Shown: in pieces, positions 1 to 64,000 of the stretch
Numbering within the stretch: the stretch's first letter is position 1
How the letters are laid out: every line of letters starts with the position of its first letter
Assembly: GCA_964016885.1 (NCBI GenBank)
Contig: OZ024761.1
Location: 8,184,001-8,248,000, forward strand
Length of the DNA: 64,000 bases
Origin: Eledone cirrhosa
Lineage: Eukaryota
Reading direction: 5' to 3'
The notes under the pieces: model-generated
Database searches by the model: none
What the model saw: the letters and a program-made list of their open reading frames with translations, nothing else
What the model was told of the DNA's origin: nothing
Made by a program: the position numbers and the translations under genes

Positions 1-58
1 CTTTTTGGATTTAGATTGGTTGGTATCGAAAGGGCTAAACTGGTGTCAATGGTATTGA

Positions 59-370
59 GGTGCATATGACTTAGTGGTAAGGGTGTTGCACTCACAATCA
101 TACTGTTGTGGGTTCAATTCCTGGGCTGGGCTGTGTATTGTGTTCGTGAGCAAAACACTTTATTTTACATTGCTCCAGTATACTCTGCTGAAAATGAGTA
201 CCAGCAGCAATAGATGGGGGCTTAATGCTGCGATTGACTGGCATCTTGTGCAGGAGGGATGGGTCTTGTACACTCAGTCACTTAACAGCATAGAAACTGG
301 GATAAGCACCAGCCTGATGACCTGGGATAAGCACCGGCCTGATGACCTTCCGGGCTTGAGACAAACTTTT
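59..370 (+). mobile_element. tRNA-derived SINE
   Basis: A-box-like gacttagtgg, B-box ggttcaattcc, body gagcaaaacactttattttacattgctccag shared with other SINEs here, tail gaaactgggataagcaccggcctgatga. Confidence 0.75.
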
Positions 371-450
371 TCAGAATGGTGTCATGGTAGTTTGATGAAA
401 CACTGGAAAGGTGTGAGGGAAGTGGACCAGAAAAGACATAGCATGCTTAC

Positions 451-562
451 CTAAACGTCGTCTCACTTTTTGAGGCAGATCGTGGGCTAACTGGACAGTG
501 TTGATAAGCTCTGAGAGGTATTTATAGTAGAGGTCACCCTGAAGGAAGCTTGGAAAGTAGAC
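451..562 (-). CDS. AKAP10: AKAP10-like exon (VYFPSFLQGDLYYKYLSELINTVQLAHDLPQKVRRRL); gene continues beyond window start
   Basis: Resembles VFLPGFLSSNLYYKYLNDLI; cttcag acceptor, gtaagc donor, phase 0-1. Confidence 0.92.
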
Positions 563-1058
563 CTGAAGACGACGAAGAGGAAGAAGAAAAAAAATAATCA
601 AAAAAGTAGCCCTATATTATTAGCATGGGAAGGGGATAGATGGATGGTTGGGTGGAGAGATGGATAGAGAAGGAGACTGAAAATTTCTTAACCTTTTCAT
701 AGGCGGTAGATTTCTAATGAAATACACTGCCTATGTGTTTTGATTAATGTTTAAAAATAATTAACAATTTACAGGAGTTTAATGAAATGGCTAAGTTTTT
801 TCGTTAGTAAACTGATATTTAGAAACATTACATAACAAAAATTTCTAATATCAAATTACAATGGAAGGTTTTTATATTAACATTAGACTGATTTGACAGA
901 GATAGAATAAGATAAGTGGAAAAATTTTCAATTTCCTCCTCCTTTCGATGTTTATTTATATATATATAGATATATGTACTGTTGTCTGTGTGTATATATA
1001 TATATAGATATATGTACTGTTGTCTGTGTGTATATATATATAGATATATGTACTGTTG

Positions 1059-1090
<32 letters not shown>

Positions 1091-1299
1091 GATATGTACT
1101 GTTGTCTGTGTGTGTATATATAGCTGTTACTATATATGTGTGTTGTGCATATATTCGTAACGGAGAATTGATCATATAGAATAGCCGTATTTATAATAAC
1201 ACAGGCTAGGAAATCGCCATTTTCATCCCACCCACCCTATATCTATCACCTTCCGGTATGCATGCCTGATGCTATACGCTAAACACACGTGCACATAGC

Positions 1300-4200
1300 A
1301 CATTAAACCAAGTTCCGTTCAGCGCAGACATGGGGCAGACGGAGGCTCCGTAATCCGTAGCATTGGCAACCTGTCTAGGAGAGCTACCACTCCGAATAAA
1401 TTGGTGCGGGGGTAGAAAAGTCCCCTAAGTCCAGTAAGATAACTTCCCTAGTGCTGCTGGCATGAATAAAAGCACCCAGTTCATGCTGTAAAATGGAGGG
1501 ATGGATAGGGTCCTGAGTCCAGCAAGACGACCTCTCTAGTGCTGGTGGCACGAATAAAAGCACCTAGTCCAAGCTATAAAATGGAGGGGTAGAGAGGGCC
1601 CCTGAGTCCAGTAAGACAACCTCTCTAGTGCTGGTGGCACGAATAAAAGCACCTAGTCCAAGCTATAAAATGGAGGGGTAGAGAGGGCCCCTGAGTCCAG
1701 TAAGACAACCTCTCTAGTGCTGGTGGCACGAATAAAAGCACCCAGTCCATGCTGTAAAGTGGTGCTGGTGTTAGGAAGGGCATCCAACCAGTATATATAC
1801 TACTGCCAAAAACTATGAGTACAACATGAGAATTGCAACAACTGCGTAAACAGCAAAAACACTAACCATGTTAGGGCTGCGTACGGTAGTGGGGTGGCTG
1901 GTGTGGCCATGTGTGAGAACCCCCCGACCGCCATCAAGCAATCGCACAACAGGAACAAGAATATGAATACGTCGCATCTCAGACTTGCCACACTTAATGT
2001 TGGCACTCTAACAGGTAGATCTGGTGAGATCTGCCCCTGCAAGACTAATCGCAGGCAAACATCTTAGTTATAAGCTTTTCTGGGTGGGTAATGATGATGG
2101 GTTAGGTGGGGTGGGCATATTACTGGCTGAGAGATGGATCGATAAGACAATAGAGGTAGTTAGAGTTAGTAATCGAATAATTAAGCTTAGATTAGTTGTA
2201 GGCAAGAGACTGCTGACAATCATCTCTGCCTATGCTCCCCAGGCAGGTCTAAGTAAAGAAGAGAAAGACTGCTTTTACGAGCAACTTTTACAAACAGCTG
2301 TAATGACAGAGGACGGAGACATTGTTATGCTAGCAGAAGACTTCAATGGTCATGTTGGACAGCTCCAGGATGGTTACACTGCGGTACATGGTGGGTGCGG
2401 TTACAGCTCAAGAAATGAAGAAGGAGTGAGACTTCTTGAATTTTGTGATGCAAGTACACTTACTATTTGCAACACAAACTTCCAGAAACCTATCAACCAC
2501 CTAATAACCTACAAATCAGGCGATCACATAAGCCAGATTCATTTTTTGCTAGATAGGCAGTGGGACAGACAGATGGTGTCAAATACCAAGGCATACCCTG
2601 GGGAAGAATGTACCCCACAGCATAGGTTAGTCGTTAGTGATATCTCAGTAAGCAAGAGTCGGAATGAGACATACAGGAAGGTGAGGAGAAGAAAGGTCTG
2701 GAAGCTAAAAGATCTTTCACTAAAATACAAATTTAGGAAAGCTCTTCAAGATGTGAATGATGAAAAAGACGATTTAGAGTCGTATGACATAGATGATAAC
2801 TGGAATTTCTTATGTGACAACTTACTGCAGGCTGCTGAAGACATTTGTGGCTGGAGCAGAGCTCCAACCAGACAGAGAGTGACCTGGTGGTGGAACAGTA
2901 CGGTAGATAGGGCCATTAGAGACAAAAGACTAGCACGGAACGCTTGGGAAAATGGTGGGAGTAGAGAAGGATATACAGCCGCTAAGAGAAAAGCTAGACG
3001 TCAGGTGTACTTAGCACGCAAGGAAGCTGAGAGTAGGAGGTTTGCCAATGTTCTGCGACGGGAAGATCAGAGACAGGCGGGGTTCTGCATTGCAAGGCAG
3101 TGTGTCAATGCAAATCAGGATGTTGTTGGAGATAAGTGTGTCCAGAATGATGCTGGTGTACTTGGTGTCATGAATGATCGGAAAAGTGGAAGATAGACGT
3201 TAAACGATGATGATGATGATGATGATGATGATGAGAGACTGTTGAATGTGGAGAACGAATGGGACAGGAGAAATTACCCCCCAGAAGACCCAACAGAGGG
3301 ACCGGCTATTGAGATTGACGAATATAGGGTCCAAGAGGCAATTAAGGAAATGAAAAATGGTACGGCCGCTGGACCATCAGAGATAGTTGCTGAAATGCTG
3401 AAGGCATCAAGAGAAGTAGGCACTAAACTAGTTGCACGCATCATCAATCAAACTATATATGGTGGTGTCGTACCCGAAGACTGGTGCAGCAGTATTCTCA
3501 TAAATTGCTGCAAAGGTAAAGGGGATGCTCTGGAGAGGAGCAATTATAGGGGATAATGTTGATGGATCAGGTTATGAAAGTGGCAGAAAGGATATTAGCA
3601 CAACTAATTAGAGAAAGGGTCAAACTAGATGAGATGCAGTTTGATTTTGTGCCTGGGAAAAGTACAACAGATGCGCTCTTCTTAGTGAGACACCTACAAG
3701 AGAGGTTCTTAGAGAAGAATAAGCAACTATACTTAGCTTTTGTTGACCTAGAGAAGGCCTTTGATAGGGTACCCCGATCTGTCATCTGGTGGTCCCTAAG
3801 GAAACTAGGTGTAGAGGAATGGCTTGTGAGGACAGTACAATCTATGTACAAAGGTGCTGTCAGTAAAGTGAGAATAGGAATGGAGTTTAGTGAGGAATTC
3901 CAGATACAAGTAGGCGTACATCAGGATTCGATCCTCAGCCCGCCCTTGTTCATTATAGTCCTCAAAGCCATAACAGAGGAGTTTAAGACTGGCTGTCTAT
4001 GGGAACTTCTCTATGCTGACTATCTGGTTCTTATAGCAGAATCAGTAGAGGAGCTAGAGAAGAGAATCTGGCTATGGAAACAGCAGTTGGAATCAAGAGG
4101 ACTGAGAGTGAACCTAGCTAAGACAAAAGTGTTGATAAGTGGGAAAGAGGACAAAACTTTGATTCCATCAGGGAAATGGCCATGTTCAATATGTAGAAAA

Positions 4201-5010
4201 GGAACTGGCATAAATTTTATAAAATGTACGCAATGCAGATCTTGGGTACACAAGAGATGTAGTGGGATAGCAGGCACACTAACAGGTAGGGAAAACTATG
4301 TATGCAGTAGATGTAGAGGGAAAGTTGGCAGTAGTAATCACAGTGATAGACACATTTTTCCAATGCAGGTGGGTTCTATAGAAGTGGTTGATAGCTTCCG
4401 GTACCTAGGTGATCAGATTAGCATGGGAGGGGGTGTTCCGAGGCCATAGTATCTAGAATAAGGACGGGTTGGAAGAAGTTTAGGGAGCTGCTTCTTCTGT
4501 TGACAAAGAAGGGTTGTCCCTGCGTACGAAAGGCCAGTTATATGATGCCTGTGTGAGATGCGCGATGCTGCATGGTAGTGAGACATGGGCAGCAATTGCA
4601 GAAGATATGCGACGGTTGGAGAGAAATGAAGTAAGTATGCTCCGTTGGATGTGCAATGTCAATGTGCGTGAACGACCAAGCATCATAGATGAGTTGAGAG
4701 AGAAACTGGGTATAAGAGGGATAAGTTGTGGTGTGCAGGAGAGAAGACTGAGATGGTATGGACATGTGATGCGCATAGAGGATGACCGTTGGGTAAAGAA
4801 GTGCCAAGAAATGCCGGTAGAAGGAAGACGCAGTAGAGGAAGACCACGAAAAACATGGGCGGAGGTGGTGAGAGCAGACCTCAGATCGTTGAAGCTCACG
4901 GAGGAGATGACGAAGGACCGTGACAAGTGGAGAGATGCTGTGCTGAATAGGACCCGTCCCACCCTTGCAAGCAGAGAAAAGCGGACGTAAAATGAGGATG
5001 ATAATGATTA
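1300..5010 (+). mobile_element. Near full-length degenerate RTE-clade LINE (APE endonuclease + RT + Cys/His finger), family 1; 5' boundary approximate
   Basis: ATLNVGTL, SAYAPQ, DFNGHVG endonuclease motifs; AFVDLEKAFDRVPR, GVHQDS, LLYAD RT motifs; RGRPRKTW C-terminus; (ATG)n-like tail; frameshifts and stops. Confidence 0.93.
1425..1765 (+). repeat. About 90-bp tandem monomers in LINE 5' UTR (about 4 copies)
   Basis: cctgagtccagtaagacaacctctctagtgctggtggcacgaataaaagcacc repeated. Confidence 0.85.
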
Positions 5011-5364
5011 TAAACATCTTAAAATGAGCAGTTTTCTATGATAAACCCAGGGCAGTTACAGTCAGGTTTAATGCTGGAAATTTGGCTGTTGCTGTTTCTA
5101 ACAGTTCAATTGACCACATAGAGACTCCCCTGTTGTCTTAAGAAGTTTCATCACATTGTTTCAGATTTGAAAAAAAACACAGGAAAGACGGAAAAGGGGG
5201 AGGGGATTAATGACCTGAAAAATTAATGGACTGGAGAATTAATGGCCTGAAAAATTAATGGACTGGAGAATTGATGGCCTGAAAAATTAATGGCCTGGTA
5301 ATTAATTGCTTGGAAATTAATGGTCAATAAATTAATGGACTCAAAATAAAGGAGCTAAACATAC

Positions 5365-5509
5365 TTTTTCAATGACACGAAGCACCAAGGTTTTCGGTTT
5401 AGCAAAACAGTCCGGTAGGGGCCCATCCACCCGACATATGTTGCTTTCTACTTCCAAACGAATAGCATCATCAAAGCCCAATGGTTCTGTTGCTTGTAAG
5501 GAGAAATAC
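5365..5509 (-). CDS. AKAP10: AKAP10-like exon, RGS2 (YFSLQATEPLGFDDAIRLEVESNICRVDGPLPDCF...IEK)
   Basis: Resembles YFSLQATHPLGFDDVVRLEIESNICREGGPLPNCF; ttcttcag acceptor, gtatgt donor, phase 2-0. Confidence 0.95.
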
Positions 5510-5899
5510 CTGAAGAATATAATAGCAAGTGTTTGAAAAATTTGGTGGTGGTAGTGGTGGGGAGGTGGGGATGGAGCTTTCAAAGAATTAACAAAAACAG
5601 TTACATGCATGTGTCTGAGTGATTGAATGTGTGTGTGTATGTGTGTCTGAGTGAATGTGTGTGTGTATGTGTGTGTGTGAATGTGTGTGTGTATGAATGT
5701 GTGTGTGTATGAATGTGTGTGTGAATGTATGTGCGAGTGATGTGAGTGAATGTGTGTGTGTGTGTGTGCTAGTGAATGTGTGTGAGGGAAGGGGGAAGAA
5801 AGAAAGAGGGGGCAATATTCAACAGCTTCCCCAAACCCTACAAAATTCTGTTTTTTCCAGCTGAAATGATGCAACAGACTTTGTTCTGACCAAGTCTCA

Positions 5900-8800
5900 G
5901 TCTGACCAGGTCACTGTAACTAGAGAAAGTCTGACTAGGTCACTGTAACTAGAGAAAGTCTGACCAGGTCACTAATCAGAGTCACAATCTGACCAGGTCA
6001 CTGTAACTAGAGAAAGTCTGACCAGGTCACTGTAACTAGAGAAAGTCTGACCAGGTCACTAATCAGAGTCACAGTCTGACCAGGTCACTGTAACTAGAGA
6101 AAGTCTGACCAGGTCACTGTAACCAGAGTCACAGTCTGACCAGGTCACTGTAACTAGAGAAAGTCTGACCAGGCCACTGTAACCAGAGTCACAGTCTGAC
6201 CAGGTCACTGTAACTAGAGAAAGTCTGACCAGGTCACTGTAACTAGAGAAAGTCTGACCAGGTCACTAATCAGAGTCACAGTCTGACTAGGTCACTGTAA
6301 CTAGAGAAAGTCTGACCAGGTCACTGTAACCAGAGTCACAGTCTGACCAGGTCACTGTAACTAGAGAAAGTCTGACCAGGTCACTGTAACTAGAGAAAGT
6401 CTGACCAGGTCACTAATCAGAGTCACAGTCTGACTAGGTCACTGTAACTAGAGAAAGTCTGACCAGGCCACTGTAACTAGAGAAAGTCTGACCAGGTCAC
6501 TGTAACTAGAGAAAGTCTGACCAGGTCACTAATCAGAGTCACAGTCTGACCAGGTCACTGTAACTAGAGAAAGTCTGACCAGGTCACTGTAATCAGAGTC
6601 ACAGTCTGACCAGGTCACTGTAACTAGAGAAAGTCTGACCAGGTCACTGTAATCAGAGTCACAGTCTGACCAGGTCACTGTAACTAGAGAAAGTCTGACT
6701 AGGTCACTGTAACTAGAGAAAGTCTGACCAGGTCACTAATCAGAGTCACAGTCTGACCAGGTCACTGTAACTAGAGAAAGTCTGACCAGGTCACTGTAAT
6801 CAGAGTCACAGTCTGACCAGGTCACTGTAACTAGAGAAAGTCTGACCAGGTCACTAATCAGAGTCACAGTCTGACTAGGTCACTGTAACTAGAGAAAGTC
6901 TGACCAGGTCACTGTAACCAGAGTCACAGTCTGACTGACTAGGTCACTGTAACTAGAGAAAGTCTGACCAGGTCACTGTAACTAGAGAAAGTCTGACCAG
7001 GTCACTGTAACTAGAGAAAGTCTGACCAGGTCACTGTAACTAGAGAAAGTCTGACCAGGTCACTGTAACCAGAGTCACAGTCTGACTAGGTCACTGTAAC
7101 TAGAGAAAGTCTGACCAGGTCACTGTAACTAGAGAAAGTCTGACCAGGTCACTGTAACTAGAGAAAGTCTGACCAGGTCACTGTAACTAGAGAAAGTCTG
7201 ACCAGGTCACTGTAATCAGAGTCACAGTCTGACTAGGTCACTGTAACTAGAGAAAGTCTGACCAGGTCACTGTAACTAGAGAAAGTCTGACCAGGTCACT
7301 GTAACCAGAGTCACAGTCTGACTAGGTCACTGTAACTAGAGAAAGTCTGACCAGGTCACTGTAACCAGAGTCACAGTCTGACTAGGTCACTGTAACTAGA
7401 GAAAGTCTGACCAGGTCACTGTAACCAGAGTCACAGTCTGACTAGGTCACTGTAACTAGAGAAAGTCTGACCAGGTCACTAACCAGAGTCACAGTCTGAC
7501 TAGGTCACTGTAACTAGAGAAAGTCTGACTAGGTCACTGTAACTAGAGAAAGTCTGACCAGGTCACTGTAACTAGAGAAAGTCTGACCAGGTCACTAACC
7601 AGAGTCACAGTCTGACTAGGTCACTGTAACTAGAGAAAGTCTGACCAGGTCACTGTAACTAGAGAAAGTCTGACCAGGTCACTGTAACTAGAGAAAGTCT
7701 GACCAGGTCACTGTAACTAGAGAAAGTCTGACCAGGTCACTAACCAGAGTCACAGTCTGACTAGGTCACTGTAACTAGAGAAAGTCTGACTAGGTCACTG
7801 TAACTAGAGAAAGTCTGACCAGGTCACTGTAACTAGAGAAAGTCTGACCAGGTCACTGTAACTAGAGAAAGTCTGACCAGGTCACTGTAATCAGAGTCAC
7901 AGTCTGACCAGGTCACTGTAACTAGAGAAAGTCTGACCAGGTCACTGTAACTAGAGAAAGTCTGACCAGGTCACTGTAATCAGAGTCATAGTCTGACTAG
8001 GTCACTGTAACTAGAGAAAGTCTGACCAGGTCACTGTAACTAGAGAAAGTCTGACCAGGTCACTGTAACTAGAGAAAGTCTGACCAGGTCACTGTAACTA
8101 GAGAAAGTCTGACCAGGTCACTGTAACTAGAGAAAGTCTGACCAGGTCACTGTAACTAGAGAAAGTCTGACCAGGTCACTGTAATCAGAGTCACAGTCTG
8201 ACTAGGTCACTGTAACTAGAGAAAGTCTGACCAGGTCACTGTAACTAGAGAAAGTCTGACCAGGTCACTGTAACCAGAGTCACAGTCTGACTAGGTCACT
8301 GTAACTAGAGAAAGTCTGACCAGGTCACTGTAACTAGAGAAAGTCTGACCAGATCACTGTAATCAGAGTCACAGTCTGACTAGGTCACTGTAACTAGAGA
8401 AAGTCTGACCAGGTCACTATAACTAGAGAAAGTCTGACCAGGTCACTGTAATCAGAGTCACAGTCTGACTAGGTCACTGTAACTAGAGAAAGTCTGACCA
8501 GGTCACTGTAATCAGAGTCACAGTCTGACTAGGTCACTGTAACTAGAGAAAGTCTGACTAGGTCACTGTAACTAGAGAAAGTCTGACCAGGTCACTGTAA
8601 TCAGAGTCACAGTCTGACTAGGTCACTGTAACTAGAGAAAGTCTGACCAGGTCACTATAACTAGAGAAAGTCTGACCAGGTCACTGTAATCAGAGTCACA
8701 GTCTGACTAGGTCACTGTAACTAGAGAAAGTCTGACCAGGTCACTGTAACTAGAGAAAGTCTGACCAGGTCACTGTAACCAGAGTCACAGTCTGACTAGG

Positions 8801-11800
8801 TCACTGTAACTAGAGAAAGTCTGACCAGGTCACTGTAACTAGAGAAAGTCTGACCAGGTCACTGTAACCAGAGTCACAGTCTGACTAGGTCACTGTAACT
8901 AGAGAAAGTCTGACCAGGTCACTATAACTAGAGAAAGTCTGACCAGGTCACTGTAATCAGAGTCACAGTCTGACTAGGTCACTGTAACTAGAGAAAGTCT
9001 GACTAGGTCACTGTAACTAGAGAAAGTCTGACCAGGTCACTGTAACTAGAGAAAGTCTGACCAGGTCACTGTAACTAGAGAAAGTCTGACCAGGTCACTG
9101 TAATCAGAGTCACAGTCTGACTAGGTCACTGTAACTAGAGAAAGTCTGACCAGGTCACTGTAACTAGAGAAAGTCTGACTAGGTCACTGTAATCAGAGTC
9201 ACAGTCTGACTAGGTCACTGTAACTAGAGAAAGTCTGACCAGGTCACTGTAACTAGAGAAAGTCTGACCAGGTCACTGTAATCAGAGTCACAGTCTGACC
9301 AGGTCACTGTAACTAGAGAAAGTCTGACCAGGTCACTGTAATCAGAGTCACAGTCTGACCAGGTCACTGTAACTAGAGAAAGTCTGACCAGGTCACTGTA
9401 ACTAGAGAAAGTCTGACCAGGTCACTGTAATCAGAGTCACAGTCTGACCAGGTCACTGTAACTAGAGAAAGTCTGACCAGGTCACTGTAATCAGAGTCAC
9501 AGTCTGACTAGGTCACTGTAACTAGAGAAAGTCTGACCAGGTCACTGTAATCAGAGTCACAGTCTGACTAGGTCACTGTAACTAGAGAAAGTCTGACCAG
9601 GTCACTATAACTAGAGAAAGTCTGACCAGGTCACTAATCAGAGTCACAGTCTGACTAGGTCACTGTAACTAGAGAAAGTCTGACCAGGTCACTGTAATCA
9701 GAGTCACAGTCTGACTAGGTCACTGTAACTAGAGAAAGTCTGACCAGGTCACTGTAACTAGAGAAAGTCTGACCAGGTCACTGTAATCAGAGTCACAGTC
9801 TGACTAGGTCACTGTAACTAGAGAAAGTCTGACCAGGTCACTGTAATCAGAGTCACAGTCTGACCAGGTCACTGTAACTAGAGAAAGTCTGACCAGGTCA
9901 CTGTAATCAGAGTCACAGTCTGACTAGGTCACTGTAACTAGAGAAAGTCTGACCAGGTCACTGTAATCAGAGTCACAGTCTGACTAGGTCACTAACTAGA
10001 GAAAGTCTGACCAGGTCACTGTAACTAGAGAAAGTCTGACCAGGTCACTGTAATCAGAGTCATAGTCTGACTAGGTCACTGTAACTAGAGAAAGTCTGAC
10101 CAGGTCACTGTAACTAGAGTCAGTCTCACCAGGTCACTGTAACCAGAGTCAGTCTAACCAGGTCACTGTAACTAGAGTTAGTCTGACCAGGTCACTGTAA
10201 TCAGAGTCAGTCTAACTAGGTCACTAACTAGAGTCACAGTCTAACCAGGTCACTGTAACTAGAGTCACAGTCTAACCAGGTCACTGTAACTAGAGTCAGT
10301 CTAACCAGGTCACTGTAACTAGTCACAGTCTAACCAGGTCACTGTAATCAGAGTTAGTCTCACCAGGTCACTGTAACTAGAGTCACAGTCTCACCAGGTC
10401 ACTGTAACTAGAGTCAGTCTCACCAGGTCACTGTAACTAGAGTTAGTCTCACCAGGTCACTGTAACCAGAGTCAGTCTAACCAGGTCACTGTAACTAGAG
10501 TCACAGTCTAACCAGGTCACTGTAACTAGAGTCACAGTCTAACCAAGTCACTGTAACTAGAGTCACAGTCTAACCAGGTCACTGTAACTAGAGTTAGTCT
10601 AACCAGGTCACTGTAACTAGAGTCACAGTCTAACCAGGTCACTGTAACTAGAGTTAGTCTAACCAGGTCACTGTAACTAGACTCACAGTCTAACCAGGTC
10701 ACTGTAACTAGAGTCACAGTCTGACCAGGTCACTGTAAGTAGAGTCAGTCTGACCAGGTCACTGTAACTAGAGTCACATTCTAACCAGGTCACTGTAACT
10801 AGAGTGAGTCTAACCAGGTCACTGTAACTAGAGTCAGTCTAACCAGGTCACTGTAACTAGAGTCAGTCTAACCAGGTCACTGTAACTAGAGTCAGTCTAA
10901 CCAGGTCACTGTAACCAGAGTCAGTCTAACCAGGTCACTGTAACTAGAGTCACAGTCTAACCAGATCACTGTAACTAGAGTCACAGTCTAACCAGGTCAC
11001 TGTAACTAGAGTCACAGTCTGACCAGGTCACTGTAACTAGAGTCACAGTCTGACCAGGTCACTGTAACTAGAGTTAGTCTAACCAGGTCACTGTAACTAG
11101 AGTCACAGTCTAACCAGGTCACTGTAAGTAGAGTCAGTCTGACCAGGTCACTGTAACTAGAGTCACAGTCTGACCAGGTCACTGTAACTAGAGTCACAGT
11201 CTGACCAGGTCACTGTAACTAGAGTTACAGTCTAACCAGGTCACTGTAACTCGTCACAGTCTAACCAGGTCACTGTAACTAGAGTCACAGTCTGACCAGG
11301 TCACTGTAACTAGAGTTACAGTCTAACCAGGTCACTGTAACTAGTCACAGTCTAACCAGGTCACTGTAACTAGAGTCACAGTCTGACCAGGTCACTGTAA
11401 CTAGAGTTACAGTCTAACCAGGTCACTGTAACTAGTCACAGTCTAACCAGGTCACTGTAACTAGAGTCACAGTCTGACCAGGTCACTGTAACTAGAGTCA
11501 CAGTCTGACCAGGTCACTGTAACTAGAGTCACAGTCTGACCAGGTCACTGTAACTAGTTACAGTCTAACCAGGTCACTGTAACTAGTCACAGTCTAACCA
11601 GGTCACTGTAACTAGAGTGACAGTCTGACCAGGTCACTGTAACTAGAGTCAGTCTGACCAGGTCACTGTAACTAGAGTCACAGTCTGACCAGGTCACTGT
11701 AACTAGAGTCACAGTCTGACCAGGTCACTGTAACTAGAGTCACAGTCTAACCAGGTCACTGTAACTAGAGTTACAGTCTAACCAGGTCACTGTAACTAGA

Positions 11801-11833
11801 GTGAGTCTAACCAGGTCACTGTAACTAGAGTTA
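5900..11833. repeat. About 5.9-kb intronic minisatellite of 29/31-bp units
   Basis: ctgaccaggtcactgtaactagagaaagt and ctgaccaggtcactgtaatcagagtcacagt variants, roughly 200 units. Confidence 0.98.
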
Positions 11834-11989
11834 CACTCTCTCGCTCTCTCTGAGACTCTCTAACACCCACACACACACACTCTCATTCACTCTCTCTCTC
11901 TCTGACACACACACACGCACACACACACTTCAACATGTAAAAAAAAAAAAAAAGGACAACCAAGAAAACTAAGGCCAACCAGTACATAC

Positions 11990-12126
11990 TTGTCATAGAG
12001 GACCATAGCATCTTCCTGAGCTTGGAGTCCATCATAACATCCTAGAGCTAATGACAGATGTTGTTGGAAATTCTCAGCAGCCATCCAAAACTGAAACAGT
12101 GGCACTGCACCTTCTTGCTCCATAAA
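11990..12126 (-). CDS. AKAP10: AKAP10-like exon, RGS2 (FMEQEGAVPLFQFWMAAENFQQHL...AQEDAMVLYDK)
   Basis: Resembles LQFWLAADNFQ...AQNDAMILYDK; ttacag acceptor, gtatgt donor, phase 0-2. Confidence 0.95.
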
Positions 12127-12142
12127 CTGTAAATATATATAT

Positions 12143-12327
12143 AATTGTTTCTACTTTAGGCACAAGGCCAGCAATTATCCCAGTGTACTACAGGTACTTT
12201 ATTTTATCGACCCCGTAAGGAAGAAAGGCAAAGTTAACCTCGGCGGGATTTGAACTCAGATCGTAAGGGGGCGTAATTACACTGGAAAGCATGTCTGACC
12301 CTCTACCGATACTGCCAATTCACCCCA
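12143..12327 (-). mobile_element. tRNA-derived SINE family C (ggttgactttgcctttcatccttacggggtcgataaa core)
   Basis: Reverse complement of the copies at 20.9 and 55.5 kb. Confidence 0.8.
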
Positions 12328-13011
12328 CTGTAAATATTAATAATGTCCCTTGAATTTTAGAAAGATTTTCTGAGATAAGAATCAGAGTGTGTGTGACAAA
12401 ACACCAGTATGACTGCATCATATTGTATATGTGTTAGGAAGGGCATGTGACAAAACACCACTATGACTGCATCATATTGTATATGTGTTAGGAAGGGCAT
12501 GTGACAAAACACCACAATGACTGCATCACATTGTATATGTGTTAGGAAGGGCATCCAGCTGTAGAAAACCTGCCAGAGACAGTTCTGTACGAGCGAAACA
12601 CGGTCTCCCAACCAATCCCACATCAAATGGAACAAAACCGTCTAACCCATGCTATCGTGGAAGATGGACATTAAATGATGATGATGATGATATAGTTATA
12701 TCCTTACTTTAGCAAGGACAGAAGCGACCCTAACCATGCAATCATAAAACAGCATGCAGGAGTCTGAACGAAAGGACAATTAATCTTAAAAAGAAATGTT
12801 TTTCAAATCTAAACATGGAGAAAGCAAGCTCTGCTGAACACCAACCTTTTGTACATGTTTTAAAGATCCCTCTTTTTTATATACAAGGTGCATTTTCTTT
12901 TATTATCTTTTTCCTTATATATATATGTATCTATGAATGGGTCAGGACCCCAACGCCTGAGCTCTTGCCGTCTCAACAGCTCGTTCCAGACTGATTCTTA
13001 TATATATAAAG

Positions 13012-14326
13012 TAAAGTAAAGTTATGTTGGTCCCACAACATCCAGGCCGAAACAAATAAGATCGTGTAGGTGTCACGACAAAAAACACACAGTCCACGCT
13101 GTAAATGTAGCCGTGTAGGCAACACGGTAAAAACCTCCCAGCCCCACACTGTAAATGTGGTTGGTGTTAGGAAGGGCATCCAGCTGTAGAAAACCCGCCA
13201 GACAGTCCACGCTGTAATGTGGCCGTGTAGGCAACACGGTAAAAACCTCCCAGCCCCACACTGTAAATGTGGTTGGTGTTAGGAAGGGCATCCAACTGTA
13301 GAAAACCCGCCAGACAGTCCACGCTGTAAATGTGGCCGTGTAGGCAACACGGTAAAAACCTCCCAGCCCCACACTGTAAATGTGGTTGGTGTTAGGAAGG
13401 GCATCCAGCTGTAGAAAACCCGCCAGACAGTCCATGCTGTAATGTGGCCGTGTAGGCAACACGGTAAAAACCTCCCAGCCCCACACTGTAAATGTGGTTG
13501 GTGTTAGGAAGGGCATCCAGCTGTAGAAAACCCGCCAGACAGTCCACGCTGTAATGTGGCTGTGTAGGCAACACGGTAAAAACCTCCCAGCCCCACACTG
13601 TAAATGTGGTTGGTGTTAGGAAGGGCATCCAGCTGTAGAAAACCCGCCAGACAGTCCACGCTGTAATGTGGCTGTGTAGGCAACACGGTAAAAACCTCCC
13701 AGTCCCACACTGTAAATGTGGTTGGTGTTAGGAAGGGCATCCAACTGTAGAAAACCCGCCAGACAGTCCACGCTGTAATGTGGCCGTGTAGGCAACACGG
13801 TAAAAACCTCCCAGCCCCACACTGTAAATGTGGTTGGTGTTAGGAAGGGCATCCAACTGTAGAAAACCCGCCAGACAGTCCACGCTGTAATGTGGCTGTG
13901 TAGGCAACACGGTAAAAACCTCCCAGTCCCACACTGTAAATGTGGTTGGTGTTAGGAAGGGCATCCAACTGTAGAAAACCCGCCAGACAGTCCACGCTGT
14001 AATGTGGCCGTGTAGGCAACACGGTAAAAACCTCCCAGCCCCACACTGTAAATGTGGTTGGTGTTAGGAAGGGCATCCAGCTGTAGAAAACCCGCCAGAC
14101 AGTCCACGCTGTAATGTGGCCGTGTAGGCAACACGGTAAAAACCTCCCAGCCCCACACTGTAAATGTGGTTGGTGTTAGGAAGGGCATCCAACTGTAGAA
14201 AACCCGCCAGACAGTCCTATGCGAGCAAGACAACCACTCTTGCCTCAAGTGGGAAAACCCCCGTCCAAACCCATGCAAGCGTGGAACACGGACGCTAAAC
14301 CTGATGATGATGATGATGATGATGAT
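13012..14326 (+). mobile_element. RTE family-2 3' UTR fragment with about 10 tandem 112-bp units
   Basis: 112-bp periodicity; ends ccaaacccatgcaagcgtggaacacggacg(atg)n as at 36.1 kb. Confidence 0.9.
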
Positions 14327-14518
14327 AAACGGAAAAAATGAAACAAAATTTCATTTCCCACTCTTAGTACGGCTGTTACTTAAATATAAGTATTATACAC
14401 GTATATACATATATGTATACAGACGTACAGTAGTATGTATATATATATACATACATGCACACATATATATATGTACGTATGGATTCACCGAACATTTATT
14501 ATAATGCTCGGTGTGTTT

Positions 14519-14565
<47 letters not shown>

Positions 14566-14580
14566 CATATATTTATATAT

Positions 14581-15006
14581 ATATTATATATAGAGTTAGA
14601 AACTCAAAATAGTCTTTTACAATTAAATAGCTCAAAGAAGGGAATATTTCCGAGCCGTGTAATACAAATGAATATATGAGAGGGATGAACACTGATACAA
14701 GTATACATGTGTTCGTATTGCAAATGACCAAGTTAGCTAGGTTGAAAAATACTAATTTTGCCTGTCTCGATTTAAAATAATAAATCAATAAAAACAAACC
14801 TATATTGGCAATGGCTGTGATACCCGGACAAATTCAAAATTTGTTTCGCAACAACTTTGTCATTTGCAATACAAACACATGTATACTTGTATCAGTGTTC
14901 ATCCCTCTCATATATTCATTTGTATTACACAGCTCGGAAATATTCCCTTCTTTGAGCTATTTAATTGTAAAAGACTATTATGAGTTTATAACTCTATATA
15001 TAATAT
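14581..15006. mobile_element. Fold-back/MITE-like element, about 155-bp inverted arms
   Basis: 14581-14734 is the near reverse complement of 14853-15006. Confidence 0.8.
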
Positions 15007-15049
15007 TCTTGGCTCCATACATAGAGCTAATTTCAGTCCCATAAAACCA

Positions 15050-15634
15050 GCTGCTATTTTTAGCGGCACGAGTATGGGACAAGTTAGGCGCTGTGACATG
15101 TGCATTCAACAACACATTCTCTCAGTCTTCTGAAGTATTTTGAAGTGAAACCTACCAATTTCTGGATACCCGCAGAAGAGCACAGGAATAGTAACTTTCA
15201 CTTAATTGTTGTGGCAGCAAGACCCAGCGCCCTGCTATACCAGCCGAAAGACCCAAGCCTGGCTGTCAGAGAACTTCGTCAACCACACTTCACCTGACAT
15301 CTGGCCTCCCAGCTCACCTGACTGCAACCCCCTCGACTTCTTTGTGTGGGGCGCAGTGGAACGAGACACCAACAGATCAAGCTGCAATACGAAAGACGAT
15401 CGGAAGGCAAGGATAGGGGCCTAAGTCGGGGAACAGTGACGAAGGCCTGTAGCCGGTTCCGAAGCCGCCTTGAGGCCGTCATCAAAGCCAATGGCGGGTT
15501 TATCGAGTGAGATCGAAAGAACAAGTCATGAAGACAAACTGACCCAAGTTTGATAAATATATCTTAAAAAATAAAACTACTGTGTTATTTTTTCCTAGAC
15601 AGTAATCTTGCGAACAAATATCGTCCGCACCCTG
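15050..15634 (+). mobile_element. Tc1/mariner-superfamily transposase remnant with right TIR
   Basis: WQQDPAPCYTSRKTQAWL...WPPSSPDCNPLDFFVWG; terminal gcaccctg|ta. Confidence 0.85.
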
Positions 15635-15636
15635 TA

Positions 15637-16057
15637 TCATCATCATAATCATCATCGTTTAACGTCCATCTTCCACGCTAGCATGGGTTAGACGGGAGTT
15701 GTGCCACTTGAGGCAAGGTTGGTCGGGTGACCGAGTCTCGCTCATATAGGACTATCTGGCAGGCTTTCTACGGCTGGATGCCCTTCCTAACACCAACCAC
15801 ATTTACAGTGTGGGACTGGGAACTTTTTAACACGATACCTACATGGACACATTACAGCGTGGACTGTGTGTTTTTTTCTCTCGTGACACCTACACGATCT
15901 CGATCTCATTATCTCATTTATTTGGACTGGATGTTGTGGTACCAACTTTACAGGGAGAGGGTGGTGTTGGTGGGAGGATAGGGTAGGGGTAGTGGATTGG
16001 GGTGTATATTTGGTTAGGAGGTGCCTACTGACTGTAGATTTCGCTTTGTACATAGGC
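15637..16057 (-). mobile_element. RTE family-2 3' end fragment
   Basis: Homologous to 36065-36430; (cat)n tail at left. Confidence 0.85.
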
Positions 16058-16941
<884 letters not shown>

Positions 16942-17407
16942 GGAGGTGAGTTTTATTGTAGTACAATAAAGCAATGCAGATATCGGATAAGAAGCACTCT
17001 ACAGTTTGTGGGACATATATATATATATGCATATATATATATACATGTATAGAGAGAGAAAATTTACCATAACGTTAAGTAAAGACTGTGTAAAAGCACC
17101 ATAAAGTGGTCGTGTATGTGTCAGGACAAAAAGCACCCAGTACACACTATGAGGCTGGTATTAGGAAGGGCATCCAGCTGTAGAAACCAATCCCAAATCA
17201 GTTTTGTATGAGCAAGGCAAAGATAAAAACAAAATTAATAAGAAGAGGGAAGGGGTAAAGAAGGGCAGGTCTGACTGTTAGGGAAAGTAGAGGAAAGGAC
17301 TATAAATACTGTAAATGGGGGGGAAAAGGTTGGTAAAGGCAAGGATTCTAGGGTCACAGAAGAAAAGGAGGGGGAAAGGGTGTAGGGCTCTGGGCCTAGG
17401 GTGGGCT

Positions 17408-17757
17408 TATAGAGTGGATATAACATGGATGGGGGGGGGGGTAGAGTGGATATAACATGGCAGGGTAGAGTGGATATAACATGGGAGGGTAGAGTAGATA
17501 TAACGGGGGGGAGGGGAGTGGATATAACATGGGGGGGGGGGGGTAGAGTGGATATAACATGGGGGGGGGGGGGGGTAGAGTGGATATAACATGGCAGGGC
17601 AGAGTGGATATAACATGGGGGCTAGAGTGGATATAACATGGCAGGGCACAGTGGATATAACATGGGGGTAGTGTGAATATAACCCGGGGGGGGGGGGGGT
17701 AGAGTAGATATAACATGGGGGTAGTGGATATAACATGGGGGGGGGGGGAGTAGAGTG
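17408..17757. repeat. G-rich minisatellite (tagagtggatataacatg(g)n) abutting an exon donor
   Basis: About 12 units with G-runs up to about 15. Confidence 0.9.
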
Positions 17758-17771
17758 AATGACCATCTTAC

Positions 17772-17895
17772 CTCCATGAAGTAGAAAATAGCAGTATCGT
17801 TGTGTAAAATGTCAGCAAGGTAAACCTTACCACTGGTTAGAACATCAATCTGGTGTTTACAGTGGAACACACTGTGGAGAAAGTCGCCATAGTGT
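17772..17895 (-). CDS. AKAP10: AKAP10-like exon (HYGDFLHSVFHCKHQIDVLTSGKVYLADILHNDTAIFYFME)
   Basis: Resembles CKYQIEVLTSGTVYLADIL; ttacag acceptor, gtaaga donor, phase 2-0. Confidence 0.95.
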
Positions 17896-17939
17896 CTGTA
17901 ATAGAATGTCTTAGGATGGTGAAACCACATATATAAATA

Positions 17940-18259
17940 CAGTCTACCCCCAGTTATTCACAGAATTTTCATTAGAACCTAACTAAATATTGTCCGTGGA
18001 AACGACTGCATCTTCGCACAATCGTAAATATCTTCGTGATTTTTTTATGGCTTTTTCGTGGCAATATATATTTTTCCACGCTTTTTAACGCTAAATTAAC
18101 AACAACAACAACAACAACATACCGTATTTGCCGACCTATATTTTACGTTATGTTTTGACATTTATAGACATTTCAATGGACCACGTCCAATATTCGTGGT
18201 TTTTTACTCTTTGTGGGTGCTCCAGGTATGTAACCCCCATGAATACAGGGGACAACTAA
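17940..18259. mobile_element. Tigger/pogo-like MITE remnant
   Basis: ta|cagtctacccccagttattca ... tgaatacaggggacaact degenerate TIRs. Confidence 0.5.
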
Positions 18260-18413
18260 TATCCCCCCCTCCATACACATGCACACATGTATATCATGAC
18301 TTATACACTGTTCACTTTCCTGACATTTGTACATTATTCTATGTACTATACATGCACCTTTGATGAGTTGTAGTGCACCTGAACACTGTACACAATAATT
18401 TCACTATTATTTT

Positions 18414-18450
<37 letters not shown>

Positions 18451-18454
<4 letters not shown>

Positions 18455-19109
18455 TCATCATCATCATCATCAGGTTTAGCGTCCGTGTTCCACGCTTGCA
18501 TGGGTTTGGACGGGGGTTTTCCCACTTGAGGCAAGAGTGGTTGTCTTGCTCGCATAGGACTGTCTGGCGGGTTTTCTACAGCTGGAAGCCCTTCCTAACA
18601 CCAACCACATTTACAGTGTGGGGCTGGGAGGTTTTTACCGTGTTGCCTACACGGCCACATTTACAGCGTGGACTGTGTTTTATTGTCGTGACACCTACAC
18701 GATCTCATTTGTTTCGGCCTGGATGTTGTGGGACCAACATAACTTTACATTGAAAGGGGCGGTGTGGATGGGGTGGAGGTGGTGGGACGGGGGGGTGTTT
18801 TGATAGAGATGCCTACTGACTGTAGTAGGTTTTTACTTTGTATTTAGGTAAGGCGGGTCTTCTCTATTACTGAGTACCGCCAAAGGTCTCGGTCCAGTGA
18901 CATTGTCTTGGAGAGGTGTAAGCGTGTGAGGTCGGAATTTATCAGCTCGTCCCATGTTTTTCTGGGTCTGCCTACTCCGTGGCTACCGTCTATCTTTATT
19001 GCCCTGCACTTTGTTATACAGCTGTTGTCTTTCATGCGCATCACGTGACAGTACCAACGTAGCCTTCTCTCGAGTAAACAACATCTGATCCCTCTTATTT
19101 CTAATTTTT

Positions 19110-19110
<1 letters not shown>
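18451..19110 (-). mobile_element. 5'-truncated RTE family-2 copy
   Basis: KKLEIRGIRCCLLERRLRWY...GRPRKTW...EKTRLT* plus 3' UTR and tail. Confidence 0.9.
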
Positions 19111-19158
<48 letters not shown>

Positions 19159-19161
<3 letters not shown>

Positions 19162-19492
19162 CACATGGCTTAGTGGTTAGAGAATTGGCCTTGCAATCGA
19201 AAGGTTGTGAGTTCAATTCTCAGACCGGGTGATGTGTTGTTTCCTTGAGCAAGACACTTTATTTCACATTGCTCCAGTTTACTCAGCTGTAGAAATGAGA
19301 TGATAGGGACTGGGGTCCCTATCATCCCACTGCAAAGTGGTCGTGGAGGTGCCACGGCAAAAAAGCATCCAGCACTCACTGTAAATGAGGTTGGTGTTAG
19401 GAAGGGCATCCAGCTGTAGAAATCAAGCCAGAATCAGTTCCCGTCCCACCCTTGCAAGCAGGGAAAAGCGGACGTAAAATGAAATGAAATGA
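19159..19492 (+). mobile_element. tRNA-head SINE family A with RTE family-1 tail
   Basis: ggcttagtgg A-box, gagttcaattc B-box, tail cccgtcccacccttgcaagcagggaaaagcggacgtaaaatga. Confidence 0.9.
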
Positions 19493-19912
19493 TATACATA
19501 TATATTATCATCATCATCATCATCATTTAAAGTCTACTTTTCCTGCTAGCAAGAGTTGGACAGGTCTACATATACCAATTCAGTACTAAAGTGAGGTTAC
19601 TGGCCTCCCAGACAAACTGAGTGGTCAGCATCTTACTTACGTATGGTCATACGTTCTATCAAGTGCATAGGAGAAGGTGTTGTGTCTTTTGATACAAACT
19701 GAAGGGGCCTTGTATTAGAATAATGTGTTGTGGTGGTGAAACTATAAATATACTTGATAGGAAGTTAGCATAGTATCTGTAATAGAATAATGAGTCTATG
19801 GTAAATGACACTTGTCCAATATACCAGATACTGGGGTTGAACCAGAACCTAATGATTGCAAAGCTGACTATTTAACCATCAGCAATGCTGTGCCCAGTAC
19901 AGGGCTTACAGT

Positions 19913-20283
19913 TTAACCCTTTAGCATTCACATTACTCTATATATACTATTGTATTTTCACAGTAAAGGCTTTACCTCACATAATATCTCACATAACATT
20001 TACATTACTCTATATATACTATTGTATTTTCACAGTAAAGGCTTTACCTCACATAATATCTCACATAACATTTACATTACTCTATATATACTATTGTATT
20101 TTCACAGTAAAGGCTTTACCTCACATAATATCTCACATAATATCGAATCTATGAGATTTTGAAAGTATTTATTTTGAGAACAATACCTTAACATCAGTTT
20201 GAGTGGCTAGTTACAGCCAGTTTCAACAGAAAGAGGTAGAGAATTCTGGCCGGTTTTCACTGGTTTGAACATTAAAGGGTTAA
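19913..20283. mobile_element. TTAA-flanked (piggyBac-like) MITE with internal 72-bp tandem
   Basis: ttaa-cccttta ... taaaggg-ttaa termini. Confidence 0.8.
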
Positions 20284-20469
20284 CTCCCTGGAGTGCATAA
20301 ATGAACTAGATATACAATTGGATATATCTATAGCCACAGAAATATTGCCTTTGTACTTGGTCATAAGAAGTAGACAGAGGCACATGCGAGGAAACGAATG
20401 CCACGGGCAGCTCTGTCCATTGCCCCCCCCCCCCCCCCACCTTATCGCCAGAAGTTTCTAAGTAGTCTA

Positions 20470-20860
20470 AAGTCTGCCTCAAGCCAGGAGACACATCAGG
20501 CCGGTTCTTATCTCAGTTTCGTGGCATTAAGCAACTGAGAGTACAACACTGCCCCACCTCGCCTCTGGACAGGACACTAGTCCATTGCAACTAAAGTCTG
20601 CCTCAAGCCAGGAGGCACGTCAGGCCTGTGCTTTTCCTGGTTTCATGGTGTTAAGCGACAGAGTACGAGACTCCCCTCTGGACAGGATAACAGTCCATTG
20701 CAGGGTTAAAGCCCCAACTATTGCTGGTAGTCATTTTCAGCTCAGTATACTGGAGCATATACTGGAGTTGCTCAAGAACACAACACACAACCCAGTCTGG
20801 TAATTGAACCTACAGCATTATGATAGATCCAACACCCTTACCACAAGACCACGTCTCCAG
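20470..20860 (-). mobile_element. Diverged SINE with duplicated 3' part
   Basis: ggccggttcttatctcagtttc is the reverse complement of the tail at about 300-340. Confidence 0.55.
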
Positions 20861-20907
20861 AAGTACTTTACTCGATTATTTTAACCATTATTTACAGTGA
20901 TTGACTA

Positions 20908-21357
20908 AGGGTCGGACGCCATGCTTTCCAGCATAGTTACGTCCCTTTACGATCTGAGTTCAAATCCCGCCGAGGTTGACTTTGCCTTTCATCCTTACGG
21001 GGTCGATAAAATAAAGTACCAGTAATGCACTGGGTGATTGCTGGCCTTGTGCCTAAAGTAGAAACAATTATTATTATGGTCAGCCTTTACGGACTGAGTT
21101 CAAATCCCGCCGAGGTTGACTTTGCCTTTCGTCCTTACGGGGTCGATAAAATAAAGTACCAGTAATGCACTGGGTGATTGCTGGCCTTGTGCCTAAAGTA
21201 GAAACAATTATTATTATGGTCAGCCTTTACGGACTGAGTTCAAATCCCGCCGAGGTTGACTTTGCCTTTCGTCCTTACGGGGTCGATAAAATAAAGTACC
21301 AGTAATACACTGGGTATTTGCTGGCCTTGTGCCAAAAATAGAAACAATTATTATTAT
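20908..21357 (+). mobile_element. SINE family C with 140-bp 3' part triplicated
   Basis: ctgagttcaaatcccgccgagg...gaaacaattattatt three times. Confidence 0.85.
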
Positions 21358-21418
21358 GGCCATCTGCATTAGAACATACACATCTCATGGTAACAACAAC
21401 AACAACAACAAAACTTAC

Positions 21419-21503
21419 TCTTTCTTCATGACTTCTAAAACGTAGTCTTGACATGCCACAAAACACTCTGGATCAACTTTGCCCACTTCCTGACAGATTT
21501 TAC
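21419..21503 (-). CDS. AKAP10: AKAP10-like exon (SKICQEVGKVDPECFVACQDYVLEVMKKE)
   Basis: Resembles ICGEDGQVDPNCFVLAQ; tgtttcag acceptor, gtaagt donor, phase 1-2. Confidence 0.92.
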
Positions 21504-21647
21504 CTGAAACATACCAGTATACACATATCATACACATAGGAGAAGAAAAAAGAAGAATTAGAAAGAAGAAGAAGAAGAAAGAAGAAGAAAGGAAGAAAGA
21601 AAAAAAAAGATGAAAAGTAGAAAAAGGAAAAAGAAGGTCATACTGAC

Positions 21648-21746
21648 TGGTTGTTTCATTCCGCAGCCCATCACTAATCTTGATTGGATGGGTAGCATCA
21701 AGGGAGATATATTTCACATAGATACACACAGCATCTTTCTCTATAC
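21648..21746 (-). CDS. AKAP10: AKAP10-like exon (SIEKDAVCIYVKYISLDATHPIKISDGLRNETT)
   Basis: Resembles AKAP10 SIEQDAVNTFTKYISPDA (from memory); ctccatcag acceptor, gtcagt donor, phase 1-1. Confidence 0.92.
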
Positions 21747-24388
21747 CTGATGGAGAGAAGAGAGAAGTGTTATAGAGCATCTTTCTCTATATCTGATGGA
21801 GAGAAGAGAGAAGAGCTATAGAGTATCTTTCTCTATACCTGATGGAGAGAAGAGAGAAGTGTTATAGAGTATCTTTCTCTATATCTGATGGAGAGAAGAG
21901 AGAAAAGTTATAGAGTATCTTTCTCTATATCTGATGGAGAGAAGAGAGAAGAGTTATAGAGTATCTTTCTCTATATCTGATGGAGAGAAGAGAGAAGAGT
22001 TATAGAGTATCTTTCTCTATACCTGATGGAGAGGAGAGAGAAGAGTTATAGAGTATCTTTCTCTATACCTGATGGAGAGAAGAGTTATAGAGTATCTTTC
22101 TCTATATCTGATGGAGAGAAGAGTTATAGAGTATCTTTCTCTATATCTGATGGAGAGGAGAGAGAAGTGTTATATAGTATCTTTCTCTATATCTGATGGA
22201 GAGAAGAGTTATAGAGTATATTTCTCTATATCTGATGGAGAGAAGAGAGAAGAGTTATAGAGTATATTTCTCTATATCTGATGGAGAGGAGAGAGAAGTG
22301 TTATAGAGTATCTTTCTCTATATCGAATGGAGAGAAGATAGAAGAGTTATAGAGTATATTTCTCTATATCTGATGGAGAGAAGAGAGAAGAGTTATAGAG
22401 TATCTTTCTCTATATCTGATGGAGAGAAGAGAGAAGTGTTATAGAGTATCTTTCTCTATATCTGATGGAGAGAAGAGTTATAGAGTATTTTTCTCTATAT
22501 CTGATGGAGAGAAGAGTTATAGAGTATTTTTCTCGATATCTGATGGAGAGAAGAGTTATAGAGTATTTTTCTCTATATCTGATGGAGAGAAGAGAGAAGA
22601 GTTATAGAGTATCTTTCTCTATACCCGATGGAGAGAAGAGAGAAGAGTTATAGAGTATCTTTCTCTATACCTGATGGAGAGAAGAGAGAAGAGTTATAGA
22701 GTATCTTTCTCTATATCTGATGGAGAGAAGAGAGAAGAGTTATAGAGTATCTTTCTCTATATCTGATGGAGAGGAGAGAGAAGTGTTATAGAGTATCTTT
22801 CTCTATATCTAATGGAGAGAAGAGAGAAGAGTTATAGAGTATCTTTCTCTATACCTGATGGAGAGGAGAGAGAAGAGTTATAGAGTATCTTTCTCTATAT
22901 CGAATGGAAAGAAGATAGAAGAGTTATAGAGTATATTTCTCTATATCTGATGGAGAGAAGAGAGAAGAGTTATAGAGTATCTTTCTCTATATCTGATGGA
23001 GAGAAGAGAGAAGTGTTATAGAGTATCTTTCTCTATATCTGATGGAGAGAAGAGTTATAGAGTATTTTTCTCTATATCTGATGGAGAGAAGAGTTATAGA
23101 GTATTTTTCTCGATATCTGATGGAGAGAAGAGTTATAGAGTATTTTTCTCTATATCTGATGGAGAGAAGAGAGAAGAGTTATAGAGTATCTTTCTCTATA
23201 ACTGGAGAGAAGAGTTATAGAGTATCTTTCTCTATACCTGATGGAGAGAAGAGAGAAGAGTTATAGAGTATCTTTCTCTATATCTGATGGAGAGAAGAGA
23301 GAAGAGTTATAGAGTATCTTTCTCTATATCTGATAGAGAGACGAGTTATAGTGTATATTTCTCTATACCTGATGGAGAGAAGAGAGAAGAGTTATAGAGT
23401 ATATTTCTCTATACCTGATGGAGAGAAGAGAGAAGAGTTATAGAGTATCTTTCTCTATATCTGATGGAGAGAAGAGTTATAGAGTATATTTCTCTATATC
23501 TGATGGAGAGAAGAGAGTAGAGTTATAGAGTATATTTCTCTATACCTGATGGAGAGAAGAGAGAAGAGTTATAGAGTATATTTCTCTATATCTGATGGAG
23601 AGAAGAGTATAGAGTATCTTTCTCTATATCTGATGGAGAGAAGAGTTATAGAGTATTTTTCTCTATATCTGATGGAGAGAAGAGTTATAGAGTATTTTTC
23701 TCGATATCTGATGGAGAGAAGAGTTATAGAGTATTTTTCTCTATATCTGATGGAGAGAAGAGAGAAGAGTTATAGAGTATATTTCTATATCTGATGGAGA
23801 GAAGAGTATAGAGTATCTTTCTCTATACCTGATGGAGAGAAGAGAGAAGAGTTATAGAGTATCTTTCTCTATATCTGATGGAGAGAAGAGTTATAGAGTA
23901 TTTTTCTCTATATCTGATGGAGAGAAGAGAGAAGAGTTATAGAGTATCTTTCCCTATATCTGATGGAGAGAAGAGAGAAGAGTTATAGTGTATCTTTCTC
24001 TATATCTAATGGAGAGAAGAGTTATAGAGTATCTTTCTCTATATCTGATGGAGAGAAGAGAGAAGAGTTATAGAGCATCTTTCTCTATATCTGATGGAGA
24101 GAAGAGTTATAGAGTATCTTTCTCTATACCTGATGGAGAGAAGAGAGAAGAGTTATAGAGCATCTTTCTCTATATCTGATGGAGAGAAGAGAGCAGAGTT
24201 ATAGAGTATCTTTCTCTATACCTGATGGAGAGAAGAGAGAAGAGTTATAGAGTATCTTTCTCTATACCTGATGGAGAGAAGAGAGAAGTGTTATAGAGTA
24301 TCTTTCTCTATACCTGATGGAGAGAAGAGAGAAGTGTTATAGAGTATCTTTCTCTATACCTGATGGAGAGAAGATAGAAGAGTTATAG
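21733..24388 (-). repeat. 46/39-bp minisatellite derived from AKAP10 3' splice site and exon start
   Basis: Sense unit ctataactcttctctcttctctccatcag|(g/a)tatagagaaagat; the last copy is the true acceptor. Confidence 0.95.
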
Positions 24389-24949
24389 GAGAAGCAATAA
24401 ACTATAAGGGGAAGGAGTTATTAGTTCAAGAAGACAATAGCTGGTGGGTGTGTGTGTTATGGTGGAGGTGAAGAGGTGTTGATGTATGTATGGGTGTGTG
24501 TTTGTATGTGTGTTTATGGGAGTGTCTGTGCAAGTGTTTGTGTATGTATGGGTGAGTGTGTGTGCATGTGCATACACGTGTATGGGGATGCATGTATATG
24601 TGTGTGTGTGTGTGTGTGTAAAACAAAATCAACGAACCAAATACACACGAAAATAAACACACACACATACCATACATAATACACATACAGAAACACACTT
24701 AATACATACACACACATCATACTTAATACACGCACAAACACACACATCATATATAATGCACATACAGAAACACACACACCACATTTAATACAACACACAT
24801 AATACACACACACACACAAAATGTGATCACTGTGATATCAATGACAGTTATTCCTTGCTTTAACAAGGCCACAGATTAACTCTTAATATCCTGTACCACA
24901 AGAAACCACATCAGCAAGGCATTGTTGAAAAGAAGAAAACACTACGATA

Positions 24950-25622
24950 ACATTAAATTAAATATTAAAGTCTTTACTGTAATACTGTAAATTTTCCCAA
25001 CAATCCCTCCACCAGTAAAGATACTATAAATATTTAATACAAAACAACACTATGATTAACTACATCACATTAAATATTAAATTTGTTACTGTAATACTGT
25101 ACATTTTCCCAACAATCTGTCCACCGGTAAAGATACTATAAATATTTAATACAAAACAACACTATGATTAACTACATCACATTAAATATTAAATTTGTTA
25201 CTGTAATACTGTACATTTTCCCAACAATCTGTCCACCGGTAAAGATACTATAAATATTTAATACAAAACAACACTATGATTAACTACATCACATTAAATA
25301 TTAAATTTGTTACTGTAATACTGTACATTTTCCCAACAATCTGTCCACCGGTAAAGATACTATAAATATTTAATACAAAACAACACTATGATTAACTACA
25401 TCACATTAAATATTAAAGTCTTTATTTTAGTTTACTGTAAATGTTCACAACAATCTGTTTAGTAAAGACTTTAATATTTAATGTGATGTAGTTATAGTGT
25501 TGTTTTGTACTAAATGTTTATCGTATCTTTACTGGTGGATAGATTGGTGTTGAAATTTACAGTATTACAGTAAAGACTTTAATATTCAATGTGATGCAGT
25601 TATAGTGTTGTTTTGTACTAAA
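24950..25622. repeat. 112-bp tandem (about 4 copies) followed by about 1.5 inverted copies
   Basis: atactataaatatttaatacaaaacaacac at 112-bp spacing; reverse complement from about 25460. Confidence 0.85.
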
Positions 25623-25856
25623 TGATAGATATGGTAGACAATGATGTCACATAAAGACTTGACTAACAATGATAGCACATAAAGACATGGCAAACAATGA
25701 TATCACAGACAGTGTACATAATATGTACAGATAAATATGGTAGATAATGATACTATAGATAGATATAGTAGACAATATCACAGACAGACACTGTAGATAA
25801 TATCACATATAGCTATACAGTAGATAATATGACAGACAGAAACTTTAGAAATCTTT

Positions 25857-26793
25857 ATCATCACCGTTTCACATCAATTTTTCCACGCTAGCATGGGTTA
25901 GACGAGTTATCCTGTTGTGAGCAAATCTAAGTCAGGTGACCTTCTCTTGCTCATACAGAATTGATTTTGGCTTGGTTTCTACAGCTGGATGCTTTTCCTA
26001 ATGCCAACATTTACAGTGAGTACTGGGTGCTTTTTGTTGTGTCACCTACATGACCACTTTACAGTGTGGGCTGTGTGCTTTTTGTCATGACACCTTCATG
26101 ACCACTTTACAGTGTGGACTGGGTGCTTTTTGTTGTGGAACCTACATGACCATTTTACAGTGTGGACTGGGTGCTTTTTGTTGTGACACCTACACGACCA
26201 CTTTACAGTGGGCTGGGTGTTTATTGTTGTGACACCTACATGACCACTTTACAGTGTGGACTGGGTGTTGTTTGTCATGACACCTACACGACCACTTTAC
26301 AGTGTGGACTGGGTGTTGTTCGTTGTGACACCTCCATGACCACTTTACAGTGTGGACTGGGTGGTGTTTGTTGTGACACCTACAGGACCACTTTACAGTG
26401 TGGACTGGGTGTTGTTTGTTGTGACAGCTACATTACCACTTTACAGTGTGGACTGGGTGTTGTTTGTTGTGACACCTCCATGACCACTTTATAGTGTGGA
26501 CTGGGTATTGTTTGTTGTGACACCTCCATGACCACTTTACAGTGTGGGCTGGGTGTTGTTTGTTGTGACACCTACAGGACCACTTTACAGTGTGGACTGG
26601 GTGTTGTTTGTTGTGACAGCTACATTACCACTTTACAGTGTGGACTGGGTGTTGTTTGTTGTGACACCTCCATGACCACTTTACAGTGTGGGCTGGGTGT
26701 TGTTTGTTGTGACACCTACAGGACCACTTTACAGTGTGGACTGGGTGTTGTTTGTTGTGACACCTACATGACCACTTTACAGTGTGGACTGGG
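25857..26793 (-). mobile_element. Non-autonomous RTE-derived element with 48-bp VNTR
   Basis: RTE tail at left, ggatgcttttcctaatgcc motif, about 16 copies of gacacctacatgaccactttacagtgtggactgggtg. Confidence 0.85.
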
Positions 26794-26859
26794 CTGTAGA
26801 GAATATCGCAGAGAGATACTGTAAACAATGATATTATATAAAGGTTGTGCAGACAATGA

Positions 26860-27930
26860 TATCATATAGAAATTCTCTAGGCAATGATATCATATAGATA
26901 TGATATAGACAATGATATCTTATAGACAATGATATCTTATAGATATGATATAGACAATGATATCTTATAGACAATGATATCTTATAGATATGATATAGAC
27001 AATGATATCATATAGATATACTATAGACAATATCATATAGATATACTATAGACAATATCATATAGATATACTATAGACAATGGCATCATATAGATATACT
27101 ATAGACAATGATATCATATAGATATTATATAGGCAATGATATCATATAGATATGCAATAGACAATGATATATAGATATACTATAGACAATGATATATAGA
27201 TATACTATAGACAATGATATATAGATATACTATAGACAATGATATATAAATATACTATAGACAATGATATGATATAAATATGCAATAGACAATGATATCA
27301 TATAGATATGATATAGACAATGGCATCATATAGATATACTATAGACAATGGCATCATATAGATATACTATAGACAATGATATATAGATATACTATAGACA
27401 ATGATATCACATAGATATACTATAGACAATGATATCATATAGATATGATATAGACAATCATATCATATAGATATGATATAGACAATGATATCATATAGAT
27501 ATACTATAAACAATGATATCATATAGATATGATATAGGCAATGATATCATATAGATATACTATAGACAATGATATTATATAGATATGATATAGACAATCA
27601 TATCATATAGATATAATATAGACAATGATATATCAATATACTATAAACAATGATATCATATAGATATGATATAGGCAATGATATCATATAGATATTACTA
27701 TAGACAATGATATTATATAGATATGATATAGACAATGATATCATATAGATATAATATAGATATAATATAGACAATGATATATCAATATACTATAAACAAT
27801 GATATCATATAGATATGATATAGGCAATGATATCATATAGATATGATATAGACAATGATATCATATAGATATGATATAGGCAATGATATCATATAGATAT
27901 GATATCATTTAGATATACAATAGACAATAT
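26860..27930. repeat. AT-rich about 29-bp minisatellite (tagacaatgatatcatatagatat)
   Basis: Direct inspection. Confidence 0.92.
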
Positions 27931-28001
27931 CACAAACAAGTGTCAAAATGAAAAACTTAGAAATTAATTAAGTTGAGAATATAATGAAAATTTAAACTTA
28001 C

Positions 28002-29048
28002 TGCTTAGTAATTTAATTCCTAATTTGTTGACCTGCCTATCTGAACTGCCAACTGTCAGGCTGTTGCGTATACTAGTATTAGTATTACTAGTATTAACAG
28101 TATTATTAGTATTATCTTCCTCTTTTTTACTAGTGTCAGCACCATCTCTGGTATTTTGTCTTGACTTTACAGTTTGGCAATCGTCTTTTACAATGGTAGT
28201 ATTGCTATTATAAACCACAGATGGATTTGATAATTGTGTGTCTGAAAGCTGTGAGGCTGCCGGATGTAAGCTCTTGTTAGAGTCTGTATATTGGCTTGAG
28301 GTGTTTGTTAATGTTTTGTCTTTATTATCTGTGAAAGATCCTGGAAGAATTTGTTTCTCCTCCTCTGCCCAGCCTGCAGTCGGGGGAAAAAACCTGTTGT
28401 CTGCAGCACACGGGGAAGAATAGCTGGGAGAAGACGACGAAGAAGACGTCGACGTTTTTGACACCATCATTCCCTCCGTTGTCGATGACGATGTCGTCGT
28501 CATCATCATCGTAAGTGCTGGAGTTGAAGAGAAAGCAGAAGGGAGGGAACTAGGTGGAATAACTTGGCACTGATTGTTATGCAGGTGGTTGCAGGTGTCT
28601 GAAACTGTAAGGTGGGTTCTTGAATTGATTTCTTGAACAGGCGACGAACCAGAGATGACAGCAGATGAAGCCAGAAAAGAAGGGGCCGTAATAGAAGTTG
28701 CATTGATGGTAGCAGCAGGGGCTGTTTCTGCTTCTATGAACACTTCCGCTGGAGAGGAACAACACGAGGACATAGAACAGCTGGGTGACGGTGTACTTCC
28801 AACCTGAGAGGCTTCCGTCAGGGAGCTTTTAGCCAGAGCATTCAGGGAATGGGTACGTATACGAGTCCAGGCAGCAGTTTGAAAACTCTTTGCATCCAGC
28901 CAAAAGCGAACATATTGGCTGGCATTCTGTGACTCCATGAAGCTGATGAAAGATGGAAGGGCCTCCTTATCATGGAGAATTTCTAGAAGAGTCTTGGAGA
29001 GCCGTGATGACGTCCTCATAGGTGATTCTATCTGAATGTTGCCTCTAC
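28002..29048 (-). CDS. AKAP10: AKAP10-like large exon: N-terminal half of RGS1 plus Ser/Thr-rich insert
   Basis: SRLSKTLLEILHDKEALPSFISFMESQNASQYVRFWLDAKSFQTAAWTRIRTHSLN resembles AKAP10 RGS1; tgtttcag acceptor, gtaagt donor; 1047 nt. Confidence 0.92.
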
Positions 29049-29125
29049 CTGAAACATAGAAAATGACACGAGAGATGTTTGTGAATAAAAACAGAAAATA
29101 TTGTCAACTCTGGAATAATTTTTAT

Positions 29126-29602
29126 CACCTGACAGGGACACACCTGAGAGAGAGGGACACACCTGAGAGAGGGAGGGACACACCTGAGAGAGGGAGGGAC
29201 ACACCTGAGAGACAGAGACACACCTGAGAGACAGAGACACACCTGAGAGACAGAGACACACCTGAGAAGGACCCATCTGAGAGGGAGGGTGGGACACACC
29301 TGAGAGAGACACACACGTGAGAGAGAGAGGGATACATCTGAGAGGGACACACCTGAGAGAGAGAGGGACACACCTGAGAGAGAAGGACACCTGAGAGGGA
29401 GGGACACACCTGAGAGAGAGGGACACACCTGAGAGAGAGAGTGGGACACACCTGAGAGAGACACACCCGAGAGGGAGGGTTGGACACACCTGAGAGAGAC
29501 ACACGTGAGAGAGAGGGACACACCTGAGAGGGAGAGGGACACACCTGAGACAGATACACACACCTGAGAGAGGGAGGGACAGAGACATACCTGAGAGAGA
29601 GA
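29126..29602 (-). repeat. Intronic repeat (ct)n-caggtgtgtccc
   Basis: About 20 copies of acacctgaga on the + strand. Confidence 0.9.
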
Positions 29603-29764
29603 GAGGGGAGAAATACAACTGAGTCAATAAGAAAAAAAAAGTAAAAGAAAGAAGAAAAAAAGAAGAAAAAGAAAAAGAAGCAAAGAAAAAGAAGACGACA
29701 ACAAAAAGAAGAACAAGAATAACAACAACAACAACAACAAGGGGAATGAATATAATTTACTGAC

Positions 29765-29857
29765 CTGTATCTGTAAGTTCTTTTATCAGCTCAGAATCTA
29801 GCAGCAAAGAGTGAGGTCGGTTTAACCTATTTGGTGTGAAACCAAATTCCTCAACAT
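29765..29857 (-). CDS. AKAP10: AKAP10-like exon (xVEEFGFTPNRLNRPHSLLLDSELIKELTDTG)
   Basis: ccatcttcag acceptor, gtcagt donor, 93 nt, phase 1-1, joins in frame to the large exon. Confidence 0.7.
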
Positions 29858-29871
29858 CTGAAGATGGAGCA

Positions 29872-30144
29872 AAAATATATAAATAAATATATAAATAAAT
29901 AAATATATAAATATATATATAATATATAAATAAATAAATATATAAATAATATATAAATAAATATATAAATTAATATATAAATTAATATATAAATAAATAA
30001 ATAAATATATAAATAAATATATAAATAATATATAAATAATATATAAATAATATATAATATATAAATAATATATAAATAAATATATAAATAAATATATAAA
30101 TAAATATATAAATAAATATATAAATAAATATATAAATAAATATA

Positions 30145-30176
<32 letters not shown>

Positions 30177-30665
30177 ATATAAATAATATATAAATAATAT
30201 ATAATATATGAATAATATATAAATAAATATATAAATAAATATATAAATAAATATATAAATATATAAATAATATATAAATAATATATAAATAATATATAAT
30301 ATATAAATAATATATAAATAATATATAAATAAATATATAAATAAATATATAAATAAATATATAAATAAATATATAAATAAATAAATATATAAATAAATAA
30401 ATAATATATAAATAATATATAAATAAATATATAAATAATATATAAATAAATAAATATATAAATAATATATAAATATATAAATAATATATAAATATATAAA
30501 TAATATATAAATAATATATAAATATATAAATAAATATATAAATAAATATATAAATAAATATATAAATAAATATATAAATAAATAAATATATAATTATATA
30601 TATCAATGAATAAATATATAAATAAATAAATAAAAATAAAAGAATAAATATACAATAAATAAAGA
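29872..30665. repeat. Nearly pure A/T low-complexity tract (ataaat/atat)
   Basis: Direct inspection. Confidence 0.95.
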
Positions 30666-30792
30666 AAACAGTAACAAGTGGTAAGGTTAAATGGTAAATA
30701 TTCCCTTTGATGACGAATGACCATGGGATTTGCACCTAGAAAGTTTCCAACCTCCTCTATAAAGTGATCCCTCCTGGAGCCACGACAAAAGA

Positions 30793-31590
30793 ACCCAGCC
30801 CACACTATAGTGGTTATGTAGGTGTCATGAACAAGTGAACGCCCAGTCCACACTGTAAAGTGGTCATGTAGGTGTCACAATAAAAAGCACCCACTCCACA
30901 GTGTAAAGTAGTCATGTAGGTGTCACAACGAAAAGCACCCAGGCTACACTGTAAAGTGATAATGTAGGTGTCACAACAAAAAGCAGCCAGTCCACACTGT
31001 AAAGTAGTCATGTAGGTGTCACAACAAAAAGCACCCACTCCACACTGTAAAGTGGTCATGTAGGTGTCACAACAAAAAGCACCCAGTCCACACTGTAAAG
31101 TAGTCATGTAGGTGTCACAACAAAAAGCACCCACTCCACACTGTAAAGTGATTGTATAGGTGTTACAACAAAAAGCACCCAGTCCACACTGTAAAGTGGT
31201 AATGTAGCTGTCACAAAAAAAAGCACCTAGGCCACACTGTAAAGTGGTTGTATAGGTGTCACAACAAAAAGCACCCAGTCCACACTGTAAAGTGGTCATG
31301 TAGGTGTCACAACAAAAAGCATCTAGTCCACACTGTAAAGTGGTTGTATAGGTGTCACAACAAAAAGCACCCAGTCCACACTGTAAAGTGGTCATGTAGG
31401 TGTCACAACAAAAGGCACCCAGTCCACACTGTAAATGTGGTTAGTGTTAGGAAGGGCATCCAGCCATAGAAACCAAGCCATAATCAGTTCTGTGTGAGCG
31501 AATCATGCCCCCCCCCATCTGATCCCTCACAAAGGGAAAGCCCGTCCTACCCATGCTAGCGTGGAAGATGGACGTTAAACAATGATGATG
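30793..31590 (+). mobile_element. Non-autonomous RTE-derived element with 48-bp VNTR, inverted relative to 25857-26793
   Basis: About 13 copies of gcacccagtccacactgtaaagtggtcatgtaggtgtcacaacaaaaa, then gttaggaagggcatccagc and tail ccatgctagcgtggaagatggacgttaaac. Confidence 0.85.
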
Positions 31591-31597
31591 AAAGCTC

Positions 31598-31980
31598 CCC
31601 CTCTGAGTCACAAGTCCAGGCAAAGTGTGTTTGTGAAGACCACCAATCACACATGCATACCAGCCTCTCCTCTCCACACCACAAATGTTGTCCACAGCTT
31701 GGCACCAGTGACATCACAACTAATATATACATTAAATACACTATGTATACACCATATACGCACCATACATGATGTTGTCCAAGGGAAAGGTTGGTATAGC
31801 TTGGTACCAGTGACATCACAACTAATATATACATTAAATACACTATGTATACACCATATATGCACCATACATGATGTTGTCCAAGGGAAAGGCAAAAGCT
31901 GGTATAACTTGGTACCAGTGACATCACAACTCATTTCTACAGCTGACTAAACTAGAGCAATGTGAAGTAAATGTCTTGCT
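31598..31980 (-). mobile_element. SINE family B body with internal duplication
   Basis: Homologous to 44070-44260. Confidence 0.7.
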
Positions 31981-32181
31981 TAACACTTTAGCATTTAAAC
32001 CGACCATATCTGGCCAGAAGTCTTTCACCTCTTTCTGTTCAAACCGACCGTAACTGGTCACTCATACTGATGTTAAGGTATTATTCATCAAAATGTCATA
32101 GATTCGATATTATGTGAGATAAAACCTTTATCATGAAAATACAATAGTAAATATAGAGTAATGTAAATGCTAAAGGGTTAA
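31980..32181. mobile_element. TTAA MITE copy
   Basis: ttaacactttagcattt ... aaatgctaaagggttaa. Confidence 0.75.
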
Positions 32182-32899
32182 GGACACAGTGGACTGGAGC
32201 AACATGAAATAAAGTGTCTTGCCCAAGGACACATGTCACCTGGTTCAAGAATCAAATTCACAACCTCACAATTGTAAGCCCAATGCTCTAACCACTAAGC
32301 CAGCTGTTTCAAAGACATGACAACTTCTCTAGCATTGGTGATATACATGATATATGCACCCAGTACACTCTGTAAAGTGGTTGGTGATAGGAAGGACATC
32401 TGGCTGTAGAAAACCTGCCTCAACAAAAAGAAGAAACCTTCAGCTGTGTCAAAGACATGAAAACCTCCCCAGTGCTAGGGGCACAATAAAATGCACCCGA
32501 TACAGTGCAGCAATGTATGAAAGCAGGATGAGGGGCCCCTGGCACATCAGAAACAGGTGCCACAATAAAATTCACCCAATAGAGTCTGAGGTGGGTGCCA
32601 TGATAAAATGCACTCAGTGGAGTGCAGTAATGTATGTAAGCAAGATGAGGGCCCATGGCTCGTTTGAAAAGGTGAAGTGAGATAATACACTCAGTATAGT
32701 CTGAGAGGGTGCCATGACAAAATACACCCGGAGCCCTTCGTAGAGTTCAAGTATGTATGCAAGCAAGAAGCAGGGCCCCAGCCTGTCTGTGAGGTCAGCA
32801 GCTTTGCTGAGTACTGAATTGGTCTCTGATGACCCGCCCAAGCCACTTGATAATATAAACACACAAAAACAAAATGGAAAAAAAAAAAGTATGACTCAC

Positions 32900-32986
32900 T
32901 GCAACGTCCATTGCGGGTGGTCGAACCGTTGGATGAATTCTTTCCATTGGAAAGGGGGGACGTCTCTCCAGCCCAACTCCTCCGAT
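32900..32986 (-). CDS. AKAP10: Putative upstream coding exon of AKAP10-like gene (xRRSWAGETSPLSNGKNSSNGSTTRNGRC)
   Basis: tttgttttaattag acceptor, gtgagt donor, 87 nt, open phase 1-1 frame matching the next exon; no recognisable homology. Confidence 0.55.
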
Positions 32987-33094
32987 CTAATTAAAACAAA
33001 CAAAACACTGTTCCATATTATATGTATCATCATCGTTTAACATCCACTTTCCCTGCTAGCAGGGAAAGTGGACAGGTCTACATAGACCAAGTCA

Positions 33095-33596
33095 GTTAAC
33101 AAAGAAGTTAACAAGAAGTTAATATATTAACAAAGAAGTTAACAAGAAGTTAATATATTAACAAAGAAGTTAACAAGAAGTTAATATATTAACAAAGAAG
33201 TTAACAAGAAGTTAATATATTAACAAAGAAGTTAACAAGAAGTTAATATATTAACAAAGAAGTTAACAAGAAGTTAATATATTAACAAAGAAGTTAATAT
33301 ATTAACAAAGAAGTTAACAAGAAGTTAATATATTAACAAAGAAGTTAACAAGAAGTTAATATATTAACAAAGAAGTTAAGAAGTTAATATATTAACAAAG
33401 AAGTTAACAAGAAGTTAATATATTAACAAAGAAGTTAACAAGAAGTTAATATATTAACAAAGAAGTTAACAAGAAGTTAATATATTAACAAAGAAGTTAA
33501 CAAGAAGTTAATATATTAACAAAGCAGTTAACAAGAAGTTAATATATTAACAAAGAAGTTAACAAGAAGTTAATATATTAACAAAGAAGTTAATAT
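33095..33596. repeat. 31-bp minisatellite (aacaaagaagttaacaagaagttaatatatt)
   Basis: About 16 units. Confidence 0.95.
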
Positions 33597-33832
33597 ATGT
33601 ATATATATATATATATACATTTATATATATATATACACACACATATATATATATACACATATATACATTTATATATATATACACACACACACATATATAT
33701 ATATACACATATATACATTTATATATATATACACACATATATATACACATATACATTTGAAAAAAAGAAAAAAATGACTTCACTTGTAGTGTTAAAAAAT
33801 TTTTGATTTAATTTTCTAATATTATAATATTA

Positions 33833-34713
33833 CTAGCTGACGTACTCTGCTTCGCCCAGGTAAACAGATGATAAGAGAAGACAGGTAAAAGAGAAAATGA
33901 CTGTATTGGATGTTTGTCTGGTTACAGTATGAGGCGAGTCCGTGGTGTCTGTGTGATACAAAAAACAGTAAACAAAATCTTCCAGATATACCAGATTCTT
34001 CGTTTACCGTTTGTGCATAGTATATGAACAATGCTAGGTGCTCCCACCTAGAATAGTGACCTCTAGGAGATGGTTCATCTTCTGCCTGACTGTAAACCAT
34101 GTATCATTGCATAGACATGGTTGTTCAACGTTTCTCAAAAGGATGATGGAAGTTCCAATCTTTTATATTATATGTACATATAGATATAGATAATTAATAT
34201 AAAAGATGTCCGTCAATGTAAAAAAAGGTCCCTATTCACTCCGTTCACAACACTGTGTATGTTAGACTGACAGACAGGCACAGACAGATAAACTGTGTGG
34301 CGATTGTGGGATGCCGCACGTACACACACATACACGCATGGAAATGCGCATACGCACGCAAACTTACACACATGCACACACTCACATGTTGATAGTTTTT
34401 ACTTTGTGGAACGCTGCATGCACGCACACACACACACAAACATATGCGCACGTACATACACACGCACACATGTTAATAGTTATTGCTTTCCTTCCCCTCT
34501 TATTTCCACACACACACACACACGTCTACACTGACACATATACATAGTGTTCACTTTGCCTCTCTCTCCCCTCTCACTCCCTCATTGGCATTATGCATAT
34601 TAATTTAAGTTTGGCGTTGTTGAGGTGGGCGGAGTCATTTGAAACCTATGATCCAATGATAATCGAGAATTATGACACACGGAATACTGACGTTGTTGAA
34701 ATTAATATATAGA
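33833..34713 (-). mobile_element. Non-autonomous Helitron-like element
   Basis: Minus strand begins A|TCtatatatt and ends ctgggcgaagcagagtacgtcagCTAG|T with a degenerate subterminal hairpin. Confidence 0.55.
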
Positions 34714-34947
34714 TAATAACGGACGAAAGTTCTTTGTTAACTTCGGTGGGAAGAATTTTAAAGATTCCTGGTTAACTTGGGTTGGAGAACTTTCTCGCAT
34801 TCATCTGTCTGTGGCGATTGTCAAACTGAGATCTCAGAGGCACATGGCTTAGTGGTGGATGGTGTCAGTGATGGTGATGGCAGTTGTTGTTGCTGCTGCT
34901 GTTGTTGTAGTTGTTGCTGCTGTGTTGAAATCTGGTCGCATCGAATG

Positions 34948-34999
<52 letters not shown>

Positions 35000-35040
35000 C
35001 ACATTGAACACAGAGAAAGGAGTTTAGCAACAGGTCTGTG

Positions 35041-35107
<67 letters not shown>

Positions 35108-35172
35108 CATATGTTGTAGTTGCTGCTGCTGCTGCTGTTGTTGTTGCTGTGTTGAAATCTGGTCGCATCGAC

Positions 35173-35224
<52 letters not shown>

Positions 35225-35478
35225 AGGATAACAAGGACGATTGATTACTCCTTCATTGCATTTATTGAAAGGTGACACGCGTTTCGCCACTGATCAGCTC
35301 AAGGTTCGATCTGTATTGATCCTACCCAACTCAATAATCGGCGGCTCGACGGACCCTTTAAAATGTTATCCTTTCAATATATTACACTCTGTATAGCTCT
35401 ACACCTCATCACAGAAGTGAACCTAAACATCGAGTGCTCTCCCGGGTGAACCTACAGTAACTCCTAGTTACACTCCCT

Positions 35479-35521
<43 letters not shown>

Positions 35522-35769
35522 AGTTTTATTTAAAATTGTTGGGTTACAACAAGTAAATATTTTATAACTGATATAAAGCACTCGACAAGTTTTGGCTTCC
35601 TACATAACGGTTGCTCAATATTTATGGTACGTCAAAATTATTTATAAAACTGTTTATATATTGTATTTTGTCTGAGGAAGGCATGCCATATTTTTGATAT
35701 GGTATCCCCGAAATATGTATAATGAAATAAATATGGTTTTATAAATATAGTTTCCATTTGTTTAATATC

Positions 35770-35814
<45 letters not shown>

Positions 35815-35857
35815 TACATATATATAGACACACACACATTCAACACAGGGAAAGGAG

Positions 35858-35900
<43 letters not shown>

Positions 35901-35901
35901 T

Positions 35902-35952
<51 letters not shown>

Positions 35953-36019
35953 TTGAACACAGGGAAAGGAGTTAGGAGTTTGTCAACAGGTCAGACATCT
36001 TAGTGTAGATAGGGTAATG

Positions 36020-36053
<34 letters not shown>

Positions 36054-36064
36054 GATATATATAT

Positions 36065-38222
36065 ATCATCATCATCAACGTTTAACGTCGTGTTCCACGC
36101 TTGCATGGGTTTGGACGGGGGTAGTCCCACTTGAGGCAAGAGTGATTGTCTTGCTCGCATAGGACTGTCTGGCAGGTTTTCTACAGTTGGATGCCCTTCC
36201 TAACACCAACCACATTTACAGTGTGGATCTGGGAGGTTTTTACTGTGTTGCCTACACGGCCACATTACAGCGTGAATTGTGTGTTTTTTTGTCGTGACAC
36301 CTACACGATCTCATTTGTTTCGGCCTGGATGGCGCGGCACCAACATAACTTTACATAGAACGGGGTGGTGTGGATGGGGTGGGGGTGGTGGCGGGACGGG
36401 GTGTATTTTGTTAGAGATGCCTACTGGCAAGGCGGGTCTTCTCTGTTACTGAGTACCGCCAAAGGTCTCGGTCCAGTGACATTGTCTTGGAGAGGTGCAA
36501 GTGTGTGAGGTCGGAGCTTATCAGCTCGTCCCAGGTTTTTCTAGGTCTGCCTATTCCGTGGCTACCGTCTATCTTTATTGCCCTGCACTTTGTTATACAG
36601 CTATCGACTTTCATGCGCATCACGTGTCCATACCAACGTAGCCTTCTCTCGAGTAAACAACATCTGATCCCTCTTATCTCTAATTTTTTCCTTAGTTCGT
36701 TTATGCTTTGCTGTTCACGTATATTACTGTTACACATCCAGCGGAGCATGCAAGCTTCGTTCCTCTCTAGTCTGCGTATATCCTCTGCACCCAATGCTCA
36801 GGTCTCACTGCCATGCAACATTGCTGTTCATATGCAGGCATCGTACAACCTGCCTTTCATTTTTAGGGAGAACCCTTTAGCAGCTAATAGTGGTATAAGC
36901 TCTCTGAACCTTTTCCAACCAGTTCTGACTCTAGCTACTGTACTTTCAGAGCACCCTCCCCCACTGCTGATTTTAATCGCCCAGGTAACGGAAGCTGTCC
37001 ACTATTTCTATAGAACCCTCTGCGCAATTGAAAGAGCTAGTATTTTGTGGGCACTTGCTGCTACTTATTGCACTAGAACACCGGCCACATGTAAAATCTA
37101 TGTTCTTAGTTAGCTTACCTGTGATCCCACTACATCTTTTATGCACCCATACTTTGCATTTAGGACATAAAATGGAGTTTCTACCTACGCCTTTCCTACA
37201 CACCGAGCACGACCATTTCCCAGAAGGGACCGCCGCCTTGTTTTCTTTCCTACAAACTAGAACTTTAGTCTTAGCCAGGTTAATTTTAAGTCCTTTTGAC
37301 TCTAGGCCGTGCTTCCATGTTTGGAATTTCTTCTCTAGCTCGGCCATTGATTCCGCTATGAGTGTCAGGTCGTCTGCGTATAGGAGTTCCCATGGGCAGC
37401 CGGTCTTGAACTCCTCTGTTATAGCCTGAAGGGCAATAATAAATAGTAGGGGGCTGAGAACAGAGCCCTGATGGACGCCAACTTTTACGCTAAACTCTTC
37501 ACTATATTCGTTGTTAATTCTAACCTTGCTGACCGTTTCTTTATACATGGCTTGTATAGCCCTCACAAGCCATTCGTCAACGCCTAGTTTTCTAAGAGCC
37601 CACCAGATAATGGAGCGGGGGACTCTGTCGACGGCTTTCTCCAAGTCGACAAAAGCTAAGTAGAGGGGTTTACCTTTAGCTAGGTACTTCTCCTGTAGTT
37701 GTCGTACTATGAAAAGAGCGTCTGTGGTACTTTTGCCTGACACAAACCCGAACTGCATTTCATCTAGGTCAATTCTCTCTCTGATTAGTTGCGCTATTAC
37801 TTTTTCCGTGACCTTCATGACCTGGTCGATTAATTTAATGCCTCTATAGTTACTCCTATCTAGGGCGTCTCCTTTACCCTTATAACAGTTAACGATGATG
37901 CTGCTATGCCAGTCCTTCGGAACAACCCCATTCTGTACGACTTGGTTAACTATGCGGGTGACCATGGTGTGTCCCACCGTGCCAGATGCCTTCAGCATCT
38001 CAGCAACTATTTCCGAAGGCCCAGCCGCCTTACCCGTCTTCATATCCTTGATTGCCTTACTTATTATACTCCCCTCGACTAACACTGCTGGTCCCTCTAT
38101 TGGATCGATATGGGGGAGACTGTCTTTCTCCGATTTATTCTCCTCATTTAGTAGCCTTTCATAGTGACACTTCCAAGCTACCTTCTTATCAGCGTCGGTG
38201 ATGGCAAGTATGCCATCATCGT
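36065..38222 (-). mobile_element. 5'-truncated RTE LINE family 2 (RT + Cys/His finger + long 3' UTR)
   Basis: AFVDLEKAVDRVPR, GVHQGSVLSPLLF, LLYADD; frameshifts near 36.8-37.0 kb; (atg)n tail. Confidence 0.95.
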
Positions 38223-38225
38223 TAA

Positions 38226-38269
<44 letters not shown>

Positions 38270-38552
38270 GATATGTGTATCGCTGAACAGATTTTACAGG
38301 CAGAAGCATCCTGGGCAAGATGGCTAGATAAGATTCATCAGTTGGATACACTTGCTTCTGATAAGACACACTGGAAGCAGTGTTTGAGGACTGTGACCCA
38401 ACAAATCCTCTCAGGAATAAGTGAGTGAAGACGAAGAAGACATATTTTGTTGTGCTCATAATTGTTTTGGCCTTAATACACTGGTTGCATGCCCTTCCTA
38501 ACACCAGTGCCACTTTACAGCATGGACTGGGTGCTTTTATTCGTGCCACCAG

Positions 38553-39086
38553 CACATATATATATACATATATATAAATATATACATATATATACATATA
38601 CATACATACATATACATATATACATATACATACATATACATACATACATATACATATACATACATACATATACATACATATACATATATACACATATATA
38701 CACATATACATATATACACATATATATATACATATATACACATATACACATATATATACATATATACACATACATATATATACATATATACACATACATA
38801 TATATACACATATATATACATATACATATATACACATATATATACATATACATATATACACATATATATACATATACATATATACACATATATATACATA
38901 TACATATACACACATATATATACATATACATATATATACATATATATACATATACATACATATACATATATATACATATATATACATATACATATATATA
39001 CATATACATATATATACATATACATATATATACATATACATATATATACATATATATACATATACATATACATATATATACATATA
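38553..39086. repeat. (TACATA/TA)n microsatellite; further tracts at 39695-40218 and 40833-40970
   Basis: Direct inspection. Confidence 0.95.
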
Positions 39087-39693
39087 TGGTGGCTGCCAAC
39101 TCGTTTTCGAGTACGGCCACTACTTTATATCCATATAGGAGAACCCCTACCGATGCGCTGAACGAGTGACATTTTAGTCCAGCCAGCGACTTGAAAACTC
39201 TGGTACAAACACTACACTTGTGACAAATATTGACACATAGTGCTGGGCCCATGGTACCCTGTGACGACAAGTGCAGAGAGATCTCCAGATATAAAGCAAT
39301 GCCTGTGCCGTGAAGCTTTTATAGTGAGCAAAGGCACTGCACAAAGCCAGTCCCACTCTCTTAACCAAGATGATATTTACCAAAAAGAAGAACAAGTCAA
39401 CATCATTGGATACCATCAGGGTTGCAGGTGTTATATCAGAGTTTTCCATCTCCTAGAATTCTGCCTTGACAAAGGCTAAGGGGTCATCTCTCCCGGTGAT
39501 TTTGGATGGCCATTGACTCTTAAGAGCTCCTTTGCCCTTTGACAGGTTTTGTTTTTAGTCCTGCAGGATGTCCAAAGTCACCCTCCTCACCAAGAAACCT
39601 TGGTGGGGTTGCCAGTTTAGTCGCCAACGACCCGACCATGGGTCAGGTTGTACTGGGATACATGTTACCAGTAGCACCAACTGGTGACCTGAC
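39085..39693 (-). mobile_element. Internally deleted (bipartite) RTE element, copy 1
   Basis: 5'-UTR-like ctaggagatggaaaactctga joined to C-terminal [15 protein letters not shown] finger and ctcgaaaacgag stem-loop tail. Confidence 0.7.
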
Positions 39694-40215
39694 ATAAATA
39701 TACATATATACACATATATATACATATATACACATATATATACATATATACACATATATATACATATATACACATATACACATATATATACATATATACA
39801 CATATATATAGATATACATATATACACATATATATACATATACATATATACACATATATATACATATATATACATATATATACATATACATATATATACA
39901 TATATATACATATACATATATATACATATATATACATATACATATATATACATATATATACATATACATATATATACATATATATACATATACATATACA
40001 TATACATATATATATACATATACATATATATACATATATATATATACATATACATATACACATATACATACATATACATACATATACATATACATATATA
40101 TATACATATACATATATATACATATACATATACATATATATACATATACATATATATACATATACATATATATATACATATACATATATATATATACATA
40201 TACATATATATATAC

Positions 40216-40828
40216 ATATGGTGGCTGCCAACTCGTTTTCGAGTACGGCCACTACTTTATATCCATGTAGGAGAACCTCTACCGATGCGCTGAACGAGTG
40301 TGACTTTTTAGTCCAGCCAGCGACTTGAAAACTCTGGTACAAACACTACACTTGTGACAATTATTGACACATAGTGCTGGGCCCATGGTACCATGTGACG
40401 ACAAGTGCAGAGAGATCTCCAGATATAAAGCAATGCCTGTGCCGTGAAGCTTTTATAGTGAGCAAAGGCACTGCACAAAGCCAGTCCCACTCTCTTAACC
40501 AAGATGATATTTACCAAAAAGAAGAACAAGTCAACATCATTGGATACCATCAGGGTTGCAGGTGTTATATCAGAGTTTTCCTTCTCTTAGAATTCTGCCT
40601 TGACAAAGGCTAAGGGGTCATCTCTCCCAGTGATTTTGGATGGCCATTGACTCTTAAGAGCTCCTTTGCCCTTCGACAGGTTTTGTTTTTAGTCCTGCAG
40701 GATGTCCAAAGTCACCCTCCTCACCAAGAAACCTTGGTGGGGTTGCCAGTTTAGTCGCCAACGACCCGACCATGAGACAGGTTGTACTGGGATACATGTT
40801 ACCAGTAGCACCAAGTGGTGACCTGACA
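40216..40828 (-). mobile_element. Bipartite RTE element, copy 2 (direct repeat of copy 1)
   Basis: Near-identical to 39085-39693. Confidence 0.75.
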
Positions 40829-40969
40829 CAAGTATATATACATATACATATATATATACATATACATATATATATACATATACATATATATACATATACA
40901 TATATATACACATATACATATACATATACATATATATATACATATATATACATATACATATATATACAT

Positions 40970-41086
40970 ATAGGAAAAAGTATGACCCAGACGGCAGAGC
41001 TCAAGCCGTTTCGACGGCTATTTCTGGACTGAAATAGCTGTCGAAATGGCTTGAGCTCTGCCGCCGGGGGTCATACTTTTTCCTAT
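40970..41086. repeat. About 55-bp-arm hairpin
   Basis: ataggaaaaagtatgaccc...gctatttc / gaaatagc...gggtcatactttttcctat. Confidence 0.9.
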
Positions 41087-41163
41087 TTCCCACTCTACTC
41101 CCCTAAGTATTGAGTACTCTGGTGCGTTATGGTCCATCTGGTTCCTTACCACAATTCCTTTGT

Positions 41164-41199
<36 letters not shown>

Positions 41200-41296
41200 A
41201 AATGAAGTAATTCCATCGGAAAAGTCCAGGAAAAAAGAGTGCTCTATGTAGGTAACAGAGCTTAATAGTTATGTAATAAACAACATAAGGCAATTA

Positions 41297-41357
41297 TTTC
41301 ATTTACCAGTGGTTTCTTAAAAGCAAAAAAATTTTGCTTTCAATCATCAGAATGAAA
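41297..41357 (-). ncRNA. Type I hammerhead ribozyme motif (left arm of palindrome)
   Basis: Reverse complement of 41422-41482. Confidence 0.65.
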
Positions 41358-41421
41358 AAATCCTGGTGTATTTATTGGCGTTGGTTTTTAAAATCCAACG
41401 CCAATAAATACGCCAGGATTT

Positions 41422-41482
41422 TTTCATTCTGATGATTGAAAGCAAATTTTTTTTGCTTTTAAGAAACCACTGGTAAATGAAA
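41422..41482 (+). ncRNA. Type I hammerhead ribozyme motif
   Basis: tttcatt-CTGATGA-[ttgaaagcaaa...tttgcttttaa]-GAAA-ccactgg-TA-aatgaaa; predicted cleavage after GUA at 41475. Confidence 0.7.
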
Positions 41483-41507
41483 TAATTGCCTTATGTTGTT
41501 TATTACA

Positions 41508-41553
<46 letters not shown>

Positions 41554-41588
41554 TATTGAAGTTTGCTTGAAGCATTGTGGAACAATAA

Positions 41589-42025
41589 GTAAATATTTAT
41601 AAGTCGTTTGGAAGCCTCGACAATGCAAATGGGTAAATCTCCGGGTAACAAGGTCCGGTGGTGGAGAGAGAGATATGTAAGTGGGTGTACGTTGAGATGC
41701 GTGGTGTGTATAAGATGTGTGAGATGTGTAGAATGAAGGGAAGAGTAAAAGGATAAAAATAATAATAACAACACAAGAGAGAGAGAGTTACCTTGGGAGA
41801 GATTTAATATTAAATCTCTCCCAAGGTAACTCTCTCTCTCTTGTGTTGTTATTATTATTTTTATCCTTTTACTCTTCCCTTCATTCTACACATCTCACAC
41901 ATCTTATACACACCACGCATCTCAACGTACACCCACTTACATATCTCTCTCTCCACCACCGGACCTTGTTACCCGGAGATTTACCCATTTGCATTGTCGA
42001 GGCTTCCAAACGACTTATAAATATT

Positions 42026-42028
<3 letters not shown>
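41589..42028. repeat. 440-bp spacerless palindrome
   Basis: Centre ttaat|attaa at 41808/41809; the ORF track shows the same peptide on both strands. Confidence 0.95.
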
Positions 42029-42056
<28 letters not shown>

Positions 42057-42094
42057 CATCATCACCGTCATTGTTGTAACATCTGCTTTCCCTA

Positions 42095-42780
42095 ATCAAC
42101 CCAAGTGCGTATGTCATGCAGAAGATAGAACATCTTGGTAGAGCAAGGGTTTTAAGGAAAGTCTTGTCTATGTAAGACACAGGATGCAGTGAGGGACCTT
42201 TGTCAACTTGTTGACTGCTCCCTAACTGAAATATCCAGATTGTTTAACATGTAAGAGTCTGAGATTTACAAAAATGAATAATAATTGTTTCTGATTCAGG
42301 GACAAAGCCAACAGCTTTTTTGAGGGAGGGGAAAGTCGATTAAATCGACCCCAATGCATTACTGGTGCGTTATTTTATCAACTCTGTAAGGATAGAAGGA
42401 AAAGCTAACCTTGGCAGGATTTGAACTTAGAACGTAAAGGGGTCATAACTATGCCACAAAGCATAGTGTCTGATGCTCTACCGATTCAGCCAATCTATTA
42501 ACAATATATTCCAGATGAGGCTGGATTATCAAAAGAGTTTATTGAGAAAAATGAATGATTGCAAAAAGAGAATCATTAAAAAAGAGAAAGCTGAAAGCAA
42601 GGAAGCGATGCTGTTATATGGTCAGTTTGAGAGGGACACAGAGGAAGTTAAGACAAAGGAATCATGGGATTGGCTAATTAGAGGAGATAGAAAGTTTGCT
42701 TATGGCTGCCGAGACCAGGCACTAAACATAAACTTAGAACGAGATAACATTTATAACGCCACTGTTGACAACAAAAGGTT
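42095..42780 (+). mobile_element. R4/Dong-like non-LTR fragments interrupted by a family-C SINE (42280-42495, minus)
   Basis: MQKIEHLGRARVLRKVL* and KESWDWLIRGD...DQALN resemble R4-clade C-terminal motifs. Confidence 0.5.
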
Positions 42781-42789
42781 TCTACCTAC

Positions 42790-43240
42790 ATACAAAAGGA
42801 CGACTCTATGATGGCTGTATGTAAAGTGCGATATTGCATGTCAATGAAAGATGGGCTGTGGCTGCAGAAGACGTGTAGACTGGAGAGAAATGAAGCAGTC
42901 ATGCTCTGTTGGATATGCAATGTAAATGTGAGAGAAAAGCAGAGCTTGGGTGAACTGGGGGAGAAACTGGGTTTAAGAGGAATCTGCGGTGGTGTGCAGG
43001 AGAGAAGACTGCGTTGATAAGTGATGTGCATGGATGATGATCGCTGGGTGAAGAAGTACAAGGAAATGCCAGTGGAGGGAAGCTGCAGTAGAGATAGACC
43101 AAGGTAGACCTAGGCAGAGGTAGTGAGAGCTGACCTTAGGTCACTAAAACTCACATAGCTGTAAAAAGGACATAGCAAGGGGAGAGATGCTGTACTGAAA
43201 AGGACCTGTCCAACTCATGTGTGGAAAAACAGACATAAAA

Positions 43241-43260
<20 letters not shown>
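42790..43260 (+). mobile_element. Diverged RTE family-1 3' fragment
   Basis: RLERNEAVMLCWICNVNVRE...GVQERRLR plus tail. Confidence 0.85.
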
Positions 43261-43272
<12 letters not shown>

Positions 43273-43418
43273 GGTGGTGATGAATCAAGTAGATTAAGGG
43301 AAGTGTAGGGTGTGTGGGGAAGGAGTTGAAGCTGTGCTGCACAATGGGAGTGCCTGTACAATAGTCACACAAAAAGATAAAAAAGGTATCCTGAAAAAAG
43401 TGAGTCATCTCCTGATGC

Positions 43419-43774
43419 TTAACCCTTTAGCATTCACATTATATATACTATTGTATTTTCATGGTAAAGGCTTTACCTCACATAATATCTCACATAACAT
43501 TTACATTACTCTATATATACTATTGTATTTTCATGGTAAAGGCTTTACCTCACATAATACCTCACATAACATTTACATTACTCTATATATACTATTGTAT
43601 TTTCATGGTAAAGGCTTTACCACGCATAATTATCTCACATAATATCGAATCTATGAGATTTTGAAAGTATTTATTTTGAGAACAATACCTTTTGTGACCA
43701 GTTACAGCCAGTTTCAACAGAAAAAGGTAGAGAATTCTGGCCGGTTTTGGCTGGTTTGAACATTAAAGGGTTAA
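43419..43774. mobile_element. TTAA MITE copy with internal tandem
   Basis: Same termini and body as 19913-20283. Confidence 0.8.
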
Positions 43775-43979
43775 GTCAAAAGTTCAGGTTTATAACTTGA
43801 AAATGGTGCCAGAATAAACTGGAAGATGCGACTTAATGAAAATACCCAAATTTTGTAGAATTTATGGTTCAAACAGAGAGAGTTATTCAGTACAGAAGAA
43901 CCCAATATCATTTTGATGGATAAGAAGATAAGAATGAGAAGTGTTAGATAATTGATGGAATAGTACTGGTGATATGAAA

Positions 43980-44320
43980 TCGCATGGCGTAGTGGTTAGA
44001 GCGCCAGGCTTACAATCATTAGATTGCGACTTCGATTCTCGGACCAGGCTTTGCGTTGTGTTCTTGAGCAAGACACTTTATTTCACATTGCTCCAGTTTA
44101 CTCAGCTGTAGAAATGAGTTGCTACATCATTAGTGCCAAGCTGTATCTGCCTTTCCCTTGGACAACATCGGTGGCGTGGAAAGGGGTGACTGGTATGTAT
44201 TGGGGACTGCTGTTCTTCCACAAACAACTTTGCCTGGACTTGTGCCTCGGAGGGGAACTTCCTAGGTGCAAATCCCATGGTCATTCAGGGCCAAAGGGGG
44301 TCTTTACCCTTTACCCTTAC
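43980..44320 (+). mobile_element. tRNA-head SINE family B
   Basis: tggcgtagtgg A-box, ttcgattc B-box, shared body, (ctttac)n-like tail. Confidence 0.8.
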
Positions 44321-44837
44321 TGGGGATGCGGGTGGGGTGGGGTGGAGTGAATCCTTTTATCAGAGGGAAGAAAAACGAAAACTTTGATGATTACTAAGTG
44401 GAGGGTTGAAATTGTTAGGGTGAAGGGCAAAAAAAAATGACCTTAAACCAGGTCTCGGGGTCGGTTATGGATAATACCCCCCCCCCCCTTCTTACCAAAC
44501 TCAACACAACTACTTGGCCCCTTGGGCAAATTTAACAGAGTCTCCATTGCAAGAATTCAAAGCAGGTCTCCAGTTTGAAGATAACTTACTCCCTTCATCA
44601 CACCTCTTTCAGAATCCCTGGGGGAGGGGGAAAGTCAATTAAATTGACCCCAGTGCATTACCGGTACTTTATTTTATCGACCCCGTAAGGATAAAAGGCA
44701 AAGTTAACCCCACCAGGATTTGAACTCAGATTGTAAAGGGGAGTAACTGCCACGAAGCATGTTGTCCGACACTCTACCGGTACTGCTAATCCACATTGAT
44801 ATGAATTAGATTAAAATCACATCTATTGAATGTCATT

Positions 44838-46190
44838 AACTGTTGTCTTGGTAACTGCTGCTGTTGGTGTTGGTGGTGTCTTGATAACTGCTGCTGTTGG
44901 TGGTGGTGTCTTGATAACTGCTGCTGTTGGTGGTGGTGCCTTGATAACTGCTGCTGGTACCTTGATAACTGCTGTTGGTGGTGGTGGTGGTGGTGTCTTG
45001 ATAACTGCTGCTGTTGGTGGTGGTGGTGTCTTGATAACTGCTGCTGTTGGTGGTGGTGTCTTGATAACTGCTGCTGTTGGTGGTGTCTTGATAACTGCTG
45101 CTGTTGGTGGTGGTGGTGGTGGTGTCTTGATAACTGCTGCTGTTGGTGGTGGTGTCTTGATAACTGCTGCTGTTGGTGGTGGTGGTGTCTTGATAACTGC
45201 TGCTGTTGGTGGTGGTGGTGTCTTGATAACTGCTGCTGTTGCTGGTGGTGGTGTCTTGATAACTGCTGCTGTTGCTGGTGGTGGTGTCTTGATAACTGCT
45301 GCTGTTGGTGGTGGTGGTGTCTTGATAACTGCTGCTGTTGCTGGTGGTGGTGTCTTGATAACTGCTGCTGTTGGTGGTGGTGGTGTCTTGATAACTGCTG
45401 CTGTTGCTGGTGGTGGTGTCTTGATAACTGCTGCTGTTGGTGGTGTTGGTGGTGCCTTGATAACTGCTGCTGTTGGTGGTGTTGGTGGTGTTTTGATAAC
45501 TGCTGCCGTTGGTGGTGTTGGTGGTGCCTTGATAACTGCTGTTGGTGGTGGTGGTGGTGGTGTTAACTGCTGCTGTTGGTGGTGCCTTGATAACTGCTGC
45601 TGTTGGTGGTGGTGTCTTGATAACTGCTGCTGTTGGTGGTGGTGGTGTCTTGATAACTGCTGCTGTTGGTGGTGGTGGTGTCTTGATAACTGCTGCTGTT
45701 GGTGGTGGTGGTGTCTTGATAACTGCTGCTGTTGGTGGTGGTGGTGTCTTGATAACTGCTGCTGTTGGTGGTGTCTTGATAACTGCTGCTGTTGGTGGTG
45801 TTGGTGGTGCCTTGATAACTGCTGCTGTTGGTGGTGTTGGTGGTGTTTTGATAACTGCTGCTGTTGGTGGTGTTGGTGGTGCCTTGATAACTGCTGCTGT
45901 TGGTGGTGGTGGTGTCTTGATAACTGCTGCTGTTGGTGGTGGTGGTGGTGGTGCCTTGATAACTGCTGCTGTTGCTGGTGGTGGTGCCTTGATAACTGCT
46001 GCTGTTGGTGGTGGTGCCTTGATAACTGCTGTTGTTGTTGGTGGTGGTGCCTTGATAACTGCTGTTGTTGTTGGTGGTGGTGCCTTGATAACTGCTGTTG
46101 TTGTTGGTGGTGGTGGTGGTGCCTTGATAACTGCTGTTGGTGGTGGTGGTGGTGGTGGTGGTGTTGTTAACTGCTGCTGATGGTGGTGTT
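44838..46190. repeat. About 30-bp minisatellite (cttgataactgctgctgtt(ggt)n)
   Basis: About 42 units built from triplets. Confidence 0.95.
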
Positions 46191-46688
46191 AGCTGTTTTC
46201 TGTGTGCAGATATTTCTCAAGTGGACACATTCCCATGTGTCTGCAGCTAGGGGAGATGAACCAATCCTAGCAAAACTTTTGTTTTTGTTAGACTAAAACG
46301 TAAATGTCTGAGACTGCTGTGACTGGTTTCATCTTAGATAGAGGGGAGTGTTAGGTGCGAGGAGAGGAGGGGGAGAGAGAGGGAGGATAGCTATGATGAG
46401 TGGGGGGGGGGGGGTGATAGCAAGAAATAGTGAGGAAGGGAAGGAGAAAAAGAGGAAGTGGTGGCTAGAAATAGTGAGGGAGGGAAGGAGAAAGAGAGGA
46501 AGTGGTGGCTAGAAATAGTGAGGGAGGGAAGGAGAAAGAGAGGAAGTGGTGGCTAGAAATAGTGAGGGAGGGGGAGAGAGAGAGTGAGACAGTAAGGGGA
46601 TGAGTGATAACAAGATATATATATATATATATACCCTAAGTATATATATATATATTTAGTTATGTCATAAACAACATAAGATAATTAT

Positions 46689-46748
46689 TTCATTTACCAG
46701 TGGTTTCTTGAAGGCAGATATTCACATGTCTTCAGTCATCAGAATGAA
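46689..46748 (-). ncRNA. Type I hammerhead ribozyme motif, divergent copy
   Basis: ttcatt-CTGATGA-[ctgaagaca...tgccttcaa]-GAAA-ccactgg-TA-aatgaa. Confidence 0.6.
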
Positions 46749-46821
46749 TAAATAACATCTATCTGTGGCCTACATAGAGCACTCTTTTCCTCTACCTTTC
46801 CTATGGGAATACTTCATTTAT

Positions 46822-46865
<44 letters not shown>

Positions 46866-46974
46866 AGAGAGAGGGGTGACCAACTTTTCAAAAGACAAAC
46901 AGAAAACAAGAGTGAGTTTCAGAGACGAAAGAAACAAAGATAGATGTGTGTTTGTACATGTATGTTATTTCCAT

Positions 46975-48196
46975 CCATTACTGATACTGTCTGTCAGTCA
47001 CAACTCCTGGTAGAAGAAAGGAGCTGATCATCAGATCAGACCAAAGAAACAATGTTTATATTGGTCTTTCCATTACTGATACTATCTGCCAGTCACAACT
47101 CCTGGCAGAAGAAAGGAGCTGATCATCAGATCAGACCAAGGAAACAATGTTTCCATTGGTCTTTCCATTACTGATACTGTCTGTCAGTCACAACTCCTGG
47201 CAGAAGAAAGGAGCTGATCATCAGATCAGACCAAAGAAACAATGTTTCCATTGGTCTTTCCATTACTGATACTGTCTGTCAGTCACAACTCCTGGCAGAA
47301 GAAAGGAGCTGATCATCAGATCAGACCAAAGAAACAATGTTTCTATTGGTCTTTCCATTACTGATACTGTCTGTCAGTCACAACTCCTGGCAGAAGAAAG
47401 GAGCTGATCATCAGATCAGACCAAAGAAACAATGTTTCCATTGGTCTTTCCATTACTGATACTGTCTGTCAGTCACAACTCCTGGCAGAAGAAAGGAGCT
47501 GATCATCAGATCAGACCAAAGAAACAATGTTTCTATTGGTCTTTCCATTACTGATACTGTCTGTCAGTCACAACTCCTGGCAGAAGAAAGGAGCTGATCA
47601 TCAGACCAGACCAAAGAAACAATGTTTCCATTGGTCTTTCCATTACTGATACTGTCTGTCAGTCACAACTCCTGGCAGAAGAAAGGAGCTGATCATCAGA
47701 TCAGACCAAAGAAACAATGTTTCTATTGGTCTTTCCATTACTGATACTGTCTGTCAGTCACAACTCCTGGCAGAAGAAAGGAGCTGATCATCAGATCAGA
47801 CCAAAGAAACAATGTTTCCATTGGTCTTTCCATTACTGATACTGTCTGTCAGTCACAACTCCTGGCAGAAGAAAGGAGCTGATCATCAGATCAGACCAAA
47901 GAAACAATGTTTCCATTGGTCTTTCCATTACTGATACTGTCTGTCAGTCACAACTCCTGGCAGAAGAAAGGAGCTGATCATCAGACCAGACCAAAGAAAC
48001 AATGTTTCCATTGGTCTTTCCATTACTGATACTGTCTGTCAGTCACAACTCCTGGCAGAAGAAAGGAGCTGATCATCAGATCAGACCAAAGAAACAATGT
48101 TTCCATTGGTCTTTCCATTACTGATACTATCTGTCAGTCACAACTCCTGGCAGAAGAAAGGAGCTGATCATCAGATCAGACCAAGGAAACAATGTT
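46975..48196. repeat. 95-bp tandem repeat, about 13 near-identical copies
   Basis: ccattactgata at 46975, 47070, 47165 and onward. Confidence 0.95.
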
Positions 48197-49789
48197 GCGG
48201 GTGGTTATCCTTTCATGTGACTTCAGGTGATTAACATAACCAGCCTTTTAGAGGAGTACACGCTGACAGAAATTTCATCTCCAACTACTGATGACTTCTT
48301 CAAGACTGTGAGCACAGCCCTTCCGGGCCTGACGCTTCAGTTGTTTATGTTCTAGATGACATTCCTCAAAAGTTTTGCAACTACTCTTTATGCACTTTCT
48401 TCACTCAGCTATCTCCTCCTAACTTAAAGCTATCTCCTCCCAGTTGTCTATATCAAATGCCAGCTCTTTGAGGTTGTTCTTGATGCTGCCCTTGTACCTC
48501 ATTTTCGGTTTGTGTTGAGGCCTTTTTCCAAGATGGAGCTCACCGTAAAAGAGTTGCTTCGGGATCCTGTTTTCTTTCATGCAGACGATATGTTCTGTCC
48601 AGCGCATTTGAGAAGATGTTACTAGAGACTCAATGGACATTCTGCTTTGATAAGGACATGGATGGCAGGAGGTCTGTCTTGCTACTTGATGTTGAATATG
48701 CCTTAGACATTTCTGTTGAAAACGCTCAAGCAATTTGGTGTGTTCGTAGAATAACATCCAGGTTTCGGCTAAGTATAAAAGAGCAGACAGAACACTTGAT
48801 CTATACACACATGTAATTTGCCCAAACTCTCATTCCCAATTTTCCGAAGGCAACAGAGGCCTTCTGGATGCGCAGATGTATTTCAGCACCCAAGGAGCCA
48901 TCATTTGAGAGTGGGCAACCCAAGTAGACAAAGTTATCTACTACTCCCAACCTGGTTCCATCAACCATAATATTGGGTTCAGTATATGGTCCTCCAGGAG
49001 AAGGGGTAAACATTACTTTGGTCTTTTTAAGGCTGATTGGAAACCCAAATGCTGTACACAAGGATGAGAAACGGTCCATAATGTGTTGCATGTCAGCTTC
49101 TGTGCGTGTTAGGTAGTCAGCATAAAGAAGGTCTTTAATCAAAGCTTGAAAAGTCTTGGCATTAAACCTTCTTAAGTTGAAAACCTTTCCAGTAGTTCTG
49201 AACCGTAAAAGAATGCCTCTGTCACAATCATACGAATATGTGTGAGCAAGACAGCCAAGAAGATGGAGAAAAGCGTAGGATCAGGAATATCACCTTGCTT
49301 TACCCCGTCGTCAATTAGGATTTTCCCAGATAGTTGATCATTGAAGGTAACTCGAGCTTTCATATTTCTCTGCAACTGCTTTAGAATTCTCACAAACTTG
49401 GGTGAACATCCTACTTTTCCAAGTATTATCCAGAGTGCCTCTCTGTTAACTGTATCAAAGGCCTTCATTAGGTCGACAAAGACTTGATATAGAGAGACAG
49501 ACTGCTCAATGCATTTTTCTTGTATTTGTCTTACAGAGAAATCATGTCAACTGTTCGCCTTCCTCTCCTAAAACCACTCTGTGATTCTGGGATAGCTATA
49601 GGACAGATATCCTCCTCCAGTCTGTGGAGCAAAAGTCTTGCAAGAACCTTGCCAACAGCTTCCAACAAAGTGATGCCACAGTAGTTTCCACATATCGATT
49701 TTTCACCTTTGCCTTTGTAAATGACAACAGAATACCGTTGATCCAGTCTTGCGGAACCGGGATCCCATTCCAGAAATCAATGATGAAGT

Positions 49790-50137
49790 TCATCATCATC
49801 ATTTTACGTCCGCTTTTCCCTGCTTGCAAGGGTGGGACGGGAACTGATTTTGGCTTGATTTCTACAGCTGGATGCCCTTCCTAACACCAACTTCATTTAC
49901 AGTGAGTGCTGGGTGCTTTTTTTGCCGTGGCACCTCCACGACCACTTTACAGTATGGGCTGGGTGCATTTTTGCCATGGCACCTCCATGTCCACTTTGCA
50001 GTGGAATGATAGGGACCCCAGTCCCTATCCTCTCATTTCTACAGCTGAGTAAACTGGAGCAATGTGAAATAAAGTGTCTTGCTCAAGGAAACAACACATC
50101 ACCCGGTCTGAGAATTGAACTCACAACCTTTCGATTG
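49790..50137 (-). mobile_element. SINE family A nested in the LINE
   Basis: Reverse complement of 19159-19492, 5' end clipped. Confidence 0.9.
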
Positions 50138-50497
50138 TTTATTGATTCTGTTACATTATCACCACCGACTTTCAGCAGTTCGACTGGGATACCATTTGGA
50201 CCTGATGCCTTGCCAGAGTTAACCTGCTTGACTGTCAGCTTTATTTCATCAACAGAGAGAAGTCTGTTTCATATTGAGGAAGGCCCTCTATCACTCTAAA
50301 ATTAACTGCTGATGGGTTGTCAAACAGGTCAGTAAAATGTTCCTCCCAATGTTGAAGGATTTTTGATGGCTCTTTGATGATGATATTGGTAACATCCTTA
50401 GATCTCAGAGGAGTTACTAAGGATGTTAGTGGGCCGAAGACTTGGCGTATCAATGAGTAAAATGACTTTGAATCTTTGGTATTAAAAGCCTCTCGAT

Positions 50498-50785
50498 GTA
50501 AAGTTATGTTGGTACCACAACATCCAGTCCTAAATAAATGAGGTCATGTAGGTGTCACAACAAAAAAAACACAGTCCACGCTGTAATGTGGCTGTGTAGG
50601 TAACACGGTAAAAACCTCCCAGTCCACACTGTAAATGTGGTTGGTGTTAGGAAGGGCATCCAGCCGTAGAAAACCCGCCAGACAGTCCTATACGAGCAAG
50701 ACAACCAATCTTGCCTCAAGTGGGAAAATTCCCGCCCAAACCCATACTAGCGTGGAAGATGGACATTAACCGATGATGATGATGA
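50498..50785 (+). mobile_element. RTE family-2 3' UTR fragment nested in the LINE
   Basis: Homologous to 58090-58390. Confidence 0.85.
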
Positions 50786-52391
50786 TATTACTCCATCACT
50801 CATTCTGCATCCTGCACAGTTTGCGTTGCAGTGTTGCCTTGTAATCTTTGTAGGCTTTCCTGACAGCTGGTTGTGCTACGGGATTCTGATTCAGGAGCTT
50901 TTCATAGAATGTGTGTTTGGTTTTCAGTTGCTGATTGATATTAGGATTGTTGTCATCGAACCAGTCTTGATGTTTCTTGGTTCTGAAGCCAAGTACTTCA
51001 GCTCCTACTGAGTAAACTTGAACTCTAAAGTTTTCCCAGGTACCATCAAAATCAAGACTATCAAATCTTTCCATTAGGGTTGCATGCACATCTGCTTGCC
51101 TCAGTTTGGTGACATCAATGCGTTTCAGTGCTTTCACTTCACTCATACAAATTCTTTTGCGGATACTCATCTTGAACTTTCCTCACACTAATTTGTGGTC
51201 AGTACCACATTATACACTACGCTACACACGCACTGTACACACATCACTTAGATTTCTTTTATGAGTGATGATGAAATCAATCATGTGTCCATGCTTGGAT
51301 CTTGGAGAATACAAGGTAGCTTTATATTTGAGCTTCTGACAGAAAAGAGTGTTGCAGATGGTTAAGTAAAGTCCTGAGCAGAGTTCAAGCAACCTCAGGC
51401 CACTGGTGTTCATTTTACCAATACCAAATAGACCAATGGCGCCTCATGTGTCATGGCCACTACCCACACAAGCATTAAAATCACCGAGAAGTAATAATTT
51501 ATCGTCAGCAGGTGTGCATGCTATGACAACAGGAAGAGACTCATAGAAAGAATCAAGGACCATCTCACTGGCCTGTAGAGTTGCTACATAAACAGATAGT
51601 GTTACGTAACAGCCATGTCTCAGAGGAATACAAAGCTTCATAATGTGATCAGTTATACCAGTAGGACATTCTATATGATCAAGCAGGGATGTTCTAATTG
51701 TGAAGCCAACACCGCCCTCTCTCCATTCAGCAATAGGTTTAACTACCCAAAAAAGAGAAAAGCCTGATGATACTTCTGTTAATTGATCTTCTTCTCAAGT
51801 GAGGCAAAGTAAGCTCTGGGAGCTTGTGTGTAGACTTGTGACTATAAGCTTCCAACTGGTCAGGCACACACACACACAGACAAACACACTGACACACACA
51901 AACACAGACATCAACACACAGTCACACAGACACACAGATCAACACACAGTCACACAGACACAGCAGCCAACACACATATGTTCATGGAATAAGAAATAAT
52001 AAGAAAGAAACACTGACTAAAACCAGATAAGATAAGAAACACTGATTGACTTCTTAACACTCCTGGTACAATTATTAAATATGCTTGGCTAATTCTCAGC
52101 TTTAGTTTCAAGTCATCTGATTAAGAACCATTTCTCAATTTCTAGTTTCAAGTAATCTGATTAAAAATCATCCATCTCTCAAATCTAGTTTCAAATCATC
52201 TGATTAAAAACCATTTCTCAATGTCTAGTTTCATGTAAACAGTGTAATGGGAAGTTGGAAAAAGGTTGCAAAGCAACATTATAAGAAAAAAAAAAAAAAA
52301 CACAAGATAAAAAAAAAATACACCTGCATTTGATGACAACATTGATGTAGAGTTTGAAACTAAAGAATTAACAGATTTAACAAAATCTCCA

Positions 52392-53286
52392 CTAACCCTA
52401 TAATGTTCAAACCGGCCAAAACCTGCCAGAATTCTCTACCTCTTTCTGTTGAAACTGGCTGTAACCGGTCGCTCAAACTGATGTTAAGGTATTGTTCTCA
52501 AAATAAATACTTTCAAAATCTCATAGATTCGATATTCATCATCATCGTTTAACGTCTATCTTCCACACTAGCATGGGTTTAGACGGGAATTGTCCCACTT
52601 GAGGCAAGATTGGTTGTCTCGCTCGTATGGGACTGTCTGGCAGGTTTTCTATGGCTGGATGCCCTTCCTAACACCAACCACGTTTACAGTGTGGACTGGG
52701 ACGTTTTTACCGTGTTACCTACACGGCTGCATTACAGCATGGACTGTGTGTTTTTTTTTTTTTTTGTTGTGACACCTACACGACCTCATTTATTTCGGAC
52801 TGGATGTTGTGGTACCAACATAACTTTACAGAGAGGGGGGGTGGGGGTGATGGGGGGGTGATGGGGGAGGGGTAGTGGGAGGGGGGGTATATTTGGTTAG
52901 GAGGTGCCTACTGACTGTAAGTTTCGCATTGTACTTAGGCAAGGTGGGTCTTCTGTATTACTGTGTAGCGCCAAAGATCTTGGTCCAGTGACATTGTCTT
53001 GGAGAGGTGCAAGTGTGTGAGGTCGAAATTTATCAAATCGTCCCAAGTTTTTCTGGGTCTACCTACTCCGTAACTTCCATCAATTTTGATCGCCCGGCAC
53101 GTTTTTATACAGCTGTCGTCTTTCGTGCGTATCACGTGGCCATACCAACGCAGCCGTCTCTCGAGTAAACAGCATCTGACCCCTCTTATACCTAATTTCT
53201 CACATGTGAGATAATTATGTGAAATAAAGCCTTTACCATGAAAATATAATAGTATATATAGAGTAATGTGAATGCTAAAGGGTTAA
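52392..53286. mobile_element. TTAA MITE split by an RTE family-2 3' fragment (52536-53200, minus)
   Basis: MITE halves end gattcgatatt and resume atgtgagataatt...aaagggttaa. Confidence 0.8.
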
Positions 53287-53311
53287 CATCAAGAGCTAAA
53301 CAAATCAATAG

Positions 53312-54640
53312 ACTTCTTTGCCCACGTATTCCATGAGGGGTGATGGGAGCAGAGTCCTTAAGCATGCCTCCCAGCAGGTTCTATCAGAGGCAACTGTCTC
53401 AAATTGATATGACTGGATCTCCAAGTGAAACCAGCCATGCTCATGGATGTTATCCAACAATCTTGTTTGGGTCTTCTGCCAATTGGTTTAGTCCATAAAA
53501 TCTGTCCAATGATTCTTTCCTGAGACATCCTAACTACATATCTGTAGTAGTGGAGCTGTGATATCTCAATTTGGAGAAATAGCAGCTCTACCTGGCGTGA
53601 CTTTCTGATTTCTGAGCTACAAATCTGTCCAACAATTCTTTCTTCAGATATTCTAACCACCAGTCTGTAATATCGGAGCTGTGATCTCTCAATTTGGAGA
53701 AATAGCAGCTCTACCTGGCGTGACTTTCTGTTTTCTGAGCTACAAATCTGTCCAACAATCCTTTCTTCAGATATTCTAACCACCAGTCTGTAATATCGGA
53801 GCTGTGATCTCTCAATTTGGAGAAATAGCAGCTCTACCTGGCGTGACTTTCTGTTTTCTGAGCTACAAATCTGTCCAACAATCCTTTCTTCAGATATTCT
53901 AACCACCAGTCTGTAATATCGGAGCTGTGATCTCTCAATTTGGAGAAATAGCAGCTCTACCTGGCGTGACTTTCTGTTTTCTGAGCTACAAATCTGTCCA
54001 ACAATCCTTTCTTCAGATATTCTAACCACCAGTCTGTAATATCGGAGCTGTGATCTCTCAATTTGGAGAAATAGCAGCTCTACCTGGCGTGACTTTCTGT
54101 TTTCTGAGCTACAAATCTGTCCAACAATTCTTTCTTCAGATATTCTAACCACCAGTCTGTAATATCGAAGCTGTGATCTCTCAATTTGGAAACATAGTGG
54201 AGTGACTATCTGGAGTGACTCTCTGATTTCCTAGCTACACATCTGTCCAACAATTCTTTCTTCAGATATTCTAACCACCAGTCTGTAATATCGAAGCTGT
54301 GATCTCTCAATTTGGAAACATAGTGGAGTGACTATCTGGAGTGACTCTGATTTCCTAGCTACAAATCTGTCCAACAATTCTTTCTTCAGATATTCTAACC
54401 ATCAGTCTGTAATATCGGAGCTGTGATCTCTCAATTTGGAAACATAGTGGAGTGACTATCTGGAGTGACTCTCTAATTTCCTAGCTACAAATCTGTCCAG
54501 TGTTTCTTTCCTGTGACATTCTAACCATATGCTGTAATATTGGAGCTATGATCTCTCAATTTTGAGTAGTGGTGGCTTTACCTGGAGTGACTCCCCGATC
54601 TCAGAGCTACACACTATCAAGTAACATTACTCAAAAAACC
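53312..54640 (-). mobile_element. RTE 3' fragment with 117-bp coding segment tandemly amplified (about 9 copies)
   Basis: Repeated RQVELLFLQIERSQLRYYRLVVRISEERIVGQICSSENRKS; unamplified relative at 59930-60230. Confidence 0.85.
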
Positions 54641-55425
54641 CTTCAAAGGAACTGAAGGGGATCTTATCAACCAAAAATGCAAATGTTCCCAGTGGATTGT
54701 GAGAACGTTTTTTTTTTTTTTTTATCAACTGGTGCCTGCGTCTGTTTTCCACAAGATTAACATGATTTCACTCACACAAAGACAAAATCTCCACAGACAC
54801 TTCAACAACACAATACAATATGGATTCACTGCCATCACTACTTAAATCACTATTATTTTATTGCATCTCTGCACAAGCCAAAATGAAATGGTAGAGGCAA
54901 GCTCTACAAAACTTTAACCCTTTAGCATTTAAACTAGCCATATCTGTTCAAACTGGCTGTAACCGGCCACTCATACTTATGTTAAGGTATTGTTCTCAAA
55001 ATGAATAACATCAAAATCTCAAAGATTCAATATTATGTGAGGTAAAGACTTTACCGTGAAAATACAATAGTATATATAGAGTAATATAAATGGTAAAGGG
55101 TTAAAGATACGGGAGTGAAATAACCAAGGCAGCTGTAAAGCAAGAATATATGGAAGATCTTACCAGATGGCGCTGGTTTAGCTCTGGCAAAATGAAACCA
55201 GGAACTGGAAATGTTCCCTAAAAGAATGACCAATCAATATGGTGCCAGAGGTAATTAGAAAAAGACAAAAAGACATATAAGAGGGAAATAAAATAAAAAC
55301 AGAATACACAACATCAGAAAAAGGGTTTATAACATTGGGAAAGCAACAATAACAAAAAGGGAGTAGTGTAGTGAATATGAAGAGTTGTGAGATATGTAGC
55401 AAATGACGGAGAAGTTTTTTGTTTT

Positions 55426-57327
55426 TTAACCCTTTAGCATATACATTACTTTATAAGGATAGGCGGTGGATTGGCAGTATCGGTAGAGGGTCGGATGCCA
55501 TGCTTTCCAGCATAGTTACGTCCCTTAACGATCTAAGTTCAAATCCCGCTGAGGTTGACTTTGCCTTTCATCCTTACGGGGTCGATAAAATAAAGTACCA
55601 GTAATGCACTGGGTAATTGCTGGCCTTGTGCCAAAAAGTAGAAACAATTACTTTATAAGGATAGGATAAAGACTCTCTGTGGAGTCGAAGAGGTACCATC
55701 AAGGGGCACATTTAAACCTGGCAGAGCCCAACCCTCTCCAGGTCTGAACACAGCTGAATTTTTGTATAGAGGAAGAATCAATCCCAGTACTGGACTGGTA
55801 CTTTTTTCATTGACCTTGAAAAGATGAAAGGCAAAGTTGACCCAGCAGGATTTGAACTCAGGACGTACAAAGAAGTGGGATGAATACTGTAAAGCATTCT
55901 ATCTGCCAAACATTACTCTATATATACTATTGTATTTTCACCATAAAGGCTTTACCTCACATAACATTTACATTACTCTATATATACTATTGTATTTTCA
56001 CAGTAAAGGCTTTACCTCACATAATATCTCACATAACATTTACATTACTCTATATATACTATTGTATTTTCACAGTAAAGGTTTTTACCTCACATAATAT
56101 CTCACATAACATTTACATTACTCTATATATACTATTGTATTTTCACAGTAAAGGCTTTACCTCACATAACATTTACATTACTCTATATATACTATTATAT
56201 TTTCACAGTAAAGGCTTTACCTCACATAACATTTACATTACTCTATATATACTATTATATTTTCACAGTAAAGGCTTTACCTCACATAACATTTACATTA
56301 CTCTATATATACTATTGTATTTTCACAGTAAAGGCTTTACCTCACATAACATTTACATTACTCTATATATACTATTGTATTTTCACAGTAAAGGCTTTAC
56401 CTCACATAACATTTACATTACTCTATATATACTATTGTATTTTCACGGTAAAGGCTTTACCTCACATAACATTTACATTACTCTATATATACTATTGTAT
56501 TTTCACCGTAAAGGCTTTACCTCACATAATATCTCACAACATTTACATTACTTTATATATATACTATTACATTTTCACAGTAAAGGCTTTACCTCACATA
56601 ACATTTACATTACTCTATATATACTATTGTATTTTCACAGTAAAGGCTTTACCTCACATAACATTTACATTACTCTATATATACTATTATATTTTCACAG
56701 TAAAGGCTTTACCTCACATAACATTTACATTACTCTATATATACTATTGTATTTTCACAGTAAAGGCTTTACCTCACATAATATCTCACAACATTTACAT
56801 TACTCTATATATACTATTGTATTTTCACAGTAAAGGCTTTACCTCACATAACATTTACATTACTCTATATATACTATTATATTTTCACAGTAAAGGCTTT
56901 ACCTCACATAACATTTACATTACTCTATATATACTATTGTATTTTCACAGTAAAGGCTTTACCTCACATAATATCTCTCATAACATTTACATTACTCTAT
57001 ATATGCTATTATATTTTCACAGTAAAGGTTTTTACCTCACATAATATCTCTCATAACATTTACATTACTCTATATATGCTATTATATTTTCACAGTAAAG
57101 GTTTTTACCTCACATAATATCTCTCATAACATTTACATTACTCTATATATGCTATTATATTTTCACAGTAAAGGTTTTTACCTCACATAATATCAAATCT
57201 GATTTTTATATTTATTTTGAGAACCATACCTTAACATCAGTATGAGTGGCTGGTTACAGCCGATTTGAACAGAAAGAGGCGAGAGAATTCTGGCTGGATA
57301 TGGGTGGTTTAAATGCTAAAGGGTTAA
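55426..57327. mobile_element. TTAA MITE expanded by a 60/72-bp tandem array (55910-57190) and nested SINEs
   Basis: ttaaccctttagcat ... atgctaaagggttaa; about 20 units of acattactctatatatactattgtattttcacagtaaaggctttacctcacata. Confidence 0.8.
55460..55650 (+). mobile_element. Full-length SINE family C with target-site duplication
   Basis: attactttataaggat flanks both sides; ggcggtggattggcagtatcgg head. Confidence 0.85.
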
Positions 57328-57583
57328 AAGCTGGTACAATGCTGTAGAAAATATGAAGGGCAAATGATGGTAAATGAAACAAAACAAAGTAAAATAATGT
57401 TTTACCCAGTGTATTACGACATGATATTTCACGGCTATTACTCTTTTACAGATGTAGGATGGTCAATATGAGGGTTTTAGCCTTATTATGCTGTAATACA
57501 CTGGGTAAAATGTGACTGTTTTGTTTTGATTCCTTTAGCATCATTTGCCCTTCATATTTTCTACCACATTATACCAGCTTTAA
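57324..57583. mobile_element. Fold-back MITE with TTAA ends
   Basis: aaagctggta...tagaaaatatgaagggcaaatgatg / catcatttgcccttcatattttcta...taccagcttt. Confidence 0.7.
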
Positions 57584-57751
57584 AAAAAAAAAACCTTATC
57601 AATCATTTACTACATGAAAAAACAATATTATGAGGTTAGTAATGGTTAACTCTTTTGTTACCATATTTCTAATGGTAGAAAGACACTGCCAATGATTTTC
57701 AAATGATTTTCAAAATAATCCGGAATTTGCGGGCATTTAGTAATTAATAAA

Positions 57752-57936
57752 CCGTATATACTTGAATATAAGCTGATCCCTTATTATATGTCTGAGAAGT
57801 GGGCAAAAATACAAACCTTATTTATGTAGAATTTGAAGTTGGTGAAAATAGTCAAGATATTGTCCCTGAATAATTATCCAACTCCCTTTCTACCATTGAT
57901 TTTTTGGTCACATAATCCTTGGCTTATATTTGAGTA
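57752..57936. mobile_element. Tc2/pogo-like MITE (second copy about 58856-59068)
   Basis: ccgtatatacttgaatataagc ... gcttatatttgagta TIR-like ends. Confidence 0.55.
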
Positions 57937-58389
57937 ATGTCACTGGACCGAGACCTTTGGCGGTACTCAGTAATAGAGAAGACCCGCCTTACCTAAATAC
58001 ATAATAAAACCTACTACAGCCAGTAGGCATCTCTAACAAAATACACCCCCGTCCCACCACCCCCACCCCATCCACACCACCCCCTCCTATGTAAAGTTAT
58101 GTTGGTGCCACACCATCCAGGCCGAAACAAATGAGATCGTGTAGGTGTCACGACAAAAAAACACACAGTCCACGCTGTAATGTGGCCGTGTAGGCAACAC
58201 GGTAAAAACCTCCCAGCCCCACACTGTAAATGTGGTTGGTGTTAGGAAGGGCATCCAGCTGTAGAAAACCCGCCAGACAGTCCTATGCGAGCAAGACAAC
58301 CACTCTTGCCTCAAGTGGGAAAACCCCCGTCCAAACCCATGCAAGCGTGGAACACGGACGTTAAACGTTGATGATGATGATGATGATGA
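57936..58389 (+). mobile_element. RTE family-2 3' end
   Basis: SLDRDLWRYSVIEKTRLT* plus UTR and (atg)n. Confidence 0.9.
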
Positions 58390-58504
58390 TATATATATAT
58401 ATGTCTGGTTAAAACAACATGGATGAGTTGCATAATGTAGAGTGGTTTCCCTTCTAAGACATCATGGTTTACTAAACAATGACCAACTCTATCCAGTGGT
58501 GAAC

Positions 58505-58535
<31 letters not shown>

Positions 58536-58539
58536 ATGG

Positions 58540-59416
58540 AGGTACATGGCTTAGTGGTTTGAGCATTGACCTTGCAATCGAAAGGTTGTGAGTTCAATTC
58601 TGTGTCCTTGAGCAAGACACTTTATTTCACATTGCTCCAGTTTACTGCAAAGTGGTCGTGGAGGTGCCACGGCAAAAAGCACCCAGCCCACACTGTAAAG
58701 TGGACATGTAGGCGCCACGGAAAAAAAGCACCCAGCACTCACTGTAAATGAGGTTGGTGTTAGGAAGGGCATCCAGTTGTAGAAATCAAGCCAGAATCAG
58801 TTCCCGTCCCACCCTTACAAGCAGGGAAAAGCGGACGTATGATGATGATGATGATGGTAATTTATGCACACATGAATATGAGCCAATACAGGCCGACCCC
58901 ACTATTTTATGTCTGAGAAATGGGAAAGAATCCAAACCTTATTTACGCAAAATTTGAAGTTGGTGAAAATCATCAAAATACTGACCTTGTGTATAGACCC
59001 TCCCCAACTTTCTACCATTGAGTATTTTTGGTCATATATTCCTCAGCTTATAATCAGATATATACAGTGAAGGCACATGGCTTATTGGTTAGAGCATTGG
59101 CCTTGCAATCGAAATGTTGTGAGTTCAATTCTCAGACCGGGTGATGTGTTGTTTCCTTGAGCAAGACACTTTATTTCACATTGCTCCAGTTTACTCAGCT
59201 GTAGAAATGAGATGATAGGGACTGGGGTCCCTATCATTCCACTGCAAAGTGGTCGTGGAGGTGCCACGGCAAAAAAAGCACCCAGCACTCACTGTAAATG
59301 AGGTTGGTGTTAGGAAGGGCATCCAGCTATAGAAATCAAGCCAAAATCAGTTCCCGTCCCACCCTTGCAAGCAGGGAAAAAGCGGACGTAAAATGAAATG
59401 AAAATGAAATGAAATG
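58540..59416 (+). mobile_element. Two SINE family A copies (58540-58856, 59071-59416)
   Basis: Same head, body and tail as 19159-19492. Confidence 0.88.
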
Positions 59417-60546
59417 ATACAGTAAATAACTTTATCATTAGAGAGTAATGTTAGCTTGAAATCATGTGAACTGAATTGTAAATATTAAAAATATGATAAT
59501 AATGACAAAGTTGTATGTTATTCAAAGGCTAAGAAAATGCAAAATTGACAGTAGATTTTGGAATAAATTGAAGGCAATGAAGATGCTGGTGTGTCACCTG
59601 TTATTTACCTGTCCTAATATTTCAGGTCCCAAAATCCCTTCACCAGAAAACTACAATGAGAATCTGGCTCAGAGTTTGTACTTTTGTTGTTTATAGGCTC
59701 ATTAGGATGTTACCTTGCAGTTCTTTATATTTCGGTGATATAATCCCTTCATCAACAGATTTATAGAAAAGACTAGTTTCGAGCTGAATATTTTCCGTCA
59801 CTATTAACCTTTTGAAGAAGAGATATTATCACCAAAATATAAGGACCTTTAAAGAACTGCAAAGTAACATGTCAACATCATTGTTATCATTATATTTTTA
59901 ATATTTATTATCCAATTCACATTGTGGTAGCCTTCTTCTTTGCCCACTTATTCCTGAGAGGGTCTTGAGGGCAGAGTCCTCAAACATTCCCTCCAGCAGC
60001 TGCTGTCAGAAGCAACCATCTCCAACTGATCCAGCTCGATCTCCAAGCTGAGCTCATGGATGTTATCCAACCATCTTGCTTGAGGCATGTATACCCCTGG
60101 GTCTCTTGCTGGTTGGTTTTGCCCATAAAATCTGTCCAGCGATTCTTTCCTGAGACATTCTAACCACATGTCAAGGGTATCAGAGCTGTGATCTCTCAAT
60201 TCGGAGAAGTAACAGCTCTACCTGGAGTGGGCATTATGGTAGCCTTAAAACAAAATACTATTTTCTATACATTCTCATTATTAAGTTAGTGTTGGAACAT
60301 AACTTAACAAAGGTTCTTACATAAAATTTTGATGGAAGGTTTTTAGATACATATAAACACTTTAAAAAGAATTTTCTACCATAGAACTAGGGACGATTTC
60401 ATACAGGTTGGTATCAAAAGAGTTAATACATGAATGGTTAGTGCAAAACATACAGCAGAACTTCATAAGTTGGGGTTGGTAGAGAAGTATTAATGTTTAA
60501 GATTCAATCCATTTGAACCTTGTTACATGCAGTCAGTTTTGTTGTA

Positions 60547-61167
60547 CAGGTCACAATCTTTTATCTGAAATTCTGAAAAGCTCCAAAATCAGAACATTTT
60601 TTCCAGGATGTTGTCGGCACACCAAAGCTCGCGTTTGGTGCCAAACTTGACCCAAAATGACCCACAGTCGACCCAAGTCACACAGTTGTGTCTCAGTGCT
60701 TCAGTCAAACACATGTCACCTCTGTTGCTCACTGACGTTTTGCTGATTTTTTGCTGATTTTTATTTTACTTTGAAGACTGTTAAGATGTCAAAATGAGCA
60801 GCAAATTCCCATTTTTTTTTTACAGTGAGAAGCAGAAAAGGAACCATCTGTCAATATAGATAACAGAGAAAGTAGAGTTATTGCAGAAGCTTGATCGTGG
60901 TGTTACTGAAGCTTATGGTGTGGGAACTACCACCATATACGACCTAAAGAAACAGAAACGTAAGTCCATGTAGCCCTGCTAGGGTTACAAGAGAGCGCTA
61001 CCTCCCTCACCGAGTAACTGCCGGGATCGCGGTGCAAACTCGCGACCTTGCGCCCACAAACCTAGCACTCTAACACGGAGCCACCATGCCCCCTGTAAAA
61101 TTCTTCCATTCTGAAAATCGGAAAAGTGTCTGGTCGCGAGGTTTTCAGATAAGAGATTGTGAACTTG
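60547..61167 (+). mobile_element. Internally deleted Tigger/pogo transposon with nested tRNA-SINE head (about 60975-61093, minus)
   Basis: TIRs caggtcacaatcttttatctg / cagataagagattgtgaacttg; CENP-B/Jerky-type HTH remnant EKQKRNHLSI*ITEKVELLQKLDRGV..YGVGTTTIYDLKKQK. Confidence 0.8.
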
Positions 61168-61801
61168 CACCACTTAGGAAAGAAAACAGGAGTAATACTC
61201 ATGTCCCTTTACAGGACCCCAGGGAATGGTAGAAAGGAAGGAGGAATATATCTACAAAACTGGACATCTCCAAATAATAGCAACAGTACTGACTTCACTA
61301 AAGCTCCACCCCAACCTTCACCCAAGGGTCAAGTGGGGTTCGAGGGGGGGTGTAAACTAGGCAACAGATTATGTCAAGCACCCAAGAAGGCCACAGCGGA
61401 AGTTTTAATTCAAAAGCCTCCAAGAGACAGAACAAATACCACAAGGCACCCTGACTCTAATGATTTCCGCCAATCCACTGGCCCCTTACTTATTAACCAG
61501 TGGCAGGATAACAAGCAAAATTGCCCCCATGGTGGGATGTGAACTCAGAAATGGAAGAAGGATTTAAGTGTGACAATAATTGTGAAGTTACGGCACTAAA
61601 TGACAGATCAAGGTACCATTAGCTAAGAACCTGCTATAGCTTATCTCTTGTAGAGGGAGGATATCTCTCTTGTACATTTAAATTGTATATTTATGTGTGT
61701 ATGTATATATATATGTGTGTATGTATATATATATATATATGTGTGTATATATCATCATCATCGTTTAACGTCTATCTTCCACGCTCGCATATATATATAT
61801 A

Positions 61802-62109
61802 TCATCATCATCATCATTTTACATCTGCTTTTTCCCTGCTTGCAAGGGTGGGACAGGAACTGATTCTGGCTTGATTTCTACAGATGGATGCCCTTCCTAA
61901 CACCAACCTCATTTACAGTGAGTGCTGGGTGCTTTTTTGCTGTGGCGCCTACACGACCACTTTGCATCTCATTTCTACAGCTGAGTAAACTGGAGCAATG
62001 TGAAATAAAGTGTCTTGCTCAAGGAAACAACACATCACCCGGTCTGAGAATTGAACTCACAACCTTTCGATTGCAAGGCCAATGCTCTAACCACTAAGCC
62101 ATGTGCCTC
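61802..62109 (-). mobile_element. SINE family A copy
   Basis: Reverse complement of 19159-19492 with a shorter middle. Confidence 0.88.
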
Positions 62110-62363
62110 CATATATATATATATGTCCCAAGGCTCTGATACCATCAACACTATACACACAGAGCTGGCATATCTAAGAACTGACTAACTGCCTGATGAG
62201 GTCATAGCCATTCAATGGCTATCATCGAAATATATAAAGCAGTAAATAAAGGAGTATGAGTTCAGGCAATTGATGTATGTATGTATGTATGTATGTATGT
62301 GTGTGCGTGTGTGCATGCGTGCATGTATGTATGTATGTATGTATGAATGTATGTATGTATGTA

Positions 62364-62820
62364 TCAAAGGGCAAAGGAGCTCTTAAGAGTCAATGCCCAT
62401 CCAAAATCACTGGGAGAGATGACCCCTTAGCCTTTGTCAAGGCAGAATTCTAGGAGAAGGAAAACTCTGATATAACACTTGCAACTCTGATGGTATCCAA
62501 TGATGTTGACTTGTTCTTCTTTCTGGTAAATATCATCTTGGTTAAGAGAGTGGGACTGGCTTTGTGCAGTGCCTTTGCTCACTATAAAAGCTTCACGGCA
62601 CAGGCATTGTTTTATATCTGTAGATCTCTCTGCACTTGTCGTCACATGGTAGCATGGGCCCGGCACTATGTGTCAATAATTGTCACAAGTGTAGTGTTTG
62701 TACCAGAGTTTTCAAGTTGCTGGCTGGACTAAAAAGTCACTCGTTGAGCGCATCAGTAGGGGTTCTCCTACATGGATATAAAGTAGTGGCCGTACTCGAA
62801 AACGAGTTGGCAGCCACCAT
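62364..62820 (+). mobile_element. Bipartite RTE element, copy 3 (5'-truncated, opposite orientation)
   Basis: Reverse complement of 39085-39543; flanked by (TATG/CATG)n. Confidence 0.8.
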
Positions 62821-63207
62821 GCATGCATGCATGCATGCATGCATGCATGTATGTATGTATGCATGTATGTATGTATGTATGTATGTATGTATGATGAATG
62901 TTACAGGGTTAGAGTGATTTTAGAATGTTTCCCTTGGTCCACTACCTTGCCTCCGTAAGGGCTCACCATCCTCCAAATCTGAACAATTGTTTCCTGACAG
63001 AATTAGTGGCCCTTTGCCAGATATACAGCTTGGTGATGGCTATCTTTAGTTTCTCCATAACAGCTCAACAAGGCTTCTTTATGAATCAATTTACAAATGG
63101 CAAGTTGGCTGGTTGGCAATAAATATATTTTCTGAATAGAATAATACAGCAACAATATATTACCAGTTCATGATACTACCAAGACTCCATGAAAAACACC
63201 GTCATAT

Positions 63208-63616
63208 TTAACCCTTTAGCATACACATTACTCTATATATACTATTATATTTTCATGGTAAAGGCTTTACCTCACATAACATTCACATTACTCTATATAT
63301 ACTATTATATTTTCACAGTAAAGGCTTTACCTCACATAATATCTCACATAACATTCACATTACTCTATATATACTATTATATTTTCACAGTAAAGGCTTT
63401 ACCTCACATAATATCTCACATAACATTTACATTACTCTATATATACTATTATATTTTCATGGTAAAGGCTTTACCTCACATAATATCGAATCTATGAGAT
63501 TTTGAAAGTATTTATTTTGAGAACAATACCTTAACATCAGTTTCAGTGACCAGTTACAGCCAGTTTCAACAGAAAGAGATACAGAATTCTGGCCGGTTTT
63601 AACACTAAAGGGTTAA
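63208..63616. mobile_element. TTAA MITE copy with internal tandem
   Basis: Same family as 19913-20283. Confidence 0.8.
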
Positions 63617-63711
63617 TACAACAAATACATATAGTCACTCCATGATACTCCCAAGTCTTAGTCTTAGCTTTTCTGCACCTCGAATGGTACCATTTTGCCA
63701 ACAATCATGAT

Positions 63712-63994
63712 CTGTTATAGCCTGAAGGGCAATAATAAAAAGGAGGGGGCTAAGGACGGAGCCCTGATGAACACCGTCTTTTGCGCTAAATTCTTCACTA
63801 TATTCGTTGTTAATTCTAACCTTGATGACTGTTTCTTTATACAGGGCTTGTATAGCTCTCACGAGCCATTCATCAACACCTAGTTTTCTAAGAGCCCACC
63901 AGATAATGGAGCGGGGGACTCTGTCAAAGGCTTTCGCCAAAGCTAAGTATAGGGGTTTACTTTTAGCTAGGTACTTCTCCTGTAGTTGTCGTAC
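63712..63994 (-). mobile_element. RTE family-2 RT fragment
   Basis: KAFDRVPRSIIWWALRKLGVDEWLV...GVHQGSVLSPLLF. Confidence 0.9.
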
Positions 63995-64000
63995 AGGGAA

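Follow-up and report, generated by a model that had tools for sequence, protein, structure and literature searches.

How would a single acceptor be chosen when sixty near-copies of it lie in tandem immediately upstream? The question is raised by an intron of AKAP10 in the octopod Eledone cirrhosa (genome size 3.0 Gb), most of whose gene lies on the minus strand of the window analysed here, a stretch of 64,000 nucleotides of contig OZ024761.1. Searches with octopod AKAP10 proteins (tblastn) placed ten exons between positions 55218 and 434. The exon upstream of the intron in question (28002..29048, minus strand; 1,047 nt, phase 1-1) carries the first RGS-domain segment and a low-complexity linker, and was placed by tblastn, by homolog search and by a contig of run X4 that exits the exon here; its best relatives are octopod AKAP10 sequences, from Octopus bimaculoides (62% across the exon) and Argonauta hians, with seven hits among 8000 candidates scored. 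The donor GT of this exon (28001-28000, minus strand) adjoins its end at 28002 and opens an intron of 6,255 nt (21747..28001, minus strand) that has the minisatellite at its 3′ end. Behind the array follows a 99-nt exon (21648..21746, minus strand, phase 1-1; contig X4 record 9), which reads (S)IEKDAVCIYVKYISLDATHPIKISDGLRNETT, is conserved after the true acceptor at 21746, where it begins IEKDAVCIYVKY, and has its donor GT at 21647-21646. On the same strand come the next exon (21419..21503, 85 nt) and later ones at ~17772-17895, ~11990-12126, ~5365-5509 and ~451-562. Skipping of the 99-nt exon would, given its length and its phase 1-1, leave the frame intact and cost the RGS domain 33 residues; no such skipping was seen in the single X4 contig.

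Structurally, the minisatellite (21730..24388, minus strand) forms the last ~2.66 kb of the intron, and was detected by TRF at 21733-24388 with a period of 46 and 60.9 copies; unit parsing resolved 61 minus-strand units, with acceptor-like junctions running from 24359 to 21746. A first-pass annotation, made from the letters alone, had read the repeat unit as the AKAP10 intron end plus the exon start, a reading borne out by TRF, by unit parsing and by a mean identity to the true site of 88% across units, so that chance does not account for the resemblance to the splice junction. The ancestral unit of 46 bp consists of the last 29 intron bases and the first 17 bases of the exon, and CT is common to both breakpoints; the exon part had been put at 14 nt and is corrected here to 17 nt, three copies keeping the exon G at +15 and the others (57/60) having G>A. 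Unit lengths are mostly 46 or 39 bp, with seven bases of the tract missing from the 39-bp variant. The intron part of the unit, with a branch-point-like CTATAAC, a pyrimidine tract and CAG, looks like a complete acceptor, and CTATAAC is, from its sequence, the putative branch point (branch-like A at −24 in 40 of the 61 units, at −17 in 17, at −14 in one and absent in three). Unit 1 (24343..24388, minus strand; junction 24359, CAG/GT) is the farthest decoy and is joined to unique upstream intron sequence. At the other end stands unit 61, the intron part of which (21747..21775, minus strand) is the true 3′ splice site, and it alone, as had been claimed, continues into the conserved AKAP10 exon. 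These last 29 intron bases recur unchanged in decoys 2, 3, 33, 46 and 59, and in decoys 2, 3 and 59 the identity with the true site extends over −29 to +14.

The 60 upstream junctions read CAG/GT (15), CAG/AT (39), TAG/AT (2), CAG/TT (1), TCG/AT (2) and CGG/GT (1), with the AG intact in 57 of them. That most internal copies have A at +1 was stated by the first-pass annotation and stands (43/60 decoys), but the CAG/GT copies are not confined to the far end as it had supposed, since ten of the 15 are internal and five sit at that end (units 1-4 and 6); the ancestral G at +1 is retained at both edges of the array. The variation among units looks like ordinary minisatellite turnover, with 34 distinct types among 60 units and substitutions in 19 of the 46 unit columns, and a five-unit block recurs within the array (1/2000 shuffles), as expected of unequal exchange. 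The AG, lost in only three of the 60 decoys, is neither purged nor the sole conserved part. The two commonest unit variants are both G>A on the transcribed strand (+1 in 43/60, +15 in 57/60); together with the hairpin that each decoy start can form, they make a link to A-to-I editing, which is abundant in cephalopods, conceivable.

Could such an array have been inflated or invented by assembly? The array-bearing runs X1-X3 come from one sample, which may be the source of the assembly itself, and no contig spans the array. Against this, the window contains no N, the 34 unit types are arranged with block structure, and the unit is multi-copy in contigs built from raw reads: the depths of unit contigs sum to 47.8 in X1 and 121.8 in X2, compared with 4.5 and 3.3 on a single-copy exon, sums that are not a copy number but speak for many copies in the reads. 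Given this multiplicity in raw-read contigs, invention of the array by assembly is unlikely, and of the readings weighed here we give an assembly artefact, inflation included, the very least credence. A dispersed satellite inserted from elsewhere was ruled out, because all 24 own-genome matches listed for a 246-bp query fall in this array (repeat counts being lower bounds) and because the residues that the unit encodes are conserved in AKAP10 of molluscs. We posit, instead, that the seed was a 46-bp duplication across the acceptor at the CT microhomology, and that the array would have grown from it through unequal exchange or slippage, like the 20 other minisatellites of the window.

The acceptor in use can be read from a contig of run X4 (160 nt, depth 4.4), in which 126 nt of the upstream exon are followed directly by 34 nt from 21746, giving the junction 28002 to 21746. 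X4 is a second sample that is not on record as RNA, and it is cDNA-like because a spliced junction is present. The contig lies on 21713-21746 unbroken beyond the point at which the decoys diverge, and letters specific to the exon are seen from the donor side too; the set of donor 28002, true acceptor 21746 and some 60 decoys that had been proposed from the letters thus agrees with both the junction and the parsed count of 60. Contig mapping covered 21640-21800 (one full unit) and 27940-29120, and neither decoy junctions nor other loose ends occurred at either exon edge in the contigs of this one run, whose depth of ~4, with rare variants dropped, is too low to reveal rare decoy use. The RAD-seq run X5 gave 0 reads on the acceptor stretch.

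What would set the last copy apart? Splicing to the four nearest decoys would yield exons of 145, 191, 237 and 283 nt, and exons of 145-283 nt are within the usual range of exon definition. Since length alone leaves these decoys eligible, other features must count, namely proximity to the donor and exon sequence, and acceptor choice would probably run through exon definition over the 99-nt exon, which offers, as splicing models would have it, both nearness to the 21647 donor and exon sequence that the decoys lack. Some leakage into decoys is plausible, given exons of these lengths and three decoys with no difference from the true site between −29 and +14. RNA structure was considered as the selector and rejected, the signals of openness being mixed and the folding of four units showing no gain over shuffled sequence (z −0.5). 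At the YAG and at +1 to +8 the true site has the greater openness, exceeded by only 2-4 of the 60 decoys, but around the tract and the branch region it is the less open, with 47-54 of 60 ahead of it. A 7-bp hairpin (TATAGAG/CTCTATA) can arise at the start of every decoy.

Functionally, the consequence of decoy use can be predicted. In silico junctions between the phase-1 donor (28002) and the 57 decoys with an AG ran into a stop at codon 8 in 54 cases, at codon 15 in two and at codon 17 in one, the codon-8 peptides reading (S/N/I)-I-E/G-K-D/N/Y-T/A-L/I-stop, so that the immediate in-frame stop foreseen by the first-pass annotation applies to nearly all decoys and a slightly later one to the remainder. 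Because the TAA belongs to the copied intron end, these stops are one event, a single inherited TAA rather than many designed ones; in the other two frames a stop falls within 60 nt in 60/60 and 40/60 decoys. With at least five later AKAP10 exons, a decoy stop would lie far upstream of further junctions, and decoy use would, in silico, therefore place a premature stop where AS-NMD expects it. Rare decoy use would thus lead to the inherited TAA and, if the NMD junction rule holds in octopods as we assume, to removal by nonsense-mediated decay, and because such products would be removed, the array is probably cheap to carry rather than regulatory.

The same features admit a regulatory reading, in which a real fraction of splicing goes to the decoys, the resulting transcripts are degraded, and AKAP10 output falls as alleles lengthen, as in a rheostat set by copy number. 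Pyrimidine tract and AG are present in 57 of 60 decoys, 57 of 61 units have their branch-like A at either −24 or −17, every decoy with an AG leads to an early stop with five or more exons still to follow, and, according to a review (PMC6660495, in the part available), the length of an intronic VNTR in ABCA7 can track expression and exon skipping. The sole junction seen, though, is the true one at 21746; the stop is the single TAA of the intron end, with stops within 60 nt in the other frames as well; there is no sign of special conservation of the AG; and mirage minisatellites, repeats of this kind known from amphioxus, are described in the accessible text of PMC3087553 and PMC3902484 without aberrant mRNA. 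We therefore regard a copy-number rheostat as unlikely. Its stronger form, in which AKAP10 transcripts are lost through the 57 decoys to nonsense-mediated decay in a measurable proportion that depends on length, array length sets dosage, and the spread of G>A at +1 (43/60) reflects selection against internal donors, seems to us somewhat less likely still.

Two further readings turn on the GT that follows the CAG in some units. In a recursive-splicing ladder, suggested by the first-pass annotation, the intron would be removed stepwise via AG/GT decoys. The AG/GT core of recursive sites is found in 15 decoys (PMC6110457, in the part available), and the ladder would leave the same final junction and is compatible with the X4 contig. 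However, with A at +1, 43 of the 60 decoys are unable to regenerate a donor, and where CAG/GT does so the donor is weak, as had been anticipated: the regenerated GCA/GTATAG has 3/9 consensus matches compared with 6-8/9 for the ten real donors of the gene, by a plain count of matches to the donor consensus rather than by a trained model. This regenerated sequence is also that of the normal mRNA junction, which must stay uncut and cannot be a strong donor, since the exon would otherwise be lost. The decoys thus do not combine a strong 3′ site with a usable regenerated 5′ site, and an intron of 6.3 kb differs from the very long introns with strong motifs in which fly sites are found, as far as the available part of PMC6110457 describes them. 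With GT absent in 43-44 of 60 copies and a very weak donor identical to the mRNA junction, the ladder is highly improbable and the suggestion is set aside.

In the second of these readings, an internal acceptor would pair with an internal CAG/GT donor to define a short, repeat-derived exon, a poison micro-exon or an intermediate of intron gain. The 15 decoys with CAG/GTATAG have 6/9 donor-consensus matches in place, the array holds 71 acceptor-donor pairs spaced 39-300 nt apart, and a route from mirages to intron gain was proposed by Ebner et al. (PMC3087553, in the part available). Yet each of these exons has an in-frame stop, save a few that end before it, the array donor is without the +5 G present in all ten real donors listed, and the X4 contigs (depth ~4) showed no such junction. 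We consider micro-exons very unlikely, if a shade less so than the ladder.

We are instead rather confident that the array is a 61-copy amplification of the AKAP10 boundary, a 'mirage' tolerated as a by-product of repeat instability, in which the spliceosome picks the last copy, the sole one that adjoins an exon body and a donor.

Are there precedents? The term 'mirage' is credited to Canestro et al. 2002 in the available text of PMC3087553 and PMC3902484, which describe amphioxus minisatellites of this kind in Adh3, the globins BflGb6 and BflGb9, troponin C and PGBD5 (Ebner et al. 2010 PMC3087553; PMC3902484). In the part available, the former reports that AG/GT is kept in many units, splicing is seemingly unaffected, lengths are unstable and the edges escape homogenisation (PMC3087553), and the latter likewise reports undisturbed splicing for the Adh, troponin C and PGBD5 mirages (PMC3902484). 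The AKAP10 array shares their tandem copies of an intron 3′ end and exon start, its unit spanning the host boundary with 29 intron and 17 exon bases of acceptor 21746, and it derives from the locus itself, the genome matches listed being confined to the array and the unit coding for AKAP10-conserved residues. Many but not all units keep the splice signals (AG in 57/60, CAG/GT in 15/60); the mRNA uses the authentic copy in one contig of depth 4.4, a depth too low to reveal rare decoy use; the unit size falls within the reported 10-160 bp; and the ancestral G at +1 at the edges fits an escape from homogenisation. The array may also be unstable in length, for which its internal block duplications are indirect support. 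Unlike the amphioxus cases, the host is a mollusc rather than a cephalochordate, and there are 61 units as opposed to 3-6 in BflGb6. Judged by its sequence, the AKAP10 array is a mirage-class minisatellite, a class already described, and no cephalopod mirage was found in the literature searched, a coverage that leaves out most subscription journals.

Other systems share single aspects. A 68-bp duplication across intron 7 and exon 8 of human CBS, of which the distal copy is spliced to give normal mRNA (PMC2630376, in the part available), resembles the array in that an intron-exon boundary is duplicated and the distal copy used, but it is a polymorphism with one extra copy, and AKAP10 has 60. 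The ABCA7 intron 18 VNTR, with length-dependent effects on splicing and expression, is likewise an intronic minisatellite beside exons, although its effect is exon skipping and the available part of the review does not describe it as a copied acceptor (PMC6660495). Drosophila ratchet points share the AG/GT core with 15 decoys (PMC6110457, in part); the AKAP10 array differs from them in its weak regenerated donor, a GT that is mostly absent, its short intron and its origin as a tandem repeat.

How often should a minisatellite land on a splice site? The window holds 21 minisatellites that cover 33% of it, so the chance of some array falling on a splice site is not very low; an estimate by hand (21 arrays × ~20 boundaries × 46/64,000) gives ~0.3 array-boundary overlaps per such window absent selection, and a single one is thus unremarkable. 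As a baseline for the genome, 112 of 138 kinase-domain matches were examined with their flanks (30 + 76 loci), the edges of matches not always being exon edges and some matches being long or intronless. Tandemly repeated exon-edge sequence was found in 0 of the 112 kinase coding segments, and such arrays are hence not the rule in this genome, with a rough upper bound of ~3% of coding segments. As a positive control, the survey recovered the array-bearing AKAP10 exon, and the other nine of ten AKAP10 exons were negative. Minisatellites cover 5.8% of the kinase loci compared with 33% of the window. Four near misses (L055, L060, L073 and L074) proved on inspection to be intron-only repeats; at L055:83-796 (G000:C10), a 41-bp × 18 array ends ~10 nt before the acceptor of a kinase exon and takes in its likely branch region, not the AG, a near-mirage.

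Elsewhere in the window, a 29-bp repeat of ~200 copies (5898-11839, 5.9 kb), not derived from an exon, makes up most of another AKAP10 intron, where it begins at ~150 nt from the donor. Related 48-bp tandem arrays on both strands (26010-26793, 30787-31441, 49896-50002 and 58644-58748) suggest a dispersed satellite family, and four further arrays with related 60/72-bp units lie at 19925-20140, 43440-43642, 55910-57190 and 63220-63487. A 140-bp unit × 3 (20944-21359), which we take to resemble a short interspersed element, lies 60 nt downstream of an AKAP10 donor. The acceptor at 29857 may owe part of its pyrimidine tract to an AT-rich simple-repeat array (29873-30667), the end of which lies 16 nt upstream.

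From an evolutionary perspective, the AKAP10 array extends mirage minisatellites to cephalopods and provides a large example of the class, a finding of modest importance in that the kind of repeat is known; its importance would be higher only if decoy use were real and scaled with copy number. Mechanistically, it is fair to see in the array a natural test of exon definition and of how an acceptor is chosen: in what amounts to a natural experiment, a single donor is competed for by 57 near-identical acceptors, of which three match the true site at every position between −29 and +14. Deep RNA-seq of the array would gauge how strongly the downstream exon and its donor decide acceptor choice.

What the first reader, a model, noticed from the sequence alone, without database searches (positions are those of the whole stretch)
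46657..46824. Third hammerhead copy with a rewritten stem II and a shared leader
Seen: this minus-strand copy keeps CTGATGA, GAAAccactggTA, stem I and the downstream ttatgttgtttat tail. Stem II has a different sequence that still pairs (tgaagaca/tgccttca). Its leader (46763-46820) matches the reverse complement of 41198-41258, so the unit is leader + hammerhead + tail, about 170 bp, and at 41.2 kb an inverted hammerhead sits between leader and ribozyme. Structure kept despite sequence change argues for selection on the RNA fold. It again abuts (TA)n.
Basis: partly seen in the sequence, partly recalled or inferred. Interest (0 to 1): 0.75.

Follow-up and report, generated by a model that had tools for sequence, protein, structure and literature searches.

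The report
Hydra-clade Penelope retroelement end with hammerhead
This is a short repeated scrap of DNA in an octopod gene intron that carries a hammerhead-ribozyme motif and is most likely the leftover end of a known kind of jumping element (Penelope-like, Hydra clade); the supposed 'leader' is really the element's downstream end turned backwards, and it holds a predicted RNA hairpin shared with elements of coral, sea cucumber and sea louse.

Summary
The hammerhead is real: the core is intact and a strict descriptor finds 3 hits in the window against 0.005 per shuffled window. Two readings need correcting. Stem II is not rewritten: 5 of 9 pairs are identical, 1 is compensatory, 1 changes on one side and 2 are broken, and this copy folds worse than the 41.2 kb copies. 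The 'leader' is backwards. In related sequencing runs its inner end joins the tail end on the opposite strand (528 of 2731 reads, 14 of 1113 contigs), as at 41.2 kb, and no listed piece spans this copy's own junction. Read the right way it is a ~65-bp extension beyond the tail. Inverted arms, a one-sided extension, (TA)n targets, palindromic stem III and a hairpin also found at the ends of published Hydra-clade consensus sequences point to a 5'-truncated Penelope-like insertion in an octopod AKAP10 intron. No coding region was reached. Selection on the fold shows between subfamilies, not on this copy. New leads are the cross-phylum hairpin and a family-specific 15-bp helix predicted to lock the ribozyme. 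Cleavage is untested.

The parts
46657..46758 (-). Long arm: 16 nt upstream, hammerhead, 38-nt tail; ends at (TA)n
   Evidence: reads and contigs of other copies align over 46655-46758 and stop there (table 8)
46689..46748 (-). Type I hammerhead motif: stem I 46748-46743 with 46694-46689; CUGAUGA 46742-46736; GAAA 46707-46704; predicted cut between 46695 and 46694 (GUA)
46708..46735 (-). Stem II: C.A at the 10.1-11.1 position (no variant listed in other copies of this subfamily), 7 of 8 further pairs, variable loop 46726-46717
46696..46704 (-). Stem III, a near-palindrome; predicted self-duplex -8.2 kcal/mol, suited to a dimeric ribozyme; 8 of 9 letters as in Hydra-1_oBim
   Evidence: File S2 of PMC8557442
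46660..46679 (-). Predicted 6-bp tail hairpin next to the short end
46762..46820 (+).
   Evidence: (tables 5, 7)
46762..46784 (+). Hairpin motif shared with Hydra-clade consensus ends; first two letters lost at this copy's junction
46797..46809 (+). Predicted 5-bp hairpin with variable 3-nt loop
46810..46820 (+). End of the extension, complementary to the cut-site region (predicted lock helix; 14 of 15 in the 41.2 kb copy)
46614..46656 (.). (TA)n target run (interrupted) at the short end
46825..46873 (.). (GA)n run beyond the extension end; other copies have (TA)n here
   Evidence: table 7
41196..41511 (.). Sibling insertion of the other subfamily between two (TA)n runs: extension 41198-41264, arm 41265-41389 (hammerhead on minus), arm 41390-41511 (hammerhead on plus); 3 differences in 123 bp, no spacer
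32987..55163 (-). Host intron (AKAP10-like gene, minus strand) that holds all three copies
   Evidence: GT/AG ends, frame joins across the intron

Best explanation
The stretch is two head-to-head pieces of one repeat family, a 102-bp arm with a hammerhead motif and tail and a 59-bp inverted arm, and is most likely the 5'-truncated end of a Hydra-clade Penelope-like retroelement inserted at (TA)n. Shown: the anatomy, the multi-copy family, the common layout hammerhead > ~38-nt tail > ~65-nt extension > (TA)n, and a hairpin motif matching Hydra ends. Inferred, by analogy to the Anolis element studied in vitro (PMC11167929): the element's RT-endonuclease nicks both strands of the TA-rich target and starts reverse transcription at two internal sites of the uncut RNA, about 38 and about 106 nt after the ribozyme cut site. 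Both cDNAs stop early and are joined head to head. Here one ran back through the ribozyme and the other copied only the extension; at 41.2 kb both stopped at the same place. The two stem II versions are inferred to be two source subfamilies on which the fold was selected. This copy has since likely drifted and is predicted to be a poor ribozyme.
For: Joints tail end (46655-46660) to 46762-46769 on opposite strands: 528 of 2731 reads in X7 and 14 of 1113 contigs in X1; X4 record 12 shows the same layout; none of the 14 listed pieces spans 46758-46762 (1131 not shown). Loose ends at both outer ends are (TA)n: 136 reads and 13 contigs at 46821, 29 contigs at 46657-46660. Other joints show arms cut at several places, equal and unequal. 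Inverted 5'-truncated copies and a one-sided extension are the described Penelope-like signature; Hydra families target (TA)n, carry hammerheads, and one is listed from Octopus bimaculoides. The host is an octopod. The 11-letter word of the extension occurs twice in the 584,131-character supplement, both at Hydra consensus ends. By eye, 4 of 6 Hydra consensi in File S7 carry the hairpin, 39, 44 and 48 nt after the cut site in three (43 here) and at the 5' start in one. Consensus ends lie 36, 46, 47 or 88, 97, 116 nt after the cut; here 36-39 and 106. Three neighbouring (TA)n-bounded palindromes at 40.97-42.03 kb each have a one-sided extension, and 35222-35480 has this copy's lopsided layout.
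Against: No RT or GIY-YIG region is reached; the RT frames in the window are RT+PHD LINE-type, so the clade rests on non-coding ends only. The extension is ~65 bp, longer than the 30-40 bp described. This copy's extension end abuts (GA)n. A short shared word at its junction fits deletion of an inverted arm after insertion equally well. The motif was defined after seeing the sequences. The lowest-energy fold of the hairpin is not the bulged register in any of the three window instances. Pair-keeping among read variants is weak evidence: 11 of 13 (p 0.025) only if partner variants are linked, 9 of 13 (p 0.22) otherwise.
Confidence: 0.8

Rival explanations
1. A non-autonomous derivative: a short Hydra-derived element that is itself transcribed and mobilised in trans, with no full-length parent of the same sequence.
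For: All pieces seen are short; two X4 contigs put the palindrome centre about 7 nt upstream of 46758 (records 9 and 12, my arithmetic); no frame is open across the whole 193-nt arm; non-autonomous Penelope-like elements are described.
Against: Arms are cut at several different places (table 5); most Penelope-like hammerheads occur as truncated single copies. It shares the integration mechanism with the best explanation and differs only in the source RNA.
Confidence: 0.3
2. Same element, but this copy's layout arose after insertion, by collapse of a 41.2 kb-type palindrome that deleted the inverted hammerhead arm.
For: Short shared letters at the junction; long perfect palindromes are deletion-prone (general knowledge); the (TA)n beyond the extension is missing here.
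Against: 35222-35480 and an X1 contig (46685 to 46762 with 25 letters between) show unequal arms with clean (TA)n or tail ends.
Confidence: 0.25
3. A monomer of a non-LTR retrozyme, a tandem repeat whose transcripts are cut hammerhead to hammerhead and circularised.
For: Type I hammerhead with a weak, palindromic stem III; retrozymes occur in a mollusc and as solo monomers.
Against: None of the 15 listed joints goes back head to tail; both outer ends run into (TA)n; no tandem array of the unit in the window.
Confidence: 0.06
4. One reading: leader + hammerhead + tail in one orientation, with an inverted hammerhead later inserted at 41.2 kb.
For: It is the layout of this copy; the leader starts with letters resembling the cut site.
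Against: 528 reads and 14 contigs show the other layout and no listed piece shows this one; the Hydra-type motif reads in the opposite direction.
Confidence: 0.04
5. A host-adopted intronic ribozyme that cuts the AKAP10 pre-mRNA.
For: The ribozyme is in the sense of the pre-mRNA; core intact.
Against: Predicted fold probability 0.0004 in its own context; mismatch next to the core; multi-copy family; orientation is a coin toss.
Confidence: 0.04

Closest known systems
Hydra-clade Penelope-like elements (Craig et al. 2021, PMC8557442), e.g. Hydra-1_Obim, Hydra-1/2_Ajap, Hydra-2_Amil, Hydra-1_Crog
   Same: (TA)n target; hammerhead near the 3' end with palindromic stem III and 7-8 bp stem II; ends at about 36-47 or 88-116 nt after the cut; shared hairpin motif; inverted truncated arm
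   Different: Different family from Hydra-1_Obim (the stem III word of this family has 0 hits in the supplement); no ORF seen; Y.A at the base of stem II (U.U or U.C in several Hydra, C.A in the Chlamys-group PLE-X1_cBra); lock helix not seen by eye in the 3 Hydra consensi with long ends
Poseidon element PAc of Anolis carolinensis (Frangieh et al. 2024, PMC11167929)
   Same: Hammerhead followed by two element ends that define a tail; AT-rich targets
   Different: There the ORF starts inside the ribozyme and the tail is 30-40 bp; here the ATG of the core is not conserved (N7 varies) and the extension is ~65 bp
Minimal hammerheads of metazoan Penelope-like elements (Cervera and De la Pena 2014, PMC4209133)
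   Same: Long helix II, short palindromic helix III suited to dimers, mostly dispersed single motifs, opposite-strand pairs 100-700 bp apart
   Different: Lacks the G10.1-C11.1 pair that paper calls highly conserved; keeps a 3-4 bp helix III
Non-LTR retrozymes (PMC7229834; bioRxiv 10.64898/2026.07.22.740005)
   Same: Short non-coding repeat with a type I hammerhead, Penelope-related
   Different: Inverted, (TA)n-bounded insertions, not head-to-tail arrays

Membership tests
Type I hammerhead ribozyme | Core C3 U4 G5 A6 N7 G8 A9, G12 A13 A14, A15.1-U16.1, H17 | tested here: met
   0 of 12 core positions vary in read variants
Type I hammerhead ribozyme | Three helices around the core, stem I open-ended | tested here: met
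   stem I 6 bp, stem II 7 of 8, stem III 3 bp; not the lowest-energy fold in this copy
Type I hammerhead ribozyme | Watson-Crick pair at 10.1-11.1 | tested here: not met
   C.A here, U-A at 41.2 kb; such a mismatch was a rejection rule in PMC3088659 but occurs in listed Penelope-like hammerheads
Type I hammerhead ribozyme | Match to an Rfam hammerhead model | tested here: not met
Type I hammerhead ribozyme | Loop 1 - loop 2 tertiary contact | not tested
   none looked for
Type I hammerhead ribozyme | Self-cleavage | not testable with these tools
   needs an assay
Hydra-clade Penelope-like element | Insertion into (TA)n | tested here: met
   short end here; both ends at 41.2 kb and in reads; this copy's other end abuts (GA)n
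Hydra-clade Penelope-like element | Hammerhead close to the 3' end | tested here: met
   36-39 and 106 nt from the two ends against 36-47 and 88-116 in 6 of 6 File S7 consensi (counted by eye)
Hydra-clade Penelope-like element | Inverted 5'-truncated copy and one-sided extension | tested here: met
   the extension is longer than the 30-40 bp described
Hydra-clade Penelope-like element | Sequence kinship with known Hydra ends | tested here: met
   7 + 14 identical letters around a variable loop with the 5' start of Hydra-1_Ajap; word found only at two Hydra ends
Hydra-clade Penelope-like element | RT with C-terminal GIY-YIG, DKT motif, no CCHH | not testable with these tools
   arms too short; no genome held; no relatives in the collections
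Hydra-clade Penelope-like element | Partial tandem forming a pLTR | tested here: inconclusive
   no tandem in the window or in the listed joints; the stretch laid was only 172 bases
Non-LTR retrozyme | Head-to-tail tandem repeats | tested here: not met
Non-LTR retrozyme | Circular RNA monomers | not testable with these tools
   no RNA run was laid
MITE / fold-back DNA transposon | Symmetric terminal inverted repeats at both ends | tested here: not met
   one arm carries a 65-bp extension, arms vary in length

The most novel reading that the evidence does not exclude
Hydra-clade elements carry an undescribed conserved RNA hairpin just past the first reverse-transcription start site, kept by covariation across molluscs, cnidarians, echinoderms and arthropods, that positions the RT. 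In this octopod family the RNA end also folds back over the cut site in a 15-bp helix, so the ribozyme is switched off in exactly the RNA that is copied.
Probability: 0.35. Interest if true: 0.65.

Novelty: new member of a known kind. Interest (0 to 1): 0.38.

Why it matters
Hammerheads in Penelope-like elements are known and their role is stated to be unclear; the one element tested in vitro uses uncut RNA. This locus itself is an ordinary truncated insertion. It does yield two testable leads: a candidate RT-positioning hairpin shared across four phyla, and a predicted helix that would explain how an intact ribozyme core is kept yet not used during copying. It also gives a short signature for classifying ORF-less (TA)n-bounded palindromes in octopod genomes.

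Tried and rejected
Own genome: none held, so no genome-wide alignment or R-scape test. Rfam: no hammerhead match. Pattern scans: 0 hits in metagenome contigs and 0 in prokaryote genomes. 4 viral loci and 25 further loci were checked: 0 of 25 have a hammerhead core upstream or (TA)n, so they served as a chance control, with 2 of 25 showing an upper stem of 3 bp or more. Sequencing runs: no RNA holder listed, which says nothing on expression; run X5 gave 0 reads laid (no test). The pile of read ends at 46683-46686 in X7 sits on an AATT word of a RAD library and is treated as a library artefact (inference). Summed depths were not used as copy numbers. One search had the tail hairpin misregistered and is replaced. 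The arm counts for the 41.0 and 41.8 kb palindromes used wrong centres and are discarded in favour. The idea that the leader is the 3' product of an upstream hammerhead was dropped: its likeness to the cut site is the reverse complement of the lock helix. No frame is open across the whole arm. Earlier findings: nothing shown. Literature; no listed title or abstract opening mentions the hairpin, only the papers named in the report were opened, 'hairpin' has 0 hits in PMC8557442 and its supplement text, and subscription papers, figures and Repbase were not searched.

Full report
Observation. The minus strand at 46657-46824 holds a type I hammerhead motif as described: stem I of 6 bp, CUGAUGA, a 28-nt stem II domain, GAAA, a 3-bp stem III, a GUA triplet, a 38-nt tail and (TA)n. 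A strict descriptor finds 3 sites in the window, the two at 41.3-41.4 kb and this one, against a mean of 0.005 in 200 shuffles. The 61-bp match to 41199-41259 is real (83.6%). Rfam lists no hammerhead family here.

Stem II. On the three-copy alignment, 5 of 9 pairs never vary, 1 changes on one side, 1 on both, and 2 are broken in this copy; 163 of 500 shuffles reach the same covariation score. Identity to the 41.4 kb copy is 7/7 and 13/13 in the core blocks, 13/18 in the stem II arms, 3/10 in its loop and 28/31 in the tail. Predicted fold probability is 0.03 here and 0.18 in the other two. So the loop is rewritten, not the stem, and this copy is the weakest.

Other copies. Four coded runs were laid on 46655-46826 at 80% likeness: 0 reads from X5, 5 contigs from X4, 1113 from X1, 2731 reads from X7. 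I scored the 40 substitution rows shown (2 more were not shown). They touch 0 of 12 core positions, 12 of 80 paired and 19 of 69 unpaired positions (p 0.026); within the ribozyme, 0 of 12 core against 9 of 16 unpaired (p 0.003). N7 varies among U, C and A in the rows, and G in a loose-end consensus. Of 13 variant-pair cases, 9 keep pairing outright, 2 only if linked to a partner variant, and 2 break; transitions alone keep pairing in 48 of 88 cases, so this is weak (p 0.025 or 0.22). The A.C mismatch in stem II is A-U or G-C in other copies (inferred from read counts, unphased), while the C.A next to the core has no listed variant and appears to be the subfamily state. Copies share ancestry and the structure was drawn partly from these sequences, so the p values are indicative. 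The picture is two subfamilies whose source elements kept the fold, and a copy that has drifted.

The leader is backwards. Nine of the 15 joints listed link the tail end (46655-46660) to 46762-46769 on the opposite strand: 528 of 2731 reads in X7 and 14 of 1113 contigs in X1. This is the layout at 41.2 kb. None of the 14 listed pieces spans 46758-46762 (1131 not shown). Loose ends beyond 46821 are (TA)n in three runs, and those before 46657-46660 are (TA)n in two. No joint goes back head to tail and none lies at the cut site. So the family end reads hammerhead, tail, about 65 nt of extension, (TA)n, and insertions are two arms head to head, one ending at the tail and one at the extension. Other joints show arms cut at several places. 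In the window, three palindromes between (TA)n runs at 40972-42028 each have a one-sided extension of about 80, 70 and 43 bp, and 35222-35480 has a long hammerhead arm plus a short inverted arm, like this copy.

Host and place. The exon at 27967-29103 is closest to Octopus bimaculoides AKAP10 (62% over 99%; 8 hits among 8000 candidates). Exons run on the minus strand, and GT/AG ends with a matching frame put all three copies in the intron 55163-32987. The RT frames in the window are RT+PHD (2 of 19 frames scanned, plus one RT fragment) and are not Penelope-type by domain content.

What is known. Craig et al. 2021 (PMC8557442; abstract, sections 6, 11 and 15, passages, supplement parts 2, 52 and 53 of 59, supplement searches; figures not seen) describe inverted 5'-truncated copies and a 30-40 bp one-sided tail as the Penelope-like signature, and the Hydra clade as (TA)n-targeting with hammerheads, including a family from O. 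bimaculoides whose stem III differs from ours by one letter. Mismatches at the base of stem II are common in that table, with C.A in PLE-X1_cBra. Cervera and De la Pena 2014 (PMC4209133; parts 1-2 of 4) report long helix II, palindromic helix III, dimer function and low activity. Frangieh et al. 2024 (PMC11167929; parts 1-2 of 4) show a Poseidon protein cutting and extending both strands, starting reverse transcription at two internal sites that bound the tail, and using uncut RNA. Retrozymes are tandem (PMC7229834, passages and section 14; bioRxiv 10.64898/2026.07.22.740005, parts 1-3 of 5, supplements not seen). PMC13282606 (passages) lists 31 recently active Penelope-like families in O. vulgaris. 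PMC3088659 (passages) treats a 10.1-11.1 mismatch as a ground for rejection while noting U.U exceptions.

Clade assignment. An 11-letter word of the extension occurs twice in the whole supplement, both times at a Hydra consensus end and after the same 5' arm. By eye, 4 of the 6 consensi in File S7 carry the hairpin: 39, 44 and 48 nt after the cut in three of them (43 here), and at the 5' start of Hydra-1_Ajap, which shares 7 + 14 letters around a variable loop. The other two end before that position. Consensus ends fall 36, 46, 47 or 88, 97, 116 nt after the cut; here 36-39 and 106. The upper stem differs in sequence and still pairs for 3 bp or more in 6 of 7 instances (4 read by eye, 3 in the window, two of one family) against 2 of 25 chance matches. 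In the window the motif occurs 3 times, each in such an extension. It was defined after the fact, and the bulged register is not the lowest-energy fold. Without an ORF the assignment is strong but indirect.

Lock helix. At 41.2 kb the last 15 nt of the extension complement the cut-site region at 14 of 15; 0 of 1000 shuffles reach this anywhere. The tail plus extension folds at z -4.8, 0 of 200 shuffles (z -4.4 with the ribozyme). Adding the last 18 nt lowers the predicted hammerhead probability from 0.024 to 0.000004. This copy's two pieces can form the same duplex. Against generality: I did not see it by eye in the 3 Hydra consensi with long ends or in the 41.0 kb element, and it could be a relic of an old inversion. 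It is a prediction only.

Mechanism. Shown: anatomy, family layout, target, motif. Inferred: double-strand nicking at (TA)n, two internal starts, early stops and head-to-head joining; dimer-dependent, low activity; drift of this copy. Whether the source RNA is a full element or a short derivative, and whether this copy's lopsided form arose at insertion or by later deletion, stay open.

Verdict. A new family of a known kind. Interest 0.38, carried by the shared hairpin and the lock helix, which I did not find in print in the searches named under Tried and rejected.

Noticed in passing
window 40972-41165: (TA)n-bounded palindrome with a ~80-bp right extension; the arms hold only the 3' half of a different hammerhead (GAAAC, 5-bp stem III, GUC) and the extension has the same Hydra-type hairpin at 41090-41120.
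   Followed up: partly
window 41549-42028: Near-perfect palindrome (99% over 434 bp) with a 43-bp left extension between (TA)n runs; no hammerhead core; two words from it had no hit in the Naiad/Chlamys/Hydra supplement.
   Followed up: partly
window 35222-35480 (minus): (TA)n-bounded hammerhead-like piece with C at position 8 (CTGATCA), palindromic stem III, and a short inverted arm of tail end plus ~104-bp extension; no Hydra-type hairpin.
   Followed up: partly
window 35517-35770 (plus): (TA)n-bounded piece with a further hammerhead-like motif at 35672 (long stem II, AT-only stem III); the hammerhead is not its lowest-energy fold.
   Followed up: partly
window 434-55217 (minus): At least nine exons of an AKAP10-like gene; the ~22-kb intron holds all these insertions. 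The long palindromes would form double-stranded RNA in the pre-mRNA, possible A-to-I editing substrates (recalled knowledge, untested).
   Followed up: partly
window 3550-4446 (+), 36976-38334 (-), 49175-49546 (-): LINE-type reverse transcriptase frames, two with a PHD finger after the RT.
   Followed up: partly
window 39088-39691 and 40220-40835: A ~610-bp segment duplicated in tandem, each copy flanked by long TA/CA-rich runs.
   Followed up: no
window 14593-14994: Older palindrome (82% over 412 bp) starting 8 bp from a (TA)n run.
   Followed up: no
L003 3001-3048 (viral contig): A well-folding type I hammerhead with the same stem III word; unrelated flanks, likely an independent phage ribozyme.
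   Followed up: no
window 46634-46641: A single TTAGGG-containing interruption inside the (TA)n run next to the tail.
   Followed up: no
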